Below, in pieces: positions 1 to 64,000 of a stretch of DNA of 64,000 bases; position 1 is the first letter of the stretch; each line of letters opens with the position of its first letter. Source of the DNA: Escherichia phage UGJNEcP3. The stretch lies in sequence record OV876907; one strand, written 5' to 3'. Made by a program: the position numbers and the translations under genes. The notes under the pieces are model-generated. The model was not told where the DNA came from. It made no database searches and saw only the letters and a list, made by a program, of their open reading frames with translations.

Positions 1-249
1 TCCGGCATTCAGCGAACTTAAAAGCTCTTTAGCGCCTTGGTGTTCAACTTCTGAAAGCGTACTGTTATCTAACGCAATACTCAATGCATTCTTAGAAGGC
101 ACTGCATTATATTCATTGACATGTTTTTTAATTTCTTTGAAAAGGGTCTTTGCAGGACCCTGGTCAAAATATGAATCATTCATATAAGGCCAAACCTTAG
201 TGAAATAATCACTATTGCCTAGCAGTTGAGCCAAAATAGTTTCTACCAC
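1..249 (-). CDS. 41: DNA helicase gp41, N-terminal part only (gene runs off the window start)
   Basis: Reverse translation of 1..249 reads (M)VETILAQLLGNSDYFTKVWPYMNDSYFDQGPAKTLFKEIKKHVNEYNAVPSKNALSIALDN, colinear with the T4 gp41 N-terminus as I recall it. GTG start preceded by AGGTGG, overlapping the gene 40 stop. Confidence 0.75.
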   Translation of the reverse strand, partial: MVETILAQLLGNSDYFTKVWPYMNDSYFDQGPAKTLFKEIKKHVNEYNAVPSKNALSIALDNSTLSEVEHQGAKELLSSLNAG

Positions 250-572
250 TTCCACCACCTCTTAGATTTAATTTTATCCAGTTCTTCTTGTATTTGCATT
301 GTAACACATTTTTCTACATGAAGCGCTAGCTCTTCTTTTCGGTCTTCGGAAGGTGTTCCGAAATCAACCGACACTTTTCCATCTTTCTCAATAACAATAT
401 TCATCACATAAACGATGTGAGCAGTGCCATCGGGTAAAGTAAGCATAATTTCCTGCTTAACAGAACCCATTGACTTACGGATTATATCTAATGATTTCTC
501 ATAATAACGAGGGTCACTAGGACCCTCTTCGGTATCTTTAACAAAATTATCTAAATCAGATAAATCAGTCAT
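243..572 (-). CDS. 40: gp40-like small protein (position between uvsX and 41)
   Basis: 109 aa ORF; ATG at 570-572 overlaps the uvsX stop; synteny with T4 uvsX-40-41. Sequence not independently recognised. Confidence 0.55.
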   Translation of the reverse strand: MTDLSDLDNFVKDTEEGPSDPRYYEKSLDIIRKSMGSVKQEIMLTLPDGTAHIVYVMNIVIEKDGKVSVDFGTPSEDRKEELALHVEKCVTMQIQEELDKIKSKRWWKW

Positions 573-1737
573 CTAAATCCATCTCTTCTAAATCGTTTTC
601 GATATCAGCAGCGCTTTGGGTATTTCCACCTAATTTAACAGCAACGTTCTTAGAGACGCGAGAGTTAATAAGGTCGTTAACCGCATCGTCAACTTCTTTA
701 ATAGAATTAATTGCACCGAGCTTATACTTATTCTCGATTGCTTCACGGAACGGAGCATGTTTAAACAGCGGTCCCCAGAACTCAACGCAATCGGTAGCTT
801 TAGCACGCCATGCTTTTTCTTCTTGAACCATTTCACCTGTGGTTTCGTCAAGGAATGCACGATTATACCAGCCAGCTTTAGGTTTCACGACAAAGCCGAT
901 ATCAGTAGCCATTTCAAGCAATCCACTGAATGGGTCGATACCACCTTCGAAGTTAACGGTGATAGGGAACGTTGATTTCTCTTTAACCGTACGAGATTTC
1001 TCGGCCTTCAGTGTGAAGTCATAACCTGTGAGCTCGGTACCATCTTTAACCTGACGTTTAGAGATAAAGAATACGGTAGAAGCAGAGTACAGAATACCAG
1101 TACCACCACCCATAATCTCTTTAGGATACATTCCACCAATTTCCATAGCCGTGTGGTTAATTGCTACACAAGGAATATCCTTGATGGTCAGATAAGGCGT
1201 TACGATACGGAACAGAGATTTCAGTGACTTAGCACGAGTCATATCACCTACAACTTTCTCGTTCAAAGCATCTTCGGTTTCTTTCTTAGAAGCAGTGTTA
1301 CCAATAGAGTCGATAAAGATAATAACCTTTTCGCCACGAGTAATTTCTTCTAACTGGTTGGTCATATCAACTTTAAGCTGTTCGACTGACTGGATTGGGG
1401 TATGAACCACACGTTCCAAATCAACACCCATCGAACGGAAATAAGATTCTGAAGCACCAAACTCAGAGTCATAGAACAAACAAATTGCGTCTGGATATTT
1501 CTTCATATATGCCGCAACCATGGTAAGTCCAAACAACGTTTTAAAGTGCTTAGATGGAGCAGCAAAGATTGTCAAACCTGATTGTAAGCCTGCATTCAAC
1601 GCACCACCCAATGCAATATTCAGCATAGGGATACGAGTAGGAACTTCGTCACGACCATTAAACAATTTAGATTTGGTCAGGTCGGCAGTCATTTTAGAAG
1701 TAGAAGCTTTAATCAAACGGGATTTTAAATCAGACAT
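565..1737 (-). CDS. uvsX: UvsX RecA-like recombinase
   Basis: 390 aa; MSDLKSRLIKASTSK N-terminus and overall sequence closely match T4 UvsX as recalled; length matches. Confidence 0.95.
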   Translation of the reverse strand: MSDLKSRLIKASTSKMTADLTKSKLFNGRDEVPTRIPMLNIALGGALNAGLQSGLTIFAAPSKHFKTLFGLTMVAAYMKKYPDAICLFYDSEFGASESYFRSMGVDLERVVHTPIQSVEQLKVDMTNQLEEITRGEKVIIFIDSIGNTASKKETEDALNEKVVGDMTRAKSLKSLFRIVTPYLTIKDIPCVAINHTAMEIGGMYPKEIMGGGTGILYSASTVFFISKRQVKDGTELTGYDFTLKAEKSRTVKEKSTFPITVNFEGGIDPFSGLLEMATDIGFVVKPKAGWYNRAFLDETTGEMVQEEKAWRAKATDCVEFWGPLFKHAPFREAIENKYKLGAINSIKEVDDAVNDLINSRVSKNVAVKLGGNTQSAADIENDLEEMDLDD

Positions 1738-1784
1738 TATATTTTTCCATAGGCATCATTATATTTTACTCACGTTTTAAGATA

Positions 1785-1825
1785 GGGTAATTATATCACT
1801 TCACATTTACAGCGTTAAAGGACCA
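1785..1825 (-). promoter_or_regulatory. Sigma70-type promoter with extended -10 (TGATATAAT) upstream of uvsX
   Basis: Reverse complement of about 1790-1798 is TGATATAAT; TTAACG-like -35 at 17-bp spacing. Confidence 0.5.
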
Positions 1826-2708
1826 CGTCCTCATAACTTGGCATTTCGTGCTCAGAATGGATATGGGCACCGAAATAAATGAATTCAGCTAGACCAGGAT
1901 GGAATACTAAACCAGGATTCTCGTGATAAATGATATGAGGTCTTGATTTCAGAATCTGATAATATTCAACCTTACTAGGTTTGAATTTAATAATCTCTAC
2001 ATCAGGACGATAGTCTTCACGTTTAAATGAATCATTCGGGTCGGTGATATAAAGGCGAGAACCTTCAGCTGCAGCTTGGTCTACAACTCTTTCGAATTGA
2101 TAACATTTATCAGAGATACGGAATGGATGGAAAATACCATCAATTTTAATAGGCGCTAGACCTTCAGAGTAACGCTCAATTACTGCGGGATTAATTACCT
2201 TTTGGTCTACAAAAATCTTATCAGAGGACGCACCTCGTGACACCAGGACGTCTTTCTGGCATTGATTCAGGACTGTAGTATAAATCGAACGTTCAACTGA
2301 GGACACGTCGGTATCAATAAACTCGTCGATATAATAACGAGGAACTTCAGGGTCCATTGTAATGTTAAAGTTGAATTGTACAGTCTGAGTGCCATCATAA
2401 CCTGTGATATCGGTTACTAATCCTGAGCAGTCATAGTATTCGATTAACGAATCAACAACGAACTCGTTTTCAGACCAAAAATGTTTACGAGTTTCATAAG
2501 CATTTTCTTTATACCAAAGCGGTACAAAATTCAGTTCAGGAAATAATTCAATGCATTCTTTGATATCGCTCGAATTTCTAGGATAAGCCAGATAATCACC
2601 TGGGCAAGCACGGTTTAAATGGAGTTGAAAATTACCGTCCTTAAGGACGGCATATTCACCTGTTTCGTAACTACGCATACTGAAAATAGGAACGATAAAC
2701 AGACTCAT
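1815..2708 (-). CDS. Hypothetical protein at the beta-glucosyltransferase position; candidate DNA base-modifying transferase
   Basis: 297 aa; no resemblance to T4 beta-gt as recalled; ATG overlaps the stop of the upstream TS-family gene (ATGA); last gene of the five-gene coupled operon. Confidence 0.6.
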   Translation of the reverse strand: MSLFIVPIFSMRSYETGEYAVLKDGNFQLHLNRACPGDYLAYPRNSSDIKECIELFPELNFVPLWYKENAYETRKHFWSENEFVVDSLIEYYDCSGLVTDITGYDGTQTVQFNFNITMDPEVPRYYIDEFIDTDVSSVERSIYTTVLNQCQKDVLVSRGASSDKIFVDQKVINPAVIERYSEGLAPIKIDGIFHPFRISDKCYQFERVVDQAAAEGSRLYITDPNDSFKREDYRPDVEIIKFKPSKVEYYQILKSRPHIIYHENPGLVFHPGLAEFIYFGAHIHSEHEMPSYEDVVL

Positions 2709-3403
2709 TTCAGGAATCCTCGAACATAGTCAAAATCACGTTCAAATACATGTGCACTAACCATAGTATGGGAATACGTACCCAGACCAACACCACACTG
2801 TTCAGCAATAAAGGCCATCAGTTTACCCTGCAGATAGAAATCCAGCTGCATAACGATAGCACAGTTCTGTGAACGCATATGAGTGTGTGCATACAGACGT
2901 CCATCACGAATATAATATGTCACCGAATCGGTACAAGGATATTCTAAGGATTCGTCAGAATCAAGGAGGGCTTGGTCTTGTTCTTGGAGAATCTGGAACA
3001 CAACTCTTCTTGAGTTAGGCTTCTCTTTAAGCTCTTTAAGTAAGGCTGGGAGTTGGGCCACAATTCGAGGTCCATAGAAAGTGTTGAAGTTTGCAGGCAA
3101 TACGTCACTTTTCGGCTTATCAATGAACTTAGCAACATTAGGGTATTCCTTAAATGCTTCGGCGGCGTCAGTACCACCGGAAATCATAAACTTCCAGAAA
3201 GATTCGGCATAATCATAGTTGATACGATTAATACGAGGGTCGGTGAATTTATAGGTGCTTGCATCCAGAACTTCAACTGAAGCCGAACCAATTTCATAAC
3301 AACGACCGATACGAGAATCAACTGCAAACTGTGGAGCTTCCAGGATTTCTTCGTTCATTTGTTTAAATGCATTTTCAAAACTAACAGCGGTAATGTGTTT
3401 CAT
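2705..3403 (-). CDS. 42: Thymidylate-synthase-family pyrimidine hydroxymethylase, dCMP hydroxymethylase-like (divergent)
   Basis: 232 aa; PNSRR, YPCT (candidate catalytic Cys) and MRSQNCAIVMQLD motifs align with the TS/dCMP-hydroxymethylase pattern; Asp at the position that is Asp in T4 dCH and Asn in TS; syntenic with T4 gene 42 but far more divergent than neighbouring core genes. Confidence 0.75.
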   Translation of the reverse strand: MKHITAVSFENAFKQMNEEILEAPQFAVDSRIGRCYEIGSASVEVLDASTYKFTDPRINRINYDYAESFWKFMISGGTDAAEAFKEYPNVAKFIDKPKSDVLPANFNTFYGPRIVAQLPALLKELKEKPNSRRVVFQILQEQDQALLDSDESLEYPCTDSVTYYIRDGRLYAHTHMRSQNCAIVMQLDFYLQGKLMAFIAEQCGVGLGTYSHTMVSAHVFERDFDYVRGFLK

Positions 3404-3936
3404 TTATTCACCTCATAATTAATGTATTCATTAAGACGTTTTAATTCTACCATATCGACGTTAAGCAAGTTATTATGGCCGTCGTGATTTAAGATTTTAA
3501 ACACGTTTTCAAAACATGTTTCATATTGGCGGATAGTTAGGTTGAACTCATCTTTAGTCAGTTTAATGAGGTCATCTTCAAAGTCTTTATCCAACGGATT
3601 ACGGGTTAAAATAACCTCAATGATATTGAATTCTTTTTTGAAATCAATCCAATCTGCTAGTTCTACATAAGGGTCCATTTCACCACGAAGGAATCCCGAG
3701 TAAACAATATTACTAGGATAACCACGGTCTAGGATGTAAACGAAATTAGGGTCTAAAAACTTATACAACGTCTCGACTAAAGCCTTGTCATTATCAGTTC
3801 CTAACGAAATACATTTACCATTAATCTTTTTAGGAAAATCAATAAGACGATATTTCTTATCAGATAAAAGGGTTTCGATTAAAGTAGACTTCCCGGAATT
3901 ATCCGGGCCGTCTATAACAATGATTTTTGGATTCAT
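3400..3936 (-). CDS. P-loop kinase, polynucleotide-kinase-like
   Basis: 178 aa; Walker A IVIDGPDNSGKST at the N-terminus, similar in layout to the T4 Pnk kinase domain; ATGA-coupled to neighbours on both sides. Confidence 0.7.
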   Translation of the reverse strand: MNPKIIVIDGPDNSGKSTLIETLLSDKKYRLIDFPKKINGKCISLGTDNDKALVETLYKFLDPNFVYILDRGYPSNIVYSGFLRGEMDPYVELADWIDFKKEFNIIEVILTRNPLDKDFEDDLIKLTKDEFNLTIRQYETCFENVFKILNHDGHNNLLNVDMVELKRLNEYINYEVNK

Positions 3937-4292
3937 GGATGATAGGCCTTATAACTATCAAGAGTTCCTTCGCGAACCATTTCTTTAAAGTGGTCAGGAC
4001 GAATTGCTCGGTCATCGATGATAAAAGTATAACTCGGCTTGTGTGTAAGCAAATTGTGATATTTCAATCCAATTTTTTCAAGGTTCTTAACCAATGCAGG
4101 AACTACTTCAACCAAGATTCGGCCTGGGCCGCATGAAGTCATACCACGGGCAGTGAACAATGTAATCTCATGACCTTCATCGTACAGCTTATTAATCATG
4201 GACACCATTTCGGTGTCCGGTTTAAAGTTTTCATAATCACGGTCATCTTGCCAGTGAGTAATGGTATTATCGATGTCAAAGCACAAATGCAT
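3933..4292 (-). CDS. HAD-superfamily phosphatase (Pnk-phosphatase/GmhB-like)
   Basis: Motifs FDIDNT (DxDxT), LFTAR and IIDDR; start placed at the second ATG (4290-4292), which has a GGAAGAAA Shine-Dalgarno, rather than the ORF-track start at 4307. Confidence 0.7.
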   Translation of the reverse strand: MHLCFDIDNTITHWQDDRDYENFKPDTEMVSMINKLYDEGHEITLFTARGMTSCGPGRILVEVVPALVKNLEKIGLKYHNLLTHKPSYTFIIDDRAIRPDHFKEMVREGTLDSYKAYHP

Positions 4293-5965
4293 TAAATTTT
4301 CTTCCATTGTTTGTGGAGTTCAGTAGAACCTGTAGGTTTATATTTTACACCAGTTTCCTGGTCAAGCAAAACCCACTTATCAGGGCATCGAGTGATAATT
4401 TGGGCCGTAATAGGGTCACGAACTTCATCGACAAATTCACCTGTAATAAGCTTACGCTTACGAGGATGCCGCTTCAGCAGCACACTCAGTTGATATAGAC
4501 CGTTGTAATAAGCGCCCAGAGCTTTCAGAGGGTTATTTTTAAAGTAACCTGCCAACGCCATCCAGATAACAGCAATCCAGAGCTTGTGCTTAAATGTACA
4601 CATTGGAATATCATCTAAAGGCATAACCTTTTCAATATCAACGAATACTCGAGTTCCATTACGAGTTAAGCCACCCCATAGAGGGTCAGAGTTAAATTTG
4701 TCATAACCATCGATAGAATAAAGCACCTTAGCTTCATCATAAATCGCAGGGCCTTTAGAACTATTACCAAAATAACCGCGTGGGTCGATGATTTTAATAT
4801 CACCTTCGTCCGACAGCATAATATTACTGTAGTGCGGGTCGCCGTGAATAAGTTGGTACGGTTCTTTATGTTCAGACAGAATTTCTAGTGCATGACGAAG
4901 AAGTTTTTCTGGGTCGCCTACCTTAAAGTCATTGACATGGGTAATGCCCTGTGGAGCAAAGCCTTCAATCAATCCAGCAATAGAAGCATTACGAATAAGG
5001 ACCTTGTCCAATACTTCTTTCTTAACATCGGAATACCATTGCTCATCGGATGGATTATCGATAGTTCCACCAAATGAACGTAATGCACTAATGACCTTAT
5101 AAACCATGAGGACTTTAGTTTCTTTAGACATAAACCGATAGGCATCTGCCATGGTGCGACCAAAGATACGTTCCATTTTAATGAATTCACCTGGAGCAAA
5201 GTCTACAATGCTCGGAACAAATTCAGAATCAATAGAATTATACCAATTGATTTCTTTAGATTGGATTTCTTTACCTAATTCGTTGGTAGGTACTTTAATA
5301 GCCAGATTCTCAGTGAACTCTAATTTATTAAATTCACGGTTAATTTCAGAATCTTCATGGGCCTTAGCCAGTTTCAATTTGTCACCGACATCAACTACAA
5401 AGTCCAGCTTACGTTCGGTCAAATGGACCATCGAATCTAGGTTATCAGCAAGGTCTTCGCCATAATTAGAACGGTTGAAGCCTGTCCAATTAGCCACCTG
5501 ATACAAACCAACCACACCACCGCCAGTACCAATTTCACGCAAGTACGGTTCTTCAAATGTAAAACGACAGTCAGTCCCGTAGGTATAGCAATAGTCGTTA
5601 TCCCACTCAACTTTATGACCCTCAGGAATGATGTCACACCAGTTAAACAAGACGTTATGGCCAATGATATCTTCAGCAATGCAATCGATAGCATGAGCTG
5701 AACCATTAGCCACATCTACGTTACGAATAGTGAATTTAGGCTTATCACTATTAATCATGTTAATGGATTTAATATAGCCTTTAACGAGGTCGTTAAATTT
5801 GCTGTGAATAACCAGAATAATTTCATCTGATTGGTTACTATACAAATCATACAAATGTTTTAATACAGTATGTTGTTTGTAGTTAACCAATACCTTCGGG
5901 ATTTCGTTAGTAATTGGATACAACCGTGAGCCAAGACCCGCGCCTAAAATAACAACCTTTTTCAT
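4292..5965 (-). CDS. Bifunctional sugar-phosphate nucleotidyltransferase / APH-type kinase fusion
   Basis: N-terminus KKVVILGAGLGSRLYPIT is the RmlA/GlmU-type G-x-G-x-R-L nucleotidyltransferase signature; C-terminal half has HGDPHYSNIM and IIDPRG (aminoglycoside/choline/sugar-1-kinase fold). Start trimmed to MKKVVIL (ATG 5963-5965, SD GAGGAA) because a TATAAT -10 overlaps the ORF-track start. Confidence 0.85.
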   Translation of the reverse strand: MKKVVILGAGLGSRLYPITNEIPKVLVNYKQHTVLKHLYDLYSNQSDEIILVIHSKFNDLVKGYIKSINMINSDKPKFTIRNVDVANGSAHAIDCIAEDIIGHNVLFNWCDIIPEGHKVEWDNDYCYTYGTDCRFTFEEPYLREIGTGGGVVGLYQVANWTGFNRSNYGEDLADNLDSMVHLTERKLDFVVDVGDKLKLAKAHEDSEINREFNKLEFTENLAIKVPTNELGKEIQSKEINWYNSIDSEFVPSIVDFAPGEFIKMERIFGRTMADAYRFMSKETKVLMVYKVISALRSFGGTIDNPSDEQWYSDVKKEVLDKVLIRNASIAGLIEGFAPQGITHVNDFKVGDPEKLLRHALEILSEHKEPYQLIHGDPHYSNIMLSDEGDIKIIDPRGYFGNSSKGPAIYDEAKVLYSIDGYDKFNSDPLWGGLTRNGTRVFVDIEKVMPLDDIPMCTFKHKLWIAVIWMALAGYFKNNPLKALGAYYNGLYQLSVLLKRHPRKRKLITGEFVDEVRDPITAQIITRCPDKWVLLDQETGVKYKPTGSTELHKQWKKI

Positions 5966-5984
5966 TATCTGTTCCTCAAGTGAA

Positions 5985-6020
5985 TGTAGGTACATTATAC
6001 ACTATTTTTAATAAATTGGT
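5985..6020 (-). promoter_or_regulatory. Promoter (-10 TATAAT) heading the five-gene modification operon
   Basis: Reverse complement of 5994-5999 is TATAAT, about 30 nt upstream of the nucleotidyltransferase-kinase ATG. Confidence 0.45.
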
Positions 6021-6025
6021 ATTGC

Positions 6026-6526
6026 TTAAATCTTATCTTTACCGATTTCAATACACTGTTCTATTGCCGCCGGTACTTTGGTCTTGAGCTTATCGATTTG
6101 TTTCTTATAATCACGAGCTTTACCGAAGCTCTCGGTTTCGAGCATTTCGTAATAACGAGCCTCGTGGATGGAAATCTGTAGATTGATATGGTTTACGCAC
6201 ATCGCATACAGTTTCTGCTTTTTGTACAAATCATCTTGGCGCTTCATTTCTGCCTGGTGTTTGGCTAGTACCGCTTCACGCTTAGACTCTTGTTCACGTT
6301 GGAATTCGATTTCCCTTTGAGCATATTTTGCACAGTTATTACCACATTGATTATTAGCTCGGGTATACACAAGTCCAGAACCGGCACGGAATTTCATTTC
6401 GCCATCGAATTGTTTCTGTTCAGCTGCGATACGAGCTTTACCAACTTCATCGGCTGAAACTGCATCACCATATTGGACCGCACAACCTGATAGGAGCATA
6501 CTCATTGCGATAATTAACTTTTTCAT
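6026..6526 (-). CDS. Putative lipoprotein
   Basis: 166 aa; N-terminus MKKLIIAMSMLLSGC is a signal peptide with lipobox; SD GAGGAT upstream. Confidence 0.65.
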   Translation of the reverse strand: MKKLIIAMSMLLSGCAVQYGDAVSADEVGKARIAAEQKQFDGEMKFRAGSGLVYTRANNQCGNNCAKYAQREIEFQREQESKREAVLAKHQAEMKRQDDLYKKQKLYAMCVNHINLQISIHEARYYEMLETESFGKARDYKKQIDKLKTKVPAAIEQCIEIGKDKI

Positions 6527-6533
6527 AATATCC

Positions 6534-6671
6534 TCAATTAAAACAGTTATACTTAATTTGTGCTATAAGAATAATCCATCCTATGATTAATGTCGGAATC
6601 ATTGGCGGAATTGCCACTGCCCAATAAACGGTAAAGGCAGCCATTATAAGAAATAAAATAATTATCTTCAT
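6534..6671 (-). CDS. Small hydrophobic membrane protein (imm.1-like position)
   Basis: 45 aa ORF found by hand (MKIIILFLIMAAFTVYWAVAIPPMIPTLIIGWIILIAQIKYNCFN); ATG overlaps the imm stop (ATGA); below the ORF-track size cutoff. Confidence 0.35.
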   Translation of the reverse strand: MKIIILFLIMAAFTVYWAVAIPPMIPTLIIGWIILIAQIKYNCFN

Positions 6672-6904
6672 TGTTTAACGATAATGATTTGTGCGGTTGA
6701 TTTACGTTCAGCGACGATAGCCCAGATTAAAGCCACTACCCAACCAATCATCGTCCATCCTAACAGGAGATTAAGGAAGAAGATTCCGACATTGTTACGA
6801 GTGCCTCGCAGAAGAGCTAGAATCCATGGTAAGAAGTAAGCGATGAACATCATAACCAGAGAACCGAATCCTAAAACACCAGCACTAACGATTAAAGCTT
6901 CCAT
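6668..6904 (-). CDS. imm: Superinfection immunity protein Imm-like membrane protein
   Basis: 78 aa, two predicted TM helices with the N-x-x-x-I-F-x-x-N-x-L-L-G-W-T-x-I-G-W-x-x-A-L-I-W-A pattern typical of the Imm family; directly downstream of gene 43 as in T4. Confidence 0.7.
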   Translation of the reverse strand: MEALIVSAGVLGFGSLVMMFIAYFLPWILALLRGTRNNVGIFFLNLLLGWTMIGWVVALIWAIVAERKSTAQIIIVKQ

Positions 6905-6929
6905 TGTAATTTCCTCTTAAGTAGTTGTT

Positions 6930-6968
6930 AGGAAGGATAATACCACGTTCCATGTGGTATGTAAACAC
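6930..6968 (-). promoter_or_regulatory. Early-type promoter (GTTTAC -35, TATTAT -10) upstream of imm
   Basis: gtaaac at 6961-6966 and ataata at 6937-6942 on the plus strand, read as GTTTAC-N18-TATTAT on the minus strand. Confidence 0.5.
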
Positions 6969-9680
6969 TTAAAAGTCAAACATGTCAAATAATGTTGCTT
7001 TTTTCTCGTAGTCGATTTTAGCAGACTCGGTGAAACCGGTAAGAGGTTTGATAAAGGTCTTTTGGAACAATACGTTGTAGTCCATCCAACGGAGGACTTG
7101 GTCACGAATCTGAACTGGAAGTTCAATACCTGATGGCCATGCCATACAAGCTTCACCGAACGGGTTGCCTTCTTTAAGTGGAAGTACATATACCTTTTCA
7201 CCGTCGACGATACGTGGCATAGTCAAATCACCAGCAGAAGCACGCATGTAAGCTAAGCAACCTTTGATGTGATACGGGCATTTAGAACCAGGGAATCCAC
7301 CTTCATTATATTTCTCGATGTTGTTAGCACTGGATACTGCTGCAATGCTTACATAGTTTAGTTCGTTAAATTCCTTATTAAACTGTTTGAAATATTCTTG
7401 CAAAGAGGCCTCGCCTTCCTGAAGCATACGACGGATACATTCTTTCAGAGCTTTCTGAACTGCTTTAGGTGTACTTGATTTCTGAGTTTCGAGACCCATG
7501 ATTTTCAAGTGTGGTTCAGCATAACGAGTACCTTCCATGTCCCAAACGTTCAGTGCATAACGTTTCTTGCCTGTCCAGAATCCACCAAGACCTTTAGAAC
7601 CAAGTGGAGGTCCTGCGATAGCTTCTCGGTCCATGAACATCAAGTGCTGTTTGTTGTTCATGTATTCACACATCTCACGGAAGCCTGCATCAATAGCAGG
7701 TTCCATACGTTCACGTGCAAATTTATCTAAGAAGTCGACCCAGTGGTTAGTATCACGGAATTTTTCTTCGCCAACTTTATTGATGATGGCATCTGCCTTA
7801 ACATAAATGGAGTCAGTATCACCATAGAGCACGAACTTCTGGTTTTCAGTCTTGCACACTCTATTCAGATATTCGTTAACCTTACGTTCAATCCATTGGA
7901 GGGCCATTTGACCAAACAGTGTGATTGCAGTTGCGTTCCTGAGGTCATAATAACGGAACCATACGTTACCAAGTGCACCATAAAGGGAGTTGATAAGCAA
8001 CTTACGGTTAATCTGAGCAGTGTTACCTGCAACTTCAGTGAGCTCGGCTTTCTTCAACATTTCTCTTAAAGAAGGCCCTGACAGTGCTTTAATCTGGGCT
8101 TTGATTTCGTCAGAGAAGTCAAAACGATAATCGATATCTAGTGGACTATCAACTGAGAGATTAGGATTTTCCAATGCTTCTTTAATTAACTCACCATTAC
8201 GTTGAGCTGCAAGCATGTAACCTTTATGTTCTTTACGCTGCAAGAATACCTTGGTGATTTCTGTCGGAATCACACCTTCACGGTCTTTATAATACATCAT
8301 GCCGTTAGGAGAGCAACTGTAGGTGTCGCTAGGACGCTGAGCAGTTCCGGCAATATATTCATGTATCGGTGCGTTGGCGAATGTCCCTGCGATGGTCTCT
8401 GGGCTTATATTCACTTGCCGAATGATACTCGGGTACAGAGATGTAAGGTCAAAACTCATTACATATTTGTAAGCGTTAGGAATAGGTTCCTTAACGAAAG
8501 CACCAGGATAAGGTTGGACCACGTGTGAACGACCCTGTGGAATTACCTTGCCTTGTTCTTTAAGACTATTAAAGATAATAGCGTCCCAAGTCTTAATTGG
8601 ACTGAACACCGACTGAATCTGCATCTTGGCATAATAACCCATGTCCAAACTCAGAAGAATGAACTGACGTTTCATATCAATCTGCACTACACGATATACG
8701 TCGATAATGTTATAGGAAATATATCGTTGGTGGTTCGTCTCACGTAACTTAGAGATTGGACCATCATATTTCAACTTACCTACTTTCAATTCATATTCAG
8801 AAACATAATCCAGAGAATAAGAAGGCTGGTTGGTAAAGCTGAATTTTTTATACAGGTCGATATAATCCAGAACAGAGATACCGAACAGTGTAATAATTTC
8901 ACGAGCACCGTACATGTTCTCAATAACTTTAACACGAGTTTTACGATGCGGGCTTAATCGCTTAGCAGTGTTCTCACCGAACAGATTTTTCAGACGGTTA
9001 TAAACGTACGGCACGTCAAATGACTCAACGTTCCACCCAGTCAAAATCACAGGAGTTTTCTGTTGCCAGAAATTCAGGTACTCAAGCATCATTTCTTCTT
9101 CAGAATTAAACGAAAGATAAACGATTTTGTCAATGATTTCCTGTGGAACTTCGTCACCACCTTCGTCTTGGAGTTTCTCAGCGATTTTAATCGACCACTC
9201 TTCAACAGTACCATAAGGCGAAACTAAAAGGTCGAATACATAGAATTTATCGTCAATCGAGTCGTAGTGGGTAATGGCATCGATAGGATGTTTAGCCTGA
9301 GCTGGTTCAGGGAATCCATCAGGAGATGTTACCTCGATGTCGAAGTTAGCAATACGAATCTTAGAAGAATCATATTTGATTTCTTTACGATAGGTATCAG
9401 ACAAATAGGCTAATTTATAGTCGTCCATACCCAGGGCTTCGAGACCCATATCGTCCATACGTTTCATCCATTGGGATGCATCACGCATAGAGTCGAATTC
9501 TTTCTTAACACAACCCTTACCATAGATATCAATGTATTTTACGGCTTGCTCTGGATTGGCATGCATAAACATTGTAGGCTTGTATGGAACTTCACGACTA
9601 CGTTCGTTACCATTTTTATCGATGTAACGTTCGAGAATATTATCACCGATTTGTTCGACTGTCAAATAGAATTCTTGCAT
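6969..9680 (-). CDS. 43: DNA polymerase gp43 (family B)
   Basis: Start trimmed to MQEFYLTVEQIGD (ATG 9678-9680, SD AAGGAAA); sequence closely matches T4/RB69 gp43 as recalled (FDIEVT exonuclease motif, YGDTDS). Confidence 0.97.
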   Translation of the reverse strand: MQEFYLTVEQIGDNILERYIDKNGNERSREVPYKPTMFMHANPEQAVKYIDIYGKGCVKKEFDSMRDASQWMKRMDDMGLEALGMDDYKLAYLSDTYRKEIKYDSSKIRIANFDIEVTSPDGFPEPAQAKHPIDAITHYDSIDDKFYVFDLLVSPYGTVEEWSIKIAEKLQDEGGDEVPQEIIDKIVYLSFNSEEEMMLEYLNFWQQKTPVILTGWNVESFDVPYVYNRLKNLFGENTAKRLSPHRKTRVKVIENMYGAREIITLFGISVLDYIDLYKKFSFTNQPSYSLDYVSEYELKVGKLKYDGPISKLRETNHQRYISYNIIDVYRVVQIDMKRQFILLSLDMGYYAKMQIQSVFSPIKTWDAIIFNSLKEQGKVIPQGRSHVVQPYPGAFVKEPIPNAYKYVMSFDLTSLYPSIIRQVNISPETIAGTFANAPIHEYIAGTAQRPSDTYSCSPNGMMYYKDREGVIPTEITKVFLQRKEHKGYMLAAQRNGELIKEALENPNLSVDSPLDIDYRFDFSDEIKAQIKALSGPSLREMLKKAELTEVAGNTAQINRKLLINSLYGALGNVWFRYYDLRNATAITLFGQMALQWIERKVNEYLNRVCKTENQKFVLYGDTDSIYVKADAIINKVGEEKFRDTNHWVDFLDKFARERMEPAIDAGFREMCEYMNNKQHLMFMDREAIAGPPLGSKGLGGFWTGKKRYALNVWDMEGTRYAEPHLKIMGLETQKSSTPKAVQKALKECIRRMLQEGEASLQEYFKQFNKEFNELNYVSIAAVSSANNIEKYNEGGFPGSKCPYHIKGCLAYMRASAGDLTMPRIVDGEKVYVLPLKEGNPFGEACMAWPSGIELPVQIRDQVLRWMDYNVLFQKTFIKPLTGFTESAKIDYEKKATLFDMFDF

Positions 9681-9724
9681 TTCATTTCCTTTATAGACGA
9701 GTGATTGTCTTTTGTTTGTTGATG

Positions 9725-9765
9725 AATCATTATACTCCAAAAGGGACCGAAGTCCCTTTGCTTAA
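9725..9765 (-). promoter_or_regulatory. Stem-loop (UUCG tetraloop, U-tract) followed by GGAGTATAAT element upstream of gene 43
   Basis: Minus strand AAGGGAC-TTCG-GTCCCTTTTGGAGTATAATG; terminator-like hairpin immediately followed by a -10 hexamer. Confidence 0.45.
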
Positions 9766-9977
9766 ATTTCTATTGTTTGACGTTTAATGGTTGAATTACC
9801 ATCTTCGTCTTTAGTTTTAATCATAGCCTGGAAGACTTGCTGACCGGGGTGTAGTAACTTTTGGAGGTCCTTTTGAAATTCTATTTGGAGCTCTTCGGAA
9901 AGGTCAAAAATCGTTTGAGTTGGAGAAAGTCCGTATACCTCTTTAAGACGTTCACACGTTTCAATTTCAAGAATCAT
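9762..9977 (-). CDS. Hypothetical small protein between regA and 43
   Basis: 71 aa from an internal ATG just after the regA stop; the longer ORF-track version overlaps regA. Uncertain. Confidence 0.3.
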   Translation of the reverse strand: MILEIETCERLKEVYGLSPTQTIFDLSEELQIEFQKDLQKLLHPGQQVFQAMIKTKDEDGNSTIKRQTIEI

Positions 9978-9978
9978 A

Positions 9979-10341
9979 TTAATTACCAATGGTATACTTA
10001 GACAGTAGTTCCCAGTCATTTTTCTGCTTAAAGGAAATGACACGGAAGTTATTGGTGATTTCGAACAGCTCAGAGTCGTCTACGATATCAATCAGTCCCC
10101 ACTCCTTAAGAAGCTGAGCAATTGAATCTCGACGTTGATAGTCTTCACCATCGATATCAACCTGGCGGCCATCCATACGTAACATCTCTTTAAAGTGGAC
10201 GATATAATATAGCCCTTGCTTTTGCAAAATGTGACAAGATTGATATAGTTTCTTTTCTTTATTATTAGCGATACCCATACGAGTTAGGGTCTCTTTCACT
10301 TTCAAGAAGTCTTCAGGTTGTTTCAGAGTAATTTCAATCAT
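9979..10341 (-). CDS. regA: Translational repressor RegA
   Basis: 120 aa, MIEITLKQPEDFLKVKETLTRMGIANNK; near-identical to T4 RegA as recalled. Confidence 0.95.
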   Translation of the reverse strand: MIEITLKQPEDFLKVKETLTRMGIANNKEKKLYQSCHILQKQGLYYIVHFKEMLRMDGRQVDIDGEDYQRRDSIAQLLKEWGLIDIVDDSELFEITNNFRVISFKQKNDWELLSKYTIGN

Positions 10342-10347
10342 TTTAAT

Positions 10348-10920
10348 TTACCATTCCAATGCTTTCTTTTTCAAGTCTTTTTGTTCTTTAACATTTTTAG
10401 TTACGGATTTCAGGAATTCGTCCGTAACCAACCCTTTCATCTTCTTAAGCACCGCCGGAAGATGGCCTTTAATTTTATAAGTCTCGAGATAACGATAAGC
10501 GTCATCATTATTAATTGAATGGTATTTCATCAATAAACGAGTAATAAAAACTACACTAACTTCATCATCATGGGCCTTAGCCCATTTACCAAATCTCTTA
10601 CCCTTAGGAACCGCGTGTAAAAGATAGTTAAAATGACTTTGGTCATCAAGTTTCAAACAGTTAACCATTGCAGCTTGCATAATGCAATCCACATGTTGGC
10701 TCAAACTATTATCGAGCCAAAATTGATTGTAGTTTTCCGACTGAGCCAAGTTACGTTGGTTCTTACCATATGTGATATCGTTCATAATGGCGAACAATTC
10801 GTTTTCAGCCTTTTCTTTAAATGAATCGGCCAAGGCTTGAATAGCCGCATCGTTACGTTGTTTCCAAGCAACTTCATGTTCGTTCAGTTCAACGTCATCA
10901 TCAAAAAGACTTATAGCCAT
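10348..10920 (-). CDS. 62: Clamp-loader small subunit gp62
   Basis: 190 aa; matches T4 gp62 along its length (LNEHQVAW, AVPKGKRFGKWAK, KNVKEQKDLKKKALEW). Confidence 0.9.
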   Translation of the reverse strand: MAISLFDDDVELNEHEVAWKQRNDAAIQALADSFKEKAENELFAIMNDITYGKNQRNLAQSENYNQFWLDNSLSQHVDCIMQAAMVNCLKLDDQSHFNYLLHAVPKGKRFGKWAKAHDDEVSVVFITRLLMKYHSINNDDAYRYLETYKIKGHLPAVLKKMKGLVTDEFLKSVTKNVKEQKDLKKKALEW

Positions 10921-11870
10921 TGGAGCTCCAGAGCAAGTTGGATGAACAGATAAGTCATGTGAATTTCTGGGTTAGCAGCAATACCATGGTATTGGTTATT
11001 TTCACCGACAATTTCATACATTCTAACAATGCTTGGCCCAGGCAATTTACCATAGAGTTCGTTAGCCAATGTCATAATAAAGTTGGCATAATCATTGACA
11101 TGGCGTGGGGCTAATGCACGGAGTTCTTTAAAGTTTTTATCTTTAAGTGCAGCCACTACTTCATCGATAGGCGAATTGGTATTCATTACAATACTCAAAA
11201 TGCCTGAATCGATTTTACCACCGGACGAGTAACGGTCTAGTTGGTTAACTGTTTTACGGAAGTCAGGAAAGTTTTGTTTAACTAAAGCAGCAATAACTTT
11301 AAGGTCTTCGACTTCGATATTTTCGTTTTTACAGATTGCTACAGCACGATGAATCATTTCTTTCATCATGTTTGTTTGGTCGGCCGGAGTGGCTTCACCA
11401 AATTTAATAACACGACAACGGGACTGAAGTGGACCGATAATACCATCAATATTGTTCGCTGTAATAATTACAGAACAGTTTGAGGAATAGGCTTCTAAGA
11501 ACGAACGAAGGTGACGTTGAGCTTCAGCAACACCGGCCCGGTCGAATTCGTCGATAACAATTACCTTACGCTTACCTTCGATAGATTTAGAAGATGCAAA
11601 ACGAGTAAGTTCATTACGAACGAAATCAATACGGCAGTCAGAACCGTTAACAAAAAGCATATCTGAATTTGTATCAGCACACAATGCTTTAGCTACGGTA
11701 GTTTTGCCAGTGCCTGGTGAAGCAGAGACTAGGATAATGTTAGGGATTAGGCCCTTATTAACAATGGCTTGGAGAGTTTCTTTATCATGAGCAGGCAGAA
11801 TACATTCAGATAAAGTACCCGGACGATATTTCTGCTCGAACATGAATTCATTATTATTTACTGTAAGCAT
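10911..11870 (-). CDS. 44: Clamp-loader large subunit gp44 (AAA+)
   Basis: 319 aa; Walker A SPGTGKTT, VIVIDEFD, SRC motif; close match to T4 gp44. Confidence 0.95.
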   Translation of the reverse strand: MLTVNNNEFMFEQKYRPGTLSECILPAHDKETLQAIVNKGLIPNIILVSASPGTGKTTVAKALCADTNSDMLFVNGSDCRIDFVRNELTRFASSKSIEGKRKVIVIDEFDRAGVAEAQRHLRSFLEAYSSNCSVIITANNIDGIIGPLQSRCRVIKFGEATPADQTNMMKEMIHRAVAICKNENIEVEDLKVIAALVKQNFPDFRKTVNQLDRYSSGGKIDSGILSIVMNTNSPIDEVVAALKDKNFKELRALAPRHVNDYANFIMTLANELYGKLPGPSIVRMYEIVGENNQYHGIAANPEIHMTYLFIQLALELQWL

Positions 11871-11931
11871 ATTAATTTCCTCAGGTTTGTTTTTACATTA
11901 TACTCCAAGGGAGGATATTCCTCCCTATGCT

Positions 11932-12630
11932 TTAGAACGAGTGGCTTGAGCCTGCTTCCATAGCCAATACATAAGAAGCTTGTGAACCTTCAAACTTGGC
12001 TGCGAAACGAGCATCCTGACCTTCACCACGAGCCCATAGCAATACATGGTAATCAGCCGGCATCATTTTCATATTGGTTTTGTTAATGATGAACTTAAAG
12101 TCAGGGCCATCATGGTCTGCAACCACTAAGGAATACAATGGACGTGCCAGGTCCTTATCATCAACTTGTTTGTAGCCATTGATTACAATTTTACCATTGT
12201 CTACAGTAATAGCAAATGTATCAATACCCAGACCGGAGGACACACGCATCAACTGTTGGTAATCTTCGGCTTTAAGGTCAAAAATAACTTCAGCCACTGG
12301 GAACGGAATAGCTTTGCTTGGGAATGCTATTGTGCTTGGGTCGGCAATAGGCCACTTAATAGTTGAACGTTGGTCTTTAATAATTAAGGTGGTTTGGTCT
12401 TCACTTACCGAAACTTCAGCACTTTCAGATACTAAAGACAGAATACTTAAGAAGCCGTTCAAATCATAAATTGCAGCTTCGATATCAAAGGTATCACTTA
12501 CAGTAGCTTCACCATAACTTGCACCTGTTACTGAACGGGTTAGAATAGTGTTACCAGGTTTAAGCATGATACCTGGGTTAATACCGGAGAAGTTTTTCAG
12601 AATGTTCAGAGTTTCTTTAGAGAATTTCAT
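11932..12630 (-). CDS. 45: Sliding clamp gp45
   Basis: 232 aa; close match to T4 gp45 along its length. Confidence 0.95.
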   Translation of the reverse strand: MKFSKETLNILKNFSGINPGIMLKPGNTILTRSVTGASYGEATVSDTFDIEAAIYDLNGFLSILSLVSESAEVSVSEDQTTLIIKDQRSTIKWPIADPSTIAFPSKAIPFPVAEVIFDLKAEDYQQLMRVSSGLGIDTFAITVDNGKIVINGYKQVDDKDLARPLYSLVVADHDGPDFKFIINKTNMKMMPADYHVLLWARGEGQDARFAAKFEGSQASYVLAMEAGSSHSF

Positions 12631-12654
12631 AATGTTTCCTTATCAAGACAAAAA

Positions 12655-13083
12655 TTAAGCAATAACGATCATTTGTTTACGAATGGATTCAGGCAGAGAT
12701 TCAATATACTCTGGAATCTGGGAAGCAACAATAGCACCGGCTTCAAGCAGTTGTTCGTCAAAATCTACGCAATAATCATCTTCGAGACGTTCAGAACCAT
12801 CACGGTCGATAACCAGTTTAGCACCTGCGGCCAGCGAATCGTTATAATGACGACGCATGATTTCTACCCACTTATCGGATACGTCGTTATCAATGATACC
12901 GTAGAGCATGAACTTGGTTTCTTGTGGAAGAGACTGCAGACGACGTGCAGAGTCGGTATCAATATTCAGTACCCATGATTTACGAATACGGTTTTGATTG
13001 TGTGGGTTGGAATCGGTACGAATGGTTTTAACTTGGATATCTTTAACAGTAATAGCGTTAGCAAACATAATATTTTCTCTCAT
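12655..13083 (-). CDS. rpbA: RpbA-like RNA-polymerase-binding protein (by position)
   Basis: 142 aa ORF between 45 and 46 as in T4; sequence itself not recognised; true start may be the internal MFANAITVK. Confidence 0.45.
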   Translation of the reverse strand: MRENIMFANAITVKDIQVKTIRTDSNPHNQNRIRKSWVLNIDTDSARRLQSLPQETKFMLYGIIDNDVSDKWVEIMRRHYNDSLAAGAKLVIDRDGSERLEDDYCVDFDEQLLEAGAIVASQIPEYIESLPESIRKQMIVIA

Positions 13084-13124
13084 TTGGTTGGTAAATGTAT
13101 TATAAATCTATATTTTAAAGCAAT

Positions 13125-13316
13125 TTAATCAAAGTACTCGTAGACAAACCATGCCGGATTTCTATTTGACATGATTTTATCATATTCTGACTTAAAAGCA
13201 TTTCGGAGATATTCTTCAGTAACAAGATGCTCATCTCCAGAGAAGTTGTTAACTAAAACGTATCTCTTTATTTCTGGAAAGGCCAACAAATGCTGGCCTG
13301 TTATAAAATCACTCAT
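13125..13316 (-). CDS. Hypothetical protein (45.2-like position)
   Basis: 63 aa ORF on the transcribed strand. Confidence 0.45.
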   Translation of the reverse strand: MSDFITGQHLLAFPEIKRYVLVNNFSGDEHLVTEEYLRNAFKSEYDKIMSNRNPAWFVYEYFD

Positions 13317-13999
13317 TATGAAGCATCCTTTAATTTACAATTATCAAAGTGCCATCGTTTCATAATGTTGTTAGAGCCAATTTTATCACAATATGGGCAC
13401 TTTACAGTTGGTCTGCTTTTAGCTTTTGCAGATTGTTTGCTTTTCATAGCCTGTTTTGCTTCGTCAGACCTAGAATTAAGGGCTATAGAAATTTTATCCC
13501 TTGTTTCTTGGCTATGAGTTTTTCCGAACATAGGGTTGTTCTCAGGCAAATATGTACCATTTCTTATATTACTCTGACGAATTTTTTCTATATGTTCTTT
13601 AGATTTATTTCTTAGCTCTAGGCATTTAGATTTCTTTCTAGTTTTAAAAAGGTTTTCATAAAATGAATACGGTCTATTTTTAGCAGCTATACTCTGTTTA
13701 AGTCTGGTTTCCTCTTTTATAAAAGGTGCGGCATTACCTCCTAAAGAAATATTATATGTAAGAGGGTTCTTTATAAATTCCTCATTGACTATAATTCTTT
13801 CCATTTGGATAGCCTCTTCTCTGGTATCAAAATTATAAAGTATTTCCTTTCTATGATTTTCCAAACCATATTTTTTAATAGAAGCTTTAATATATAAACC
13901 AGAGCCCATATACGAATCTTTAATATTTTCAGTACTATGTATCCCTACATAGTACTTATTATTAACTAAATTTATTATTTTGTAAACAAGATGTCTCAT
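13316..13999 (-). CDS. GIY-YIG homing endonuclease (Seg-like)
   Basis: 227 aa; N-terminal YKIINLVNNKYYVGIHS...GSG GIY-YIG signature, basic C-terminal DNA-binding region with CPYC; AT-rich gene inserted between 45.2 and 46. Confidence 0.85.
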   Translation of the reverse strand: MRHLVYKIINLVNNKYYVGIHSTENIKDSYMGSGLYIKASIKKYGLENHRKEILYNFDTREEAIQMERIIVNEEFIKNPLTYNISLGGNAAPFIKEETRLKQSIAAKNRPYSFYENLFKTRKKSKCLELRNKSKEHIEKIRQSNIRNGTYLPENNPMFGKTHSQETRDKISIALNSRSDEAKQAMKSKQSAKAKSRPTVKCPYCDKIGSNNIMKRWHFDNCKLKDAS

Positions 14000-15681
14000 T
14001 ATTCTAATACTGTAAAGCGGCCAACCTTCTTCATTTGTAAATGTTGTCCATACGATTGTGGGTCATGGTCTTTGTGTGAAATTATAAAGACATTAGAATC
14101 TTCCAAAGAATTTATAATATTTGATACACCTTTAATACCTTCTGCATCAAAACTTCCATCAAAGACCTCATCAAGAATAAGAGTAGATATATTAATGCCT
14201 GAAACCTTTGAAGCAATATCTCGCCAGGTAAATAACAGAGCCACATCTATTCTAGACTTTTCACCTTCACTAAATGAAGCATAACTAAAGTCTTCGCGTC
14301 CACGCGACTTAATCGTCTCATTGAACTCTTCGTCAAGAGAAAAACTATAATCCGCCTCTAACATCTTCAAATAAGAATTTATTTGCTTATTAAAGATAGG
14401 AATGTATTTCTTAATAATGGAACCTTTAATACCAGTGTCCTTCAACATTTCTGTCAGAATTCCACGGTGATATTTTTCCATTACCAATGACGATTTGGTA
14501 GAGACGATTTTATCAAGCTCTGCTTGAAGCGTGGCAATCTCTTCGGCATTACTTACGAACTCTGCAGCCGCTTGGTCAATTAATACTTTAACCTTTTTAG
14601 CTTTCTCGACAGCAGTAATGGCTTGCTGCTTATGAGTAGCTATCTGAGATTTAATAGCCAGCGCTTTATTACGTTGCTCGGTTACTTGGTCTTTAATAAG
14701 TTTGAGCTCTTGGTACTGCTCATTAATCTTATCCAAAGATTTTTGAAGCTCAAAGTTCTTATCCTTAATTTTAGTAAGGATGTTCCCATGTTCTTCCAAT
14801 CCTTGCATACATGTAGGGCAGTGACCACCTGTTTCGTATAACTTAACCACCTTTGTAAAGGTTGCCATATCATTTTTGATTGCAAACCCTTTATTACTCA
14901 GGTCACTCATGGAGTCGCTAGGGTCATCATCTACGATAACATTGAGTAATTCATCAGTCAGGAATTCTATGCTCGCTTTCGCAGTCCTGGCTTCTTTAAC
15001 GAGCTCATCATACATTAATTGTAGTCGTGCCGCATTCTCGCCGGATAATTTACGCTGACGCTCTTCGTTGTCATTATAAATTTTAATTTGCTGGGTAATA
15101 GAATCCTGTTTAACGTCTATCACCTGGATTTGGCTATTAGTCTCACGAATCAAAGATTTGTTCAACTTATCCATATCCGCTAATACAGAAACCTCTAAAA
15201 GGTCTTCCACCAGCTTTCGACGCGCTGGGGTTGACAAACCCATGAAGGGGGTATACCCTGCCGTGCCAAGAACGACAATCTGTTTGAAGCTTGCATAGGA
15301 CATTCCGATAAGCTGTTCAAATTCTGCTTGGAAGTCTTTACTGCTGGCAGATTCATCAAGACGTTCACCGCCACAAGAGATTTCAAAAACGTTCGGTTTT
15401 TGTCCGCGTTTGATATAGTATTCTTTGCCATCGTATTCCATCCACAGTTCGACCAAAAGGTCTTTCTTGTTACTTGAGTTAATCAACTGCCCTTTCTTAA
15501 CATCACGAAAAGGCTTACCGAACAGAGCAAATGTTACAGCTTCAAGGAATGTTGATTTCCCTGCACCATTTTTACCAGTGACTAAGGTCTTTTGGACCTT
15601 ATCAAGTTGGATTGTAATGGGCTGCTGCCCGACCGACATAATATTTTTATACGTTACTTTCTTTAACTTAAAAGTCTTCAT
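13999..15681 (-). CDS. 46: Recombination endonuclease subunit gp46 (SbcC/Rad50-like)
   Basis: Start trimmed to MKTFKLKKVTYKNIMSVGQ; Walker A GKNGAGKST; close match to T4 gp46. Confidence 0.93.
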   Translation of the reverse strand: MKTFKLKKVTYKNIMSVGQQPITIQLDKVQKTLVTGKNGAGKSTFLEAVTFALFGKPFRDVKKGQLINSSNKKDLLVELWMEYDGKEYYIKRGQKPNVFEISCGGERLDESASSKDFQAEFEQLIGMSYASFKQIVVLGTAGYTPFMGLSTPARRKLVEDLLEVSVLADMDKLNKSLIRETNSQIQVIDVKQDSITQQIKIYNDNEERQRKLSGENAARLQLMYDELVKEARTAKASIEFLTDELLNVIVDDDPSDSMSDLSNKGFAIKNDMATFTKVVKLYETGGHCPTCMQGLEEHGNILTKIKDKNFELQKSLDKINEQYQELKLIKDQVTEQRNKALAIKSQIATHKQQAITAVEKAKKVKVLIDQAAAEFVSNAEEIATLQAELDKIVSTKSSLVMEKYHRGILTEMLKDTGIKGSIIKKYIPIFNKQINSYLKMLEADYSFSLDEEFNETIKSRGREDFSYASFSEGEKSRIDVALLFTWRDIASKVSGINISTLILDEVFDGSFDAEGIKGVSNIINSLEDSNVFIISHKDHDPQSYGQHLQMKKVGRFTVLE

Positions 15682-15931
15682 CGTTATAAGCATCCTTGAT
15701 GCATGATTCAGCCATATGAATTAATGTTTCTGGAGTATCATCTACCATTACATTAAAGCTAAATTCTACAGCCCAATCGGTAGCAACATAAACTTTAATA
15801 AGCTCGCCGGTATCACGAGTGCTCACGGCTTCAAACCAGAACTTAATTGTACTAGGTTGACCATCATCATCAATAACTATACAGTCGTGTTCCAGTTCAA
15901 GTCCCGATTTTTTGAATTCATCTAAAGTCAT
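15668..15931 (-). CDS. Hypothetical protein between 47 and 46
   Basis: 87 aa ORF overlapping both neighbours by a few bases. Confidence 0.45.
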   Translation of the reverse strand: MTLDEFKKSGLELEHDCIVIDDDGQPSTIKFWFEAVSTRDTGELIKVYVATDWAVEFSFNVMVDDTPETLIHMAESCIKDAYNDEDF

Positions 15932-16950
15932 CGTGTAACCTCATTATAAAGTTGTGCAGCCATAGTCTTAAGGGCTTTAACATCGGCTTCAGTGTGGCCA
16001 TCAGGAAGGGCATCGATATAATCATACATCATATCCAAGAGGGATTTAACTTCGTCTTCCTCTTCAGAATCATCAATATCAACACTATTATCTACCTTAG
16101 ACACAATACGTAAAGAGTGAACAACCTTTTCAAGCTCTGATTCGAACTTAGTAAGACCGTCATCGATTTTATCGACTATAACACGAACTGCGATATTTGT
16201 AAAATCTTTGTAATCGATAGTCTCGTTAGGATAATGAATCTTACGATGCCAACAGGTTTCATTAATGATGAAATCCATTTTATGAGTTTCGGTATCGAAA
16301 ATCCAGAAACCACGAGGGTCGTTCTCATCGCCTGCAGTAAGGGTCCATGGCGTACCAATGTACTTGACGTTTGCTGCATCAGAAATGGTGTGGAAGTGGC
16401 CAGACCATACTTGCTTATACTTCTTAAGGAAATCAGGTTCTAAACCATGTGATTTCATTCCTTTATAGAAATAGAAACCATTTAATTCCCAGTGGCCAAT
16501 ACAGAAATCTGCCGTGGTATTTTTGATATGGTCCATGATATCAGTGGTGTTTTCTTCACACATCCATGGAATCAAATCAATTTCGGTGCCATCAAAGTTA
16601 ACCGTAGTAGGTTTCTCAATAACCTTGATATGGTCATATTTACCCAGAACTTCAGAAGCTGCGTTCGGCGTCAGGGTATTTTTGTAGTGGGCATCATGGT
16701 TACCAACGACCGTATACATGGTAATGCCACTTTCTTTAAGCAAATCAGAGATTTCGCGAGCGAATTCCATACACTTATGGGTAATTGCTTTACGAACGTC
16801 AAAGATATCACCGTATTGAATCCACACGGTAATACCATTTGCTTTAGAATAATTGATAGCGTCTTGGATACCTTGACGTTGGATATTTTGTACCCACACA
16901 TCATCGGCCTTCACTCCAAGGTGCCAGTCACCTGTGTTTAATATTTTCAT
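15928..16950 (-). CDS. 47: Recombination endonuclease subunit gp47 (SbcD/Mre11-like)
   Basis: Start trimmed to MKILNTGDWHLG (the ORF-track start is a TTG extension); phosphoesterase motifs GDWH, GNHD. Confidence 0.93.
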   Translation of the reverse strand: MKILNTGDWHLGVKADDVWVQNIQRQGIQDAINYSKANGITVWIQYGDIFDVRKAITHKCMEFAREISDLLKESGITMYTVVGNHDAHYKNTLTPNAASEVLGKYDHIKVIEKPTTVNFDGTEIDLIPWMCEENTTDIMDHIKNTTADFCIGHWELNGFYFYKGMKSHGLEPDFLKKYKQVWSGHFHTISDAANVKYIGTPWTLTAGDENDPRGFWIFDTETHKMDFIINETCWHRKIHYPNETIDYKDFTNIAVRVIVDKIDDGLTKFESELEKVVHSLRIVSKVDNSVDIDDSEEEDEVKSLLDMMYDYIDALPDGHTEADVKALKTMAAQLYNEVTR

Positions 16951-17090
16951 AAGCCGAGCACCGTTATCGCAATGCAAAATAAAATTATTGAGATGAACCC
17001 ATCAGGAGTAGAAAAGAATCCTATCCAACAGGCTCGTGTGAATGTGTAGAATGCCATGAATAACACGACATATCCTAAAAGTAATTCCAT
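16947..17090 (-). CDS. Small hydrophobic protein upstream of 47
   Basis: 47 aa ORF found by hand (MELLLGYVVLFMAFYTFTRACWIGFFSTPDGFISIILFCIAITVLGL); SD GAGGAG; stop overlaps the gene 47 ATG (ATGA). Confidence 0.35.
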   Translation of the reverse strand: MELLLGYVVLFMAFYTFTRACWIGFFSTPDGFISIILFCIAITVLGL

Positions 17091-17133
17091 ATGTTCTCCT
17101 CAGTTGGTTCATTTTATCATCCGAATATAAAGC

Positions 17134-17155
17134 AAAAAAGGAGCCTAAGCTCCTT
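17134..17155 (-). terminator. Intrinsic terminator
   Basis: Minus strand GGAGC-TTAG-GCTCC followed by TTTTTT. Confidence 0.6.
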
Positions 17156-17318
17156 TACCAATTAATACGCCATACAGAGGTTCATGAGAAGACCTGAACT
17201 TGATAGGCTTATAGGTAATAGTACCTTCATTTTCCGCTTTAATACGAGCAGCTTCAAATTTAAGTATCATCTCATTTTTGTCAGATTTAATCTTATCAAA
17301 ATCCATCGAATTCGTCAT
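17142..17318 (-). CDS. Hypothetical small protein
   Basis: 58 aa ORF found by hand with SD AAGAGG; stop lies inside the terminator hairpin at about 17134-17155. Confidence 0.3.
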
Positions 17319-17590
17319 TCATAAAACCTCTTAAACTTTTTCGTATTCGTCATTCATAGCTTAAAAATCTGGATGTTCGTCTTTCATTAGCCACCTGTCC
17401 ATGTTATCATCGTTGCCACCACTTCTTAAGTTGATGTGAATCCACCCAAACCTTGGCTACAGGCTCAATCCGAAAAATTTCATCGGAATACTGCCCAACC
17501 ATTTTATATTCGGTTTCAGTCTGCTTAATACAAATATTACCGTATGAGCGAAGTCTGAAGGCGGCTCCAATAAGAAGCCGTTTAAAGGGT

Positions 17591-17902
17591 TTATTTACTA
17601 GCGCCATTGATAATTTCCCAAATCTGTTTACGCGTAGTTTCCCACATAACTCTAACGATTTCGTCAGTAGTTGGTTGACGGTAAATACCACGTAATTTAA
17701 TTATAGCATATTTGTAAGCTTCGAAATTGTTTTCGAGAACAGCGCCCTGAGCATGTGTATTAAGACGCTTAATTTCACGGGCATTCTTTTTAAGAATTTT
17801 GGCAGCTTGGGAAGCGGCTTCTTTAGCATTATTCTCTTCTAAACGCTTCTGGGCTTCTTCAATTTGCTCTTCGGTCAATTGAGAAATGTCGGTGCTTTGC
17901 AT
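17591..17902 (-). CDS. Hypothetical protein
   Basis: 103 aa ORF on the transcribed strand, charged and helical. Confidence 0.5.
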   Translation of the reverse strand: MQSTDISQLTEEQIEEAQKRLEENNAKEAASQAAKILKKNAREIKRLNTHAQGAVLENNFEAYKYAIIKLRGIYRQPTTDEIVRVMWETTRKQIWEIINGASK

Positions 17903-17903
17903 A

Positions 17904-18131
17904 TTAATCCTTGTAATTCAGTTTTATATAAAAATCTTCGTCGGTAACGTGATAGTTATAAGTTAATGTTCCTTTTTCAGCTTTAATTTCTACCGAATCA
18001 GGGTGTTTTGGGTCTATTACAATAGGAAGCTTGGCAATATCCTTAAGATACATTTTAAGAACATAAGGAATTGCCGAATACTCTCCATCTACTTCTTCTA
18101 AAAGGCCTACCAGGTTAATCTTGAGTTCCAT
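17904..18131 (-). CDS. Hypothetical protein
   Basis: Trimmed to first ATG ([11 protein letters not shown]); overlaps the gene 55 3' end by 17 nt. Confidence 0.4.
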
Positions 18132-18672
18132 ATAAAAAATCCAGCTCACCAACTTTAGATTCGGCGCTCTTATCAGACCCTGGCGCTTTAACTAAAGAGG
18201 TTTCATACTGAGTCATTTTGTCGTAAATATCCTGGATAAAAGTTTCATCTGCGATACCTACCATGTCGTCGTCATTGGCGTCATAAACGTTATGGACGAA
18301 GTAGCTGTATTTCTTTGCCATTTCTTTACGTTCTTTCTTGATACGCTGAACAAAGGCATTAAAACAAGCCATAGTGATATATGCATGTGGGTTGTCGTAT
18401 TTTGTTTCGTCGAAGTTATGAAGACCTTTAATAGAGGCTTCGATTCCATCAGCAATCATTTCTTGCTTCCAAGATTGGGTATATCCGGAGAAGTTGAAAC
18501 GCTTAGAAAGGCCTTCAGCAATGAGCATAATAGCCAAGCCGATAACGTCGTTCTGACGAACTATTTTATTAGGGTCGGTATTTTCTCGGAGTTCTGTTTT
18601 CCACTGGGTAATGGCTTTCAGAAGCTCCTTATTATTTACATAGTTATTTTTAGTCAGTTTAATTTCGGTCAT
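18115..18672 (-). CDS. 55: Late-transcription sigma factor gp55
   Basis: 185 aa; long identical stretches to T4 gp55 ([48 protein letters not shown]). Confidence 0.95.
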
Positions 18673-18738
18673 TGTTACCTCAGATAACTCAAATCATAGG
18701 TCTATTATATCATAGTATTTGGAGACCCGTTTAAAGCA

Positions 18739-19002
18739 TCAACGGAGTAAGCAATAAGCCTGAAATACTGTTTCAAGGATTTGTATGAACTCGGGATAAG
18801 AAATTGTATCAGTACATCCATGTTCGGACATATATCCGCAAAATTCTTTAAAAAGTTCCGGATAATCCCGATGGTTGTATTTGGAAATACGAGACTTCCA
18901 TACTAAAGAAGTCTCACCACAAACAAACTCAACATCCATACAGTTATCTATTAAGAAAAATCCGAGACCTTCATAAGCGAGGGTGGTGGATATGGGTTTC
19001 AT
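18739..19002 (-). CDS. Hypothetical protein
   Basis: 87 aa ORF. Confidence 0.45.
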   Translation of the reverse strand: MKPISTTLAYEGLGFFLIDNCMDVEFVCGETSLVWKSRISKYNHRDYPELFKEFCGYMSEHGCTDTISYPEFIQILETVFQAYCLLR

Positions 19003-19265
19003 TGTAGGAATCGAGCTCCTTCTAATGCATCATCAAGATTATCAAACTCATCGACGTAATCAATACCGCCAACTTCATCTTTAGCGTATAGCCAGTACCG
19101 TTTAAATTCATATTCGATAATAAAGTGGTCACCTTCAATCTGGAGAGCCCCATCACCATTAAATTGGACTGCATAACCTGTAAAGCGGACATCATTCAGG
19201 AGTTCTTCTTTCATAGCAATCATTTCCAAGTTTTTATCGTAATTAGAGAGTTTTATTTTAATCAT
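18999..19265 (-). CDS. Hypothetical protein
   Basis: 88 aa ORF, 4-nt overlap with neighbour. Confidence 0.45.
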   Translation of the reverse strand: MIKIKLSNYDKNLEMIAMKEELLNDVRFTGYAVQFNGDGALQIEGDHFIIEYEFKRYWLYAKDEVGGIDYVDEFDNLDDALEGARFLQ

Positions 19266-19506
19266 TTAAATAATCCTCAAATTCATTTAATGTCATGCCT
19301 TCATCCCAAGCTATTTTAGGATCCGGCATTTTCATATAAGTGGTCTTAGAGCTTATAGGAAATATCCTAAAATCGCGATGACTTCCACTTAGCATATTAG
19401 CCGCTTTTATAATGGTTTCACTATTATTCATCATAGGGGTACGTTGGAAACCGGCTAAAGCTTTAAGGACTATTATAACCGATACATCTTCAGGCAAATT
19501 ACTCAT
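19258..19506 (-). CDS. Hypothetical protein
   Basis: 82 aa ORF. Confidence 0.45.
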   Translation of the reverse strand: MSNLPEDVSVIIVLKALAGFQRTPMMNNSETIIKAANMLSGSHRDFRIFPISSKTTYMKMPDPKIAWDEGMTLNEFEDYLND

Positions 19507-19832
19507 TTAGCTGCCTTAACAATTTTCAGGTCAACGAATTTTTTCTTACGTTGATTCTTCATACGACGGATGGTTTTGTCTGTGATTTCACCTGGCTGCC
19601 AAGCTTTAGATTCGACACCAAAGGCGGCCACATCAAACTCGTCGAGAATATATTGAACCAGGATTTCACGAATACCGTTCTTACCAATTTTTTGGTCTTT
19701 AGAGTGCATGATTGGTAACAGTTCAGCAACCCATTGGTCAAGAACCTGAGGAGTTACAAAGCCAGTTTTCATCAGTTCATTAACTTTATCGAAAGCGAAA
19801 GAGTTCAGTACGTTTTTAATAGCTTGTGACAT
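19503..19832 (-). CDS. Hypothetical protein
   Basis: 109 aa ORF, basic C-terminus. Confidence 0.5.
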   Translation of the reverse strand: MSQAIKNVLNSFAFDKVNELMKTGFVTPQVLDQWVAELLPIMHSKDQKIGKNGIREILVQYILDEFDVAAFGVESKAWQPGEITDKTIRRMKNQRKKKFVDLKIVKAAK

Positions 19833-19901
19833 AATAATTTCCTCAGTTTAAAAATTTATAATCCGTAGGACCATTATACTCTGGTCCCAAGAGTTTGTAA
19901 A

Positions 19902-20102
19902 CTATTTTTGTGCTAATGCACCTTTCCAACCTTCATACATCATTGCGGCTGATATTAATATTGCTCCTGCGCATTTTGAATATTTGTTATTCCAAAACCA
20001 GTTTAGAAAAACTTCGTCATCAATACCTTGAGCTATCATATTTTCAAAGAACTGACGACGGGCTTCAGCAATTCGTTGTGATAATTTAGATTCAGGATTC
20101 AT
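19902..20102 (-). CDS. Hypothetical protein
   Basis: 66 aa ORF. Confidence 0.4.
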   Translation of the reverse strand: MNPESKLSQRIAEARRQFFENMIAQGIDDEVFLNWFWNNKYSKCAGAILISAAMMYEGWKGALAQK

Positions 20103-20234
20103 TTAAATTTTCCAGTTGCCGTTTTCATCAATAAATTTAATCCAGTCATTTACTGACCACTTAGTCGTATCGCCTTTTGGAGTAACATTTAAAGTGTATA
20201 ATCCTTGTTTAAAAAGCATACGTTTGATATTCAT
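20103..20234 (-). CDS. Hypothetical small protein
   Basis: Trimmed to the internal ATG (MNIKRMLF) with SD GAGGAAAA; this removes the overlap with 20242..20535. Confidence 0.35.
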   Translation of the reverse strand: MNIKRMLFKQGLYTLNVTPKGDTTKWSVNDWIKFIDENGNWKI

Positions 20235-20241
20235 ATTTTCC

Positions 20242-20535
20242 TCAGCTGTAACGATAGCATTCGTTTGATTTACGTTTTGCAACTCGATGAGAAGTATTGT
20301 AATCGGGTTCATCGTCGCTGTAAACATCTTTTTTCAGTTTTCTCACTTCTTTACGAAGTTGGCGGTTCATTTCATTCTTAACTTCAGAATCAACGCCGCT
20401 AAAGCGTTTCCATTTATCTGACCGGAAGATATTTTCATTCAAAGTTTCTTCCGATACGCCATCAGGTGCTTTACGTCTAGCAATGCAATTAAAATCTCTA
20501 GATGGCAATTCTTTACGACGGATAGTTTTACCCAT
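20242..20535 (-). CDS. Hypothetical basic protein
   Basis: 97 aa, Lys/Arg-rich. Confidence 0.45.
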   Translation of the reverse strand: MGKTIRRKELPSRDFNCIARRKAPDGVSEETLNENIFRSDKWKRFSGVDSEVKNEMNRQLRKEVRKLKKDVYSDDEPDYNTSHRVAKRKSNECYRYS

Positions 20536-20537
20536 AG

Positions 20538-20792
20538 TTACCTCAACAGTTTGTATCCAATAAGGTTTTTAATGTACTGGATGTCTTTGATATCCAAATC
20601 CAACTTAAGGTCTTTCAGACGGTCGGCCAGGGTCAAAAAGGTTACATGCTTCCAATTCTTAACAGGACAGCAATAAGTCTTAGGACCATTTGCAATTTCA
20701 ATATTCTTATCAGTGACGGTGAGAAAAATTAGGCGCTCATCATCCAGATTAAGGGTGATGACATTTTTCATTGAATGCAATTTCAGGCTCAT
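20538..20792 (-). CDS. Hypothetical protein
   Basis: 84 aa ORF. Confidence 0.45.
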   Translation of the reverse strand: MSLKLHSMKNVITLNLDDERLIFLTVTDKNIEIANGPKTYCCPVKNWKHVTFLTLADRLKDLKLDLDIKDIQYIKNLIGYKLLR

Positions 20793-20965
20793 AATTTAAT
20801 TTCCTTAGCTATCGAACAAAATACACCACGGTCACAAATCATTTTAATATTAAGGTCAATTATGGTATACCACACGTCTAGGCTAGATATTTCAGTTACT
20901 AGAACAGCTTTGCCGTTGATTGAATAATACTGGTTGACTTTAATTTCTTTATCTTGGATAGTCAT
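20789..20965 (-). CDS. Hypothetical small protein
   Basis: About 58 aa ORF found by hand (MTIQDKEIKVNQYYSING); SD GAGGAG; stop overlaps the next ATG. Confidence 0.35.
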   Translation of the reverse strand: MTIQDKEIKVNQYYSINGKAVLVTEISSLDVWYTIIDLNIKMICDRGVFCSIAKEIKL

Positions 20966-21024
20966 AATGTTCTCCTCATGTGTTGATAGGATAGACTATA
21001 ACACGTGAGGAGAGGAAGTAAACA

Positions 21025-21348
21025 CTAATCTTCAATTAAATCTCGGTCATAGCCAAGCTCAATCAAAAGGGATTTGAAGGCAGGAATATTTTCTATTTTC
21101 TTATTATCAACAAAGATTACAGGATAGCGTATAGCTAAGCTCTTGAAGCCGGCACGTTTGGCCAATGATACTATAAGAGGCTTGTCATATACTGCGCCTG
21201 ACGGCGTCTGGTTAATCACAGGATAGAAAGTATGTGGGATAGAAAGGGAATTTAGGAGCGATAGAACTGCAATGCACCCTGGACAGCGCATGACTGCCTC
21301 AGGGATACCGTAAATCTCAATTTTAGTTAACTTTTGGTCCACAGGAAA
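21025..21348 (-). CDS. nrdH: Glutaredoxin-like protein (NrdH-like)
   Basis: CPGC redox motif after KIEIYGIP; start placed at a GTG with AAGGAG 9 nt upstream, because the ORF-track extension overlaps the upstream gene. Confidence 0.6.
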   Translation of the reverse strand, partial: FPVDQKLTKIEIYGIPEAVMRCPGCIAVLSLLNSLSIPHTFYPVINQTPSGAVYDKPLIVSLAKRAGFKSLAIRYPVIFVDNKKIENIPAFKSLLIELGYDRDLIED

Positions 21349-21619
21349 TAACTCCTTGGTAGTCCCAAGTTTTGATAACTTCGTCTTCATTAGTTCCGTA
21401 TGGGACGTAAATCTGGATAAGGAAACCCGTGTCATCAAAAGAGAAATAAACCGTTGGTTTAATACCATGAATCTCTGACAGAGCATAGATGTCCTTAAGG
21501 TCGTCTTCCTTACCTTTAAAGAATTCAGGGTTCAGGTCACAGTCATGGAAGTACCAGTCATTACCGAACTTGTCCCATGCGGTCCAATTCAAAGCTACAT
21601 ACTCTTCAAAACGTTTCAT
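21323..21619 (-). CDS. Hypothetical protein
   Basis: 98 aa ORF. Confidence 0.5.
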   Translation of the reverse strand: MKRFEEYVALNWTAWDKFGNDWYFHDCDLNPEFFKGKEDDLKDIYALSEIHGIKPTVYFSFDDTGFLIQIYVPYGTNEDEVIKTWDYQGVISCGPKVN

Positions 21620-21843
21620 TCTTTCACCTTCATCATTTTAGAAATAACACTATGAACAGCCTGGATTCGTTTGTCGAACTCAGTCCCTTCAAGACCCTTT
21701 TCAGTACTCAATGCACCAATAATAACGAACAGCACTCCAAATGGGATAACCAGGATTAAAAGGCACACAATAAACAGGACAAATGTAATATTGGCCAGGA
21801 TATCAGAAGCAGCATTACGAAATTTATTCATACGATAGTCCAT
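21616..21843 (-). CDS. Hypothetical membrane protein
   Basis: 75 aa with one long hydrophobic segment. Confidence 0.45.
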   Translation of the reverse strand: MDYRMNKFRNAASDILANITFVLFIVCLLILVIPFGVLFVIIGALSTEKGLEGTEFDKRIQAVHSVISKMMKVKE

Positions 21844-21937
21844 GTATTAGTTACAACAAATAACCATTGAGCAGGATACTCAACACCCATGCGCCGGATA
21901 ATATCGTTCATAGATTCGGTTAAGGCATAAAAATTAA

Positions 21938-22411
21938 TCATTTAAGCGATTTCCTCAGTTGTTTTTTAAATGAATCGACCATTTGTTTCTTTGTGTCAGA
22001 TTCATTATAAGTCATTCCGTGTGAAAGCATTTCAGCAATCATTTCTTCCTTACCTAATCTACTGAACTCTTTGGTTTTATCAGGAACGAAATTAGGATGG
22101 ATATTGTTTTCAGTATAATCAGATTTCAGATAGACAAGCAAATTCTCTAACCATTCGAGGTAGTCAACGTTTTGACCTTTAAGACCAGAGCGGTTAAACT
22201 TATGCTTCATTTGTCCTTCTGCGGCATTACACAGGTTGCATAGTAACCCACGAACCTTACCAGCTTTTGGCCCGTTTAATTCGTGGTCATGGTCAAGGTG
22301 GTTGCTTTGAACATCAGGGTTTAATTCACGGGTACAGATTAAACACTTACCATCCTGTGCATCATAAAGTTTTTGTTTTTCTTCTTTGTATAATTTACCA
22401 GTCAACAACAT
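21938..22411 (-). CDS. 49: Endonuclease VII (Holliday-junction resolvase) gp49
   Basis: 157 aa; MLLTGKLYKEEKQKLYDAQDGKCLICTRELNPDVQSNHLDHDHELNGPKAGKVRGLLCNLCN is near-identical to T4 endo VII as recalled. Confidence 0.95.
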   Translation of the reverse strand: MLLTGKLYKEEKQKLYDAQDGKCLICTRELNPDVQSNHLDHDHELNGPKAGKVRGLLCNLCNAAEGQMKHKFNRSGLKGQNVDYLEWLENLLVYLKSDYTENNIHPNFVPDKTKEFSRLGKEEMIAEMLSHGMTYNESDTKKQMVDSFKKQLRKSLK

Positions 22412-22622
22412 AATAAACCCTTACCTGTATTAGATAAGGGTATTTATTAAACATTATAAAATGAGCGATGCAACCGTTTAAATTGACGAATCATCTTTTT
22501 AGTAGGACGAGTATACAATCCAATACAGGTGGCCATAAACTGGTCGGTAGGACTTCCTTTAATAAGAAGTTTCCAGACTTTGTCACCATTTAACTTTTCG
22601 GTATAGACTAATTTAGTTTTCA

Positions 22623-23051
22623 TCAGAATGCCTCATCAGAATAGCGAAGTTGAGCTTCAAGCCAATGGATATAATCAGCTGCGGCAGCAATCAGATTTGA
22701 TTCCTGGTCTGGTAATGAACCGGAATCTGCTAGTTCATAAAGTGAATTCTCAATCAAACGACCTTTATGACGTCCTGGGTGGTGACGTTCTTCAAATTCT
22801 TCAACTTCTTTAAGTTGATTCATTGTGGCATTGCAATAGAAGCACCAGAAGCAAGATTCGCGACTATTTACATGGAGATACACGCCATTCTTAATTTTAA
22901 CAGAAGTAATACCATCCGCATAATCAAGGTCACGAGCGGCAGTGGTAATAACCTTGAATACAACACCCTTCTTCAATTCAGGAAACTGCATCAGCAACTC
23001 TTCATCGTCGGCGATGATTTCAAATACTTTATTCACTAAATTCATACCCAA
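22623..23051 (-). CDS. Hypothetical protein
   Basis: 142 aa ORF. Confidence 0.5.
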   Translation of the reverse strand: MGMNLVNKVFEIIADDEELLMQFPELKKGVVFKVITTAARDLDYADGITSVKIKNGVYLHVNSRESCFWCFYCNATMNQLKEVEEFEERHHPGRHKGRLIENSLYELADSGSLPDQESNLIAAAADYIHWLEAQLRYSDEAF

Positions 23052-23161
23052 ACTCCATATCGATTAAATCATTGTTTGAAGGTTCATTATAATCTATTTC
23101 GGAACCGTTGTAAACCGGTTCCTCTGGCTCGGTAGTTTCCCACCGAGCGACATACCACGGC

Positions 23162-23470
23162 TTAACGGTCACACCACCAACTCGATACTTCAAAATCAGG
23201 CTCGCCGTTTTCCCAATACCAAGGGCCAACTGGATGCCAATCGCCATGCTCATCTTCTTCAAATTCTTCAGATTCTAGCCCAACGTATTGCCATTGGACT
23301 TCATAAGCAGTGCCACCGATTACAACAGTATTCTCGCCATATGGGTTAGCCACAACAAAATCAATACCTTCTGCTTTAGCCAACCAAACCATATATTCGT
23401 ATAGCTTATATTCCAGGTCATCTTCGGTACCATCACCTAGAAAAATAGTCTGTTCATTTAATTCAATCAT
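23162..23470 (-). CDS. Hypothetical acidic protein
   Basis: 102 aa, Trp- and acid-rich. Confidence 0.45.
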   Translation of the reverse strand: MIELNEQTIFLGDGTEDDLEYKLYEYMVWLAKAEGIDFVVANPYGENTVVIGGTAYEVQWQYVGLESEEFEEDEHGDWHPVGPWYWENGEPDFEVSSWWCDR

Positions 23471-23712
23471 AACTCCGCCATAAATTCAAATAGTTGGTCA
23501 CGTACACAGGTATCAGTCCAGCCCCATTCGGTGGCTTCTTCTTTTAACCAAACCGGGAGATTTGCCAATACGGTTTCTTTACTAGGGGCAGGAGTATCAA
23601 ACTCTCCTGCGCAGGTTTCATAAGCTGTATCAAATTCAGTCATTTGAAGTTCCAGAATGAAGCACCAACCAGAAATAAAGGCCAACAAATCATTGACGTC
23701 AACCACCAACAA
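23467..23712 (-). CDS. Hypothetical protein
   Basis: 81 aa ORF. Confidence 0.45.
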   Translation of the reverse strand: MLVVDVNDLLAFISGWCFILELQMTEFDTAYETCAGEFDTPAPSKETVLANLPVWLKEEATEWGWTDTCVRDQLFEFMAEL

Positions 23713-23797
23713 AAATCACCGGAATCATCCAATTTAGCTAGGGTCTTAGCATAACCAATGCCAATGATAAGATACAAAATAACTAATGATAATTCAA

Positions 23798-24061
23798 TCA
23801 TTTGAAATATGCTCGCAGTTGGTCAAAGCCGCCAATAGAAGTTCCGTCCGGAGCAAATACCTGAGGCATAGTCAAACCCACCTGAGATTCACGTCCAAGA
23901 GCGGCCAGGAGTTCAGCAATCTTCTCATCATCAAACACACCTTTTTCTGGCATAATGTTGATGAATTCGTAAGGTTGTTTCTTAACATCCAAAAAACGTT
24001 TAGCATTATCACAGAAAACACAACGATGAATATTTGAATCATAACCATAAATTTTAAACAT
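23798..24061 (-). CDS. nrdC: Thioredoxin/glutaredoxin NrdC
   Basis: 87 aa; KIYGYDSNIHRCVFCDNAKR...MPQVFAPDG closely matches T4 NrdC as recalled. Confidence 0.93.
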   Translation of the reverse strand: MFKIYGYDSNIHRCVFCDNAKRFLDVKKQPYEFINIMPEKGVFDDEKIAELLAALGRESQVGLTMPQVFAPDGTSIGGFDQLRAYFK

Positions 24062-24062
24062 T

Positions 24063-24299
24063 TTAAATTCCTAATACTTGTTTGAAGGTCTCAGTATAAT
24101 CCGGGTATTGACCGGTTTGTTCTTTATGTTTGTCCATAATATCATAAACTTCTGAACGCATATTATTATATGAGCGAGTTAAAGCAGATTTCAATACTGA
24201 ATAACTGTCTGGGAATTTACCATGCTCTTTATAATAAGCCAGAGTAAGTTCACGAACCGCCTTATCGGCGGCCTCTACATATTCTTTACGCTTTGCCAT
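24063..24299 (-). CDS. Hypothetical protein
   Basis: Trimmed to the internal ATG ([13 protein letters not shown]) to limit overlap with 24286..24507. Confidence 0.4.
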
Positions 24300-24507
24300 T
24301 ATCTTCTCGCTCAAATTTATGTTTGCAATGTCGGCATTTGTAACGAAGATTACTAGACTGCCAATGGACCAGTTGGACTTGTTCGGTTCCGCATTCCGGA
24401 CAGTTAGGAACATTCTTGGAAGCTTGTTCACGGCGATGAACCATAGCCATCACAGCATCCCAATCAGGAATAGTTTGGTCAATATCGTCAGCTAATTGAT
24501 ATTTCAT
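24286..24507 (-). CDS. Zinc-ribbon protein
   Basis: 73 aa with CPECG...CRHCKHKF (two CxxC pairs). Confidence 0.5.
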
Positions 24508-25514
24508 TTCAACAGCTCCAGAGCTTGTTCAAGGCGGTCTAAACGATTAGTAGACTCTTCCCAAAGTTTCTTGGCAGCAGTATATTGTCCAGTCAGTTTT
24601 TTGTTAATAGCAAGGGCGTCTTTATACGCTTTTTCCAGAGCAACGACTTCTGGTAACTTGGATTTAGTAATTGGTGTAGGGACCATGATAGGGCTGTTCA
24701 AGTCGTTAATCAAGTCTTCTAATGTAGCAGGCTCTTTATCAGTATTCACAATTTCCTCACATTTTTCTTGGTAAATTTCAGCATCGGTTTTTGGAACATG
24801 ACATTTGATTTCACGGACTGTTACTAAAACTTCATATCCTTTCCAGCCTAAGTGGTGTTTAACTTCTTGGGTCTCATATTTCTCTACGGTATCCATCAGA
24901 GCTAAAGCCTGTTCGATAGTATTCAAGGTATCGTAAGCAATATCTTGATACTTTACAACTTCTGGCTCATCTTTAGGTTTCCGGTTTGGTGACCAGATAA
25001 CGGAAATAAGCACCTTTCCTTTATAGGCGTTTGTTTTAATCATGCAATTTGCCATAGGATGAATGGTGCGGCTATCACCAGCAACTACTGTTTTAGTGGC
25101 GGCTTTGAGGATTAATGCAGAGTTAGCCTTGAATTCAGCGGCCCAACGTTGTGGAAATAAACTACTAGGGTCCATACCTTTAATTTTGACATAACCTTTT
25201 ATGGTATCGCCAAACCATTTGTAGCTAACAACATGGCTAGAACCAGGATATTTCTCTCTACCAAACTCAGAAAGGATGTCCTTATTGACCAGCCGCGAAA
25301 GCAGTCGAGAACCTTTAAATGTATCTACGATATCATTAATAAACAAGCGACCCGCGATCTTTTCGATTTCAGCTTTGAAACAGCGCGATAATGCATCATC
25401 AATTTGGTCGACCCATTTATTGATATTAGAAACTATTACCACATATGGGGTTAATGGAGGGGTATTGGCAGTGATATACGTAGTAAAGGCATTGATGTAT
25501 TCGGTACGAGTCAT
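24504..25514 (-). CDS. Hypothetical protein with C-terminal coiled coil
   Basis: 336 aa ORF; SD GAGGAG; promoter cassette upstream. Confidence 0.6.
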   Translation of the reverse strand: MTRTEYINAFTTYITANTPPLTPYVVIVSNINKWVDQIDDALSRCFKAEIEKIAGRLFINDIVDTFKGSRLLSRLVNKDILSEFGREKYPGSSHVVSYKWFGDTIKGYVKIKGMDPSSLFPQRWAAEFKANSALILKAATKTVVAGDSRTIHPMANCMIKTNAYKGKVLISVIWSPNRKPKDEPEVVKYQDIAYDTLNTIEQALALMDTVEKYETQEVKHHLGWKGYEVLVTVREIKCHVPKTDAEIYQEKCEEIVNTDKEPATLEDLINDLNSPIMVPTPITKSKLPEVVALEKAYKDALAINKKLTGQYTAAKKLWEESTNRLDRLEQALELLK

Positions 25515-25571
25515 GATATTCTCCTCAAGTTGATAGAAAGATTATACTCCATCCGTCCTTGGATGTAAACA

Positions 25572-26477
25572 TTATTTTAGAGCTAATACTGCAGCGCGAA
25601 GCTTATCACGTTGGAGTTCCATGTTCTTGATGCGAATCAATACGTCTTGAATGCTCTTTTTCTCATCTTCAATCTGACCATTTAAACGGTGGATTGATTC
25701 CTGAATGCTATCTGCATAATAGGTCTCAATAGGTTTCATCGTAGGGTTAGTAACAACCAAAGAATTATCAGGTTTAATTTTCCAATGATATGGTTCGGAA
25801 TTGAATGGACTAGGCACAGCAGTGGTTTTGAATTTGTCATAGGCTGCATACTGGGCTACACTGTCACATGATACTGTAGAGGTAGCGATAGATATACGAC
25901 GTTCCATTTGTGGGTCCTTTTGTTGGGATTGATAAGGGGCATAAGACAAAAGATATTCACGAGTTAGTTTAACATTAAAATACACCGCATCAGCCCGTCC
26001 AGAACAATCAGCATATTCATCGGTTGTAACTTTATATGATTCTACGGCCTTAATACGAGTCATTGCTTCTCTGAATAAGGTTTCGAATGCTTCACGAAGG
26101 GCCTTATTACCTTTTGAGGTAGGACGGAAACGAACTTGAATACCGTCAGCCAGAATATTAATGACTAGGTTACGAGCCGTAAAATTAATACTTTTGATAT
26201 TAACAGGAACCGTAGAAATACGTCCTGCGGTAGCCAAGAGGTCTTTGATATTAGCCCGCAATGTTGCACCAAACAGGTGGGCTGGGCAACGGCAATAATC
26301 GTTCAAAGAACCGATATAAGTTCCTTTACGTCCTACACCATAAGTATAATTACCATTACGAATATAGCCAAAGTCGGCTAGCCGATCGATAGCGATACGA
26401 CGAGTCGTGTCATGGTCGTATATAGAGTATTCTTTACGTGTTTTAATGTTCATATTAAAGTCCAAATAATTTTTCAT
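25572..26477 (-). CDS. Hypothetical protein
   Basis: 301 aa ORF. Confidence 0.6.
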   Translation of the reverse strand: MKNYLDFNMNIKTRKEYSIYDHDTTRRIAIDRLADFGYIRNGNYTYGVGRKGTYIGSLNDYCRCPAHLFGATLRANIKDLLATAGRISTVPVNIKSINFTARNLVINILADGIQVRFRPTSKGNKALREAFETLFREAMTRIKAVESYKVTTDEYADCSGRADAVYFNVKLTREYLLSYAPYQSQQKDPQMERRISIATSTVSCDSVAQYAAYDKFKTTAVPSPFNSEPYHWKIKPDNSLVVTNPTMKPIETYYADSIQESIHRLNGQIEDEKKSIQDVLIRIKNMELQRDKLRAAVLALK

Positions 26478-26655
26478 AGAATTTAGCGATTGGCCAGGTT
26501 ATAATAAAAACTATCCCAAACATAACAAGAACTGGCCAGATAAAGGTGGCAAACACTGCTTCACCACCTGAGTTAATTTCCATATGATTACGACCAATAA
26601 GGACAGTAATGAATCCTAATGCAAGGTACAGAAGAATAAAACCTGCGATTTCCAT
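26455..26655 (-). CDS. Hypothetical membrane protein
   Basis: 66 aa, two hydrophobic segments. Confidence 0.45.
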   Translation of the reverse strand: MEIAGFILLYLALGFITVLIGRNHMEINSGGEAVFATFIWPVLVMFGIVFIITWPIAKFYEKLFGL

Positions 26656-26657
26656 AA

Positions 26658-27503
26658 TTAATCCTTAAGAAGATTTAAAATATCTGTATATTTCCTACGT
26701 TCAGCCTTAGCTTTAGCGTTCAGACCAGAGAGTCGGAAAATCTCATCATCTTGTTGTTGGATTGTAACATTCAAGCAAGTAAGCAAATTGCTAAAATACT
26801 CGATTTGAGCTTGATGCTTCTCATTGCTGCGCACTGGTACAGGTTCTGGTTTAGGAGCTTGTTCTGAAGGCTCTTCAGCCAGGTCTTTAATTTTATAAAG
26901 TTTAATACGCTGACCCACTCCAGTTTCGGCATCACCGAAACTAAGAACACCATGCTGTTCTAATTCAGACAGGGCCAAGCGCAGATGGAACTTCCAGTTG
27001 TCGTATTGACACCCACTGTAATGGGAAATAGTATACTCATTTTCATTTCCTGGGTGGTTAACAATATTAAAGATAATCCAATCACCTGAGCCATTGGTCT
27101 TAAAGGTCATTTGTTTATCAAGACCTTTTGCAAGGCGAGCGCCAAGAGCCAGTAGACGTCGTTGGTTGGCATTAAGGTCTTGAACAACTTCGTCAAATGA
27201 CATCGCCGGGATTAAACGACCATAAAGGTCGTAGCCTTTGTTATAATTTTTAAGAATAATTTTGGCATTAGCACGAGACAACATACCTGTTTTACGAAGA
27301 GTTTTCATGACCCGGTCTTCTAAGGTAAAAGACCCTTTGGTCTTTTCAAAGATTTTAGTGAAGTCATCTTTAACAGTACAAACATTGAACTTGTCCCACA
27401 TCATATATAGAACCTTTTCAACTACTTCTTTAGAACTCGGAATACGACCAAATTTAATAACTTTTTTAACTTCAGAACGAATTTGATTAATTGCCTGTGA
27501 CAT
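26658..27503 (-). CDS. Hypothetical protein
   Basis: 281 aa ORF. Confidence 0.6.
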   Translation of the reverse strand: MSQAINQIRSEVKKVIKFGRIPSSKEVVEKVLYMMWDKFNVCTVKDDFTKIFEKTKGSFTLEDRVMKTLRKTGMLSRANAKIILKNYNKGYDLYGRLIPAMSFDEVVQDLNANQRRLLALGARLAKGLDKQMTFKTNGSGDWIIFNIVNHPGNENEYTISHYSGCQYDNWKFHLRLALSELEQHGVLSFGDAETGVGQRIKLYKIKDLAEEPSEQAPKPEPVPVRSNEKHQAQIEYFSNLLTCLNVTIQQQDDEIFRLSGLNAKAKAERRKYTDILNLLKD

Positions 27504-27566
27504 AATAATTTCCTCAGTAAGTAATTAAGAACCTAGAACCATTATACCATCCTTGGTATAAAGCGT

Positions 27567-28091
27567 TTATGCGAGAACCGTCTTTAAACGCTCTTCAAAT
27601 TTCTGAAGCAGAACTTGGCGTTCAGCTCGTTGTGATTTGTACTGCTCGATACGACCTGAAGTGAGGGCGTACTGTTCGTTTACTGATTCCCGCATGAATT
27701 CAGGAATCTCTTTACAAGCTTTGATTTCGTCAAACTTATCAATAACAGCTTGTTGTTCAGCAATCAGATTATCGAAATAAGCGATATCAGATTTAACGTT
27801 TGCCAGGTCAGATTCGGTAGGCATTAAACGTTTGTTACGTTCAGCTTGATAAGCTTGATTGGTTTCACGGCTCCAGTGAAGAGTACGTTTTTTGTTAGTG
27901 TTTTTATAGAGCTCTACAATACCAACTGAATCGATGACTGCAATCCAGTTCCAACGGCTTTTGTAAATCTCTCCTCCAGATACGGTAATCTCATTACCAC
28001 AAGCAACGTCGTTAAAGAACTTGCTTTGTTTTTCAGATTTGAAATTACCGTTGTTGAAATTAATCAGTGAAAAAATATCTTTAGCGTTCAT
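27567..28091 (-). CDS. Hypothetical protein
   Basis: 174 aa ORF. Confidence 0.55.
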   Translation of the reverse strand: MNAKDIFSLINFNNGNFKSEKQSKFFNDVACGNEITVSGGEIYKSRWNWIAVIDSVGIVELYKNTNKKRTLHWSRETNQAYQAERNKRLMPTESDLANVKSDIAYFDNLIAEQQAVIDKFDEIKACKEIPEFMRESVNEQYALTSGRIEQYKSQRAERQVLLQKFEERLKTVLA

Positions 28092-28097
28092 GATAAC

Positions 28098-28147
28098 CTC
28101 CAGTAGTTGATAGGTCTATAGTATCATTTCTACTGGAGATGTAAACA
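28098..28147 (-). promoter_or_regulatory. Early promoter cassette, family i (GTTTAC-N17-TACTAT then AGACCTATCAA)
   Basis: Plus strand ttgataggtctatagtatca ... gtaaac (gtaaac at 28141-28146); flanked by a 9-bp inverted repeat ctccagtag / ctactggag. Confidence 0.55.
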
Positions 28148-28148
28148 A

Positions 28149-28490
28149 CTAATAGAAACTTTTTTCACCGGATTGTCCACTAAACCATGCTGATTGGGTG
28201 TTCTCTTTCCGTTGATGTTCAATACGAATGCGATATTCATTCCTGATGGCGCAGAGTTCACCTCGGAAGTCGCCTGCCAACTTTACCTGCTTGCGGTCTA
28301 GATTTATTAAGGCCTGGGTCTTCGCTGCCAAGAGCAGTCTCTTGTAGTCTCCTTCTTCACAATCAGTTTTATAAACTCTATTAGTATATCCATCGATAAG
28401 TTCTTTATCATAGTCCTCGACAGACTGTTTCATGGCTTTGGAAAAAGTCTGACCTGCGTTATAAAGATTGTAAATAAATTGTTCGAACAT
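28149..28490 (-). CDS. Hypothetical protein
   Basis: 113 aa ORF. Confidence 0.5.
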   Translation of the reverse strand: MFEQFIYNLYNAGQTFSKAMKQSVEDYDKELIDGYTNRVYKTDCEEGDYKRLLLAAKTQALINLDRKQVKLAGDFRGELCAIRNEYRIRIEHQRKENTQSAWFSGQSGEKSFY

Positions 28491-28500
28491 AATTTCACCT

Positions 28501-29481
28501 TTATTTCAGAAGTGTAACTTCAGCGATTTCGCTCCAGTCATTTTTATCGGTGGCAATGAAATCCGCCAGATAAAGAGCTGTACGTAATGATACGTTACGA
28601 AGACGAGATACATTAGCCTTCATCCAGGACAGTGCTTGATAAGTCTCGGCATCAGTCAGACCACGGTTTTGCATCATATCAGTGGACAGGATAACGTCTT
28701 CAACACGAACCATAATCTCTTCGTTAGAGTGAACTCCGAGGTCTAAGTAAACTGAACGAGATACTAAAGCCTGGAGGTGTGGAGCAAGTTTAGTTCCACG
28801 CTCTAATTCACGGTCAATATCAACGTTGGTGATGAACACGATGGTGCCTTCGTATTCGAATTCTTTATCGATATTTTTATCATCAAGGTAAGAACTTGAA
28901 GTGCTCCAGCACACCTTACGTTTTTCACCGGTATCCAATGCTGCTTTTAACAGGTTCAGGATATCCATATCAGAGAATACATCAACATCATCAATAAGAA
29001 GAACACTATTAGGGCCGCGGTTATTCCAAAGCTGCTCGTAAAGACCGATTCCACTAATCTTTCCGTTGATTGATTTATATTCGATAGTTTCATTTTCGTG
29101 GGCATTTTGTAATGCTTTATCCAAAGAGTACGTTTTACCAATACCTGCTGCACCAGAGATGATAAGGGAACGAATTTTACCATCGATGATTCCATTAGTC
29201 ATCATATTCATTACTTTAAAACGTTTGTTGATGCGGTGTTTCATTTCATCCTGGGATTCAGTTACGACTACAGGAGATTCAGTACCTTCCATTTCGATGT
29301 CACATTTGAACACCCATACACCACGTTCAACACCATCAATCTGTACAAATACCTTGCCATCACCGAGATGAGCTTCGGATTCATGAATTTTATTAGGGAA
29401 CCAGGTTTTACCTGAACTCATGAACGTACCAGAGATTTCATTACCGCGATAGATGCCTTTGTTGATTTTGATAGTTAACAT
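28501..29481 (-). CDS. AAA+/P-loop ATPase
   Basis: Walker A GAAGIGKT and Walker B VLLIDDVD; start trimmed to MLTIKINKG (SD GGAGAA) because a promoter cassette lies inside the ORF-track N-terminal extension. Confidence 0.7.
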   Translation of the reverse strand: MLTIKINKGIYRGNEISGTFMSSGKTWFPNKIHESEAHLGDGKVFVQIDGVERGVWVFKCDIEMEGTESPVVVTESQDEMKHRINKRFKVMNMMTNGIIDGKIRSLIISGAAGIGKTYSLDKALQNAHENETIEYKSINGKISGIGLYEQLWNNRGPNSVLLIDDVDVFSDMDILNLLKAALDTGEKRKVCWSTSSSYLDDKNIDKEFEYEGTIVFITNVDIDRELERGTKLAPHLQALVSRSVYLDLGVHSNEEIMVRVEDVILSTDMMQNRGLTDAETYQALSWMKANVSRLRNVSLRTALYLADFIATDKNDWSEIAEVTLLK

Positions 29482-29561
29482 TTTATTCTCCATTTCACTC
29501 AGTAGATTTGATAGGTCCATAATAACATGCTCTACGAGGTTGTAAACACTTTTTTGCACTA

Positions 29562-29590
29562 GACCCAAAAAAGGACCCTTCTGGGTCCTA
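29562..29590 (-). terminator. Intrinsic terminator after the nucleotidyltransferase-like gene
   Basis: Minus strand AGGACCC-AGAA-GGGTCCT followed by TTTTTT. Confidence 0.65.
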
Positions 29591-29597
29591 AATTTAG

Positions 29598-30638
29598 TTA
29601 TCGATAATAGGCGTTGTGGTTGTCAAGATAAACCTCTTCAACAAATTTGTCCCAGAAGCTCATGTCTACCTTATCAGGCATACCGTTCTTGGCGGCCCAG
29701 ATAGCATTTGTTTCGACTTCATCAACGATTGATTCAAGCTCAGCTTGGACATCTTTAAAAGCGTGTAGACCCTGCTTGATTTCCAGGATAAACGGAGCAG
29801 TTCTTAAAGGGTACTTTAAGTCACCAGTCATATAAATTTCTTTCAACTGATAACCAGCACGATAAGCATGACTCAGAGCTTTCCAGTCAATACCTTCATT
29901 AGCTTCGGCCTTACGAGCACGTTCACCATATTCAGCGTCCAGTTTGTTCAGAGACTGCTTAAGCTCGATAAGAGAAAGCGTTGTCTGATATTTTCGACCC
30001 AACACAGTGTAGAATGTTTGTGGACCTGTTTTCTCGTGATTGTGGAATACCCATTCGCAGAATTCGTTCTCTGGGAGTCGATGTTTAATATCTTCTACCT
30101 TAGTACGACGTTGTTTAGTTGAACCATCTTCTTGATAATCGACCCATTGTTCAGGAATCTGGTTGACGATTGCCAGTACACCACGCAGAGCAGCCAGACG
30201 AGAACCTTTAACACCATATTTAGAAGCTTGCTTACGGACGTACCCTAAATAGGCTTTCATGTTAGTCGTATAGAACCGAGAACGGTTATCTTGGATAAAT
30301 TTCCATACATCAGGTAAATCGGATTTAACCACCATTTCAGGCGGAGTATGGAGCATATCCAGAGCAACGGTTTCGCCTTCAGCCGCTAGTTTAAAGAAAT
30401 ATTTCAGACTGTAAAGCTCATGGTCAACATCATCTTTAGTGTTTTTGGACGCAGTGTTATTCGTGTTCAGGTTGGTATGGTTCATTGCCGTACCCAACAG
30501 AATATCACGCGGATGTGGAACAAAGATTTCTTTAAAATCGACATCAGATTCCGGAGTACTTGTTCCATAAAGATGGCTACCGAAGTAGCCTTTCATAATT
30601 GTTCTCATTCTTTGTTCTCGAAGTGGATTACAGGACAC
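29598..30638 (-). CDS. Pol-beta-superfamily nucleotidyltransferase-like protein
   Basis: N-terminal GSHLYGTSTPESDVDF fits the G-S-x(n)-D-x-D minimal nucleotidyltransferase signature; followed by an intrinsic terminator. Confidence 0.6.
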   Translation of the reverse strand: MSCNPLREQRMRTIMKGYFGSHLYGTSTPESDVDFKEIFVPHPRDILLGTAMNHTNLNTNNTASKNTKDDVDHELYSLKYFFKLAAEGETVALDMLHTPPEMVVKSDLPDVWKFIQDNRSRFYTTNMKAYLGYVRKQASKYGVKGSRLAALRGVLAIVNQIPEQWVDYQEDGSTKQRRTKVEDIKHRLPENEFCEWVFHNHEKTGPQTFYTVLGRKYQTTLSLIELKQSLNKLDAEYGERARKAEANEGIDWKALSHAYRAGYQLKEIYMTGDLKYPLRTAPFILEIKQGLHAFKDVQAELESIVDEVETNAIWAAKNGMPDKVDMSFWDKFVEEVYLDNHNAYYR

Positions 30639-31057
30639 ATCTTAGATTTACGAGCTTTAATATATTGGATAACGATGTTTTCTTTAATTTCCTTTCCTGC
30701 TCGTCGGGCTTTAATACGTTCCCATTCCTTTTCTTCTCTACGCATATCATACCATGCGTGTAAATTCATCGCGCCGAATGCCAAACCAATGGATAACGCA
30801 ATAATAAGAGCTATTGCAACCAACCCTAAAACAAACCCTAGACTCAACAGAATAGGGGTACTTAATACAAAGAAATGCTCTAATACACCAGCGCCTGCAA
30901 CAGTCAATCCAAAAAGCGTACTACCCGCAACAACAGCACAAGCAAAACAGGCCCAAACCATTTTCCAGAAATAAGCACACAAAGAGTGTGGTCGAGAATG
31001 ACGGTCATAAAAACGGTCGTGTAATTTAACGTGCCAAGAGTTTGTATTGATAATCAT
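30605..31057 (-). CDS. Hypothetical polytopic membrane protein
   Basis: 150 aa with several Ala/Gly/Leu-rich TM helices. Confidence 0.5.
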   Translation of the reverse strand: MIINTNSWHVKLHDRFYDRHSRPHSLCAYFWKMVWACFACAVVAGSTLFGLTVAGAGVLEHFFVLSTPILLSLGFVLGLVAIALIIALSIGLAFGAMNLHAWYDMRREEKEWERIKARRAGKEIKENIVIQYIKARKSKMCPVIHFENKE

Positions 31058-31067
31058 AATATTTTCC

Positions 31068-31628
31068 TTAAGAGTTCATAGTTGGGATAACAGAGTTCAG
31101 ATAAGAGACTAAAGCCTTGAGCTCGTCTTTAGTAAATACCACTTCATTTTCACCATCATGTCTTTGGACCAAGGATAGCAAATCACGGCCCTGGTGTTGA
31201 TACACAGATAATTCGGTATCATAATCCAGTTCTTCTTCGTCGCCTTCAAAGGTTTCACTAGAACGAATCACAGCATCTTGGCCTGGGACTTTCCATTCAA
31301 CTTCAGGCTTACATTCTTCTTGGAAGAGTTTAAAAATGCATTTAAAGAAATTAGCAGAATCACTAATGCTTAGGCATTCTGCATCCGTTTCCAAATTAAA
31401 CCCGTTGTCATGGTTATAAATCTGGGCCCACGTATTATCGTTAATAACAAATACACCTCTAAAACTACCATTAAGATATTCGTGTTTGTCCAAAACCTTT
31501 AAATCGTAAAGTGGTTTGATATCTTGGATAGTTAGTACGATTTTATCGTCTTCTTGTGAAAGCTCAATTGCGTTATTAACTACTTCAGCAGTCAGGTCAC
31601 CAAACAAGCCAGATGTTTCGATAATCAT
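31068..31628 (-). CDS. Hypothetical protein
   Basis: 186 aa ORF. Confidence 0.55.
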   Translation of the reverse strand: MIIETSGLFGDLTAEVVNNAIELSQEDDKIVLTIQDIKPLYDLKVLDKHEYLNGSFRGVFVINDNTWAQIYNHDNGFNLETDAECLSISDSANFFKCIFKLFQEECKPEVEWKVPGQDAVIRSSETFEGDEEELDYDTELSVYQHQGRDLLSLVQRHDGENEVVFTKDELKALVSYLNSVIPTMNS

Positions 31629-31639
31629 TTTCTATTTCC

Positions 31640-31822
31640 TCATTTCACATTTTGTTTAATAAAATTTAGCAATTCTTTAAGAGCTTTATCTTCTTCTTTA
31701 GAAAGCCTAGTACAATCATCAACCGAGTAATGGTGGCAAAATGCTGTTTCGAATCTAGCAACTGTACCGGCATAGGCCTCGATAAGCTCTTCAAGCTTTA
31801 AGTGCTTTTCTTTAGTTTTCAT
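31640..31822 (-). CDS. Hypothetical protein
   Basis: 60 aa ORF. Confidence 0.4.
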   Translation of the reverse strand: MKTKEKHLKLEELIEAYAGTVARFETAFCHHYSVDDCTRLSKEEDKALKELLNFIKQNVK

Positions 31823-31825
31823 AAA

Positions 31826-32098
31826 TCACCGGTTGTGTTTTAAAATACTATAAAGCTCTTCAACTTGACTCGCGTCCAAACAAATCATATCATTTTCTTG
31901 TTGAAGCGTAATTCCACCATGGCAGTCCCACTCTGTAACGAAAACATCGTCGTCAGAGTCTTTGTTATCCGCAAAAAGGACAATAATACCATCTTCAGAA
32001 TTACCACTCGGATCATATAACATTACAGTTTCCTCGCTAACCATGAAAAGAATAAACCAATTAAAACAGGCCCTACAAGCATTGTTAACCAAGCCCAA
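31826..32098 (-). CDS. Hypothetical protein
   Basis: 90 aa ORF. Confidence 0.45.
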   Translation of the reverse strand: MGLVNNACRACFNWFILFMVSEETVMLYDPSGNSEDGIIVLFADNKDSDDDVFVTEWDCHGGITLQQENDMICLDASQVEELYSILKHNR

Positions 32099-32143
32099 GG
32101 TTCAAGATAGTAAATCATCTTCAGGCTCCTGTGCCAATAGCCG

Positions 32144-32326
32144 TTATGCTTTCAACTCATTCAGATACTCAACCAAGGCTGCTTTAGAGTTAGCCAAATC
32201 TCGTTTACACTGCTCTATTCCGGAATACGAATAGCCTTCACAATGTTCTACTGCACTATCATAAGAATCACGTTCAATATCAGTAGCAAGTTTAATAATT
32301 TTCTCAATCTGTTCGGTAGTTAACAT
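32144..32326 (-). CDS. Hypothetical protein
   Basis: 60 aa ORF. Confidence 0.4.
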   Translation of the reverse strand: MLTTEQIEKIIKLATDIERDSYDSAVEHCEGYSYSGIEQCKRDLANSKAALVEYLNELKA

Positions 32327-32391
32327 AACTTTCTCCTCATTAGTTGATAGGTGTATAGTATCACGTTCCTAGAGGATGTAAACACTAAAAC

Positions 32392-32420
32392 GAAAAAAGG
32401 TCCCACCGAAGTGAGACCTT
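32392..32420 (-). terminator. Intrinsic terminator
   Basis: Minus strand hairpin GGTCTCAC-TTCG-GTGGGACC followed by TTTTTT. Confidence 0.55.
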
Positions 32421-32423
32421 TGG

Positions 32424-32810
32424 TTATTCTAACGTTAACAAATACTTAGTCTGGTAAAAGACACCAGTGATGTCGTCCAAAGTCGATTGGATGGCCTTAG
32501 GAAGATTTTTGTAGATTTTATCAGACGCTTTAATAAGTTCATCAAGAAAATCTATAGGGTCTTTAGGCAGTTCTGAAGCAGATGGTAGTGATGCTTTATA
32601 TTCTTTGCCACTAAATCCTAAATACTGTTCACTGAACTGGTCTAGTGGTCCTTGAACTTCTGTATAATAGAAGTCATATGCTTTGTGTCTTGCATAGCTT
32701 TTGGTTTCCAAATGGGCTGACTTAAAATAGGCTAAAGAAACCAACAGCCAACCAATATAAGAATCTACTTCAGTCCCTCGACTAAGTACGAAATCATTGA
32801 ATTTCATCAT
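32424..32810 (-). CDS. Hypothetical protein
   Basis: 128 aa ORF followed by a terminator hairpin. Confidence 0.5.
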   Translation of the reverse strand: MMKFNDFVLSRGTEVDSYIGWLLVSLAYFKSAHLETKSYARHKAYDFYYTEVQGPLDQFSEQYLGFSGKEYKASLPSASELPKDPIDFLDELIKASDKIYKNLPKAIQSTLDDITGVFYQTKYLLTLE

Positions 32811-33087
32811 CTACCTTCATTAGTTTAGCGTATCGTTCTCCGATAGCCCGACCTTCAATCGAGCAAGACTCTATTGTATTGCAATTTGAAATTTTCCAAG
32901 AAGCAGTTACATAAGCCCAGTAGTCTTCGGAGGCCTTTACACTAGGTTTACTCATTTGCGCATAAACTGGCATCGCACTACTAGCAAAGGCGTCCATCAA
33001 TTTAGGGTCGGATTTGTTTGCTAGTGAAGATGTTGGGCTTAAACATCCAATCATAAGGATACAAGCCACTGTACGGAAAATACCCAT
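32794..33087 (-). CDS. Hypothetical secreted protein
   Basis: 97 aa with N-terminal signal peptide MGIFRTVACILMIGCLSPTSSLA. Confidence 0.5.
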   Translation of the reverse strand: MGIFRTVACILMIGCLSPTSSLANKSDPKLMDAFASSAMPVYAQMSKPSVKASEDYWAYVTASWKISNCNTIESCSIEGRAIGERYAKLMKVDDEIQ

Positions 33088-33180
33088 ACAAAAGTCCTTT
33101 GTTATTTTATACGAATTTGCCTTTCGGCCTTAACCGATAGCGATTACCAAAAGCTAAAGCTCTACGGTTAGTATTACTAT

Positions 33181-33459
33181 TTATAGCTTTTTAAGCTTAC
33201 GACAATAAGAATAGAACACGTCGTTAAAATTATATTCAACCCAATTCCTCTGTATAGGCGAGGTAATGGAAAGCATATAATGTGCTTTAATTAAATCCAT
33301 TCCATTTTTATTAGGGCATTCTTTATTATTAGCATTATACGTCGCTGCTACAACTTCTATCTCTCTTTTGTAAGCCGCATCATCCATGATGGGCGAAAGA
33401 ACAATATAAGAGATGGCCACAGCGAACGCTAGAATTAAAATCTTTGAATTTAGGTCCAT
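33181..33459 (-). CDS. rI: RI-like lysis-inhibition regulator (by position and topology)
   Basis: 92 aa with N-terminal signal-anchor, immediately upstream of tk as rI is in T4; sequence not recognised. Confidence 0.4.
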   Translation of the reverse strand: MDLNSKILILAFAVAISYIVLSPIMDDAAYKREIEVVAATYNANNKECPNKNGMDLIKAHYMLSITSPIQRNWVEYNFNDVFYSYCRKLKKL

Positions 33460-33466
33460 AGTACCC

Positions 33467-34039
33467 TCAACTCGTTATTTCTATCCAGTGCTTCCTGCAC
33501 AATGACACGTAAGAATCGTTGCCACCTATAGAAACTTGGGCTCCGTCCTTAATTGCGACACCATCTTGGACCCTAGCAGTCATAGTAGCTTTACGGCCGC
33601 AATGGCACACACCTTTGTACTCAACGAGTTTATCTGCCGTAGCGAGTAATTCAGCAGAACCAGGAAACAGTTTACCCTGAAAATCAGTTCTTAGCCCATA
33701 ACACATAACTGGAACATTATAATTGTCTACTATCTTTGCCAGTTGTTTTATCTGTGCAGGTTCTAAGAATTGTGCTTCATCCACAAACACACAGTGGATA
33801 TCTTTTTGAGATTCAGCCCAACGATAGAACTCGTATAGGTCCATATCTGGAGTCACCCCATTAGCCTCTTGACTAATCCCTATACGAGACGAAATGGTAT
33901 GGCTTGATTCTCTATTATCTATCGCAGGCTTTAAAAGGAGTACGCCCATACCGCGTTCTTTGTAGTTATGAGCTGCCGTTAGCAATGAAGCGGTCTTACC
34001 GGAATTCATTGCTGCATAATGAAAATAAAGTTGGGCCAT
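33467..34039 (-). CDS. tk: Thymidine kinase
   Basis: 190 aa; YAAMNSGKTASLL P-loop, DIHCVFVDEAQFL, C-terminal CHCG...LCRKHW zinc motif; close match to T4 Tk. Confidence 0.95.
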   Translation of the reverse strand: MAQLYFHYAAMNSGKTASLLTAAHNYKERGMGVLLLKPAIDNRESSHTISSRIGISQEANGVTPDMDLYEFYRWAESQKDIHCVFVDEAQFLEPAQIKQLAKIVDNYNVPVMCYGLRTDFQGKLFPGSAELLATADKLVEYKGVCHCGRKATMTARVQDGVAIKDGAQVSIGGNDSYVSLCRKHWIEITS

Positions 34040-34208
34040 ATTACCTTCTTAAAGACTATTTACATAAGCAATTAATTCATTTTCCTTTTTAGAAAACTCA
34101 TCCTCTTCGTCACCTCTCCAGTCCCAATCCAGAGAGTTATCAAATTCACATTCTGTGTTGAGTTCCATAAGCTCATGGATAAGCTCAAACAATTTATCTT
34201 TCTGCTCT

Positions 34209-34664
34209 TTACTTAGGCTCATAATCTACCACCACCAAATTAATATCAGGAGTAAACAAATTAATCAATTGATAAACCTTATCCCAATCACCACCGGCAA
34301 TACCACAACCAATACGAGGGATATAAATTCTCGGTTTAAACAAAAGACCTTTTGCTTGTTGATTTAATTCTATCATACAGTTTACTAAAGCACTGTAATC
34401 AAGATTAGGACCTGGTTCATATTGCGTATAAAGATTATAGCAAATTTGGCCGTTATTGCCTGTGGCTTTAGTAAATGTTCCAAGTTTTGCTGCATCACCT
34501 AAATAGGTGGCTTCTCTATCAATAGCAAGAATAGGTGAATACGCCTTAGCCAATTGACCTGCTACACCTGAACCCATAGTATGGAAACAGTTACACCCAT
34601 GAGCAACGTTATTACCTTGAAGAAACAGGGCGACGATATCGCCCTTAATATAATCAATAATCAT
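34209..34664 (-). CDS. Macro-domain protein (ADP-ribose binding/hydrolase-like)
   Basis: 151 aa; VAHGCNCFHTMGSGVAG and IGCGIAGG glycine-rich motifs typical of macro domains. Confidence 0.65.
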   Translation of the reverse strand: MIIDYIKGDIVALFLQGNNVAHGCNCFHTMGSGVAGQLAKAYSPILAIDREATYLGDAAKLGTFTKATGNNGQICYNLYTQYEPGPNLDYSALVNCMIELNQQAKGLLFKPRIYIPRIGCGIAGGDWDKVYQLINLFTPDINLVVVDYEPK

Positions 34665-35017
34665 TTAGAGTTTAGCCCTCGGTTGTAAGAGTCAACGAGT
34701 CTGTCTACCATAGACGCGCACATTTCTTTGTACTTTTTATCAGATGGAACACATTCAGTGACGTTTAGACGTTGCTCGTATCTTTTAGAAAGAGTTTTCT
34801 CTTTCATTCGACGATGCTCGACGTCGTTCTGCCCATCTTTAAAAGCAGCTGTTATTTTTGAACTGAATTCAATAACACATTCAGTATTACTCGGATGACA
34901 ATAATCTTTTGCTGTACGGGTGGCATACTCGACAATTGAATTATTTGTATCATCAACCTGTGATGCTAATACTCCCGGAGCAATCAACATAAGCGCTATA
35001 GTCATCTGTTTAATCAT
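34661..35017 (-). CDS. Hypothetical periplasmic protein
   Basis: 118 aa with signal peptide MIKQMTIALMLIAPGVLASQ. Confidence 0.5.
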   Translation of the reverse strand: MIKQMTIALMLIAPGVLASQVDDTNNSIVEYATRTAKDYCHPSNTECVIEFSSKITAAFKDGQNDVEHRRMKEKTLSKRYEQRLNVTECVPSDKKYKEMCASMVDRLVDSYNRGLNSK

Positions 35018-35557
35018 TTAATATACCGCCTCAAACATCTTTTTAGATTTTAGGTAATTGGCCTTTTCTAGAACTTCGGAAGCATATTTACTGCCTGCTT
35101 TGACATTCCAGCCCGCATTATAAGAAGCAATCGCTTTTCTCAGGTCACCTTTGTGAACATTAATCCAATAAGACAGTTCAATGTAGGCCCAAGAGGCACT
35201 GTTCTGTCGTTTTTGGACCATACGAATTATTTCTTTGTCAGACATCTTCCAACCTACCTGTTGAACACGACTTCTTAACGTAGGCAAGTAATTTTGGAAC
35301 ATGCCATAAGCATGGTGCTTATCTTTATTTAAACCCTGATTAATTCCGGCGGATGATTCCTGCCATAGTAATCCGGCCATAATATATCCTAATCCTTTTT
35401 GATTAGGGTTTTCTTTGAACTTTCCCGACTTTTGGTATTGTTCACCGAAAGCATACGCATAATGTAAATTATCGAGTTGTTCATTACTGAAAGTAGGCTC
35501 TACGCTATGGGCAGACATACTAACTGTCAATAGTAAAGTGGCTAATACTTTTTTCAT
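35018..35557 (-). CDS. Secreted lytic-transglycosylase-like protein
   Basis: Signal peptide MKKVLATLLLTVSMSAHS; GLLWQESS and ASYNAGWNV resemble the SLT-domain E-S and A-Y-N-A-G motifs. Confidence 0.5.
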   Translation of the reverse strand: MKKVLATLLLTVSMSAHSVEPTFSNEQLDNLHYAYAFGEQYQKSGKFKENPNQKGLGYIMAGLLWQESSAGINQGLNKDKHHAYGMFQNYLPTLRSRVQQVGWKMSDKEIIRMVQKRQNSASWAYIELSYWINVHKGDLRKAIASYNAGWNVKAGSKYASEVLEKANYLKSKKMFEAVY

Positions 35558-35569
35558 GAGACCTCATTA

Positions 35570-36028
35570 TTAAAGATAGATTACTTTCGTGCTGGTTTTA
35601 CCTTCTAAACGTTTAGAGTTAACAAATGCCATACGACATTTAAGGGAATATCCTTTATCAGGATGTTTACGATCTACGGTCATACCTAGCCATAAGGTTT
35701 TATCGGTAATTTCGAGACGCAGTGGGCGATACACCTTACCTGGGACAATTTCAGATTCTACGTCAGGAAGAGGCTCCTGGATTAAAAATTCATGGATTTC
35801 TTTAACATGGTTATGGAGCTTCTTGAACAAAGAGAAAACATATTTTTCGTCAATTTCACGTTGGATAGCACGGTCCAACAAGTGATTAGAGTACTTAATA
35901 AAGAAAGCTGGGACACCGCTCTTAATGGCGGCTTTTTTGATGGACGCGTTAAGTTCACGAAATTCGGTTTCGAACTGACGACGTAATTTGTTGCGGCGGA
36001 TGAATACTTCTGAATTAATTTCTGACAT
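35570..36028 (-). CDS. regB: Endoribonuclease RegB
   Basis: 152 aa; EVFIRRNKLRR...HLLDRAIQREIDE...RLEITD closely matches T4 RegB as recalled. Confidence 0.9.
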   Translation of the reverse strand: MSEINSEVFIRRNKLRRQFETEFRELNASIKKAAIKSGVPAFFIKYSNHLLDRAIQREIDEKYVFSLFKKLHNHVKEIHEFLIQEPLPDVESEIVPGKVYRPLRLEITDKTLWLGMTVDRKHPDKGYSLKCRMAFVNSKRLEGKTSTKVIYL

Positions 36029-36090
36029 TTTATAATCTCCTGTAGTTTATAGGTCTATAGTATCATGTCTACAGGAGATGTAAACTGCTT

Positions 36091-36369
36091 TTAGTATTTT
36101 TCTTCAGGTTGGAAAACGGAACGACAGGCCCACATGGATGCTTCTTTCAAGCGTTCGATTGCCGTACGAATCTGGGCGAGACGTTCATGAGTGAGGTCGA
36201 ATTCTTCATCACTCATTTTATCGACACCTGAGCATGTAAAGGCTTCAACGTATTCTTCTTCTAATGCTTTAAAGATTAAGCCTAATCGAACTTCAGCATC
36301 TTTAATGGCATTCACTTTACCGATTTTATCGTCGGTATGCGGCTTGTAACCTTTGATATCTTCAATCAT
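36091..36369 (-). CDS. Hypothetical protein
   Basis: 92 aa ORF. Confidence 0.45.
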   Translation of the reverse strand: MIEDIKGYKPHTDDKIGKVNAIKDAEVRLGLIFKALEEEYVEAFTCSGVDKMSDEEFDLTHERLAQIRTAIERLKEASMWACRSVFQPEEKY

Positions 36370-36584
36370 TTTACTTCCTCATCAGATGCAATATCATATT
36401 CTACAAAACGAAGGCCATCGTATCCACCACTAACAGAGATATACGTAGTCGGGTAAACAATTTCTTTACCGTTCCATTGGCCACCGTCCCAACACTCCAT
36501 AAAGCCTTGTTCACCCTGTTCGTGGAACCAGTCAACAAACATCTTCAGAGCTTCATCAGAGCCTTCAATTGTCAATTTAGACAT
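36366..36584 (-). CDS. Hypothetical protein
   Basis: 72 aa ORF. Confidence 0.45.
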   Translation of the reverse strand: MSKLTIEGSDEALKMFVDWFHEQGEQGFMECWDGGQWNGKEIVYPTTYISVSGGYDGLRFVEYDIASDEEVK

Positions 36585-36873
36585 ATTTTTTCCAGTCAGA
36601 AATCATATGAATCTCTTGGTCATACGTCAAGAGACTGCGAGTAATAATACCCTTACACGGCCCAGAGATGAACTCGAGAGTGAAGTAAGGAACCTGTTTC
36701 ATTAATCGGATGCTTGGGGCATGACATCTAAAACGAGAGCCCTTAAAGGGCCCTGACATGAATACATATTCTAATGGATAGAAATAAGCATATTCGAAAT
36801 TTGCAGTAAGGTCCTCTCTTCGAACCTTACGTGAGAAATAACAGAACTCAAAAAGCTCTTCATCAGTCATCAT
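36577..36873 (-). CDS. Hypothetical protein
   Basis: 98 aa ORF. Confidence 0.45.
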   Translation of the reverse strand: MMTDEELFEFCYFSRKVRREDLTANFEYAYFYPLEYVFMSGPFKGSRFRCHAPSIRLMKQVPYFTLEFISGPCKGIITRSLLTYDQEIHMISDWKKYV

Positions 36874-37397
36874 TGCATTCCTATCACAAAGAACAGTGGC
36901 AGAGGTTTAGAACCCTGGCACATAAATTTGTTAATCATTACCTGGTAAGCTTCATAGAACTTATCCATCGATGGAAGGCGCATTGGCTCTTCGATAATAA
37001 TCAATAATCGAGTAACTGATAGACCACGATACTTATGGAAGTTATCTTCGTCTAAAAATGAACGCACGGTATCATATACAACAAATCCAGGACCTTCTAC
37101 TTGAAGGTGTGGTTGGGCCTTAGAAACCCTTTTTATTATATTACAGATTTCTCGTGAGCGATGCGAAGAACTTGACATAACAATCACATCATTACCCTTG
37201 GAAACCCAATCAGCTGCGAACTGAGCAAGGGCACTTGTTTTACCTGTTTGACGCCCGCCGTCAAGTCGAAGAGTACCAAACTCTTGCATTCTTGAAGTGG
37301 GTTCGTACCAGGTATATTGGTCTGAGTCTAAACGTTCAATGGCGCGTTCAGCGAAGGCGTGCATTAAGGTTAGATAAATGGGAGTTAAAAATTTCAT
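36870..37397 (-). CDS. Hypothetical P-loop protein
   Basis: 175 aa with GGRQTGKTS Walker-A-like motif. Confidence 0.5.
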   Translation of the reverse strand: MKFLTPIYLTLMHAFAERAIERLDSDQYTWYEPTSRMQEFGTLRLDGGRQTGKTSALAQFAADWVSKGNDVIVMSSSSHRSREICNIIKRVSKAQPHLQVEGPGFVVYDTVRSFLDEDNFHKYRGLSVTRLLIIIEEPMRLPSMDKFYEAYQVMINKFMCQGSKPLPLFFVIGMQ

Positions 37398-37557
37398 AAT
37401 GGTCTCTTAGTTGTGGGGCCGTTCCTTGGCACATAATTCAACCATGTATCCGAATGTAAACCCCTTACCGCACTCGGGCTCGACCTTATTACAGGTAGGG
37501 AAAGGTCCATCACTCAGAGGACGCGACGTTCATGAGGAGAGGGTCGGTTTGCCTTTA

Positions 37558-37857
37558 TTAGAAAGAACCAGAACCTCTAATTGTGTTCTGGCGACCTTTA
37601 TTTTCTAATTCGGAGTGGTCGATTTCATATGCTTGTGCTACGCCAAAGGCCTTTTTAACTTTAGCTAAAGAACCTTTAGATGTAACAATATTAAAAGTAT
37701 TACCTTTGGTAAAATCAACAAAATCGACTTGTACGCCCTGTTTACCGAGGCTTGCTACAATAGCATCAACATATTCTTGGTCTAAATTGCCTTGAACTCC
37801 AATTTGAAATGCTTTAGGAGCTTTGGCTTCTGTGATAAATTCTTGATAAGTTTTCAT
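37558..37857 (-). CDS. Internal-protein-like head protein with capsid targeting sequence
   Basis: N-terminus MKTYQEFITEA matches the T4 IP capsid-targeting sequence (cleaved after Glu by the prohead protease). Confidence 0.7.
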   Translation of the reverse strand: MKTYQEFITEAKAPKAFQIGVQGNLDQEYVDAIVASLGKQGVQVDFVDFTKGNTFNIVTSKGSLAKVKKAFGVAQAYEIDHSELENKGRQNTIRGSGSF

Positions 37858-37900
37858 TGTTATTCCTTAAGTTGATAGAAGTATTCTATCACGGATTTAA

Positions 37901-38317
37901 TTAAGCGTAAATAGCCTTGCCATAATGTTTGTACCAGGTAGGACGCTGTGCAATTTTTTCATCCAAACGGGTCTGAGATATAGCAATAGAAGCTTCGTGT
38001 GGAGTATAGTCACCACGGAATTCCTGAGGAATGTCACTAATGTCCTGGACAGTAGTGTCCTTGATATTAAAACCACGTTTTAAACATTCGGCTATAAGCT
38101 CAATTTGTCGCTTACGTAAAAATTCAAGCTTATCGTAAAAGAATGTAACATGGCCTGTGCCAAGGATAAAAGTAGGACTGATTTTGAAATCACGGACACG
38201 TTTACCATTAGCAACATGCTTACGAACTGCACCGAAAACACGTGGTAATTCACGGTACTCGGCCATTAAGTGTTGGTCAGCCAATTCAGATACTAAGGTA
38301 AGGTTGATACGAGTCAT
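37901..38317 (-). CDS. denV: Endonuclease V, pyrimidine-dimer DNA glycosylase
   Basis: Start trimmed to [34 protein letters not shown]; essentially identical to T4 DenV as recalled. Confidence 0.97.
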
Positions 38318-38377
38318 TTTAGTGTTCTCCATGTTTGTATGAGAACACTATATCACAACTATCGTAAAAATAAACCG

Positions 38378-38680
38378 TTATTTACCTTTAATTGCTTTAG
38401 CTGCTTCGGTAGCCGCTTGCTGAAGGTCATCCATAGACATACCGAATTTAGAAGCAAAGTTATCAATTTTCTTTTCGACAGAATTCAAAGGCTTGGCCTG
38501 TTTACCTTCATTAGCGCCAGGGAGAGCGAGAATACGCTCTTTCTCAATATAAAGGCTTACAAGTTTCTTACGGTCTTTATCTGGCAAATCATGAAATGAA
38601 TGGGCCTTTTTATTTACGGCGGCTTCTAATTTACCTGCAGTTACGCGGGCTTCAGTGATAAATTCTTGATAGGTTTTCAT
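38378..38680 (-). CDS. Internal-protein-like head protein with capsid targeting sequence
   Basis: N-terminus MKTYQEFITEA. Confidence 0.7.
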   Translation of the reverse strand: MKTYQEFITEARVTAGKLEAAVNKKAHSFHDLPDKDRKKLVSLYIEKERILALPGANEGKQAKPLNSVEKKIDNFASKFGMSMDDLQQAATEAAKAIKGK

Positions 38681-38721
38681 ATGTTTCCTTTAAAGGTAAA
38701 TAGGTCTAAGTAATCTCTTTA

Positions 38722-39318
38722 TTAATTACCACGGGCTGCATTAGCAACGGCGTAAGCGTACTGAATATTAGCGTCTTTAAACGTACCTTTAGAGGTATCT
38801 ATTTCTGCCTTAAAGCCGCCTTTAGCCATAACATCAGCAAATTCTTTACGGAAAGTCATTGCATCAAGACCTTTCCATGTTGATTTGTGCTTGGCAAATT
38901 CAAGACCAGCGAAGTTAACTGCTTTAGCCAATTTATTATCAATAGTCCATTTACCTGCTTTAGGTACAAATACCGGACCTTTCTGTTTAGAGAACAGTTT
39001 TAAATTCCAGCGACGAAGGTCACCGTCAGCTTTAACAAAAGCTGCGTCCAAGTTACTAGCAACAACATCTTGGATATGGGCAAATTTAAGTCCATCAGCT
39101 TCAATATTTAGGTCGTTACGCCAGCGAAGTCCTTCCCAGGCGAAAGCTTTAAAGTCGGAAGCTTTTGTAGCCAAGTACCGTTCAATAGGAGCTGTTTTAG
39201 CGTCAAAACCGTTTCCTGGGTTGTCAACGCCGTTTCCTTTGTAAGTCCACTCATCTTTATTAATGCCTTGGACCTTTCCTACAGAAGCTTCGGCGATAAA
39301 TTCTTTATACGTTTTCAT
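38722..39318 (-). CDS. Internal-protein-like head protein with capsid targeting sequence
   Basis: N-terminus MKTYKEFIAEA. Confidence 0.7.
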   Translation of the reverse strand: MKTYKEFIAEASVGKVQGINKDEWTYKGNGVDNPGNGFDAKTAPIERYLATKASDFKAFAWEGLRWRNDLNIEADGLKFAHIQDVVASNLDAAFVKADGDLRRWNLKLFSKQKGPVFVPKAGKWTIDNKLAKAVNFAGLEFAKHKSTWKGLDAMTFRKEFADVMAKGGFKAEIDTSKGTFKDANIQYAYAVANAARGN

Positions 39319-39400
39319 ACGGGTTCCTTAAAGGTAAATATTTTAATTGGTCTGTTCAAGTAACTGTAGATATACTATCACAATTCTAGGAGATGTAAAC

Positions 39401-39799
39401 TTATTTGTAGGTTTTCATCCAATTCTTGAACAAAGCCGCGACGTCTTTCTCTTTAACGTTCAGTTTAACATCCAACATTTTACCACCCGCTGCTCTTGTT
39501 TGGCGAATCTTAGCAGTACCGGTTTCGCCATTCCACTCAACATAATACTGTCCAGTGTTCATTGCAATACCATCGCCGTAGTCTTCGTTTTTAGAAGTGG
39601 TGAAGGCCAGCTTCATAGTCTTAGAGACACGAGCCTGCATGCCTGTCTGAAGAGCATTACGAACGCGAATAACCTGAGGAGTGGCCTGGGTCAGGTTCTC
39701 ATTCAGTTCTTCAGTGAACTCTTCAGATTCAAACATAGCCAAAAGTTCTTTAGATGCAGGAATTACATTCTCTGCGATAAATTCATTATAAGTTTTCAT
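39401..39799 (-). CDS. Internal-protein-like head protein with capsid targeting sequence
   Basis: N-terminus [11 protein letters not shown]. Confidence 0.7.
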
Positions 39800-40280
39800 A
39801 TGCTTTCCAAGTACCTGTTTTAAATGTAGAAATCACGCGCTTAGCACGATTAGGAGTTTGTCTATACCAACGAGATTGGGCCAGGTTAACTGCCGCATCG
39901 TCCCAACGTTTCTGTTGGAGCATACGTAAAGAGTTAGTGAACCCGGCTACACCTGCTTCACCCATCTGGAAGACCATGTTAATTAAAGCACAACGACGAA
40001 CTTCGTCTAATACATCATAAACAGGTTTCAATTTAGGATTACGCAGAATAGCTCTACGAGCATTTTCAACCGATCGATTAAAGAGTTGCTCGGCTTCAGC
40101 CATAGTAATACGACCATTACAAACTCGGCCCATAAGCTTATCAAGTTCAGCACGAGCAACATCTTTAGATGGGTTCTTGGTAACTAACTGGCCAATACCA
40201 ATAGTCCAATAACCTTCGGTGTCTTTATAAAGATTTAAATCAAGACCTTCGTCTTGACGCAACATATCAAAAATATCCAT
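39786..40280 (-). CDS. e: Endolysin (T4 lysozyme)
   Basis: 164 aa; DEGL...[13 protein letters not shown]...[30 protein letters not shown] closely matches T4 lysozyme. Confidence 0.95.
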
Positions 40281-40284
40281 AATA

Positions 40285-40310
40285 CCTCCTGAGTATAGGA
40301 GGTATTTATA
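40285..40310 (-). promoter_or_regulatory. Late promoter TATAAATA plus SD-sequestering hairpin upstream of gene e
   Basis: Minus strand TATAAATA (about 40303-40310) then CCTCC-TATACTCA-GGAGG hairpin whose 3' arm is the Shine-Dalgarno of e. Confidence 0.65.
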
Positions 40311-40760
40311 TCAAAAGAGCGAATCTAAAACCTTAAACATCGACGGGCCCATGACATATTCCCATTGCGGACGTTTAATCAAGGCAAAAGCATCAAATTC
40401 AGGAATAGTACGACCATCAGGGAACGTATGGTAAGCTGTACATTTGCAATCCTTGAACTGCTCGTGTTCCACAGGCACTGTATATAAGAACAGATGTAGA
40501 TTCTTATTGCTTGAATATTTGAACTCACCTAGGTCTTTCAGGAATGCAGGATCGTATGCTGTGAATCCAATCTCTTCTTCGGTTTCGCGCATTGCCGCTT
40601 GAATAGGCTCTTCGCCTGGTTCGACATGACCCTTAGGAATGTCCCATTTATGACGCATGTTCTCTGGATTACGAGAGCCTGTTACACGGCCCATGACCAG
40701 TTCTTTATCAACGGTCATGAATAAAATACCTGCCGATAATTCCTTAGCTTTCTTACTCAT
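40311..40760 (-). CDS. nudE: Nudix hydrolase NudE
   Basis: Start trimmed to MSKKAKELS; Nudix box GHVEPGEEPIQAAMRETEEEIGF. Confidence 0.85.
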   Translation of the reverse strand: MSKKAKELSAGILFMTVDKELVMGRVTGSRNPENMRHKWDIPKGHVEPGEEPIQAAMRETEEEIGFTAYDPAFLKDLGEFKYSSNKNLHLFLYTVPVEHEQFKDCKCTAYHTFPDGRTIPEFDAFALIKRPQWEYVMGPSMFKVLDSLF

Positions 40761-40989
40761 CGTCTCGTTCCCATGATTGTTTAAAGATATCTCGTATAAT
40801 AATTTCAACACATGTTTCTGTTGACGGGCTTTCACTATCAGATATTTGGACCATATAATCAGAAATAGGTCGGAACATATCCAAGTCACTTTCTAAATCT
40901 TCTTTGATTTTCTCTTCTGATGTTCCGGTGTCATAGGAATACAGATAAGAATCACATGACTCAGATTTAATATAAATTGCAATACTCAT
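40753..40989 (-). CDS. Hypothetical acidic protein
   Basis: 78 aa ORF. Confidence 0.45.
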   Translation of the reverse strand: MSIAIYIKSESCDSYLYSYDTGTSEEKIKEDLESDLDMFRPISDYMVQISDSESPSTETCVEIIIRDIFKQSWERDDE

Positions 40990-41573
40990 TTACGGCATTC
41001 CTTAATAAAAGAGTTTAATGTATTTTTCTTAGTGATATCGTCATATACCTTTTTAACTTTAGAAATACGAAAAGGTACTTCGATAACAGAGGTCCATAAA
41101 AATGATGCGATAAGACCTAAGATAGCAGCAGACATCGCTGAAGCGAATACACAAATAGGCAGGTCATTATCTGTTGTCAGGAAAAACCCTAGGAGTGGGA
41201 AAAATAATATACCCATCCAAACATAGAATCTAGAACTCACCAATTTGTCGTATTCATCACTCCATGCACGGAAGCCGTATTTTTTGCTATAACAAATCAA
41301 TGGGTCTGGAGTCTGTTCTTTATGTGGTTCCGCTTGCCAGCCGTTTACGATATAGCCCATTTTATATTCCTCAATTAAAAGCTGTTTCATTTCGGCAGTA
41401 CAACCTGACCAATCTATTGTACTGGCTGAAATTCCTTCATCGCCGTCATCGATATTTCGCCAGGACTTTTTAATAATCATAGTCTCACCACTTGGGATAA
41501 TAATTCCAGCATTTTCCGACCGACGGATGAAGTTTGTGTCAATACCCATACAACCGGGTTCATAAAGGGCCAT
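40986..41573 (-). CDS. Hypothetical membrane protein (FIKEC C-terminal family)
   Basis: 195 aa, TM helices, C-terminus LNSFIKECRK. Confidence 0.5.
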   Translation of the reverse strand: MALYEPGCMGIDTNFIRRSENAGIIIPSGETMIIKKSWRNIDDGDEGISASTIDWSGCTAEMKQLLIEEYKMGYIVNGWQAEPHKEQTPDPLICYSKKYGFRAWSDEYDKLVSSRFYVWMGILFFPLLGFFLTTDNDLPICVFASAMSAAILGLIASFLWTSVIEVPFRISKVKKVYDDITKKNTLNSFIKECRK

Positions 41574-42262
41574 TACCAGCCCTCCATAGGGAATTCCAGA
41601 TATACTTGAGCATTAACGCGGATTTCATTTGTAATCTTTTTAACACGGTCTGTATTACGAGACACACGACCAAACCAGCGCCACCCGTTACTTACTGCAC
41701 GAGAACCTGTATGCCATGTCTGCCAATCAAACTGGAGCAACGTGCGGTCAGGAGCATCCCACTTGGTTAATTCATTGGACTCAATTTTTTCCAGAACTTC
41801 TTTATGCCACTGGCGATAGATAAGTTCGCCTTCAGGAATCTGACTAAATTGAGCAGTTCCGGTTGCAAAATGAGTAGGACACACATCAGCGTTAACAAGA
41901 CCAAGAATATGTTCAGAATGGTATCGAGGATTATCATAATCAGGTTGCCCTGCGGTAATAAAGTGTTGACCCACCGGAATATCCGGGCGTGGTACATCAT
42001 CATGGTGGAAGCCTGGAATTGCAGGGTACCAGCCAGGCATTAACATATGTACACGGGAATCAAATACAATATCAGGGCCACATTGCCAATCTTCAGGCAG
42101 GTTTTCAATAAAGCTACGAGTAATAGGACCGCCGTGTTTATGAGCAAAATAAGCATCGCAATTAAAGAACATAGGCTCATTTTTAATCATATCATTATTG
42201 ATATCTTGAGCAAAACCACCGACTGCACGAGCTTGAGAATTAAAAGTTTTCGGGCCGTTCAT
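41573..42262 (-). CDS. Hypothetical protein
   Basis: 229 aa ORF, His/Asp-rich; function not recognised. Confidence 0.55.
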   Translation of the reverse strand: MNGPKTFNSQARAVGGFAQDINNDMIKNEPMFFNCDAYFAHKHGGPITRSFIENLPEDWQCGPDIVFDSRVHMLMPGWYPAIPGFHHDDVPRPDIPVGQHFITAGQPDYDNPRYHSEHILGLVNADVCPTHFATGTAQFSQIPEGELIYRQWHKEVLEKIESNELTKWDAPDRTLLQFDWQTWHTGSRAVSNGWRWFGRVSRNTDRVKKITNEIRVNAQVYLEFPMEGW

Positions 42263-42276
42263 AATATTTTCCTCAA

Positions 42277-42567
42277 TTACTTTTTGTTGAAAAAGTACAT
42301 TTTACCTTTAGGAGATAAGGATACACGAAGTGCGTTACCAATACCAACTGAACATTTAACCAGGTCAGCAGATTTCAATTCACCAAATGCTTGACGAAGG
42401 TCACCGTCACGAGTGTTAACCATCAGACATTTAGCACCAGCTGCACGAACTTCGTTTAACATGTTGATTGCTTGGTTAGAAAGTTTCATTTTATTCTCCA
42501 TTTCACTCTGTTGTTTTGATAGGTCTATAGTATCACACCTATAGACCTTGTATACTGTTTTATGCAA
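42277..42567 (-). CDS. Hypothetical protein
   Basis: 96 aa ORF. Confidence 0.45.
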   Translation of the reverse strand: MHKTVYKVYRCDTIDLSKQQSEMENKMKLSNQAINMLNEVRAAGAKCLMVNTRDGDLRQAFGELKSADLVKCSVGIGNALRVSLSPKGKMYFFNKK

Positions 42568-43605
42568 TTATTTTTCGAAAGGACGAATTAAATGATGGTT
42601 ATCTTGGAACCGCTTGATGTAGTCATTTTCACCTAGGGTCTTATACATGTTCACTACCGAGTTATAATTCTCGTATGCGTATTCGCGGAACCAACCTGAA
42701 GTGATTGAGGTGCACACTTTCTCAAGAGCCATATAGAAACTTAATGACGGCGAAATATTAAAGTCATTAGGAACCTGTGAACGTTCTAGTGCCAGGACAC
42801 AAGTTTCTTCATACACACCGGCCAATTTAATAGCTTCAGGCAAAGCTTCAAACTTCTCACGAGAGGTCATGACTTCAGAACCATCCTTCATATAAAAGGT
42901 ATATGCAGGGCGCCCTGCCAATGCTACTGCTTCGTGGATGGAGTCATGGTCCAGCGTATAAATGGTATCATTAAAGAATGATGATTTGTTAACGTCTAAT
43001 TTAGGGTGAGAATAGCTCAACGTTTCTTTTTGACGTTGCAACATAATTTCCTGGAGTTCTTCGTTCAGGGTCACGCCTTTATTACGAAGGTATTTGATGT
43101 GGGACATAGTTTTCAAGAAGAACGGATTATTCTTAAGGAAACGATGAGAGGTTTTGATAGCCAGACAGATATCAGGGGTTGCCCAATAGAAACCTGTAAG
43201 ACGGTCCTTTTTAATATGATTTTCAGCATATTTCAGGAGACGATAGCTTGAGGTGTAGTCTTCATCTTGGAGCTCACCGGTAATTTCTCGTACATTAGTC
43301 AGGGCACGGACGATATAAGCTTCGAAATAGGTTTCTTTACCATTATGCATACATTTGAAAGCCTGAACATCAGGATTGTCAACGTGTACATGGGCGCCGA
43401 ACATCCGAGCTTTAAAGTGGTTCCATGAGCCTTGGTCGGCAATGAAATCCCAATCAGAATTTTCGATATACTTATTTTCAATCAGACCTGCGTGGTGCAG
43501 TGCACGAGAACCAATAACTAGCATCATAATATTTTCCTCAGTAAACTTAAATTTCGGCAACGTAAGTATTATGTAATTCCCACATATCATTGGAATTACT
43601 CTCAA
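42568..43605 (-). CDS. Hypothetical protein, possible nucleotidyltransferase fold
   Basis: 345 aa; GSRALHHAG...SDWDF weakly fits G-S-x(n)-D-x-D; start uncertain. Confidence 0.5.
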   Translation of the reverse strand: MRVIPMICGNYIILTLPKFKFTEENIMMLVIGSRALHHAGLIENKYIENSDWDFIADQGSWNHFKARMFGAHVHVDNPDVQAFKCMHNGKETYFEAYIVRALTNVREITGELQDEDYTSSYRLLKYAENHIKKDRLTGFYWATPDICLAIKTSHRFLKNNPFFLKTMSHIKYLRNKGVTLNEELQEIMLQRQKETLSYSHPKLDVNKSSFFNDTIYTLDHDSIHEAVALAGRPAYTFYMKDGSEVMTSREKFEALPEAIKLAGVYEETCVLALERSQVPNDFNISPSLSFYMALEKVCTSITSGWFREYAYENYNSVVNMYKTLGENDYIKRFQDNHHLIRPFEK

Positions 43606-43786
43606 CGATAGGAATTATCTCATTAGAGATTTCTTCTGCATAAGGGTCATTGATACAGTGAGCATCTTCAAAACGAACACCGTAATCAGACTTCTTATAA
43701 GAGAAGCCATAAATCTTTTTAAACTTGGCACGAGTAATGCGTACCGGTTCATTAGACTTATCGGACATCGGGGCGTAATACCACAT
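43547..43786 (-). CDS. Hypothetical protein
   Basis: 79 aa ORF. Confidence 0.4.
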   Translation of the reverse strand: MWYYAPMSDKSNEPVRITRAKFKKIYGFSYKKSDYGVRFEDAHCINDPYAEEISNEIIPIVESNSNDMWELHNTYVAEI

Positions 43787-43829
43787 ATGTACTCCTCATG
43801 TTTGTGTAAGGTAATAGTAACACGTATTT

Positions 43830-44180
43830 TTAGAGTTGTACATCACTTCTGCAATATTCTAAAAATAATTTATCGTTGTCTACTGTATCCCAACGACGCC
43901 AAGATGGATTCCAGACCAGAGCGTTGTCACCACAATCATTGAGCTTAAAATGGTCGTAGTACATAGCTATATGTCTAGTTTCGTCACCAGAGAACCCCAG
44001 TATAGGCTCACCATGGGTGTGATACATATGATGGTGCATTGAGAGGTCGCATTTGTAAAACATCTCACGTTTACCACGAACGAACAAGAAGGCCTGTCCA
44101 TTCATATAGAATTCTTTATTTGTTTTCAAAAGATATTTGAATACTGAATCTTTATGCATAAGTCCTCCTACCACATCCAT
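43830..44180 (-). CDS. Hypothetical protein
   Basis: 116 aa ORF. Confidence 0.45.
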   Translation of the reverse strand: MDVVGGLMHKDSVFKYLLKTNKEFYMNGQAFLFVRGKREMFYKCDLSMHHHMYHTHGEPILGFSGDETRHIAMYYDHFKLNDCGDNALVWNPSWRRWDTVDNDKLFLEYCRSDVQL

Positions 44181-44189
44181 GTGGTTAAA

Positions 44190-44417
44190 TTATTTTCCTA
44201 ACGAAACACGAGTAGGTTTTTTACCAAAATAGTCTTCGTAAGAACCATCTAAACGGCCTGCTTTAGACCGACAATACGAATCATACTTTTTGTAATAAGT
44301 CATCTCGGTATTATAACGTGGGTGTCTATCAGCCATAATAATACTTAGTGGCCAACCTTTGGCATAATCGCGAAGACCATTTATTTTACGAATGTATCGT
44401 TTTTTCAATTTTAGCAT
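44190..44417 (-). CDS. Hypothetical protein
   Basis: 75 aa ORF. Confidence 0.4.
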   Translation of the reverse strand: MLKLKKRYIRKINGLRDYAKGWPLSIIMADRHPRYNTEMTYYKKYDSYCRSKAGRLDGSYEDYFGKKPTRVSLGK

Positions 44418-44635
44418 GAGCTTGGGTACCAGATTTTACCATCGGCCTGAGCAACGAAGGTGCGACCAGCTTCTTCACCATAACAAGAGCTATTCAGCCA
44501 ATCTTCGAGACGAACTTCACCGTCATAATCATCGAGCTCAACACCGAAATCCTGGGCAGAAGCCATATCTTTTACTTTCTTATACAGTGCAGCCAGTTCA
44601 AGAGCAGCTTTTTCTAATTCATTAATATCAGACAT
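44411..44635 (-). CDS. Small protein, W-x-SS-x-x-C family member 1
   Basis: Trimmed to MSDINELEKAAL (SD AAGGAAA); ends KIWYPSSC. Confidence 0.5.
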   Translation of the reverse strand: MSDINELEKAALELAALYKKVKDMASAQDFGVELDDYDGEVRLEDWLNSSCYGEEAGRTFVAQADGKIWYPSSC

Positions 44636-44645
44636 TTTTATTTCC

Positions 44646-44858
44646 TTAGCAAGACATAGAAGAAGTAAACCAGAAACCATCACCATCAGGAATGCCGTAA
44701 TCATCACGGACCCATTCGTAATCATCATATTCCGGGTTCTTTGGAGAAATGTATTGTCCACGACCAGAAACATGGAACTCTTCACCTGTTTCGTCAGCCA
44801 CGGACTGGCCTTTACGTACTAATTCACGGATTTGTTTTTCAATTTCATCAATAGTCAT
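44646..44858 (-). CDS. Small protein, W-x-SS-x-x-C family member 2
   Basis: 70 aa; ends GFWFTSSMSC; SD TAAGGTAA. Confidence 0.5.
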   Translation of the reverse strand: MTIDEIEKQIRELVRKGQSVADETGEEFHVSGRGQYISPKNPEYDDYEWVRDDYGIPDGDGFWFTSSMSC

Positions 44859-44867
44859 TTTATTACC

Positions 44868-45065
44868 TTAGCATTCGTAAGAGGAGGACACCCAAGAGGT
44901 ACCACTAATAGTAATACAACCGTTATAAAGCGTGATATGTCGTTCTAGGTCACGAACACCATCGATATAGATATCAGCTTCTTCGCGTTCTTCTTTACAA
45001 ATCTGGATAACGTTTTCAATAGCTGCGGCTGCAGTACGGATTGCACAATCTAGTTCACGAGACAT
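44868..45065 (-). CDS. Small protein, W-x-SS-x-x-C family member 3
   Basis: 65 aa; ends TSWVSSSYEC; SD TAAGGAA. Confidence 0.5.
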   Translation of the reverse strand: MSRELDCAIRTAAAAIENVIQICKEEREEADIYIDGVRDLERHITLYNGCITISGTSWVSSSYEC

Positions 45066-45074
45066 AATAATTCC

Positions 45075-45356
45075 TTAACATTCAGAAGAAGAGGATACCC
45101 ATCCACCATTTTCTAGGCTGGTAGTGTAATCATGTTGGTTTACAATAGCGTACTGAGCTTCACCGTATTCTTCCCAGTGGGCAAGGTCGGCTTTCAGGGC
45201 GCCAGGAGAATAATAGTCACCGCCCATACCGCGAGCAGGGTATATATTAAAATGAGTCTCATATTTGTTAGCAATTTCCTCAGCACGACGAATAGCTTTA
45301 TGAATATCATTTACTGCTTCAGCCAGCTCTTTATTTTTACGGTAATCATTCATCAT
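45075..45356 (-). CDS. Small protein, W-x-SS-x-x-C family member 4
   Basis: 93 aa; ends GGWVSSSSEC; SD TAAGGAAA. Confidence 0.5.
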   Translation of the reverse strand: MMNDYRKNKELAEAVNDIHKAIRRAEEIANKYETHFNIYPARGMGGDYYSPGALKADLAHWEEYGEAQYAIVNQHDYTTSLENGGWVSSSSEC

Positions 45357-45365
45357 AGAATTTCC

Positions 45366-45656
45366 TTAGCACATTGCTGAAGAGGAGACCCAAGCACCAA
45401 CTGTAACGACACCGTTTTCAACTTCACCGCCATTGTTTTCAATTTCATCTTTAAACCACTGGGAGCATTCATAACCGACAGGATAATATGTACGGCCTGA
45501 ACCATAATCACCGGTACCGAATTGAATACCGTACTTATCGGCAATAGCTTCGCATTCATGTTCGATGGTATCTACTTTATTCAGAAGAGCATAGATAGCC
45601 TTTTCTGCAGACAGCGCGCTGTTGTATTCAGGGATTTCAATTTCAATTTTATTCAT
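45366..45656 (-). CDS. Small protein, W-x-SS-x-x-C family member 5
   Basis: 96 aa; ends GAWVSSSAMC; SD TAAGGAA. Confidence 0.5.
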   Translation of the reverse strand: MNKIEIEIPEYNSALSAEKAIYALLNKVDTIEHECEAIADKYGIQFGTGDYGSGRTYYPVGYECSQWFKDEIENNGGEVENGVVTVGAWVSSSAMC

Positions 45657-46042
45657 GATTTACATTCCTTAATAAAGGTTTCAAGGTCATTACGTTTAGT
45701 TTGTTTTACATACTCATTATAATTAGCCATAGCTAAAGCATATCTCTTTTTACGTGGCTTGTTTATTTTATTAGTTTGGGCAATATCAAAGACCCATGGG
45801 ATAAAAAATCCTATTAAAGCCGGAACCCAAATCCACGCGAGGCTCATATCTTCAAACGGATGGCGAGGCATACCATTAATAATCCCACCGACAAGAAATC
45901 CAATTATCCCTGCAGTCATACTAGTAGCAATGCCGAGGAATAATGAAATAGAGATATCGTAATCTGCTAATGCGTAACCAGGGTCGGTTTTACTAGGCTT
46001 ATGCATTTTGAACCTCTTTAGCGTATTCGCGACATTCAGCAA
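45653..46042 (-). CDS. Hypothetical membrane protein (FIKEC C-terminal family)
   Basis: 129 aa, two TM helices, C-terminus LETFIKECKS. Confidence 0.5.
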   Translation of the reverse strand: MLNVANTLKRFKMHKPSKTDPGYALADYDISISLFLGIATSMTAGIIGFLVGGIINGMPRHPFEDMSLAWIWVPALIGFFIPWVFDIAQTNKINKPRKKRYALAMANYNEYVKQTKRNDLETFIKECKS

Positions 46043-46535
46043 TAAAACGATTAAGCTTACGTTGTTGTTTACGACTTTCTAATGTGTACTCATTAGACAA
46101 AATAATAAGCTCATCTTTATCGTAATTTTTAATATCAGAGTAAGATGGGCGACGGTCAACCATTCCAAATACATCACCATTTTCTAAAGCTACATAGCAT
46201 ACTAAATGGTAATCATCGTCTGCCATATTAAGAAGCACACAATCAGCGCTCTCGTTTAAAGAATATACTGAATAACGTAGTCCAGCGAATTCCACTCGTT
46301 GAATAGCCAGATTTACGTCAATAATTTCCAAAGCATCTTCAAAAGAAAGGTCTTCAGCTAAAGCAAAAATAAAAGGTAATTTGGTAGTATCGCCACGGCT
46401 AGATGTTCTGCTTAAGAAATCGTTTGAATAGCCTAGGTCTTGGCGAATTCTATAAAGAACTGAATTGGTTTCATGGGAAAGACCACTATTTTTAAACCAA
46501 TCAATATTTGATATCAGGTCGTCATATAAACTCAT
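45999..46535 (-). CDS. Hypothetical protein
   Basis: 178 aa; SD GGAGGAG; C-terminal region contains KLNRFIAEC. Confidence 0.5.
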   Translation of the reverse strand: MSLYDDLISNIDWFKNSGLSHETNSVLYRIRQDLGYSNDFLSRTSSRGDTTKLPFIFALAEDLSFEDALEIIDVNLAIQRVEFAGLRYSVYSLNESADCVLLNMADDDYHLVCYVALENGDVFGMVDRRPSYSDIKNYDKDELIILSNEYTLESRKQQRKLNRFIAECREYAKEVQNA

Positions 46536-46583
46536 AATATTCTCCTCTCCTCCAAATAGGGAGACCGAAGTCTCCCGGTAACA

Positions 46584-47177
46584 TTACTTAAGTGAATTAA
46601 TGTAGTCTTCGATATCAGCAGAAGTCGTATCCATTCCAACTTGCGGGCCTTTAAACGTTTCTACGCGCATCAGGGTGTCTTCGATATCAATCTTGGTCAG
46701 TGCAGCAATTTCAACAACATCGTCGGCAGTAGCAATACCAAGGGCAGCCATATTACGAGTTTCACGAATGTACTCAAGCTTAACCGCTAGTTCCTGGCGA
46801 GAGTCATCAAGTTCCTTGACCTTAAGCTTAATTTCATTACGCATTTCAACATAATCATCGGCTTTCTTACGAAGTTGAGTAGCCGTACGACGATAAAGGA
46901 GGCCGAGTTTAGCATGTACCTGGACATCGGCACCTTCTTTAATCAGTTTACGAATTTCGCGTTCTTTGGAACTAGCCAGTTGGTCCTTTTCGTTAGCGAG
47001 TTCACGAATACGTTTTTCTTCATTCACAGACTTAACATGGGCAGTCTGGAGCTCAGTGATTTTATCAATCAAGGTAGAAGCAGCTTTAGTATACTGGTCT
47101 TCAATTGACAGGTTCTGAGCCATTGCGGTACCCAGTTTAGAACGAATGAATTCAACGAGTTTCTTTAAAGTGTTCAT
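46584..47177 (-). CDS. Hypothetical coiled-coil protein
   Basis: 197 aa, heptad-rich, followed by a UUCG-loop hairpin. Confidence 0.55.
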
Positions 47178-47255
47178 AGTATTTCCTTCAGTTGGTTAAC
47201 GTTTTGTAATCCATGAGGACATTATACCCTGTCCTCTGAGGGTTGTAAACATTTT

Positions 47256-47654
47256 TTATTTCATTTTTGCGAGGCAAATTTCATTGGCTTCCCATTGAGC
47301 TTGCTTAATAATAGCTTTGGATACAGGAGCCCTTTGGCCATAAGTTTTTGACGTTGAGAGAACAATACATTTGTTTGCTTCATTATGCCAGCCCCATGAT
47401 TTTTCGCCATGGGTGCCTTTAACTACAGCTGACACCTCAACAGAGCAACCACCATCAGAAATCTTGGTTTCGACAATCCATTCATTTCTCTCAACAGCTT
47501 CAATTTCTAATCTAGTTTTTTCTTCATACATCGCGGCCCAATCAGTTTTTGCCAAGTTGAAAGTAAGAGCTTTCTCTAATTCTTTGGCATATTTTTGTTG
47601 TTCAGGTGTTAATGAATTATACAACTCTTGCATTTCTTTATCTTCGATATTCAT
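47256..47654 (-). CDS. Hypothetical protein
   Basis: 132 aa ORF; promoter cassette upstream. Confidence 0.5.
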   Translation of the reverse strand: MNIEDKEMQELYNSLTPEQQKYAKELEKALTFNLAKTDWAAMYEEKTRLEIEAVERNEWIVETKISDGGCSVEVSAVVKGTHGEKSWGWHNEANKCIVLSTSKTYGQRAPVSKAIIKQAQWEANEICLAKMK

Positions 47655-47712
47655 TATGTTCTCCTCAAATTATGGGCTCATAATATCTTAATCATGAGCC
47701 CATGTAAACGTT

Positions 47713-47991
47713 TTATTTCATATTATTGAAATAATTTTCTGCATCAAAATCATTACCATGGTAAACTTTGGTAGACGATTTGGCGTAACCTTCAGCTGAG
47801 AACATATTAATCACAACTTTAATTGTATACCACTGTCCATCTTCATTACCCATTACTGCATAGGTTTCATACACCGGGTGTTCAGGACCGATAACTTTAA
47901 TATCGTTAACTGTAGCACCAAATTCTTCCGGAACACATTTCATAAAGAAATTAAACACTTCACCATAATTATCCATTTTACTCTCCTTCAC
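47713..47991 (-). CDS. Hypothetical protein
   Basis: 92 aa ORF. Confidence 0.45.
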   Translation of the reverse strand: MKESKMDNYGEVFNFFMKCVPEEFGATVNDIKVIGPEHPVYETYAVMGNEDGQWYTIKVVINMFSAEGYAKSSTKVYHGNDFDAENYFNNMK

Positions 47992-48065
47992 ACTGTTGTT
48001 TTGATAGGTCTATAGTATCATGTTCTACGAAAGAGTAAACATCTTTTTTAAACTTTTTAGAAACA

Positions 48066-48098
48066 AAAAAGGCCCAACCTTTCGGAAGGGCCTAGAAT
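48066..48098 (-). terminator. Intrinsic terminator (GAAA loop)
   Basis: Minus strand AGGCCC-TTCCGAAAGGTT-GGGCCT followed by TTTTTT, directly after the stop at 48098. Confidence 0.6.
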
Positions 48099-48673
48099 CA
48101 GTTCTTGTAGAACCGGAACGGGTTTACATGGAAGGCTAACATGGCCTTAGGGATTTTACGAGACAAAAGGCTCTTAAGCTTCCAACCACAGTACACGCGA
48201 AGGTAAAAGGTAATCCCACCAACCTTAAGATATGGAACTGAAGCAAATACACCCCAGGCGTCGTCATTCCACATCCATAACCACCCGTGATGAGCTTTAT
48301 CAGGAGAACCGGATTCAACGTCGGGATTACCACGATAATGGAATTCTGAGCTACAATCACGACCGAGTTTATGGTAAGCAAAGTTATAAGCTTTATTTCG
48401 CCATAGCCAAGCTACTCTCTGGAGATAAACACCACCTGGCATTTTCCTGATTTTAGCCCAACGTTTAATGTGACCTTTGTCACCGTCAATTGGATTATCG
48501 TATGTCATCATCCAATCAAAGCCATAAGGCAATTTACCGGTCTTTTTATTGTGGAAAGGAACTACAAAAGGCGCAAGGATAACAGCCAGAACCATAGAGA
48601 TAAAATCCAGTGGAACCAACAGAACCCAACTCAAATATTTTAAAAGTTTCATATATTTCTCTAATTTAACCAA
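48098..48673 (-). CDS. Hypothetical membrane protein
   Basis: 191 aa, N-terminal TM helix, Trp-rich; intrinsic terminator immediately downstream. Confidence 0.55.
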   Translation of the reverse strand: MVKLEKYMKLLKYLSWVLLVPLDFISMVLAVILAPFVVPFHNKKTGKLPYGFDWMMTYDNPIDGDKGHIKRWAKIRKMPGGVYLQRVAWLWRNKAYNFAYHKLGRDCSSEFHYRGNPDVESGSPDKAHHGWLWMWNDDAWGVFASVPYLKVGGITFYLRVYCGWKLKSLLSRKIPKAMLAFHVNPFRFYKN

Positions 48674-48696
48674 AAAAGCACCAGATGGGGCTTTCG

Positions 48697-49161
48697 TTAT
48701 TTGATTTGTTTAGCGGACCAGATACGGTCTTTGATGATTTTCTGAATATCTTCAACATACTCTAAGTCGTGAGCATGCGGATTATCTTTGAAGCTATGTG
48801 CTCGTGCCAGTTTCTGGCCTTCTGTTTTGATTACTAAAAGCTCTTTAAGAATTGCTTCATACTTAGAAATAATTCCTTTGGCGATATTTTTTTCTTGAGC
48901 GGCTTTAGGGTCCGCTTTTGTAGCAGGTGCTTTACCTGTAGCTTTCTGGAACAATTCACCTGATGCAGCTAGGCTTTTAAAAACTCGGCTAACAGTATTA
49001 GCATTAGTAAAACCTTCGGCTTTAAAATCTCTAATAAAACGGAAACGTTCTTCATCAGAGGCGTCTTTGTAAGAATATTTACCTGCTTGAATTGCTGCAA
49101 TCGCAGCGGCTTTTACATCTGAACTAGATTGTTCAGTCAAAAATTCATTGTAAGTTTTCAT
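48697..49161 (-). CDS. Internal-protein-like head protein with capsid targeting sequence
   Basis: N-terminus MKTYNEFLTEQ. Confidence 0.65.
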   Translation of the reverse strand: MKTYNEFLTEQSSSDVKAAAIAAIQAGKYSYKDASDEERFRFIRDFKAEGFTNANTVSRVFKSLAASGELFQKATGKAPATKADPKAAQEKNIAKGIISKYEAILKELLVIKTEGQKLARAHSFKDNPHAHDLEYVEDIQKIIKDRIWSAKQIK

Positions 49162-49202
49162 TATTATTTCCTAAGTTAATTAACTTATCTATTTATTATG
49201 CC

Positions 49203-49235
49203 AAAAAGCCCCAACCTTTCGGAAGGGGCTATGCC
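49203..49235 (-). terminator. Intrinsic terminator after the tRNA cluster (GAAA loop)
   Basis: Minus strand AGCCCC-TTCCGAAAGGTT-GGGGCT followed by TTTTT; core nearly identical to the terminator at 48066. Confidence 0.6.
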
Positions 49236-49282
49236 TTGCGGCAACCTTGTCGGGGTTCCACCTGCTAGGCAAGTGTTTGTAC

Positions 49283-49437
49283 GAAACGCCGGGATTCGAA
49301 CCCGGTTATTAAGTAGTTGACGCTACTCAATATTTTTAAAAGGCCATATCTCGACCATATCCGAACGTTCCGTCAAAAACGCTACTCGGCTTACGGCAAA
49401 GATATTTCCTCGAATCGATAATTCGGTGCGCCGTTTC
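49283..49437 (-). ncRNA. tRNA-like or small stable RNA element (not a canonical tRNA)
   Basis: Contains a perfect T-arm CCGGG-TTCGAAT-CCCGG at about 49291-49307 but I could not fold a standard cloverleaf of normal length around it. Confidence 0.3.
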
Positions 49438-49611
49438 TGCTGTGATGTAAGGGGGCGTTAACAGATCGTAAAGATTTGTTAATGCCAGTCCTTACTCAGG
49501 GAACATCAGTCCGACGACTTACCGGTAGCGACCCGGTTTCTTGTTTGTTGCGCCGGTGAATGCTGGTAATCAGTCTTCATACGACGGCTTGACTATATAA
49601 TAGTCTTCATT

Positions 49612-49686
49612 TGGTATCCCGCCCTGGGATCGAACCAGGACCGCAAACTTAGAAGGATCGTATGCTATCCATTACACCAGCGGGAC
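49612..49686 (-). tRNA. tRNA-Arg (anticodon UCU)
   Basis: 75 nt; manual cloverleaf with 7-bp acceptor stem, T-loop TTCGATC, anticodon loop CUUCUAA, CCA encoded. Confidence 0.8.
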
Positions 49687-49691
49687 ATAGT

Positions 49692-49769
49692 TGGTGACCC
49701 GGACCAGATTTGAACTGGTAACCTTTCCCTTATGAGGGGACTGCTGCTAACCAATTGAGCTACAGGGCC
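49692..49769 (-). tRNA. tRNA with anticodon CAU (Met, or Ile if lysidinylated)
   Basis: 78 nt; acceptor GGCCCUG pairs with CCGGGUC, T-arm CCAG-UUCAAAU-CUGG, anticodon loop CUCAUAA, CCA encoded. Confidence 0.75.
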
Positions 49770-49774
49770 TTAAT

Positions 49775-50047
49775 TTAAATTACAAATCCAGCAGGAGCAT
49801 TATCATCTTTAGCCATGTGCTGAATTGTATGATAAGTCATTTCTTCAGGAGCAACCAGATAAGCCGCAACGTTAACTAGTGGAATTATTTTTGGTTTAGC
49901 GAACGTGCTATCAGAAATTGCCATAAAGGGCTCGCCATCGGTCTCAACTTCACCAAATTGGCATTCATATGAAATAGAACAACGTTTGGTAGTTGTTGTC
50001 TTGGTTTTAGGGTCATAAAAAGCTAATTTCAATACTAACATAAACAC
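49775..50047 (-). CDS. Hypothetical protein
   Basis: 90 aa ORF. Confidence 0.4.
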   Translation of the reverse strand: MFMLVLKLAFYDPKTKTTTTKRCSISYECQFGEVETDGEPFMAISDSTFAKPKIIPLVNVAAYLVAPEEMTYHTIQHMAKDDNAPAGFVI

Positions 50048-50170
50048 CTCAAATAAAATTAAGTAAAGTAAGTTTTATTAATAGACCTTGTCTATTATGA
50101 AAGGTTCTTTGAGGGAAGAACCTTTGGTAATAGAGGGTATTAATGATAGAGTAATAATATCACATAATTC

Positions 50171-50656
50171 TTAAAGCATATTAAGTGCTTTAACACTAGG
50201 TATTTGGATTTCTTCTTCAACGATGTACAGCTTAACATAAGAAATTACACGGATGAAATCGCCATCATATTCACAAGCCATACCAAGGAGCTCAGTAAGA
50301 GCTTCATTCAAGTAGTATGCTTCTTCATCGTCATTCAACAAGGCTTCTAAGTCTTGAATACCTAGGACCTTATCTAAAAATTCCGGAGTCAACTGGCCCG
50401 ATTTTACACCAGATTCAATGTGAGCAATAACCAAATGCTTAACTACGCCCCAGTCTTCGTTACCACATTTATCCGGGCTGTTACAATGCGAACCATGGAA
50501 AAGTTCTAAGATATATTTGTACTGTTGGATTTCCTGTTCTTCTACACCAAATACAGTCTGGGTTTTATAGTTATCACCATCATTTTCCCAGGTTTCGATT
50601 TCAAGAACATAACCTTTAGGAATAACTTGTCCAAATTTAATATTCATTGCGGCCAC
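50171..50656 (-). CDS. Hypothetical protein
   Basis: 161 aa ORF. Confidence 0.5.
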   Translation of the reverse strand: MAAMNIKFGQVIPKGYVLEIETWENDGDNYKTQTVFGVEEQEIQQYKYILELFHGSHCNSPDKCGNEDWGVVKHLVIAHIESGVKSGQLTPEFLDKVLGIQDLEALLNDDEEAYYLNEALTELLGMACEYDGDFIRVISYVKLYIVEEEIQIPSVKALNML

Positions 50657-50934
50657 ATATTAATGTAATCAAGTTTAATAGAAGCAATCTTCAAAGGATT
50701 TTTAAAGATGTCGTATTCGATCAATCCATTTTCAGTTGCGGTATAAAAAGTAAAGTTAACAGAATTATAACGATGGCTGTTAACTTTGAGTTTAACATCG
50801 CTTGAACTACGGCCAATATTAACCTGTTGAACATCAAGCACAGCATCTTTGCCGTAATTTCGAATCAACAACTCGGCTGCAACCTGGTCTGAATTATAGC
50901 CGTTCTCCGGATTAGTAACCTTAACGTATAGCAT
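50644..50934 (-). CDS. Hypothetical protein
   Basis: 96 aa ORF. Confidence 0.45.
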   Translation of the reverse strand: MLYVKVTNPENGYNSDQVAAELLIRNYGKDAVLDVQQVNIGRSSSDVKLKVNSHRYNSVNFTFYTATENGLIEYDIFKNPLKIASIKLDYINMWPQ

Positions 50935-51363
50935 TTAACCCTCGTCTACAATAGTGTGGGTATTGGCATTAACAATTTGCCACCAGTCAAAACGATTGGA
51001 CCCATATTGAGGTGTATTCTCGTTTTCTTTAATGATATCACGTAGTTCATCTTCAGTAGCAGCTTTTGCGATTAAGTCGGCATAGCCGCCGCGAGGATAA
51101 TAGTTATCACCTGCGAAAAGTAAAAAGTTTGGTTTGATATTATTGAACTCTTCAAGAGTAATAACCGTTCCGTTTGGTTGAACAATATCTACATAACTAT
51201 ATCCTAATTTCTGAGCTTCGGAAACCGCTTCAAGCAGGGTATCATGGGCCCATCCAATTTGACAATCGGGTTTTTCGGATGGATTAGCTTGGTAGTCCGC
51301 ATACACTTTATACATTTTACTCACCTTTAGAGATTTTATCCATAACAAAAGAGATTGAACCAA
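50935..51363 (-). CDS. Hypothetical protein
   Basis: 142 aa ORF. Confidence 0.5.
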   Translation of the reverse strand: MVQSLLLWIKSLKVSKMYKVYADYQANPSEKPDCQIGWAHDTLLEAVSEAQKLGYSYVDIVQPNGTVITLEEFNNIKPNFLLFAGDNYYPRGGYADLIAKAATEDELRDIIKENENTPQYGSNRFDWWQIVNANTHTIVDEG

Positions 51364-51514
51364 TTAAAAATGCCACTACTAAAGAGATTATATTCTCGGA
51401 AGTTGAAAGCATATCGAGCATGAATCCTGCAAACATACTAAAGCCAAAAGCAGTAACGGCGGCCAGTGCAGTAACATTTCTAATTAATTCACAACGTTTC
51501 ATTTTATTCTCCAA
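51317..51514 (-). CDS. Hypothetical membrane protein
   Basis: 65 aa, two hydrophobic segments. Confidence 0.4.
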   Translation of the reverse strand: MENKMKRCELIRNVTALAAVTAFGFSMFAGFMLDMLSTSENIISLVVAFLIGSISFVMDKISKGE

Positions 51515-51570
51515 TCACTCATTTGTTTTGATAGGGCTATAGTATCATCACTAGAGCCCGTTGTAAACAA

Positions 51571-51843
51571 TTATTTTAGATAAATTGCATACTTTTTATA
51601 ACCAGCCGTTTCGTGACGCAGTCCTTTTTCATTAGCAAAACGTTCAATATTGTTAATTTGATTCTGGTCGAGTTCTGAAGTATCAAAAACAAAAAAGTTT
51701 CGCTTATTGCCTAAAGTTACGTGATTAGTCAAATCAATGTTATAGAGATGATTTATATTATCAATCATAGTCTTAACAGATTTGTTAATTTTTACTTCTT
51801 CATTAAGAATAGATTCAGCGATAAATTCTTGGTATGATTTCAT
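51571..51843 (-). CDS. Internal-protein-like head protein with capsid targeting sequence
   Basis: N-terminus MKSYQEFIAES. Confidence 0.65.
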   Translation of the reverse strand: MKSYQEFIAESILNEEVKINKSVKTMIDNINHLYNIDLTNHVTLGNKRNFFVFDTSELDQNQINNIERFANEKGLRHETAGYKKYAIYLK

Positions 51844-51844
51844 T

Positions 51845-52066
51845 TTATTCTACGCCCGCGGCTTTCAAAAGTTTTTTAAGATTGGCAGTGCCTTGAGCAG
51901 AAAATGTGACCTTGCCGCCTTTTTCGCTGATGCTCCCAGTCAATTTAGCAAGTTTATCACTAGAGACTTTTTTAAAATCAGCCAATGTACCGTCAAAGGT
52001 TTTTGTAACAACCGGCAGTTGGTCATGTTTTTTAGCTTCTGTAATAAATTCTTGATAAGCTTTCAT
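51845..52066 (-). CDS. Internal-protein-like head protein with capsid targeting sequence
   Basis: N-terminus MKAYQEFITEA. Confidence 0.65.
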   Translation of the reverse strand: MKAYQEFITEAKKHDQLPVVTKTFDGTLADFKKVSSDKLAKLTGSISEKGGKVTFSAQGTANLKKLLKAAGVE

Positions 52067-52144
52067 TTTGATTTCCGTTTGGTTAGTTTGTTTTGATAGG
52101 TCTATAGTATCACGCCTATAGACCTTGTAAACACCTTTTTTAAA

Positions 52145-52837
<693 letters not shown>

Positions 52838-52845
<8 letters not shown>

Positions 52846-53599
52846 TTTTATTTCCTAATAATTTATCAATAGTAGTGTATAGTTCAGAAAGAGTGCCGTT
52901 ATTTTCAACAACAACGTCACCAGGTAAAATTGGTAGACCCGCTTCAGTGATGTGCGAGTCTTGTACTTGACCGGTTTCAGCGCGAACTACATGAATAATC
53001 GTAGCACCCATCGCTCTGAGTGAATCAATTTCGTGTGTTTGACGAACATCAGGTACGACATAGTATTTCGCATCAGAGTATATTTTATCAAAATAGTCTA
53101 AAGCGAACAACTTAACCCAATACATCTTATCAAATTGGTTAACAATAATATCAGTCCCAAGGGTCTGCATGAGACGACGTACTGACCAATTGTTATTTTT
53201 ATTTATTACTTCAAATAGCTGGTCTTTTGTTTCTTCAGACAGATATTGGACCGGGGTAAGACCGTAATGATATGCGGTAAGAACATCAATTCCTGGAATA
53301 GGAAGGATATTATTCAGTTTAACAATAGCATGTTCAAAAATATCAACCACATCATACGGTTTTAAAGGAAGGGTTTCTTCACGGTCGTAACCGATACCTT
53401 CAAAACAATTAAAATCAAGTTTAGGCATATAGCTACGGTCGAATACAGGGTCATCAGATATGTATTCATAAGCTTCAGCCAGATACTTTTTAATAGGACC
53501 AGCGAGTTGGAATTTTACGGAATCCATATTCTCAATTACATAGTTAGCAACGGTATCCTTACCGCTACGTTTGATTCCTACAATTGATATTAGTTTCAT
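52838..53599 (-). CDS. 1: Deoxynucleoside monophosphate kinase gp1
   Basis: 253 aa; P-loop GIKRSGKDT and WSVRRLMQTLGTD...MYWVKLFALDY...MGATIIHVVR match T4 gp1. Confidence 0.93.
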
Positions 53600-54189
53600 T
53601 ATTTTCTCATAGATGGATGCATAGACATACGAGCCACACGTTGTTCGGCATACGAATCAATTTGTGGACGACCTGTAACTATTGTACCATCTATTTCTAC
53701 AGCAAACGATTTGAAGTTGAATGTTGCTGTAGCGATTATCGCAGGGTCAGAATCTTCTTTATAAGAGTACTGAATCTCGGAAAGGTCGGATGGCCAACCG
53801 CCGTAGTAATGAATGCTCATTACGATTTTCTGTTTGTTGTTGTCAAGAATGTGGAGGGTGATAGCCTCCGGCTGACCTTTAGGATGCCAGGCTTCAGATT
53901 CATGTGTTACATAGTTGTTTAATGATAGCATCCATTTATAAACATCCATCCATGATTTCAGCTCGCGGTCTACAAGAAAGTTTACAATCAAGGGGTCGAA
54001 TTCTACAGTAGAACCTGGCAGTTTAGCACGATGTATGCCCTGGGTCGATCCTGGGACGTCTGAGATAGGAATATGGATACCCGGTAGTGTTACATCTTGC
54101 ACGTTCAATTTGAATGACTGCGTCATTCCTGAGTCACTAACCTCTAAGATAAAGTTGGTAGTGTTAGTTTGGTTAAATAAACCGTTCAT
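53599..54189 (-). CDS. 3: Tail completion / sheath stabiliser protein gp3-like
   Basis: 196 aa ORF in the gene 3 position between 2 and 1; sequence not independently recognised. Confidence 0.7.
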   Translation of the reverse strand: MNGLFNQTNTTNFILEVSDSGMTQSFKLNVQDVTLPGIHIPISDVPGSTQGIHRAKLPGSTVEFDPLIVNFLVDRELKSWMDVYKWMLSLNNYVTHESEAWHPKGQPEAITLHILDNNKQKIVMSIHYYGGWPSDLSEIQYSYKEDSDPAIIATATFNFKSFAVEIDGTIVTGRPQIDSYAEQRVARMSMHPSMRK

Positions 54190-54271
54190 AGGATTCCTAT
54201 ATTGCTTAAGTCCTAGCCAGTGTATAATGGTCCTAGGTCTGTTCCATTCAATAACTGGCTGGGATAATAGA

Positions 54272-55108
54272 TTATGAATTCTTCCATACTTTCTGAGATG
54301 AATAACGCTTACCTTTAGACATGAACTGCTGGAGAGGCATCATTACAACATTAGCCCAATCAGAAGGTTTTATCTCTACTAAAGGTCCCTTGATATTTCC
54401 AGGGATATAAGCCTTAATCATCACGTCAGCACCAGCAAATCCTTTTACCTTACTCCAATCGATTTTTAATTTGGTTGAGTTCGTAATGGTAGGAGTACTC
54501 GCGTATTGCTTCAGCAATTCTTCTAGAAATTGTTGGCGTGCTTTAGGCGGAATATAGTGTAAGTTCAACCCGTACATCAGATTATGCTTACCAAGTCCAA
54601 GATAAATGATTAAAGGATACTTGTCCCAGTAGGGTAATGTGTCCTTGTGTTTAGCATCATAGATATAAGCATAAAGCTTACCAGGAGATGGTTTAGATAC
54701 CTGGTGTCCTCTAATTCCTTTCTTTAATGTTTCTGTAAACCATTTAGCTGATTTATTGTTTACAGCAGCACCTTCATTAGCAATCTTATCACGAATACTC
54801 TTTCTAAAACTATTCACCAAAATCAATTGACGCTCAGCTTTGGTCAATTTATTGCCAGGTTTCTTCTGGAGTTTTTCGACCTGTACAGCAGTTTTAATTC
54901 GACTCGAGTATCGAGACATCGCAGATGTAAAGCTAGAATACTTAATGCCTTTATCTTCAGCGAATTTCTTAGCCGAGACACCTTTGGCCTTAGCTTTGGC
55001 ATATTCAACACCTAAAGCTATCCATTGTTGCTCTGAACGAGTAGGCTTAGAACCTTTTGTGGTTTCAGTAGCCTCATTGATGTAGGAAAATATACTCATC
55101 CTTTCCAT
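54272..55108 (-). CDS. 2: DNA end-protector protein gp2
   Basis: 278 aa in the gene 2 position; an alternative ATG at 55097-55099 overlaps the gene 4 stop (ATGA), so the start is ambiguous by 9 nt. Confidence 0.8.
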
Positions 55109-55545
55109 CCTAATTTTTTCAGTGAGTTTTCAGTTATCAATCTAAAATTGATTCCCATTTTATCTGCTGTAGCTTTAGCAGCTTTCCATTTATCTTTATT
55201 TACACTCCATGTATAATGTTCGTTGATATATCTCTTTTTAGCGGCTGTAGTCATTTTAGCAGGAGCCGCTGGAGGATGGGTTTCTTTAAAAGGTTTGACT
55301 TCAAAAAAGAATTGTTGGCCGTTATCAAACTTAACCCAGAAGTCCATAAAATATCGACGTTTCTTTCCATCAGCATTACTAAAATACGGAATAACTACCT
55401 CTTCAGAGTTCCATTGGACTACGTTAGGATGATTGTCAAGCCAACGCATGAGCCATGCTTCCCATGAGGAACGATATTGGATTTTCTTCCAGTCACCTTT
55501 ATATTTTTGTAAGTTGGTAGGTTTAAATTTCCCTGAGTAAGCCAT
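55096..55545 (-). CDS. 4: Head completion protein gp4
   Basis: 149 aa; [18 protein letters not shown]...[11 protein letters not shown]...YTWSVN matches T4 gp4; late promoter TATAAATA about 27 nt upstream. Confidence 0.9.
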
Positions 55546-55556
55546 AGTTGCCTCCT

Positions 55557-55579
55557 TATAAATATTAATATTATTTATA
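55557..55579. promoter_or_regulatory. Divergent late promoters (TATAAATA on both strands) between genes 4 and 53
   Basis: Plus strand tataaata at 55557-55564 (for 53) and tatttata at 55572-55579 (TATAAATA on the minus strand, for 4). Confidence 0.65.
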
Positions 55580-55591
55580 CTCGGAGGCCCT

Positions 55592-56194
55592 ATGCTCTTC
55601 TCATTTTTCGATCCTATCGATTACGAATCAAAAACAGTCAAGCCAGATTCCGGCTCATTAACAAATGCCGATGTATTGAGCGTGCCAATGACTGATATAT
55701 TTAGAAATTATAAAGAATATTTTGATAGAGTGGCTAAAAATTATACACTAAAAACTTATTACATCAATGGAGCCCCGCGTCCGGAAGAATTGGCCCATAT
55801 TCTTTATGGCAATGTCCAATTATATTGGGTTTTACTGATGTGTAATAATATATACGACCCGTATTATGGATGGATTACCGGTCAAGAAGCCGCCTACCAA
55901 GCAGCCATCCAAAGATATTCTACCGCTGGTGGAAACCAGGTCCTTTACCATGTAAACGAAAAAGGTGAGAAATTCTGGAATCTTGTCAACACGCCAGAAA
56001 ATCCGTATACTTGGTATGATAAAGGCGATACAGAAAAACGTTATCCTCAATACGAAGGCCCATTGGCCGCAGTAGATATTTACGAGGATGCTATTCGCAA
56101 AAATGAATATAAGCGCGAAATAAAAATTATAGACCCTAATGATATTGAGTCTTTTATTTCTGCTCTTATTCGTGAAATGGAGAAAGCCCTCTAA
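55592..56194 (+). CDS. 53: Baseplate wedge protein gp53
   Basis: 200 aa; SD GGAGG; late promoter TATAAATA at about 55557-55564; position and size as T4 gp53. Confidence 0.9.
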   Translation: MLFSFFDPIDYESKTVKPDSGSLTNADVLSVPMTDIFRNYKEYFDRVAKNYTLKTYYINGAPRPEELAHILYGNVQLYWVLLMCNNIYDPYYGWITGQEAAYQAAIQRYSTAGGNQVLYHVNEKGEKFWNLVNTPENPYTWYDKGDTEKRYPQYEGPLAAVDIYEDAIRKNEYKREIKIIDPNDIESFISALIREMEKAL

Positions 56195-57936
56195 TGATTA
56201 ACATGTCTGATAATTTAAGTTGGTTCGTCGGTGTAGTTGAAGACCGAATGGACCCACTCAAACAGGGCCGAGTACGCGTACGCGTCTGGGGTATGCATCC
56301 ATATGAAAAAGTACAAGGTCCTGTAAAAGGCCTTCGTACAGAAGATTTACCATGGATGTCGGTATTAATGCCTACATCTTCTGCCTCGGTTTCAGGTATC
56401 CAAACCGCTATGACCGGTATGGTCCCGGGTACACAAGTTTACGGACACTTTCTTGATAAGTGGAAATTAAACGGGCTTGTCCTCGGTACATACGGTTCGG
56501 CTTCAAAACAAAAGGCAAATCCAAACGAAGGTTTTAGTGACCCAACAGGACAGTATCCGCTTTATTTAGGTAATGATGCCGCTGCACTAAACCGAGGTGG
56601 CGAAGTTGGATATGATGCCGCTTCTAACGTAATACAAGATGCAAACACTGATGTAGGTATTAATCCGGATGGATTAGATTTAAGCCAAGTTAAGCCTGAT
56701 GATAATCCTAATTTCACAATAGAAAACATGCTTCATCGTGATGAGGGTCTTCGTCTGAAGGTATATTGGGACACCGAAGGATATCCTACTATTGGTATAG
56801 GTCACCTTATTACACCACAACCTATTAGAGATATGACCCAGATAAACAAAATATTATCTAATCAAATAGGTCGTGAAGTTAAAGGTAACCCTGGTGCAAT
56901 ATCAATGGACGAGGTTTCTAAATTATTCCAAGACGACCTTAAAAAAGTCCAAAACGATATAGGAAGGCATAGTGTTGTAGGTCCTGTTTACAATAAAGAA
57001 AACCGTTCAAGACAAATGGCTCTTGAAAACATGGCTTTCCAAATGGGATTAGGTGGATTGGCTAAATTCCGTGGAATGCTTAGTGCAATGCTAATAGGCG
57101 ATTATAAAAAGGCATTTGAGGAAGCTCGTAATTCAGTATGGTTTAACCAAACTAAAGGTCGCGCATCAAGGGTATCAATGATTATCCTTACAGGTAACAT
57201 GGAATCATATGGTATTATGGCCCCTAAAGAAAGGTCATTTAATGGTCGTTCGTATAGAATGATTCAAACCTTTGCGGCCCCTACAAATTCGGACCCTGCA
57301 GACCCGTGGACTCCAGAAGACACAAGGATTCTTTTTAAAGAACCTGATTCTAGTTATAAAGGCGAATATCCATATGTCCAAACCATGCAAACTGAAGGTG
57401 GGCATATCCAAGAATTCGATAATACCCCAGGGCAAGAACGTTATCGATTAATCCATCCTACCGGTAGTTATGAAGAAGTTGCTCCTGATGGTCGTAAAAC
57501 TTCTAAGACGGTAGCCGATGGTTATTATATGACCCAAGGCGATTCAAATACTTATGTTGGTGGTAATAACAAAGTCAACATAGGCGGTGATGAAACATAT
57601 TATAATATGGCAAACGTGCGCCGTCAAACTGACGGGTCTGAAAGCATTCATATTCGTGGTAATGAAACCAAAACAGTAGAAGGTGATGGAACCCTTATTG
57701 TTAAAGGAAATGTCACAGTTCTTGTTGAGGGTAATGCCGATATAACTGTTAAAGGCGATGCTAAAACATTAGTTGAAGGCAACCACGACTATACAGTAAA
57801 CGGAAACGTTAAATGGTCTGTAAATGGAAACGTTGATATGACTGTTGCAGGTAATTGGTCCGAAACTATGTCGACTATGAGTTCTATTGCATCAGGTCAA
57901 TACACTATTGATGGTTCGAGGATTGACATTGGCTAA
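56194..57936 (+). CDS. 5: Baseplate hub and tail lysozyme gp5
   Basis: 580 aa; N-terminal LSWFVGVVEDRMDPLKQGRVRVRV OB region, central lysozyme domain (DEGLRLKVYWDTEGYPTIGIGHLI), C-terminal VEGN repeat beta-helix. Confidence 0.95.
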   Translation: MINMSDNLSWFVGVVEDRMDPLKQGRVRVRVWGMHPYEKVQGPVKGLRTEDLPWMSVLMPTSSASVSGIQTAMTGMVPGTQVYGHFLDKWKLNGLVLGTYGSASKQKANPNEGFSDPTGQYPLYLGNDAAALNRGGEVGYDAASNVIQDANTDVGINPDGLDLSQVKPDDNPNFTIENMLHRDEGLRLKVYWDTEGYPTIGIGHLITPQPIRDMTQINKILSNQIGREVKGNPGAISMDEVSKLFQDDLKKVQNDIGRHSVVGPVYNKENRSRQMALENMAFQMGLGGLAKFRGMLSAMLIGDYKKAFEEARNSVWFNQTKGRASRVSMIILTGNMESYGIMAPKERSFNGRSYRMIQTFAAPTNSDPADPWTPEDTRILFKEPDSSYKGEYPYVQTMQTEGGHIQEFDNTPGQERYRLIHPTGSYEEVAPDGRKTSKTVADGYYMTQGDSNTYVGGNNKVNIGGDETYYNMANVRRQTDGSESIHIRGNETKTVEGDGTLIVKGNVTVLVEGNADITVKGDAKTLVEGNHDYTVNGNVKWSVNGNVDMTVAGNWSETMSTMSSIASGQYTIDGSRIDIG

Positions 57937-57970
57937 TATCCTACCAATGAGCACTGATTTAGGAGACTCC

Positions 57971-58468
57971 ATGGAAGGGGCCTCAATCGATGTTACGTTT
58001 ACCGCTCAATTAGAAACAAACGAAACATTAGTTGAAATAAATATAACAGAATATGAGCCTACAGAAGGCATTATTGTCGATGGAGCTCATTTATATGGAA
58101 CCTACGAATCGGTATTTGGGTTCTCTGAAGATGCCTTGAAATATCGATTAAACGATGAATTTAAAACGGCCGGTTCATGGAAAGACCTACCGGCCGACAG
58201 TAACACTCAATTATACCTCTGGAAAGCCCCTAGTAATCTCCAGAAGACGTTTTCTTACACAGTCACATTAATCTATGACTTTCAAGAAGAGTCGTCAGGA
58301 GGTGATACAGGGAACTCAGGCGGTAGTAATTCTAGGGCCGGTAGCGAAACAGACCCTCCTCCGGCTCCTGTAAGAAAAACCCTTACTAAGGTTTATACCA
58401 AGGTTATTGTCGGTAATTGGTCCAAATGGGCAAATCAATTAAGAGAATACGTATATGCGAGGCCATAA
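57971..58468 (+). CDS. gp5.1-like hypothetical protein
   Basis: Trimmed to ATG 57971 preceded by AGGAGA; the ORF-track version overlaps the gene 5 3' end. Confidence 0.55.
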   Translation: MEGASIDVTFTAQLETNETLVEINITEYEPTEGIIVDGAHLYGTYESVFGFSEDALKYRLNDEFKTAGSWKDLPADSNTQLYLWKAPSNLQKTFSYTVTLIYDFQEESSGGDTGNSGGSNSRAGSETDPPPAPVRKTLTKVYTKVIVGNWSKWANQLREYVYARP

Positions 58469-58762
58469 ATGTCAGGCTTAAGTTATAACCAATGCGTAAC
58501 GGCAGGTCATGAAGCGTGGCCTCCTACAGTAATAAATGCCACTCAAGGTAAAGTATTTACAGGTGGTATTCCTGTGTTAGTTGACGGGGACCCTATTACA
58601 GAACACACAGAAATTAAAAAACCATATGAAACCCATGGTGGGGTAACCCAACCTAGAACATCAAAGGTATATGTTACAGGCAAAAAGGCTGTCCAAATGG
58701 CAGACCCTATTTCGTGCGGAGATACAGTCGCACAAGCCTCATCTAAAGTATTCATAAAATAG
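58469..58762 (+). CDS. 5.4: PAAR-repeat baseplate spike tip protein gp5.4
   Basis: 97 aa, same size as T4 gp5.4, glycine-rich PAAR-like beta repeats, located between 5 and 6. Confidence 0.8.
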
Positions 58763-58770
58763 GAATTAAA

Positions 58771-60729
58771 ATGGCTACTCCTACGAATTACCAATTAACA
58801 AGAACCGTTAACGCTATCCCAAAAGTATTTGTGGGAGCTACGTTTGAAGAGATTAAAAAGAATATTATCGATTGGCTTTCTAGCCAGGACGAATTTAAGG
58901 ATTACGATTTCGTTGGTTCGCGAATGAATATCCTGATTGACATGTTAGCTTACAACACCCTGTATATGCAGCAGTTTGCTAGTACCGCGGTATATGAATC
59001 TTTCATCGGTACTGCTAACTTGCGTTCCTCCGTCGTCCAGGCTGCACAGGATAACGGCTATTTGCCAAGTTCTAAATCAGCAGCCAAAACAAGTATCATG
59101 TTGACCTGTACCCAAGCCCTGAATGAAAAGAATATTCGTATCCCACGTGGTACTAAATTCTTGGCCTATGCCCGTGATACTTCAGCGGACCCATATGCTT
59201 TTGTTACCACGGAAAACGTTATTGCCGTACGTGATGTTAATAACCAATATCTTCCTATCGTATCTTTAGCACAAGGCCGTATTATTCGTACCGAACTTAA
59301 GTACGACCCTAAAACCCCTATTCTTATTCGTGACCCAGATATCGATAGACAAGAAGTTAAACTTTATGTCGATGGCGCAGAATGGACTAACTGGACTAAT
59401 AAATCCATGGTTCATGCTGGTAGTACATCAACAATTTACTATATGCGTGAAACCGTAGATGGTAATACTGAATTCTTCTTTGGTGAAGGTGTTGCTGAAA
59501 AATCAGTTGCAGGTGGGGTATTAGAAGCTAATTATATTGGCGGTTTAAAACCTGTTAAAGATGCCACCATTGTTATAGAATACCTTCGTACAGACGGCGA
59601 AGTTGCTAATGGGGCAGTGGACTTTAGTTATGCGGATTCTTTGGCGTATATTACAGTTGAAAAAATTACAGAAAACTACGATGAAAACCCGGATTATGTA
59701 GGTGCTGACGGTGGTGGTGACCCTGAAGATATTGAACGTATTCGTGAACTTGCTGTAGTTAAACGTGAAGCCCAGATGCGTGCTGTAACTGGTACAGATT
59801 ATGATACATTCGTTTCAGAGCGATTTGGTTCTATTGTACAAGCAGTACAAACCTTTACAGACCCAAATAAACCAGGTTACGCCTTTGTTACCATTAAACC
59901 TAAATCAGGATTGTATTTGACGGCAGTACAACGTGAAGATATCCAAAATTATCTTTCAGAATTTAACTTGGCACCTATTACCCCTTCGGTTATTTCTCCT
60001 GACTACTTGTTCTTGAAGCATAAAATTAAGGTTTCATATGCACTGAACAAATTACAGGAATCCGAACAATGGTTAACGGCTCAAATCCTTTCCCAAATAG
60101 ACCGTTATTATATTAACGAAGTTGAAATATTCAACCATGGATTTGCCAAGTCTAAAATGTTGACTTATATTGATAATGCAGACCACAGTATCCTTGGCTC
60201 TTCGGCTACGGTAACAATGGTTCGCGAGGTATTAAACTTCTTCAAAACACCTGAAGCAGGTATTAAATACTATAATCAATACACCAACCGTTCTGTAACT
60301 TCTAGTGAATTTGAGTTCGTCCCAACAAACGTATCGGATGTTGTTAAATCTTACAACGTACGTATTGTTGCCACAGATAAAGACGAACGAGGCGATGGTA
60401 AAATGGTTATAGGTCCTTTCCGACCTGGCGATGTAATTGAAAACCAATACATTCAACCTTATACCGGAGATGACTTTGATAAAATGGCAGCGCCTGCAGA
60501 CCAATCAGTCTACTATGTTATTGGCGAAATTGATTATTACTCAGACTTTATTTTCTGGGATATCGCCGCAATAGGCCTTACTTCCGACCGTTTTGAAGTC
60601 CAGTCTATTGAACTTTATGCAGGGCCAGACCAAGACAACATCTTTACCAAAGACGGTTCTTTAATCGTATTTGAAGATGACCTTCGTCCTCAGTACACAA
60701 CTATAGAGTTGGAACCAATTACAATATAA
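58771..60729 (+). CDS. 6: Baseplate wedge protein gp6
   Basis: 652 aa in the gene 6 position; size as T4 gp6. Confidence 0.93.
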   Translation: MATPTNYQLTRTVNAIPKVFVGATFEEIKKNIIDWLSSQDEFKDYDFVGSRMNILIDMLAYNTLYMQQFASTAVYESFIGTANLRSSVVQAAQDNGYLPSSKSAAKTSIMLTCTQALNEKNIRIPRGTKFLAYARDTSADPYAFVTTENVIAVRDVNNQYLPIVSLAQGRIIRTELKYDPKTPILIRDPDIDRQEVKLYVDGAEWTNWTNKSMVHAGSTSTIYYMRETVDGNTEFFFGEGVAEKSVAGGVLEANYIGGLKPVKDATIVIEYLRTDGEVANGAVDFSYADSLAYITVEKITENYDENPDYVGADGGGDPEDIERIRELAVVKREAQMRAVTGTDYDTFVSERFGSIVQAVQTFTDPNKPGYAFVTIKPKSGLYLTAVQREDIQNYLSEFNLAPITPSVISPDYLFLKHKIKVSYALNKLQESEQWLTAQILSQIDRYYINEVEIFNHGFAKSKMLTYIDNADHSILGSSATVTMVREVLNFFKTPEAGIKYYNQYTNRSVTSSEFEFVPTNVSDVVKSYNVRIVATDKDERGDGKMVIGPFRPGDVIENQYIQPYTGDDFDKMAAPADQSVYYVIGEIDYYSDFIFWDIAAIGLTSDRFEVQSIELYAGPDQDNIFTKDGSLIVFEDDLRPQYTTIELEPITI

Positions 60730-60756
60730 GCCTCTTCGGAGGTTTAAGGAGATTTA

Positions 60757-63700
60757 ATGTCTGTACAAGCGCCTTATGTTACTAGTCTGAGAATTGATAA
60801 ACTCTCGGCTAACCATGTGAGCATTCTTTGGGATGACGTAGGCGCCAACTTCTATTATTTCGTAGAACTGGCCCAAACGAAGGATGCGGGTGTAGAAATT
60901 CCCGACGATAGATTATTTTGGAGAAATTTAGGTTACACCCCTAATAACGAATGGTTTGAAGAGGCATTCATTTCTCCTAATTCATTTTATAAAATGCGAG
61001 TTGCGGTGGCCGCCCAGGGGTTTGAGCAGTCTGAATGGGTTTACACTGAAGAATTTGAAACTTTCTCTACCAACGCATATACATTTGAGCATATGCGCGA
61101 ATTCACTTTGTCTAATAAATTTATTGAAGAAAAATTCACAAAAAATAATCAGAATTATGTGAATTTTAATACTGATGCCATTATGGCTTCCTTAATGACG
61201 GAAGATTTTAACTTTACGCCGGCGTATTCGCATTTGTCATCTATATCAAATTATGTTTTAAAAGCTGACCGTTTCCATGAAATCCAAGGAAGCATTCAAG
61301 CAGTTTGTAAAGACCCTAAACGTTCTATTTTAATGGAACTTGGTGGCGTACTTTACCTTTTAGAAAGATTCCAAAGCACAGCTAAGGTTTCTAATGATAA
61401 AGGGCAGAACTGGCATTATATCCGTTTGTTTAATGACCGGGTAGGTAACCCTGTTTCACGTACGGTACATTACCAAACCGACACAACTACTTATGTTCTA
61501 GGTTATGACCAAATATTTTACGGACGTAAATCAAGTGATATTCGTTGGTCTGCTGACGATGTCCGTTTTAGCTCCCAAGATATAACATTTGCTAAAATAG
61601 GTAGTGATATCGACCTTCCATTTGAAATCGAGATATTCGGGTCATATGCAAAACTTCCTTTGCCTATTTCCACTATTGCTGAAGCTATATGCGCTTCTGA
61701 CGATTTCATTTATGTTGCAGGTAGAGATAGAGTTTATAAAGCAAAAACATCTGAGGCTCCTATAGACACCGACCCCAGTTCTCCGACTTATGGAGAGAAG
61801 ATATTTGAAAGCGGATATTCAACTATCACAGGGAACCCTAAAGCAGTTTGTTATAAATTAGATTCTATCCAAGGCCATACATTTGCTTTAATTACAGGTG
61901 AAGTTAAAGAAGAAAAAATGGACCCTACGGTCGAATCTAATGTGGTTGATTCTGAATCCAAAGGTGTTTATTGGTTAGACACTTCAACTGATACATGGAC
62001 TCGTGTATTTGGAAACACCGAAGAAGAACGTCGTCGTATAGAGCATGGGTATACCAGCATGTCTACTGATGGAGAGGAATTATTTTTCAGTTCAAGCAAC
62101 TTTAGATATGAAGTAGAGGTTGATTCTGAGCTTCCTTTGGAATACCCTGGAATTGTCACCTCCGCCGTTAAATATGTTAAAGATGAACAATGGATTCACG
62201 ATAAACATTATTTGATGATGAGTTTTAGGTCTAACTCTAAATCCGATTTCAAAGAATTTAAACCCGGGCGTATGGCTTATTATGCCGAACCATTCTTTAG
62301 TTGGTCTCGTCGTGATGGAACCCGTTCATGGATTACTACTGGTGACCATGCGATGGTTGTTTATAACGATGCTTTATACCAGAAAATTATCGACCTGAAC
62401 AGTGGTTCTTCACCTGAACGTATTGTTCATGAGATTTGGAATAAAGGTTTTTGTAAAGTCACATCTCCTAATATAGAGTTCAACGGCTTTAAGAAATATT
62501 CTTCCGGAATGATGATTCACAAATCTACAGGTGAATTGGTTGGATATTTTGAATTCGACTATCGTGTACGCGATGAAGTCCGTGTTATTTGGAAGCCTAA
62601 AGAAATTATGTTTACGGCTGAATTGCAAAACCAAGAACATGAAATCCCGTGGAAACCTAAAGAGGAAGTTGGTGAGCAAGACCCAGACCTCCAGCCTTTA
62701 CTGGTTAAAATGATTCCAGATAGTTATTTGCTTCAAGATAGCAACTTTGAAAAATTCTGTGAATACTATCTCCAATTTATTAGTGATGGCTCGGGTACAC
62801 ACTATAATAATTTGTTGAATCTTATTCGTAACCAATACCCACGTGAAGAAGATTCATGGGAATATTTGTGGTCGGAAATCTATAAGCGTAATATCTATTT
62901 GTCGAAAGAAAAACGCGACGAAGTAGTTCGTTTTTTCCAGGCGCGCCAAACTGATTTTTGGTCTACAAAAGGTACCGAAGCTTCATATAAATTCCTGTTT
63001 AAATTGCTTTACAACGAAGATGTCGAAATTGATATCGAATCCAAGAACTCTATCGAATATGATATCATCGTAGAATCCGACAATATCAGTGAAGATATCG
63101 TAGGCCAAACGATTTATACTCCTACAGGAAGAAGTAATGTTACTTATATAGAACGAAATTACAAAGATGGCAAACTGCAATGGCGTTTAACCATTCATAA
63201 TCTTTTAGGTCGTTTTATAGTCGGACAGGAAATTAAATCTGAACGTACTTCGTTCAAGGGTATGATTGTTCAGGGCGTACGTGGTAAAGAGCTTTTGAGT
63301 AACAATATCGACTATATCAACCGTAACCGTTCTTATTATGTGATGACTATTAAGTCTAATCTCCCTACCTCTCGTTATCGCAACGATGTTTTGAGATTTG
63401 TTCATCCAGTAGGTTTCGGCTTTGTAGGTATAACTTTGCTTTCTATGTTCGTTAACGTAGGTTTAACGCTAAAACATACAGAAACTATTATTAATATCCT
63501 TAAGAACTATAAATGGGACTCAGGTTTGCCATCTGAATGGTATGATAGAGTTGCTGTAATAGGTTTTGATGGTAATATAGAACGAGACCCTAGAACAGGA
63601 CTTCCGGTTTATAACGTTGGACCTAAAGCAGGAGAACCGTTTGATATTCCTGCTGATTATGATGCAGAAAATGATTCCTCTGTATTCCAAGGTCAATTAC

Positions 63701-63852
63701 CACACGAACGTATTAAAAAGCATAGTCCATTGTTTGACCAAAGTGCTGTGACCTTTGCCAATTGGCGTGCACTGGTTGATAAGCGTCTTAAAGACGATAT
63801 TGGAAATCCTAGAGACCCTAAAGTTCCAACTCAGGTAAAAATTAATGATTAA
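60757..63852 (+). CDS. 7: Baseplate wedge protein gp7
   Basis: 1031 aa in the gene 7 position; size as T4 gp7. Confidence 0.93.
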   Translation: MSVQAPYVTSLRIDKLSANHVSILWDDVGANFYYFVELAQTKDAGVEIPDDRLFWRNLGYTPNNEWFEEAFISPNSFYKMRVAVAAQGFEQSEWVYTEEFETFSTNAYTFEHMREFTLSNKFIEEKFTKNNQNYVNFNTDAIMASLMTEDFNFTPAYSHLSSISNYVLKADRFHEIQGSIQAVCKDPKRSILMELGGVLYLLERFQSTAKVSNDKGQNWHYIRLFNDRVGNPVSRTVHYQTDTTTYVLGYDQIFYGRKSSDIRWSADDVRFSSQDITFAKIGSDIDLPFEIEIFGSYAKLPLPISTIAEAICASDDFIYVAGRDRVYKAKTSEAPIDTDPSSPTYGEKIFESGYSTITGNPKAVCYKLDSIQGHTFALITGEVKEEKMDPTVESNVVDSESKGVYWLDTSTDTWTRVFGNTEEERRRIEHGYTSMSTDGEELFFSSSNFRYEVEVDSELPLEYPGIVTSAVKYVKDEQWIHDKHYLMMSFRSNSKSDFKEFKPGRMAYYAEPFFSWSRRDGTRSWITTGDHAMVVYNDALYQKIIDLNSGSSPERIVHEIWNKGFCKVTSPNIEFNGFKKYSSGMMIHKSTGELVGYFEFDYRVRDEVRVIWKPKEIMFTAELQNQEHEIPWKPKEEVGEQDPDLQPLLVKMIPDSYLLQDSNFEKFCEYYLQFISDGSGTHYNNLLNLIRNQYPREEDSWEYLWSEIYKRNIYLSKEKRDEVVRFFQARQTDFWSTKGTEASYKFLFKLLYNEDVEIDIESKNSIEYDIIVESDNISEDIVGQTIYTPTGRSNVTYIERNYKDGKLQWRLTIHNLLGRFIVGQEIKSERTSFKGMIVQGVRGKELLSNNIDYINRNRSYYVMTIKSNLPTSRYRNDVLRFVHPVGFGFVGITLLSMFVNVGLTLKHTETIINILKNYKWDSGLPSEWYDRVAVIGFDGNIERDPRTGLPVYNVGPKAGEPFDIPADYDAENDSSVFQGQLPHERIKKHSPLFDQSAVTFANWRALVDKRLKDDIGNPRDPKVPTQVKIND

Positions 63853-64000
63853 TTCTACAGTAGTTTATCGTTCTATTGTTACTTCAAAATTTAGAACGGA
63901 AAAAATGTACAACTTTTACAGAACAATAGGTGATGGCGAAGACCAGAACACTATGTATGTATCTTTCGGAAGGGCCCGACCATGGGCCGATAACGAAAAC
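63845..64000 (+). CDS. 8: Baseplate wedge protein gp8, 5' part only (runs off the window end)
   Basis: Translation MINSTVVYRSIVTSKFRTEKMYNFYRTIGDGEDQNTMYVSFGRARPW matches the T4 gp8 N-terminus as recalled; ATG overlaps the gene 7 stop. Confidence 0.85.
   Translation, partial: MINSTVVYRSIVTSKFRTEKMYNFYRTIGDGEDQNTMYVSFGRARPWADNEN

What the first reader, a model, noticed from the sequence alone, without database searches (positions are those of the whole stretch)
1815..5995. Five-gene translationally coupled operon replacing the T4 glucosyltransferases: candidate hydroxymethylcytosine hypermodification module
Between gene 43/imm and uvsX, where T4 carries imm-42-beta-gt, this genome has in order a nucleotidyltransferase-kinase fusion, a HAD phosphatase, a P-loop kinase, a thymidylate-synthase-family hydroxymethylase and an unrecognised 297 aa protein. 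The four internal junctions are ATGA stop/start overlaps, and a TATAAT promoter sits at the head. No alpha-gt or beta-gt homolog is present anywhere in the window. The enzyme set (kinase plus nucleotidyltransferase plus phosphatase) is what a nucleotide-activated donor pathway looks like (compare HldE/GmhB or LicA/LicC logic), and the last gene sits exactly where beta-gt would. My inference is that the phage builds its own activated donor and attaches a non-glucose group to 5-hmC. T-even phage RB69 is reported to carry arabinosylated hmC; this locus could be the genetic basis of that kind of chemistry, or of a different adduct.
Basis: partly seen in the sequence, partly recalled or inferred. 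Interest (0 to 1): 0.92.

Follow-up and report, generated by a model that had tools for sequence, protein, structure and literature searches.

The report
Phage cytosine hydroxylation-arabinosylation gene module
This five-gene operon of a T4-like coliphage is the smallest known version of the recently published pathway that replaces cytosine in phage DNA with sugar-coated 5-hydroxycytosine, so it is real but already explained rather than new.

Summary
The window is Escherichia phage UGJNEcP4 (Dhakavirus; 100% match). The five minus-strand genes at 1815-5965 exist as described, between gp43/imm and uvsX. All five are orthologs of the RB69 cytosine-arabinosylation cluster:
- fusion, 41-44% identical to gp52:53
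- HAD phosphatase, 61% to gp51
- P-loop kinase, 37% to gp45
- thymidylate-synthase homolog, 79% to gp48
- the 297 aa protein, 64-69% to gp46:47

The 297 aa protein models confidently as a GT-B glycosyltransferase.

The base is wrong. The TS homolog carries the published 5-hydroxy-dCMP synthase signature (C146, E143, N169, D177), whereas T4 gp42 keeps D169. The acceptor should therefore be 5-hydroxycytosine, not 5-hmC. Only three of the four junctions are ATGA, and the TATAAT is weak evidence for a promoter.

The pathway was published in 2018-2026, and Dhakaviruses are named in Lee et al. 2026.

What remains of interest is that this is a minimal subtype. The whole genome has no arabinose-5-phosphate isomerase, no U32-like gene and no second transferase, and its sugar-activation cassette is divergent and Klebsiella-phage-like. 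No phage of this subtype has been chemically characterised in the literature I could read.

The parts
4292..5965 (-). Bifunctional sugar-activating enzyme (557 aa). The N-terminal domain is a sugar-1-phosphate nucleotidyltransferase (GAGLGSRLYPIT...K). The C-terminal domain is an APH/choline-kinase-fold sugar kinase (HGDPHYSN, IDPRG). It is the ortholog of RB69 gp52:53 and HY126 AfhE.
   Evidence: Pfam NTP_transferase plus APH. NCBIfam MurU/GlmU/RmlA-type N-terminus. 44% and 41% identity to RB69 p053 and p052. 80% to Klebsiella F48 and 72% to Proteus Pm5461. AfhE biochemistry is summarised in PMC13326640.
3933..4292 (-). HAD-family sugar phosphatase (119 aa; alternative start at 4307). It is the ortholog of RB69 gp51 and HY126 AfhF. 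Predicted reaction: Araf-1,5-bisphosphate to Araf-1-phosphate. The GenBank and PHROG label 'phosphoheptose isomerase' is wrong.
   Evidence: Motif CFDIDNTIT. TIGR01689 E 6.4e-14. PDB 9iqw E 2e-51 and 1xpj E 1.6e-11. 61% identity to RB69 p051. PHROG 1238 label.
3400..3936 (-). P-loop nucleotide-kinase-like protein (178 aa) of the thymidylate-kinase/PPK2/dNK superfamily. It is the ortholog of RB69 gp45. Its substrate has not been shown.
   Evidence: Walker A GPDNSGKST and the DRG motif. 37% identity to RB69 p045 and 76% to F48. AF2 model pLDDT 86.6. Foldseek hits to PPK2, TMK and dCK with E 2e-4 to 8e-3 and TM about 0.5. PHROG 761 'thymidylate kinase'.
2705..3403 (-). Thymidylate-synthase-superfamily dCMP C5-hydroxylase (5hodCMP synthase, 232 aa). 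It is the ortholog of RB69 gp48.
   Evidence: Pfam Thymidylat_synt E 4.8e-14. PDB 9iqu/9iqc/9ir2 E 1.5e-125. 79% identity to RB69 gp48. The signature C146, E143, N169, D177 is seen in an alignment with E. coli ThyA, the phage td, T4 gp42 and RB69 gp48. Only 25% identity to T4 gp42.
1815..2708 (-). GT-B fold glycosyltransferase (297 aa). It is the ortholog of RB69 gp46:47 ('arabinosyltransferase 1') and the only detectable DNA glycosyltransferase candidate in the genome.
5994..5999 (-). TATAAT hexamer in the 60-nt gap ahead of the operon. It is a candidate -10 element and is unproven.
   Evidence: Present and conserved in JS98. Poor -35; not called by the scan. The hexamer's frequency in the window is at chance level.
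52838..53599 (-). T4 gp1-type deoxynucleoside monophosphate kinase. It lies elsewhere in the window and probably belongs to the same pathway, converting 5hodCMP to 5hodCDP.
   Evidence: Pfam DNMK E 2.2e-90. The RB69 homolog gp159 was shown to phosphorylate 5hodCMP (PMC13326640).

Best explanation
The operon is the Dhakavirus version of the phage pathway that replaces cytosine with O-arabinosylated 5-hydroxycytosine.

Base branch:
- The phage dCTPase, encoded outside the window, supplies dCMP.
- The TS homolog (2705..3403) hydroxylates dCMP at C5 with O2 and a flavin, giving 5-hydroxy-dCMP.
- Kinases raise it to the triphosphate and the phage polymerase incorporates it. The kinases are the gp1-type dNMP kinase at 52838..53599, possibly the cluster's TMK-like kinase, and the host NDK.

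Sugar branch:
- D-arabinose-5-phosphate is phosphorylated at C1 by the C-terminal kinase domain of the fusion. Here it must come from the host KdsD/GutQ, because the phage has no isomerase of its own.
- The HAD phosphatase removes the 5-phosphate.
- The N-terminal nucleotidyltransferase domain makes UDP-arabinofuranose.

Transfer:
- The 297 aa GT-B enzyme transfers arabinose to the 5-OH group.
- Only one transferase is encoded, so the predicted product is mono-arabinosyl-5-hydroxycytosine.

Basis of each step:
- Shown here: orthology, folds and motifs, the hydroxylase signature, and the absence of the isomerase, the U32-like gene and the second transferase.
- Shown by others on orthologs: the 5hodCMP synthase activity and the AfhE/AfhF activities.
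- Inferred: the sugar identity in this lineage, the host origin of arabinose-5-phosphate, the number of sugars, the kinase's substrate, and whether the first sugar goes onto DNA or onto a nucleotide.
For: - The window is 100% identical to Dhakavirus UGJNEcP4.
- All five proteins are reciprocal matches of RB69 cluster proteins. They lie at the same gp43-uvsX position.
- The TS homolog has C146, E143, N169 and D177. It matches the 9iqu/9iqc/9ir2 chains at E 1e-125; these sit in the same accession run as 9iqz, which is labelled a phage HY126 glycosyltransferase. Lee et al. give D169N as diagnostic of 5hodCMP synthases.
- The HAD protein matches PDB 9iqw at E 2e-51.
- The fusion has both domains and their catalytic motifs.
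- No alpha-gt, beta-gt, true gp42, API, U32-like gene or gp3-type transferase is found anywhere in the genome.
- The HAD phosphatase is retained, which argues that the input is still a sugar phosphate (inference).
- Thanatos, which has a single syntenic transferase, is reported as mono-arabinosylated.
- Lee et al. name Dhakaviruses as carriers of the cluster.
Against: - I found no nucleoside analysis of any Dhakavirus virion DNA.
- The sugar-activating fusion is only 41-44% identical to RB69's. It belongs to a separate clade of 80 records, and that count equals the number of carriers without an isomerase hit. Every characterised phage I could type is of the other type.
- Lee et al. could not reconstitute the first arabinosyl transfer on 5hoC-DNA. 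They state that it may occur on the mononucleotide.
- The Thanatos homolog of the 297 aa protein was reported to act as a UDP-xylose pyrophosphorylase in vitro.
- The role of the TMK-like kinase is unassigned, because the gp1-type kinase already phosphorylates 5hodCMP.
- Cryptic glycosyltransferases without sequence signatures cannot be excluded. The 297 aa protein itself has no Pfam hit.
Confidence: 0.8

Rival explanations
1. Same scaffold, different sugar. The Dhaka/Marfa/Braga-type cassette (divergent fusion, HAD and kinase, no phage isomerase) activates another sugar phosphate. The candidates are a different pentose from the host pentose-phosphate pool, or a different nucleotide carrier. 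The adduct on 5-hydroxycytosine would then not be D-arabinofuranose.
For: - Identity of phage fusion proteins to the window's is bimodal: 80 records at 60% or more, 287 at about 42-45%.
- The 80 equals the difference between the 356 transferase-positive records and the 276 with an isomerase hit.
- Core genes place the window nearest RB69 (gp43 83%, UvsX 90%). Its fusion, HAD and kinase are nearest Klebsiella F48 instead (80/84/76% versus 42/61/37%).
- Of the characterised phages named, those I could type (RB69, DLP3, HY126, LC53) carry the other fusion type and/or an isomerase.
Against: - The transferase, which must bind the donor sugar, is as similar to RB69's (67%) as to F48's (68%).
- The HAD step is retained.
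- E. coli already makes arabinose-5-phosphate for Kdo synthesis (own knowledge of KdsD/GutQ), so an isomerase may simply be dispensable.
- Lee et al. treat these genera as arabinosylating by synteny.
Confidence: 0.12
2. The TS homolog is a dCMP hydroxymethylase like T4 gp42, and the sugar is attached to 5-hydroxymethylcytosine.
For: - The protein is in the TS family and sits where T4 gene 42 sits.
- Several GenBank records label the ortholog dCMP hydroxymethylase.
- The 2018 RB69 paper proposed arabinosyl-hmC (PMC6024577).
Against: - Position 169 is Asn, as in all tested 5hodCMP synthases. T4 gp42 keeps Asp.
- The protein is 79% identical to RB69 gp48, which makes 5hodCMP with 18O2 incorporation. 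It is only 25% identical to gp42.
- The hmC assignment for RB69 has been withdrawn.
Confidence: 0.04
3. Nucleotide-level glycosylation. The 297 aa enzyme arabinosylates 5hodCMP rather than DNA, and the cluster's TMK-like kinase exists to phosphorylate the bulky glycosylated monophosphate. The polymerase then incorporates an already arabinosylated dCTP analogue.
For: - Lee et al. saw no activity of single transferases on 5hoC-DNA and say their data cannot tell nucleotide from DNA.
- A dedicated TMK-like kinase travels with the cluster in every lineage examined, although the gp1-type kinase already handles 5hodCMP.
- In the window the kinase gene is translationally coupled between the HAD and TS genes.
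Against: - All known T-even glycosyltransferases act on DNA.
- The second and third arabinosyl transfers were shown on DNA.
- The model's nearest structural relatives include the T4 DNA alpha-glucosyltransferase.
- No data exist on the kinase's substrate.
Confidence: 0.15
4. The 297 aa protein is an NDP-pentose pyrophosphorylase, as reported for its Thanatos homolog TH1_063, and the transferase is another protein.
For: The Thanatos paper reports UDP-xylose pyrophosphorylase activity in vitro for TH1_063. The Thanatos-2 homolog is 51% identical to the window protein.
Against: - The fusion's N-terminal domain already supplies a canonical pyrophosphorylase.
- No other transferase candidate was found in the genome.
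Confidence: 0.04

Closest known systems
RB69 (Mosigvirus) cytosine arabinosylation cluster gp45-gp55 plus gp3 (Thomas et al. 2018; Lee et al. 2026, PMC13326640)
   Same: - Same genomic slot between gp43 and uvsX.
- Orthologs of gp52:53, gp51, gp45, gp48 and gp46:47.
- Same hydroxylase signature.
- Same GT-B top structural hit, 6kih.
   Different: - The window lacks the arabinose-5-phosphate isomerase gp55, the U32-like gp50, gp49 and the second transferase gp3.
- The kinase gene is upstream of the TS gene instead of downstream of the transferase.
- The fusion (42%) and kinase (37%) are far more diverged than the core genes (83-90%).
- RB69 DNA carries mono- and di-arabinosyl groups. Only mono is expected here.
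Phage HY126 Afh pathway (He et al. 2026, Nat Chem Biol; PDB 9iqc/9iqu/9ir2, 9iqw, 9iqz)
   Same: The TS homolog and the HAD phosphatase match 9iqu and 9iqw at E 1e-125 and 2e-51. I assign those chains to HY126 by their accession run and their near-identity to RB69 proteins. The proposed scheme of AfhE (kinase plus pyrophosphorylase) and AfhF (phosphatase) maps one-to-one onto the fusion and the HAD protein.
Klebsiella Marfavirus F48 and Proteus Bragavirus Pm5461 clusters
   Same: - Same gene order: fusion, HAD, kinase, then TS and transferase.
- Same fusion clade (80% and 72%).
- No isomerase within the loci examined.
   Different: Both carry a U32-like gene plus a mini chorismate mutase between the kinase and the TS homolog. 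The window has a clean five-gene array without them.
T4 gene 42 / beta-gt / alpha-gt (glucosyl-hmC)
   Different: - The base is 5-hydroxy-, not 5-hydroxymethyl-cytosine (N169 versus D169).
- T4 uses host UDP-glucose and needs no donor pathway.
- There is no sequence homology to alpha-gt or beta-gt.
HldE/GmhB (ADP-heptose) and AmgK/MurU (UDP-MurNAc) sugar-activation logic
   Same: A kinase, phosphatase and nucleotidyltransferase route through a sugar bisphosphate, as in HldE/GmhB. An APH-fold anomeric kinase is paired with a MurU-like uridylyltransferase.
   Different: This is an analogy of logic only. The domains are fused in the opposite arrangement and belong to different families from HldE. 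No membership is claimed.

Membership tests
5hodCMP synthase (TS-superfamily dCMP C5-hydroxylase; RB69 gp48 / DLP3 gp80) | Thymidylate-synthase fold and homology | tested here: met
   Pfam PF00303 E 4.8e-14. PDB 9iqu E 1.5e-125 and MilA 5jnh E 2.5e-14.
5hodCMP synthase (TS-superfamily dCMP C5-hydroxylase; RB69 gp48 / DLP3 gp80) | Catalytic Cys at E. coli ThyA position 146 | tested here: met
   The Cys in LEYPC aligns with ThyA C146.
5hodCMP synthase (TS-superfamily dCMP C5-hydroxylase; RB69 gp48 / DLP3 gp80) | dCMP-specifying Asp at position 177 and an acidic residue at position 143 | tested here: met
   D177 (NCAIVMQLD) and E143 (LEYPC).
5hodCMP synthase (TS-superfamily dCMP C5-hydroxylase; RB69 gp48 / DLP3 gp80) | Diagnostic Asn at position 169 (D169N) | tested here: met
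   MRSQN in the window and in RB69 gp48. T4 gp42 has MRSND, and E. coli ThyA and the phage td have QRSCD/QRSVD.
5hodCMP synthase (TS-superfamily dCMP C5-hydroxylase; RB69 gp48 / DLP3 gp80) | Flavin-dependent, O2-derived hydroxylation of dCMP | not testable with these tools
   Shown for RB69 gp48 and the HY126 enzyme. The window protein is 79% identical to gp48.
T4 gp42-type dCMP hydroxymethylase | Asp retained at position 169 and close homology to gp42 | tested here: not met
   N169. 25% identity over 159 residues.
AfhE / RB69 gp52:53 bifunctional arabinose-5-P 1-kinase and UDP-arabinose pyrophosphorylase | N-terminal sugar-1-P nucleotidyltransferase domain fused to a C-terminal APH-fold kinase with its catalytic motifs | tested here: met
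   PF00483 at residues 13-110 and PF01636 at residues 356-427 of the 567 aa ORF. Motifs GAGLGSRL and HGDPHYSN. MurU/GlmU-type hits.
AfhE / RB69 gp52:53 bifunctional arabinose-5-P 1-kinase and UDP-arabinose pyrophosphorylase | Orthology to the characterised enzymes | tested here: met
   Full-length collinear match to RB69 p053 plus p052. Identity is only 44% and 41%, and the protein falls in a separate 80-record clade.
AfhE / RB69 gp52:53 bifunctional arabinose-5-P 1-kinase and UDP-arabinose pyrophosphorylase | Substrates arabinose-5-P and UTP; product UDP-Araf | not testable with these tools
   Known only from He et al. as summarised.
RB69/DLP3-type arabinosylation cluster as a whole | Phage-encoded arabinose-5-phosphate isomerase | tested here: not met
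   No tblastn hit of RB69 p055 in the window or in the rest of the genome. 276 of 356 carrier records have one.
AfhF / RB69 gp51 HAD phosphatase | HAD motif I (DxDxT) and homology to the solved enzyme | tested here: met
   DIDNT. 9iqw E 2e-51 and 1xpj E 1.6e-11. 61% identity to gp51.
DNA arabinosyltransferase 1 (RB69 gp46:47 / DLP3 gp79 family) | Orthology, and synteny directly downstream of the 5hodCMP synthase gene | tested here: met
   69% and 64% identity to p047 and p046. The TS-to-transferase adjacency is the same in RB69, F48, Pm5461, Thanatos-2 and JS98.
DNA arabinosyltransferase 1 (RB69 gp46:47 / DLP3 gp79 family) | GT-B glycosyltransferase fold | tested here: met
DNA arabinosyltransferase 1 (RB69 gp46:47 / DLP3 gp79 family) | Transfer of arabinose from UDP-Araf to the 5-OH of 5hoC | not testable with these tools
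   Not reconstituted even for the RB69 and DLP3 enzymes in Lee et al..
T4 alpha- and beta-glucosyltransferases | Sequence homology to T4 a-gt or b-gt | tested here: not met
Thymidylate-kinase-like nucleotide kinase (RB69 gp45) | P-loop NMP-kinase fold with Walker A | tested here: met
   GPDNSGKST. The model (pLDDT 86.6) hits PPK2, TMK and dCK with E 2e-4 to 8e-3. Substrate unknown.

The most novel reading that the evidence does not exclude
The window's cassette belongs to an uncharacterised second subtype of the pathway found in Dhaka-, Marfa- and Bragaviruses (80 of about 360 carrier phages). This subtype has no phage isomerase and has a fusion enzyme only about 42% identical to the characterised ones. 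It may make a different donor, and so a different adduct, from UDP-D-arabinofuranose. If the sugar is arabinose, the five genes would define the minimal sufficient set, fed by host KdsD/GutQ. Because the module has neither the U32-like gene nor a chorismate mutase, and the genome has no NrdD/NrdG, DNA modification in this phage may depend strictly on oxygen.
Probability: 0.15. Interest if true: 0.55.

Novelty: new member of a known kind. Interest (0 to 1): 0.3.

Why it matters
For annotation, it corrects several labels used in dozens of Dhakavirus records:
- 'Thymidylate synthase' or 'dCMP hydroxymethylase' should be 5hodCMP synthase.
- 'Phosphoheptose isomerase' should be a sugar phosphatase.
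- The 'hypothetical protein' entries are the sugar-activating enzyme and the DNA glycosyltransferase.

For phage therapy and phage engineering, it predicts that JS98-like coliphages carry arabinosyl-5-hydroxycytosine. That modification governs their sensitivity to restriction, CRISPR and type IV systems.

For the biology, it offers a natural five-gene minimal set. It also shows which parts of the RB69 cluster are dispensable: the isomerase, the U32-like/chorismate-mutase pair and the extra transferases. As a discovery it adds little, because the pathway is published.

Tried and rejected
- Mahler et al. 2025 and He et al. 2026 are not in the library. Their content is known only through Lee et al..
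- Literature searches for HY126, and for Dhakavirus with arabinose or DNA modification, found no chemical analysis of a Dhakavirus.
- Sequence-only searches of the 297 aa protein gave nothing: Pfam, NCBIfam, and PDB phmmer, whose best hits at E 0.065 or worse are chance. Only structure prediction resolved it.
- The promoter scan did not support the head TATAAT. I saw no MotA box (TGCTT) upstream by reading the sequence.
- I scanned other large unannotated genes of the window for hidden glycosyltransferases. The regions were 24.5-31.6 kb and 41.6-43.5 kb. Pfam found no glycosyltransferase domain (DUF7235, AAA, RlaP, y05I, DUF7275). Two proteins, of 336 and 281 aa, stayed without any family and were not modelled.
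- I considered that the module might be RB69-derived by vertical descent. I rejected this for the fusion, HAD and kinase genes, which are Klebsiella-phage-like while the flanking core genes are RB69-like.
- RB69 gp49 was not detectably related to the mini chorismate mutases found at the same position in other phages.

Full report
**Identity and anatomy.**

The 4.4 kb region is 100% identical to Escherichia phage UGJNEcP4 (OV877765.1, Tevenvirinae, Dhakavirus). It is 94-96% identical to JS98-group phages such as QL01, Bp7, IME08 and WG01.

Five minus-strand ORFs lie between DNA polymerase gp43/imm and uvsX:

| Window coordinates | Length | Protein |
|---|---|---|
| 4292..5965 | 557 aa | nucleotidyltransferase-kinase fusion |
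| 3933..4292 | 119 aa | HAD phosphatase |
| 3400..3936 | 178 aa | P-loop kinase |
| 2705..3403 | 232 aa | thymidylate-synthase (TS) homolog |
| 1815..2708 | 297 aa | protein with no family assignment |

The ORF list starts the first gene at ATG 5995. That ATG lies inside the TATAAT hexamer. The ATG at 5965 follows a GAGGAA Shine-Dalgarno and is the start used in GenBank for this phage and for JS98.

Three junctions are ATGA overlaps. The fusion/HAD junction is TAATG. Four-base overlaps are frequent elsewhere in this genome, so they show ordinary T4-type gene packing.

The TATAAT at 5999..5994 is conserved in JS98, but the evidence that it is a promoter is weak:
- Its -35 is poor and the scan did not call it.
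- The hexamer occurs at chance frequency in the window, 93 against 82 +/- 9.
- A better early-type promoter lies upstream of imm, so read-through transcription is equally plausible.

**What each protein is.**

*Fusion.* Pfam finds NTP_transferase at the N-terminus and an APH-type kinase at the C-terminus. NCBIfam places the N-terminus with MurU, GlmU and RmlA-type sugar-1-phosphate nucleotidyltransferases. The catalytic motifs GAGLGSRL and HGDPHYSN are present.

*HAD protein.* It has motif I, DIDNT. It hits TIGR01689 and the solved structure 9iqw at E 2e-51.

*Kinase.* It has a Walker A motif. Its AlphaFold model (pLDDT 86.6) falls in the thymidylate-kinase/PPK2/dNK superfamily, with modest scores.

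*TS homolog.* It matches Thymidylat_synt and the solved chains 9iqu, 9iqc and 9ir2 at E 1e-125.

**Orthology to the RB69 cluster.**

BLASTP against proteins translated from the RB69 locus gives the identities below. Both split RB69 ORF pairs are known sequencing errors.

| Window protein | RB69 counterpart | Identity |
|---|---|---|
| fusion | p053 and p052 | 44% and 41% |
| HAD | p051 | 61% |
| kinase | p045 | 37% |
| TS homolog | p048 | 79% |
| 297 aa protein | p047 and p046 | 69% and 64% |

The locus occupies the same gp43-uvsX slot as in RB69. The TS-homolog/transferase pair has the position and order of T4 genes 42 and beta-gt.

**The base is 5-hydroxycytosine, not 5-hydroxymethylcytosine.**

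Lee et al. 2026 (PMC13326640) report three things:
- RB69 and Acinetobacter phage DLP3 carry arabinose ether-linked to 5-hydroxycytosine.
- RB69 gp48 and DLP3 gp80 make 5-hydroxy-dCMP from dCMP with oxygen from O2, probably using a flavin.
- Asn at E. coli ThyA position 169 is diagnostic of these enzymes.

I aligned the window protein with E. coli ThyA, the phage's own td, T4 gp42 and RB69 gp48. The window protein and RB69 gp48 have C146, E143, N169 and D177. T4 gp42 keeps D169. No other gp42-like gene exists in the genome, and the window protein is only 25% identical to gp42.

The original arabinosyl-hmC assignment for RB69 has itself been revised.

**The sugar branch.**

According to Lee et al.'s summary of He et al. 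2026, HY126 AfhE phosphorylates arabinose-5-phosphate at C1 and later makes UDP-arabinose. AfhF removes the 5-phosphate in between. The window's fusion and HAD proteins map onto these two enzymes.

**What is missing, and the prediction that follows.**

I assembled the whole UGJNEcP4 genome from the window plus three fetched loci. I searched it with RB69 and T4 proteins. There is no match to any of the following:
- arabinose-5-phosphate isomerase (RB69 p055)
- the U32-like protein (p050)
- p049
- the second arabinosyltransferase (p003)
- T4 alpha-gt
- T4 beta-gt

The alpha-gt slot between genes 47 and 55 holds only small ORFs. The rIIA-gene 39 slot, where RB69 keeps p003, also holds only small ORFs.

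With one transferase, as in the mono-arabinosylated Shewanella phage Thanatos, the expected product is mono-arabinosyl-5-hydroxycytosine. Arabinose-5-phosphate would have to come from the host. E. coli makes it with KdsD and GutQ for Kdo synthesis (my own knowledge). Retention of the HAD phosphatase argues that the input is still a sugar phosphate.

**A distinct subtype.**

Counts across the phage collection are in the table below.

| Protein searched | Records with a homolog |
|---|---|
| 297 aa transferase | 356 |
| arabinose-5-phosphate isomerase | 276 |
| U32-like protein | 222 |

Identity of phage fusion proteins to the window's is bimodal:
- 80 records are at 60% or more. These are Dhakaviruses, Klebsiella Marfaviruses and some Proteus phages.
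- 287 records are at about 42-45%. They include Mosigviruses, Acinetobacter phages and Serratia LC53.
- Eighty is also the number of transferase-positive records without an isomerase hit.

The window's core genes are nearest RB69 (gp43 83%, UvsX 90%). Its fusion, HAD and kinase are nearest Klebsiella phage F48 instead (80, 84 and 76%, against 42, 61 and 37% for RB69). F48 also has the same gene order. The transferase is equidistant from the two (68% and 67%).

So the sugar-activation cassette is mosaic, and it belongs to a clade with no chemically characterised member in the literature I could read. This leaves a modest chance that the sugar or carrier differs.

Dhakaviruses are the only group I saw that lacks both the isomerase and the U32-like gene. 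That makes this the minimal form of the module.

**Open mechanistic points.**

- Lee et al. could not reconstitute the first arabinosyl transfer on 5hoC-DNA. They say it might occur on the mononucleotide.
- The cluster's TMK-like kinase has no assigned substrate, because the gp1-type kinase already phosphorylates 5hodCMP. That kinase is present in the window at 52838..53599.
- A nucleotide-level first transfer, followed by a dedicated kinase, is therefore a live alternative.
- The Thanatos study reported UDP-xylose pyrophosphorylase activity for the homolog of the 297 aa protein. The GT-B model makes this unlikely to be its main role.

**Novelty.**

The JS98 GenBank record, cited to 2007 from my own recollection, already labels these five genes as RB69 orf052c, 051c, 045c, 048c and 047c-like. 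Thomas et al. 2018 cited the Dhakavirus IME08 fusion protein. Lee et al. 2026 name Dhakaviruses among the groups with the syntenic cluster.

The finding is therefore a correct recognition of a known system. The base needs correcting, and the subtype is reduced and uncharacterised.

I found no nucleoside analysis of a Dhakavirus. Two key papers were not readable.

**Side observation in related loci.**

The U32-like protein that the window lacks is 79-86% identical among RB69, Klebsiella F48, Proteus Pm5461 and Shewanella Thanatos-2. It has 13 invariant cysteines.

In three of these phages a mini chorismate mutase follows it directly.

It is absent from the 57 Acinetobacter phage records that carry the rest of the cluster. 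Acinetobacter is a strict aerobe.

From my own knowledge, the characterised non-protease U32 proteins are O2-independent, prephenate-dependent hydroxylases. They are TrhP, UbiU/UbiV and RlhA, and RlhA makes 5-hydroxycytidine in 23S rRNA.

This suggests an anaerobic route to 5-hydroxycytosine that would back up the O2-dependent TS-like enzyme. Lee et al. label the protein 'sugar or heterocycle reductase' and do not mention U32 or prephenate.

The window phage lacks this gene. It also lacks the anaerobic ribonucleotide reductase NrdD/NrdG.

Noticed in passing
L002 6837-8006 (RB69 p050); L010 5907-7067 (Klebsiella F48); L011 5510-6676 (Proteus Pm5461); L009 9462-10598 (Thanatos-2); absent from the window: A 'peptidase U32' protein inside the arabinosylation cluster is 79-86% identical across phages of Escherichia, Klebsiella, Proteus and Shewanella. 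That is far more conserved than its neighbours. It has 13 invariant Cys, including a C-terminal CxxxxCxxxCxxC. Known non-protease U32 proteins (TrhP, RlhA, UbiU/V) are O2-independent, prephenate-dependent hydroxylases, and RlhA makes 5-hydroxycytidine (own knowledge). It could be an anaerobic cytosine C5-hydroxylase. It is found in 222 phage records, none from the strict aerobe Acinetobacter and none from Dhakavirus.
   Followed up: partly
L010 7064-7309 (F48 gp096); L009 10595-10852 (Thanatos-2 TH2_069); L011 6914-7300 (Pm5461 gp036): A mini chorismate mutase (Pfam CM_2) lies directly after the U32-like gene in F48 and Thanatos-2, and one small ORF further on in Pm5461. The three are mutually homologous (E 8e-18 to 4e-5). 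Chorismate mutase makes prephenate, the co-substrate of U32-type hydroxylases. RB69 gp49, at the same position, shows no detectable similarity.
   Followed up: partly
window about 20800-22400, and the whole UGJNEcP4 genome: The phage has NrdH (window 21028..21333) but no NrdD or NrdG anaerobic ribonucleotide reductase anywhere in the genome. In T4 these genes lie between gene 55 and gene 49. Together with the missing U32-like gene, this suggests nucleotide metabolism tuned to aerobic growth.
   Followed up: partly
window 6026-6526 (-): A 166 aa predicted lipoprotein (signal MKKLIIAMSMLLSGC) lies directly upstream of the operon. It belongs to PHROG 1754 of unknown function and is conserved in JS98. 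It sits between a homolog of RB69 p054 (6534..6671) and the fusion gene, and nothing suggests it is part of the modification pathway.
   Followed up: no
window 3933-4292 and orthologs in many GenBank records: The HAD phosphatase is widely annotated as 'phosphoheptose isomerase'. The label traces to PHROG 1238. The protein has HAD motifs and matches a solved phosphatase-type structure, so the label is wrong.
   Followed up: yes
window 24504-25514 (-) and 26658-27503 (-): Two sizeable proteins, of 336 and 281 aa, have no Pfam family. I did not model them, so a cryptic second glycosyltransferase cannot be fully excluded.
   Followed up: no
L006 about 37075-43338 (record 124074-130337, outside the window): Three tandem Alt-like RNA polymerase ADP-ribosyltransferase genes of about 2.1 kb each are annotated in a row.
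   Followed up: no

What the first reader, a model, noticed from the sequence alone, without database searches (positions are those of the whole stretch)
1815..2708. Unrecognised 297 aa protein occupying the beta-glucosyltransferase locus
It is the terminal gene of the coupled operon, sits exactly where T4 encodes beta-gt, and has no resemblance I can see to beta-gt. This makes it the prime candidate for the enzyme that attaches the final group to hmC in DNA.
Basis: inference. Interest (0 to 1): 0.75.

Follow-up and report, generated by a model that had tools for sequence, protein, structure and literature searches.

The report
Phage DNA arabinosyltransferase, already described family

Summary
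The 297 aa ORF (1815-2708, minus strand) is real. It is the last of five translationally coupled genes and sits where T4 has beta-gt. The window is Escherichia phage UGJNEcP4, a Dhakavirus.

The protein is the intact ortholog of RB69 gp47:46 (69% and 63% identity), HY126 XAN60474 (67%), Thanatos TH1_063 (51%) and DLP3 gp79 (50%). Lee et al. (NAR 2026) call this family "arabinosyltransferase 1". An AlphaFold2 model (pLDDT 94.7) has a compact GT-B fold, with MshA/BshA-type glycosyltransferases and UDP-GlcNAc 2-epimerases as best matches. No sequence profile recognises it.

The upstream "gp42" is not a hydroxymethylase. It is 79% identical to RB69 gp48 and carries the D169N signature of dCMP 5-hydroxylases, so the acceptor base is 5-hydroxycytosine. 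The other operon genes make UDP-arabinofuranose.

The genome has no second transferase and no arabinose-5-P isomerase. It is therefore a minimal cluster that predicts mono-arabinosylated DNA.

One question is open in the papers I could read: whether the first sugar goes onto DNA or onto the nucleotide. This family is consistently linked, and in some phages fused, to an extra thymidylate-kinase-like kinase, which keeps the nucleotide route plausible.

Verdict: already known kind, modest interest.

The parts
1815..2708 (-). 297 aa GT-B protein; predicted first, and in this phage only, arabinofuranosyltransferase acting on 5-hydroxycytosine (GT1; ortholog of RB69 gp47:46, DLP3 gp79, HY126 XAN60474, Thanatos TH1_063)
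   Evidence: ORF. Orthology: 69% and 63% identity to RB69 p047 and p046, 67% to HY126, 51% to Thanatos, 50% to DLP3 gp79. AF2 model pLDDT 94.7, pTM 0.89. Foldseek places it in the GT-B superfamily.
2705..3403 (-). 232 aa thymidylate-synthase homolog; predicted dCMP 5-hydroxylase (5hodCMP synthase), not a hydroxymethylase
   Evidence: Pfam Thymidylat_synt. 79% identity to RB69 gp48 but only 25% to T4 gp42. Carries the D169N, N177D, L143E and Y209F signature shared with RB69 gp48 and the HY126 enzyme. Activity of RB69 gp48 was shown in PMC13326640.
3400..3936 (-). 178 aa thymidylate-kinase-like P-loop nucleotide kinase; homolog of RB69 gp45 and DLP3 gp78; substrate unknown
   Evidence: PHROG 761 'thymidylate kinase' E=1e-38. 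Homologs lie next to GT1 in RB69, HY126, Thanatos, L009 and L010, E=1e-26 to 1e-31. Present in 343 phage records, nearly the same set as GT1. Fused to GT1 in other lineages.
3933..4292 (-). about 120 aa HAD phosphatase (AfhF-like); predicted Araf-1,5-bisphosphate 5-phosphatase. The mechanical ORF extends to 4307.
   Evidence: 61% identity to RB69 p051. NCBIfam TIGR01689 capsule-biosynthesis phosphatase, E=5e-14. Role is by analogy with HY126 AfhF as reported in PMC13326640.
4292..5965 (-). 557 aa bifunctional enzyme (AfhE-like): N-terminal sugar-1-P nucleotidyltransferase plus C-terminal APH-type kinase, making UDP-arabinofuranose. The mechanical ORF extends to 5995.
   Evidence: Pfam NTP_transferase (residues 13-110) and APH (356-427). 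41-44% identity to RB69 p052 and p053. Present in 368 phage records.
52838..53599 (-). canonical gp1-type deoxynucleoside monophosphate kinase, encoded away from the cluster
   Evidence: GenBank annotation of OV877765.1 only (UGJNECP4_00157, record 76066-76827; window = record - 23228). Its RB69 homolog gp159 phosphorylates 5hodCMP (PMC13326640). I did not check homology here.
1790..1818 (-). promoter-like site (TTAACG-17-TATAAT with TG) just after the stop codon, upstream of uvsX; marks the 3' end of the operon
   Evidence: Consensus scan. The number of such sites in the region is not above the shuffled expectation, so this is weak evidence.

Best explanation
The ORF encodes the first glycosyltransferase of the phage pathway that replaces cytosine with arabinosylated 5-hydroxycytosine. 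In this phage it is the only one. The inferred pathway runs as follows. The upstream ThyA homolog hydroxylates dCMP to 5-hydroxy-dCMP. The 557 aa bifunctional enzyme and the HAD phosphatase convert host arabinose-5-phosphate into UDP-arabinofuranose. The 297 aa GT-B enzyme binds UDP-Araf in its C-terminal Rossmann domain and transfers arabinofuranose to the O5 hydroxyl of 5-hydroxycytosine, giving an ether-linked alpha-Araf-5-O-(deoxy)cytidine. The genome has no homolog of the second or third transferases (RB69 gp3, DLP3 gp76/77), so the DNA is predicted to be mono-arabinosylated, as reported for the single-GT phage Thanatos. Shown here: orthology, fold, operon structure, the hydroxylase signature and the gene content of the genome. 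Inferred: donor, acceptor, stereochemistry and product. Whether the acceptor is 5hoC in newly made DNA (the precedent for all characterised phage DNA glycosyltransferases) or the free nucleotide is unresolved. I put it at roughly 60:40 in favour of DNA.
For: Full-length orthology to RB69 gp47:46, HY126, Thanatos TH1_063 and DLP3 gp79. Lee et al. (PMC13326640) assign these as the initial arabinosyltransferase. AF2 model with pLDDT 94.7 and two Rossmann-like halves. Foldseek probability 1.0 to the retaining GT-B enzymes MshA 3c4q (TMq 0.59), BshA 6n1x (0.58), HepE and WsaF and to phage and giant-virus group-1 GTs. Invariant residues cluster in the loops that follow the beta-strands of both domains. 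The gene is translationally coupled to the hydroxylase. The hydroxylase signature D169N is present. UDP-Araf genes are present. GT1, kinase and bifunctional enzyme have near-identical phyletic profiles: 350, 343 and 368 records with matching per-genus counts. No gp3, beta-gt or annotated GT exists elsewhere in the genome.
Against: I could read no direct enzymology for this family. Lee et al. report no arabinosylation by individual DLP3 GTs, including the ortholog gp79, on 5hoC-DNA. The Thanatos ortholog was reported to have a different activity, UDP-xylose pyrophosphorylase. The top Foldseek hits are UDP-GlcNAc 2-epimerases rather than transferases, and TM-scores are modest at 0.45-0.59. No sequence profile links the family to any GT family. 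No Dhakavirus DNA has been chemically analysed in the literature I could search.
Confidence: 0.8

Rival explanations
1. The chemistry is the same but the acceptor differs. The enzyme arabinosylates the free nucleotide (5-hydroxy-dCMP) before replication. The cluster's extra thymidylate-kinase-like kinase then phosphorylates the bulky Ara-5hodCMP, and the polymerase incorporates the pre-glycosylated triphosphate.
For: The order hydroxylase, GT1, TMK-like kinase, often with overlapping reading frames, is conserved in RB69, HY126, DLP3 and Thanatos and in two distant 350-380 kb contigs. The same trio is adjacent in the galactose-using Rhizobium phage RL38J1. In the most divergent member I looked up (L011), a kinase-family gene lies immediately upstream of GT1 and overlaps its start. 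GT1 is physically fused to a dTMP-kinase-like domain in about 8 of the 150 best representatives. The phage already has a gp1-type dNMP kinase that, in RB69, phosphorylates 5hodCMP, so the extra kinase needs another substrate (PMC13326640). DLP3 gp79 was inactive on 5hoC-DNA, and Lee et al. state they cannot tell mononucleotide from DNA. The family is acidic (pI 4.83, median 5.2) against 9.05 for T4 beta-gt.
Against: Every characterised phage DNA glycosyltransferase (T4 alpha- and beta-gt, and DLP3 gp76+77 in PMC13326640) acts on DNA. 5hodC is incorporated into DNA when the hydroxylase and the gp1-type kinase are expressed in E. coli, so a DNA-level acceptor exists. Fusion and adjacency show functional linkage, not reaction order. 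In this window the kinase lies upstream of the hydroxylase rather than after GT1. pI is weak evidence. He et al. 2026 may already have settled the point, but I could not read that paper.
Confidence: 0.3
2. The protein is a UDP-pentose pyrophosphorylase that makes the activated sugar, as reported for the Thanatos ortholog TH1_063, and some other protein does the transfer.
For: PMC12838424 reports formation of UDP-xylose from UTP and xylose-1-P with purified TH1_063. TH1_063 is 51% identical to this protein over its full length.
Against: The model has a GT-B fold, not a nucleotidyltransferase fold. There is no PF00483 signal. The neighbouring 557 aa protein does carry an NTP_transferase domain, and its HY126 homolog AfhE is reported to be the UDP-arabinose pyrophosphorylase. 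The genome would be left with no transferase at all.
Confidence: 0.05
3. The protein is a non-transferase GT-B enzyme such as an NDP-sugar 2-epimerase or hydrolase that remodels the sugar nucleotide.
For: The best Foldseek E-values are to UDP-GlcNAc 2-epimerases (7vza 5e-7, 6vlb, 1f6d). Lee et al. also list an epimerase as the top hit for the RL38J1 first GT.
Against: Epimerases and GT-B transferases share one fold, and retaining GT4 enzymes give the highest TM-scores. No epimerase Pfam or NCBIfam signal appears in any of 40 members. UDP-Araf needs no epimerisation in the AfhE/AfhF route. The family co-occurs one-to-one with the hydroxylase module and is fused to a nucleotide kinase.
Confidence: 0.05
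4. One reading: an unrelated analogue of T4 beta-gt that adds a group to hydroxymethylcytosine in DNA.
For: The locus is the same as T4 beta-gt. GenBank annotations of relatives call the upstream gene dCMP hydroxymethylase.
Against: The upstream enzyme carries the hydroxylase signature and is 79% identical to the experimentally characterised 5-hydroxylase RB69 gp48, but only 25% identical to T4 gp42. RB69 and Mosigvirus NP DNA contain ether-linked arabinosyl-5-hydroxy-dC, not an hmC derivative (PMC13326640, PMC13390438).
Confidence: 0.03

Closest known systems
RB69 gp46:47, HY126 XAN60474, DLP3 gp79 ('alpha-arabinosyltransferase 1'; Lee et al., NAR 2026, PMC13326640) and Thanatos TH1_063
   Same: Full-length homology at 50-69% identity. 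Same length of about 300 aa. Same predicted compact GT-B fold, with MshA (3c4q) among the top hits. Same position immediately downstream of the D169N ThyA-type hydroxylase in the pol-uvsX module. Same companion genes: TMK-like kinase, HAD phosphatase and bifunctional UDP-Araf enzyme.
   Different: Here the kinase lies upstream of the hydroxylase instead of downstream of GT1. The cluster also lacks the arabinose-5-P isomerase, the U32-like protein (RB69 p050), p049 and any second or third transferase. That makes it a minimal five-gene version, most like Thanatos in having a single GT.
T4 beta-glucosyltransferase (GT63, Pfam PF09198)
   Same: Same genomic slot between the gene 42 homolog and uvsX. 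Both use a GT-B architecture and a UDP-sugar donor to decorate a C5-oxygenated cytosine. The GT-B fold is established knowledge for beta-gt and predicted for this protein.
   Different: No detectable sequence similarity. About 55 residues shorter. Acidic rather than basic (pI 4.8 against 9.05). The acceptor is 5-hydroxycytosine rather than hmC, and the sugar is arabinofuranose rather than glucose (inferred).
Retaining GT4-type GT-B glycosyltransferases (MshA, BshA, HepE, PimA-like)
   Same: Best TM-scores in the PDB search, 0.54-0.59. Two Rossmann-like domains. A conserved Arg/Lys pair after the first C-domain strand (R197...K201) and an H-P-G...E segment at the usual position of the EX7E helix (the assignment is inference).
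   Different: No Pfam, NCBIfam or PDB sequence-profile match. The C-terminal domain is much reduced, to about 105 residues. The canonical EX7E spacing is absent.
RB69 gp3 and DLP3 gp76/gp77 (second and third beta-arabinosyltransferases)
   Same: They belong to the same pathway and also have a GT-B fold (per PMC13326640).
   Different: Profile-profile comparison gives probability 0.1%, so they form a separate family. They are absent from this phage. DLP3 gp76+77 were shown to act on DNA, whereas no activity has been shown for the GT1 family in the papers I could read.

Membership tests
Phage 5hoC first-arabinosyltransferase family (RB69 gp46:47 / DLP3 gp79) | Full-length sequence homology to the named members | tested here: met
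   69% and 63% identity to RB69 p047 and p046; 67% to HY126; 51% to Thanatos TH1_063; 50% to DLP3 gp79, E=2e-98.
Phage 5hoC first-arabinosyltransferase family (RB69 gp46:47 / DLP3 gp79) | Encoded next to a ThyA homolog with the 5hodCMP-synthase signature (D169N) | tested here: met
   ATGA overlap with the upstream ThyA homolog. D169N, N177D, L143E and Y209F are present, as in RB69 gp48 and HY126, whereas T4 gp42 keeps D169.
Phage 5hoC first-arabinosyltransferase family (RB69 gp46:47 / DLP3 gp79) | Co-occurrence with UDP-arabinofuranose synthesis genes (AfhE-like bifunctional enzyme, AfhF-like HAD) | tested here: met
   Both are in the same operon. Phyletic counts are 350 and 368 records with matching genus profiles.
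Phage 5hoC first-arabinosyltransferase family (RB69 gp46:47 / DLP3 gp79) | Transfers arabinofuranose from UDP-Araf to 5-hydroxycytosine | not testable with these tools
   Needs enzymology. In the papers I could read, the DLP3 ortholog alone was inactive on 5hoC-DNA.
Phage 5hoC first-arabinosyltransferase family (RB69 gp46:47 / DLP3 gp79) | Virion DNA contains arabinosyl-5-hydroxy-dC | not testable with these tools
   I found no chemical analysis of Dhakavirus DNA. Lee et al. include Dhakaviruses by comparative genomics only.
GT-B fold glycosyltransferases | Two Rossmann-like beta/alpha/beta domains with an inter-domain cleft | tested here: met
   AF2 model with pLDDT 94.7 and alternating strand-helix pattern in residues 1-181 and 192-297. 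Foldseek probability 1.0 with 113 PDB hits at E<=1e-3, all of the listed hits being GT-B proteins. BFVD group-1 GTs also match.
GT-B fold glycosyltransferases | Recognised by a curated GT sequence profile (e.g. Pfam Glycos_transf_1 or Glyco_trans_1_4) | tested here: not met
   No Pfam GT family for the protein or for any of 40 family members, even at E<=10. No NCBIfam hit. A family-profile search of the PDB found nothing significant.
GT-B fold glycosyltransferases | Donor-binding residues: Arg/Lys after C-domain strand 1, and Glu on the helix after strand 4 (EX7E in GT4) | tested here: inconclusive
T4 beta-glucosyltransferase (PF09198 / GT63) | Sequence membership | tested here: not met
   T4 beta-gt scores E=9e-98 on PF09198, whereas this protein has no hit. 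tblastn and hhalign are both negative.
T4 beta-glucosyltransferase (PF09198 / GT63) | Acts on 5-hydroxymethylcytosine made by a gp42-type hydroxymethylase | tested here: not met
   The phage's only gp42-like gene has the hydroxylase signature and is 79% identical to RB69 gp48, against 25% to T4 gp42.
UDP-GlcNAc 2-epimerase (Pfam Epimerase_2) | Sequence membership and sugar-nucleotide epimerisation context | tested here: not met
   The resemblance is at fold level only. No profile hit appears in 40 members. The operon context needs a transferase, not an epimerase.
Sugar-1-phosphate nucleotidyltransferase (activity claimed for Thanatos TH1_063) | Nucleotidyltransferase fold and PF00483-type signature | tested here: not met
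   The model is GT-B. PF00483 hits the neighbouring 557 aa protein, not this one.

The most novel reading that the evidence does not exclude
The first sugar is added before replication. This GT-B enzyme would glycosylate 5-hydroxy-dCMP, and the cluster's dedicated thymidylate-kinase-like enzyme, which is fused to the transferase in some phages, would phosphorylate the glycosylated nucleotide. The replicative polymerase would then build DNA directly from a sugar-bearing dNTP. That would be the first pre-replicative nucleotide glycosylation pathway in a virus. It would also explain why a hydroxylase, transferase and kinase triad is conserved across phage families that use different sugars.
Probability: 0.3. 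Interest if true: 0.7.

Novelty: already known. Interest (0 to 1): 0.3.

Why it matters
The result corrects the annotation of a whole genus of therapeutic-candidate coliphages (Bp7, JS98, JS10, QL01, WG01, IME08 and others). Their [quoted passage not shown] operon is in fact a minimal 5-hydroxycytosine arabinosylation pathway. These phages should therefore carry mono-arabinosylated cytosine rather than hmC. That affects their sensitivity to restriction, CRISPR and type IV systems, and how well their DNA can be sequenced.

The minimal five-gene cluster, with one transferase and no isomerase, is a clean system for asking the question that remains open in the papers I could read: whether the first sugar is placed on DNA or on the nucleotide.

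Tried and rejected
- Sequence routes to a known GT family all failed:
  - Pfam on the protein and on 40 family members.
  - NCBIfam.
  - Family-profile search of PDB sequences; best E=0.64, which is noise.
  - hhalign of the family profile against T4 beta-gt, RB69 gp3 and DLP3 gp77.
  - hhalign against a 7-sequence profile of the gp3/gp76/gp77 family.
- A small profile of the cluster's 124 aa HAD did not match the N-terminal HAD domains of the fusion proteins. Those belong to the KdsC/KDN-9-P phosphatase subfamily instead.
- The promoter and terminator scan found no more sites than shuffled sequence gives. I use only the site after the stop codon, as weak support for the operon boundary.
- He et al. 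2026 (Nat Chem Biol) and Mahler et al. 2025 (Cell Host Microbe) could not be retrieved. Papers citing them gave no detail on the first transferase.
- I considered an epimerase reading, a pyrophosphorylase reading and a literal hmC-transferase reading, and set them aside as unlikely (see rival explanations).
Full report
**What is there.** The window matches Escherichia phage UGJNEcP4 (OV877765.1, genus Dhakavirus) at 100% identity. It is about 96% identical to Bp7, QL01, WG01 and KIT01. On the minus strand, a 297 aa ATG-started ORF occupies 1815-2708. Its start overlaps the stop of the upstream gene (ATGA), and a GAGGA ribosome-binding site precedes it. It is the last of five genes whose reading frames overlap by 1, 4, 4 and 4 nt:
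- a 557 aa bifunctional enzyme,
- a HAD phosphatase of about 120 aa,
- a 178 aa kinase,
- a 232 aa ThyA homolog,
- the 297 aa protein.

A 77 nt gap containing a promoter-like site then separates the operon from uvsX. T4's order is 43 - imm.1 - imm - 42 - beta-gt - segA - uvsX, so the ORF does sit in the beta-gt slot.

**Identity of the protein.** Pfam and NCBIfam find nothing, and PHROGs places it in a family of unknown function. It has full-length homologs in 350 phage genomes infecting Escherichia, Acinetobacter, Klebsiella, Shigella, Serratia, Proteus, Yersinia and others. An exhaustive profile search of 1.84 billion proteins returns 241 cluster representatives.

It is 69% identical to RB69 ORF047c over residues 1-179 and 63% identical to ORF046c over residues 184-297. 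It is therefore the intact version of a gene that is split in the RB69 reference by what Lee et al. report as a sequencing error. Other identities are 67% to the HY126 homolog, 51% to Thanatos TH1_063 and 50% to DLP3 gp79.

Lee et al. (NAR 2026, PMC13326640) name RB69 gp46:47 and DLP3 gp79 'arabinosyltransferase 1', the proposed initial transferase. They explicitly include Dhakaviruses in their synteny figure of cytosine arabinosylation clusters.

**Fold.** An AlphaFold2 model built from a 40-sequence family alignment is very confident (mean pLDDT 94.7, pTM 0.89). It shows two strand-helix-alternating halves, residues 1-181 and 192-297.

Foldseek against the PDB gives 113 hits at E<=1e-3, and all of the listed hits are GT-B superfamily proteins. 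The lowest E-values go to UDP-GlcNAc 2-epimerases. The best TM-scores go to the retaining GT4 enzymes MshA (3c4q, 0.59), BshA (0.58), a mannosyltransferase (7qsg, 0.56) and HepE. 3c4q is also the hit Lee et al. list for RB69 gp46:47.

Against viral models, the protein matches family members first and then group-1 glycosyltransferases of phages and giant viruses. Invariant residues sit in the loops after the beta-strands of both domains, where GT-B enzymes bind donor and acceptor: M11-R12-S13, D24-G25-N26, Y66, N69, R74, N113, Q151, F193-P195-F196-R197, D200, T222-D223-P224-N225, K246 and H270. Mapping R197/K201 and H270...E275 to the diphosphate-binding and ribose-binding positions is my inference, because no residue-level superposition was available.

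At sequence level the family is unrelated to T4 beta-gt, RB69 gp3 or DLP3 gp76/77, with hhalign probabilities below 1%.

**The base is 5-hydroxycytosine, not hmC.** The upstream ThyA homolog is 79% identical to RB69 gp48 and only 25% identical to T4 gp42. This matches RB69 gp48 and HY126 exactly, while T4 gp42 keeps D169.

Lee et al. showed that RB69 gp48 and DLP3 gp80 make 5-hydroxy-dCMP with oxygen derived from O2 and a bound flavin. They propose D169N as the predictive signature. They also showed by NMR that in RB69 the base-proximal sugar is alpha-D-arabinofuranose, ether-linked to C5.

**The rest of the pathway.** The 557 aa protein combines an NTP_transferase domain with an APH-type kinase domain. 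It is homologous to RB69 p053:p052. The HAD protein is 61% identical to RB69 p051. According to Lee et al.'s summary of He et al. 2026, the HY126 homologs AfhE and AfhF convert arabinofuranose-5-P via the 1,5-bisphosphate and the 1-phosphate into UDP-arabinose.

A whole-genome tblastn finds no homolog of RB69 gp3 (the second transferase), the arabinose-5-P isomerase p055, p049, p050 or T4 beta-gt. No glycosyltransferase is annotated anywhere in the genome. Pfam finds no GT domain in the larger unannotated proteins, although Pfam also misses GT1 itself.

The phage therefore carries a minimal five-gene cluster. It presumably draws arabinose-5-P from the host KdsD/GutQ enzymes (inference). With a single transferase, it should make mono-arabinosylated 5hoC, as Lee et al. 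state for the single-GT phage Thanatos.

**An open point, and what I found on it.** Lee et al. saw no activity of individual DLP3 transferases, including the ortholog gp79, on 5hoC-DNA with UDP-Araf or UDP-Arap. They say their experiments do not distinguish mononucleotide from DNA for the first arabinosylation. Several findings here bear on this:
- The family is tightly tied to an extra thymidylate-kinase-like kinase. Homologs of the window's 178 aa kinase (E=1e-26 to 1e-31) lie immediately after GT1 in RB69, HY126, DLP3 and Thanatos, often overlapping it.
- The same holds in two very distant contigs of 356 and 383 kb.
- A kinase-family gene lies immediately upstream of GT1, overlapping its start, in the most divergent member I looked up.
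- Lee et al.'s Table 1 shows the same kinase, GT1 and hydroxylase trio adjacent in the galactose-using Rhizobium phage RL38J1.
- About 8 of the 150 best representatives are GT1 proteins with a C-terminal dTMP-kinase-like domain. P0205 matches TIGR00041 over positions 5-193 of 196 (E=7e-6), and P0249 matches the cluster-kinase profile at E=4e-6.
- GT1, kinase and bifunctional enzyme occur in 350, 343 and 368 phage records with the same per-genus counts.
- The phage also has a canonical gp1-type dNMP kinase, whose RB69 homolog phosphorylates 5hodCMP. The extra kinase therefore lacks an obvious job if glycosylation happens on DNA.
- The family is acidic (pI 4.83, median 5.2), against 9.05 for T4 beta-gt.

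Together these fit, but do not prove, a route in which GT1 glycosylates 5hodCMP and the kinase then phosphorylates the product. Against this, every characterised phage DNA glycosyltransferase works on DNA. 5hodC can also be incorporated into DNA without glycosylation. Linkage or fusion does not fix the order of reactions. In this window the kinase is upstream of the hydroxylase rather than after GT1. I put the nucleotide-level route at about 0.3.

**Rivals.** The Thanatos authors reported UDP-xylose pyrophosphorylase activity for TH1_063. That is hard to reconcile with a GT-B fold, and with the NTP_transferase domain carried by the neighbouring bifunctional enzyme, so I give it 0.05. A non-transferase GT-B activity such as epimerase is suggested only by the ranking of Foldseek hits, and I also give it 0.05. 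The literal hmC reading is contradicted by the hydroxylase signature, and I give it 0.03.

**Novelty and verdict.** However, the family, its predicted role and the Dhakavirus cluster are already in the 2025-2026 literature. I could read PMC13326640, but not Mahler et al. 2025 or He et al. 2026. I therefore rate it 'already known', with interest 0.3. The residual interest lies in three things:
- the minimal single-transferase cluster, whose mono-arabinosylated product has not been verified chemically in any paper I could find;
- the widespread mis-annotation of these genes;
- the unresolved acceptor question, for which the kinase linkage and fusions give a testable lead.

**Limits.** There is no enzymology and no residue-level structural alignment. 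The gp1-type kinase is taken from the GenBank annotation only.

Noticed in passing
P0200, P0205, P0222, P0224, P0241, P0242, P0249 (proteins): Members of the GT1 family with a C-terminal dTMP-kinase-like domain of about 200 aa carrying the P-loop 'EGFDRxGK'. P0205 matches TIGR00041 over nearly the full model, and P0249 matches the profile of this cluster's own kinase. This is a natural fusion of two genes that are neighbours in the window's operon.
   Followed up: partly
P0131, P0144, P0146, P0170, P0176, P0193, P0208 (proteins): GT1-family members with an N-terminal HAD domain of the KdsC / KDN-9-phosphate phosphatase subfamily (TIGR01670, E=5e-11 for P0146). This is a different HAD subfamily from the window's 124 aa phosphatase. 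It may mean those viruses attach a different sugar, possibly an ulosonic acid.
   Followed up: partly
L009:4426-7576 (NCBI GCA_040384225.1, 383 kb contig): A Flavodoxin_2-family gene lies two genes upstream of a hydroxylase-type ThyA homolog, GT1 and kinase triad in a jumbo-phage-like contig. That fits the flavin dependence reported for the hydroxylase.
   Followed up: no
L011:5496-11941 (Logan SRR22071707_3375): The most divergent GT1 member (31% identity) sits in the order kinase, GT1, U32-peptidase-like protein (compare RB69 p050), GT47-like protein, PolIII-alpha replicase. No ThyA homolog lies within 6 kb. This is a different viral lineage and possibly a different base chemistry.
   Followed up: no
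Serratia phages Muldoon (MN095771.1:23275-24135) and PS2 (NC_024121.1:24147-24683): At the equivalent locus these phages have only a 23-26% identical relative of GT1 (BFVD model TM 0.75). Five more Serratia records match GT1 than match the kinase (14 against 9), so a divergent sub-type may work without the kinase.
   Followed up: no
window 3400-3936 (-) and window 52838-53599 (-): The phage encodes two nucleotide monophosphate kinases: the cluster's thymidylate-kinase-like enzyme and a canonical T4 gp1-type dNMP kinase. None of the papers I could read assigns a substrate to the first.
   Followed up: partly
window 6026-6526 (-), 6534-6671 (-), 6668-6904 (-): Between DNA polymerase and the modification operon lie a 166 aa predicted lipoprotein (signal peptide ending LLSGC; PHROG 1754, unknown function), a 45 aa hydrophobic ORF, and the imm (superinfection immunity) homolog.
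   Followed up: no
window 2705-4292 (-); GenBank OV877765.1 UGJNECP4_00049-00051: The deposited annotations are misleading. 'Thymidylate synthase' is the dCMP 5-hydroxylase, and 'phosphoheptose isomerase' is a HAD phosphatase. The same labels recur in many related records.
   Followed up: yes
L001:2598-3498 (RB69 NC_004928.1 24597-25497): The intact 297-299 aa ORFs in this window, HY126, DLP3 and Thanatos align end to end with RB69 p047 plus p046. This independently supports Lee et al.'s statement that the RB69 reference splits one gene through a sequencing error.
   Followed up: yes
PMC12838424 (Thanatos TH1_063; L008:35460-36362): A published in vitro activity (UDP-xylose pyrophosphorylase) for a 51%-identical ortholog conflicts with the GT-B fold, and with the role Lee et al. 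later assigned to that gene (the single ara-GT). It is worth re-testing with a mock-purification control.
   Followed up: partly

What the first reader, a model, noticed from the sequence alone, without database searches (positions are those of the whole stretch)
2705..3403. Gene 42 homolog is far more divergent than surrounding core genes
uvsX, 43, 45, regA, denV and e match T4 closely, but this thymidylate-synthase-family enzyme shares only scattered motifs with T4 dCMP hydroxymethylase (PNSRR, catalytic Cys in YPCT, Asp in the specificity position of RSQNCAIVMQLD). Retention of the Asp argues for a cytosine substrate, but the divergence suggests altered substrate or one-carbon chemistry co-evolving with the new downstream enzymes.
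Basis: partly seen in the sequence, partly recalled or inferred. Interest (0 to 1): 0.6.

Follow-up and report, generated by a model that had tools for sequence, protein, structure and literature searches.

The report
Phage dCMP 5-hydroxylase, not hydroxymethylase

Summary
The window is from a Dhakavirus and is 100% identical to Escherichia phage UGJNEcP4. The ORF at 2705-3403 (minus strand, 232 aa) belongs to the thymidylate-synthase superfamily. It shares only 25% identity over 159 aa with T4 gp42, while eight neighbouring genes are 42-77% identical to T4.

The gene is not a fast-evolving gp42. It is a conserved ortholog of the AfhB / 5-hydroxy-dCMP synthase family. It is 79% identical over its full length to RB69 gp48, an enzyme shown by experiment to make 5hodCMP. 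It also closely matches the crystal structures of phage HY126 dCMP hydroxylase AfhB (9iqc/9iqu; E about 1e-125; model TM-score 0.93).

It carries the published signature residues: Cys157, Glu154 (L143E), Asp188 (N177D) and the diagnostic Asn180 (D169N).

The gene sits in an operon with homologs of the first DNA arabinosyltransferase, the AfhF phosphatase, the AfhE kinase/uridylyltransferase and a TMK-like kinase.

The change is from folate one-carbon transfer to flavin/O2 hydroxylation. This was published in 2025-2026, and Dhakaviruses were named among the carriers. Interest is low. The final glycan on Dhakavirus DNA has not been measured.

The parts
2705..3403 (-). AfhB-type dCMP 5-hydroxylase (5hodCMP synthase), 232 aa.
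   Evidence: It is 79% identical over 231 aa to RB69 gp48. phmmer gives E 1.5e-125 to PDB 9iqu/9iqc, which are titled 'phage HY126 dCMP hydroxylase-AfhB' and 'Monooxygenase dependent on riboflavin with dCMP and FAD'. The AF2 model has pLDDT 86 and TM-score 0.93 to 9iqc.
2933..2944 (-). Codons for Glu154-Tyr-Pro-Cys157. These are the catalytic Cys (E. coli ThyA C146) and the acidic residue at the L143 position.
   Evidence: Read from the sequence. Seen in alignments A1 and A3. Invariant in the 30-sequence family alignment A2.
2840..2866 (-). Codons for Asn180 (ThyA D169N, diagnostic of 5hodCMP synthases) through Asp188 (ThyA N177D, cytosine specificity).
   Evidence: The D169N criterion comes from PMC13326640.
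1815..2708 (-). Homolog of RB69 gp46:47, the first DNA arabinosyltransferase (297 aa). Translationally coupled to AfhB by an ATGA overlap.
   Evidence: tblastn gives 64% and 69% identity to RB69 gp46 and gp47. It matches phrog_3891 at E 1e-158, function unknown. The role is assigned in PMC13326640. There is no Pfam or PDB sequence hit.
3400..3936 (-). TMK-like P-loop nucleotide kinase (178 aa), homolog of RB69 gp45. Substrate unknown.
   Evidence: It is 37% identical to RB69 gp45. It matches phrog_761 'thymidylate kinase' at E 1e-38 and has weak Pfam P-loop hits.
3933..4307 (-). HAD-family phosphatase, AfhF-like (RB69 gp51 homolog). Proposed to convert arabinose-1,5-bisphosphate to arabinose-1-phosphate.
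   Evidence: It is 61% identical to RB69 gp51. It hits PDB 9iqw at E 3.7e-53 and TIGR01689, capsule biosynthesis phosphatase, at E 5.5e-14. The role is from PMC13326640.
4292..5965 (-). Bifunctional sugar-1-phosphate nucleotidyltransferase (N-terminal) plus APH-like sugar kinase (C-terminal), AfhE-like (RB69 gp52:53 homolog). The longest ORF extends to 5995. The start annotated in the record, which also fits the homology, is at 5965.
   Evidence: Pfam NTP_transferase at E 2.5e-8 and APH at E 1.3e-5. It is 41-44% identical to RB69 gp52 and gp53. It matches phrog_4098 at E 4e-269 from residue 11.
52838..53599 (-). Gene 1-type dNMP kinase. Expected to convert 5hodCMP to 5hodCDP, as was shown for RB69 gp159.
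   Evidence: Annotated as 'deoxynucleoside monophosphate kinase' in the identical record. It matches phrog_139 at E 1.9e-58. RB69 gp159 activity is reported in PMC13326640. Its role here is inferred.

Best explanation
The ORF encodes an AfhB-type dCMP 5-hydroxylase (5-hydroxy-dCMP synthase). It has a thymidylate-synthase fold but has replaced methylene-tetrahydrofolate with a flavin.

Proposed mechanism:
- Cys157 adds to C6 of dCMP, as in all TS-family enzymes. The base is recognised as cytosine by Asp188.
- The activated C5 then attacks an oxygen delivered by a reduced flavin plus O2.
- Elimination of the Cys yields 5-hydroxy-dCMP.

Proposed pathway:
- The gene 1 dNMP kinase and a host NDP kinase raise 5hodCMP to the triphosphate.
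- gp43 incorporates it in place of dCTP.
- The adjacent glycosyltransferase then attaches arabinose to the 5-hydroxyl on DNA. It uses UDP-arabinose made by the AfhE-like and AfhF-like enzymes encoded just upstream.

Shown here: family membership, signature residues, structural match and gene context.

Shown in the literature for orthologs: the 5hodCMP product, O2 as the oxygen source and a bound flavin.

Inferred: the step-by-step chemistry, the same activity in this exact protein, and arabinose as the sugar in Dhakavirus.
For: It is 79% identical over the full length to RB69 gp48. RB69 gp48 was shown to produce 5hodC in vivo, with 18O incorporated from 18O2 and a bound FMN-like flavin (PMC13326640).

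phmmer gives E 1.5e-125 to PDB 9iqu and 9iqc. Foldseek gives TM-score 0.93 to 9iqc, 'Monooxygenase dependent on riboflavin with dCMP and FAD', and 0.88 (normalised by query length) to 9iqu, 'phage HY126 dCMP hydroxylase-AfhB'.

The signature residues E154, C157, N180 and D188 are present. They are invariant across 30 family members down to 50% identity. In alignment A3 they are shared with RB69, with Thanatos-2 (a close relative of the assayed phage Thanatos), with RL38J1, and with the enzyme of Serratia phage 92A1, whose DNA is reported to carry arabinosylated 5hodC. T4 gp42, E. coli ThyA and the phage's own ThyA keep Asp169.

The cluster is syntenic with RB69 gp45-53. No homolog of T4 alpha-gt or beta-gt exists anywhere in the genome, and a separate genuine thyA is present.

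PMC13326640 names Dhakaviruses among the genera carrying the conserved cluster.
Against: No enzyme assay or nucleoside analysis of any Dhakavirus was found in the searchable literature.

The primary biochemical and structural paper (He et al., Nat Chem Biol 2026) could not be read. The flavin mechanism is therefore taken second-hand and from PDB titles.

This cluster lacks the phage arabinose-5-phosphate isomerase, the U32-like gene and the second arabinosyltransferase of RB69. Its AfhE-like enzyme is only 41-44% identical to RB69's. The downstream glycan is therefore less certain than the hydroxylation step.
Confidence: 0.9

Rival explanations
1. It is a canonical but highly diverged dCMP hydroxymethylase (gp42 ortholog). 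It would make 5-hydroxymethyl-dCMP from methylene-THF, as many GenBank records annotate it.
For: It occupies the same syntenic slot as T4 gene 42, between uvsX/beta-gt and imm/43. It has the catalytic Cys, Asp at the N177 position and an acidic residue at the L143 position, as gp42 does. Several records label orthologs 'dCMP hydroxymethylase'.
Against: It is only 25% identical to gp42, against 79% to an enzyme shown to make 5hodCMP and not 5hmdCMP. Asp169, which is conserved in TS and gp42, is Asn here. In the alignment the Trp80 equivalent is Ala (moderate alignment confidence). PDB relatives are flavin monooxygenases. There are no alpha-gt or beta-gt homologs in the genome.
Confidence: 0.04
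2. It is a thymidylate synthase (dUMP to dTMP), as annotated in the source record and in RefSeq.
For: The Pfam, PHROG and NCBIfam best hits are all named thymidylate synthase. The records annotate it 'thymidylate synthase'.
Against: All NCBIfam TS equivalog models score far below their curated cut-offs (best 63 bits against a cut-off of 174.55). The uracil-specifying Asn177 is Asp, and Leu143 is Glu. The genome has a separate thyA that is 46% identical to E. coli ThyA, next to frd.
Confidence: 0.01
3. The hydroxylase assignment is right, but the Dhakavirus pathway ends in something other than the arabinosyl-5-hydroxycytosine of RB69. It could use a different sugar, or a different route to the sugar nucleotide.
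For: The genome has no homolog of RB69 gp55 (arabinose-5-phosphate isomerase), gp50, gp49 or gp3.

The AfhE-like enzyme falls in a subgroup shared with Klebsiella Marfa-type phages (80%) and one Proteus phage (71%). It is only 42-45% identical to those of every other listed phage group (Mosigvirus, Serratia, Acinetobacter, Yersinia and Enterobacter phages), which include the genera whose DNA has been analysed. AfhB is 69-87% identical to the same phages.

Marfa also lacks the isomerase, whereas Serratia CHI14 has it. PMC13326640 notes that 5hodC also carries hexoses in RL38J1.
Against: The glycosyltransferase and the phosphatase are 61-69% identical to their RB69 counterparts, which suggests the same donor sugar. 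The host makes arabinose-5-phosphate itself through KdsD and GutQ (established knowledge), so a phage isomerase is dispensable. The domain architecture of the AfhE-like enzyme is unchanged.
Confidence: 0.1

Closest known systems
AfhB / 5hodCMP synthase (RB69 gp48, DLP3 gp80, HY126 AfhB; PDB 9iqc, 9iqu, 9ir2)
   Same: Full-length homology at about 79% identity. Same length. Same signature residues (C146, L143E, D169N, N177D in E. coli ThyA numbering). Predicted fold TM-score 0.93. Same position in an arabinosylation gene cluster between uvsX and gene 43.
   Different: Gene order within the cluster differs: the TMK-like kinase lies between the hydroxylase and the phosphatase instead of next to uvsX. 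The cluster lacks the isomerase, the U32-like gene and the second arabinosyltransferase. This particular protein has not been assayed.
T4 gp42 dCMP hydroxymethylase
   Same: TS fold, Cys nucleophile, dCMP substrate (Asp at the N177 position), acidic residue at the L143 position, same genomic slot, and the same biological purpose of replacing C in phage DNA with a glycosylatable base.
   Different: Only 25% identity over 159 aa. Asp169 is replaced by Asn. The cofactor is flavin/O2 rather than methylene-THF. The product is 5-hydroxy-dCMP rather than 5-hydroxymethyl-dCMP, so the sugar is ether-linked directly to the ring.
MilA CMP 5-hydroxymethylase (PDB 5b6d, 5jnh)
   Same: Closest non-AfhB relative by sequence (E 2.5e-14 to 3.6e-14) and by fold (TM-score 0.80-0.82). 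It is also cytosine-specific.
   Different: About 25% identity. MilA acts on the ribonucleotide CMP using folate, in antibiotic biosynthesis.
Thymidylate synthase ThyA
   Same: Superfamily and fold. The phosphate-binding Arg residues, Tyr94, Arg166 and Ser167 are conserved.
   Different: Asn177 to Asp, Leu143 to Glu and Asp169 to Asn. The N-terminal half does not match the Pfam profile. The C-terminal folate-closing tail is missing. Scores fall below all curated TS cut-offs.

Membership tests
AfhB / 5hodCMP synthase | Asn at the position of E. coli ThyA Asp169 (D169N), proposed as diagnostic in PMC13326640 | tested here: met
   Asn180 lies in MRSQN. It aligns to D169 of a verified ThyA sequence. 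It is invariant in 30 homologs.
AfhB / 5hodCMP synthase | Catalytic Cys (C146), Asp at N177 (dCMP specificity) and an acidic residue at L143 | tested here: met
   Cys157, Asp188 and Glu154 are present.
AfhB / 5hodCMP synthase | Close full-length homology to experimentally characterised members | tested here: met
   79% identity to RB69 gp48. E 1.5e-125 to HY126 AfhB chains. TM-score 0.93 to 9iqc.
AfhB / 5hodCMP synthase | Located in a cluster with a DNA glycosyltransferase and NDP-sugar synthesis genes | tested here: met
   Homologs of RB69 gp46:47, gp45, gp51 and gp52:53 are adjacent, with ATGA-coupled junctions.
AfhB / 5hodCMP synthase | Flavin- and O2-dependent formation of 5-hydroxy-dCMP from dCMP | not testable with these tools
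   Known for the orthologs (PMC13326640; PDB titles). It needs an enzyme assay for this protein.
T4-type dCMP hydroxymethylase (gp42) | Conserved Asp169-equivalent, and sequence identity to T4 gp42 of the same order as the neighbouring core genes show | tested here: not met
   Asn replaces Asp. Identity to gp42 is 25%, against 42-77% for neighbouring genes. phmmer E is 4.7e-6 to 1b49, against 1e-125 to AfhB.
T4-type dCMP hydroxymethylase (gp42) | Partner hmC glucosyltransferases (alpha-gt or beta-gt) in the genome | tested here: not met
   tblastn with T4 alpha-gt and beta-gt against the whole UGJNEcP4 genome gives no hit at E <= 0.01.
Thymidylate synthase (ThyA) | Score above the curated family cut-offs, with Asn177 and Leu143 present | tested here: not met
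   The best NCBIfam TS model scores 63.1 bits against a cut-off of 174.55. The residues are Asp188 and Glu154 instead. It does pass the broad Pfam superfamily cut-off (52.6 against 24.3 bits).

The most novel reading that the evidence does not exclude
Dhakavirus-type clusters are shared with Klebsiella Marfa-like phages and some Proteus phages. They have no phage arabinose-5-phosphate isomerase, no second arabinosyltransferase and a distinct AfhE subtype. They may therefore put a glycan on 5-hydroxycytosine that differs from the arabinose chains found in RB69, DLP3 or HY126, or build the sugar nucleotide by a different route. No chemical analysis of Dhakavirus DNA was found.
Probability: 0.1. 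Interest if true: 0.45.

Novelty: already known. Interest (0 to 1): 0.2.

Why it matters
The family matters for three reasons. A folate-dependent one-carbon transferase fold has been converted into a flavin-dependent hydroxylase. It makes a base, 5-hydroxycytosine, on which phages build sugar coats that block restriction enzymes and CRISPR. It also shows that hundreds of database entries labelled 'thymidylate synthase' or 'dCMP hydroxymethylase' are wrong.

All of this was established in 2025-2026 by Lee et al. (NAR), Mahler et al. (Cell Host Microbe) and He et al. (Nat Chem Biol), and Dhakaviruses were listed as carriers. For this window the practical value is correct annotation. It also gives a prediction: Dhakavirus DNA should carry a single arabinose on 5-hydroxycytosine. 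That prediction could be checked quickly.

Tried and rejected
- I tried to read He et al. 2026 (doi 10.1038/s41589-026-02150-z) for the AfhB mechanism and the Afh gene nomenclature. The paper is not held.
- I looked for supplementary files of PMC13326640 to see whether a Dhakavirus enzyme was among the nine D169N homologs assayed. None are held.
- I searched papers for Dhakavirus DNA chemistry. Only genomic statements turned up.
- NCBIfam (June 2026) has no specific AfhB model. It returns only sub-threshold TS models.
- A PDB sequence search for the glycosyltransferase found nothing. For the AfhE-like enzyme it found only weak nucleotidyltransferase hits.
- I considered accelerated in-situ divergence of gp42 and rejected it. 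The protein is strongly conserved within its own clade and is no closer to gp42 than to generic thymidylate synthases.
- I considered that it is the phage's thymidylate synthase and rejected it, because a separate thyA exists.
- Residue-level inference about lost folate contacts (for example Trp80 to Ala) rests on a MAFFT alignment at about 20% identity. It is given only as a weak observation.

Full report
**Identity of the window.** Bases 1700-6100 are 100% identical to Escherichia phage UGJNEcP4 (OV877765.1, genus Dhakavirus). They are 94-96% identical to Bp7, QL01, WG01, IME08 and other Dhakaviruses. The gene order is T4-like: 40, uvsX, [five-gene insert containing the finding], a lipoprotein-like ORF, imm, 43, regA, 62, 44, 45.

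**Check of the observation.**
- Pfam assigns it to Thymidylat_synt (E 4.8e-14), but only residues 114-229 match the profile.
- Against T4 gp42 it shows 25% identity over 159 aa.
- Neighbouring genes against T4: uvsX 67%, gp43 61%, regA 77%, gp62 52%, gp44 67%, gp45 58%, gp40 49%, imm 42%.
- Alignment with an E. coli ThyA sequence that I verified against the PDB confirms the catalytic Cys (Cys157 = C146) and the Asp at the specificity position (Asp188 = N177).

**What the gene is.**
- A search of solved structures gave two near-identical hits, 9iqu and 9iqc/9ir2, at E about 1e-125 over the full length. MilA followed at about 3e-14 and T4 gp42 at 5e-6.
- An AlphaFold2 model built on a 30-sequence alignment (pLDDT 86) matches 9iqc with TM-score 0.93. 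That entry is titled 'Monooxygenase dependent on riboflavin with dCMP and FAD'. The model also matches 9iqu, 'phage HY126 dCMP hydroxylase-AfhB with substrate dCMP'. Both were released in July 2025.
- The protein is 79% identical over 231 residues to RB69 gp48.
- Lee et al. (NAR 2026, PMC13326640) showed that RB69 gp48 and DLP3 gp80 convert dCMP to 5-hydroxy-dCMP. The oxygen comes from O2, as shown by 18O2 labelling. The proteins purify with an FMN-like flavin.
- They also showed that the arabinose in RB69 DNA is ether-linked to this hydroxyl, not to a hydroxymethyl group as was thought in 2018.
- That paper cites He et al. (Nat Chem Biol 2026) for the HY126 crystal structure with flavin and for in vitro reconstitution. 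It explicitly lists Dhakaviruses among the genera carrying the syntenic cluster.

**Signature residues.**
- The paper proposes Asp169-to-Asn (E. coli numbering) as diagnostic of 5hodCMP synthases, alongside N177D and L143D/E.
- In the window protein these are Asn180, Asp188 and Glu154, with Cys157 as the nucleophile.
- All four are invariant in my alignment of 30 homologs down to 50% identity. That alignment includes the enzymes of Serratia phage 92A1, Shewanella phage Thanatos-2 and Acinetobacter phage Acj61.
- In a second alignment the same residues occur in the remote Rhizobium phage RL38J1 enzyme, which has been assayed. E. coli ThyA, the phage's own ThyA and T4 gp42 all keep Asp169.

**Not a fast-evolving gp42.**
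- Within its own clade the protein is well conserved: 85-87% identical to Klebsiella Marfa-type phages, 79% to Mosigviruses, 69-71% to Acinetobacter phages and about 33% to Rhizobium phages.
- Identity to RB69 (79%) is in line with the core genes: uvsX 90%, gp43 83%, gp44 63%, gp62 51%.
- By sequence it is no closer to T4 gp42 than to ordinary thymidylate synthases.
- The large distance to T4 therefore reflects a different branch of the TS superfamily in the same genomic slot. It does not reflect relaxed or accelerated evolution.

**Context.**
- The gene overlaps both neighbours by ATGA, so the three genes are probably translationally coupled.
- Downstream lies a 297-aa protein that is 64-69% identical to RB69 gp46:47, the first DNA arabinosyltransferase.
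- Upstream lies a TMK-like kinase, 37% identical to RB69 gp45.
- Next is a HAD phosphatase, 61% identical to gp51 and hitting PDB 9iqw at E 3.7e-53. This is AfhF-like.
- Last is a two-domain nucleotidyltransferase/kinase, 41-44% identical to gp52:53. This is AfhE-like.
- A gene 1-type dNMP kinase lies at 52838-53599.
- Elsewhere in the same genome are a dCTPase, a dCMP deaminase, alc, denB and a genuine thyA with frd.
- No homolog of T4 alpha-gt or beta-gt exists in the genome.

**Mechanism.**
- Cys157 attacks C6 of dCMP, which Asp188 holds as cytosine.
- The nucleophilic C5 is oxygenated by a flavin-derived oxygen species formed from reduced flavin and O2.
- Cys elimination then gives 5hodCMP.
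- Kinases raise it to the triphosphate, gp43 incorporates it, and the adjacent transferase arabinosylates it on DNA using UDP-arabinose.
- Family membership, signature residues, fold and context are shown here.
- Product, oxygen source and flavin are shown in the literature for orthologs.
- The individual chemical steps, and their transfer to this protein, are inferred.

**Differences from RB69.**
- The whole UGJNEcP4 genome lacks homologs of RB69 gp55 (arabinose-5-phosphate isomerase), gp50 (U32-like), gp49 and gp3 (second arabinosyltransferase). The rIIA-topoisomerase gap, where gp3 sits in RB69, holds only small ORFs.
- With one transferase, a single arabinose per cytosine is the simplest prediction.
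- Arabinose-5-phosphate would come from host KdsD or GutQ (established knowledge).
- The AfhE-like enzyme forms a subgroup with Klebsiella Marfa-type phages (80%) and one Proteus phage (71%). It is only 42-45% identical to those of every other listed phage group, which include the genera whose DNA has been analysed.
- Marfa also lacks the isomerase, whereas Serratia CHI14 has it.
- This leaves a small chance that the sugar or its route differs. I found no chemical analysis of Dhakavirus DNA.

**Verdict.** But the change is a cofactor and reaction switch, not modified one-carbon chemistry. The enzyme family, its diagnostic residue, its structure and its presence in Dhakaviruses are already published. 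The novelty category is 'already known' and interest is low. The remaining value is correcting database annotation ('thymidylate synthase', 'dCMP hydroxymethylase', 'phosphoheptose isomerase') and determining the still unmeasured glycan of this genus.

Noticed in passing
Whole genome of the source phage (OV877765.1; loci L001, L004, L005, L007, L008); cluster at window 1815-5965: The Dhakavirus modification cluster is a reduced version of the RB69 cluster. tblastn (E <= 0.01) finds no homolog of RB69 gp55 (arabinose-5-phosphate isomerase), gp50 (U32 peptidase-like), gp49 or gp3 (second arabinosyltransferase) anywhere in the genome. This predicts mono-arabinosylation and dependence on host arabinose-5-phosphate.
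   Followed up: partly
window 4292-5965 (-): The AfhE-like kinase/nucleotidyltransferase is 80% identical to Klebsiella Marfa/F48-type phages and 71% to Proteus SJ_PmiM. It is only 42-45% identical to Mosigvirus, Serratia, Yersinia and Acinetobacter versions. The adjacent hydroxylase is 69-87% identical to those same phages. The divergent subtype co-occurs with absence of a phage isomerase in the two cluster types examined (Dhakavirus and Marfa lack it; Serratia CHI14 has it).
   Followed up: partly
window 2705-3403, 3933-4307 and orthologs in public records: Database names are systematically misleading. The hydroxylase is labelled 'thymidylate synthase', 'dCMP hydroxymethylase' or 'hypothetical'. 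The HAD phosphatase is labelled 'phosphoheptose isomerase' (PHROG 1238 and RefSeq). NCBIfam release 20 has no model for the hydroxylase family.
   Followed up: yes
window 2705-2708 and 3400-3403: The stop and start codons of kinase/hydroxylase and of hydroxylase/glycosyltransferase overlap as ATGA. This suggests translational coupling of the three genes.
   Followed up: no
window 6026-6526 (-): A 166-aa ORF with a lipoprotein-type signal (MKKLIIAMSMLLSGC) lies between the AfhE-like gene and imm. It matches phrog_1754 (function unknown) and has no Pfam or NCBIfam family. It has no counterpart in the RB69 or T4 stretch examined.
   Followed up: no
window 3400-3936 (-): The TMK-like kinase has moved relative to RB69, where it lies next to uvsX. 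At 37% identity it is the most divergent member of the cluster. Its substrate is unknown in every phage, since the gene 1 dNMP kinase already phosphorylates 5hodCMP in RB69.
   Followed up: no
window 13316-13999 (-): A homing endonuclease gene is annotated between the gp45/rpbA region and gene 46 in the identical record. It is one of several mobile endonuclease insertions in this genome.
   Followed up: no
alignment A3, region of E. coli ThyA residues 79-83: In all 5-hydroxylase-type sequences the folate-contacting Trp80 of ThyA, which T4 gp42 keeps, aligns to Ala. The N-terminal 113 residues do not match the Pfam TS profile. This fits loss of folate binding, but the alignment in this region is of low confidence.
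   Followed up: no
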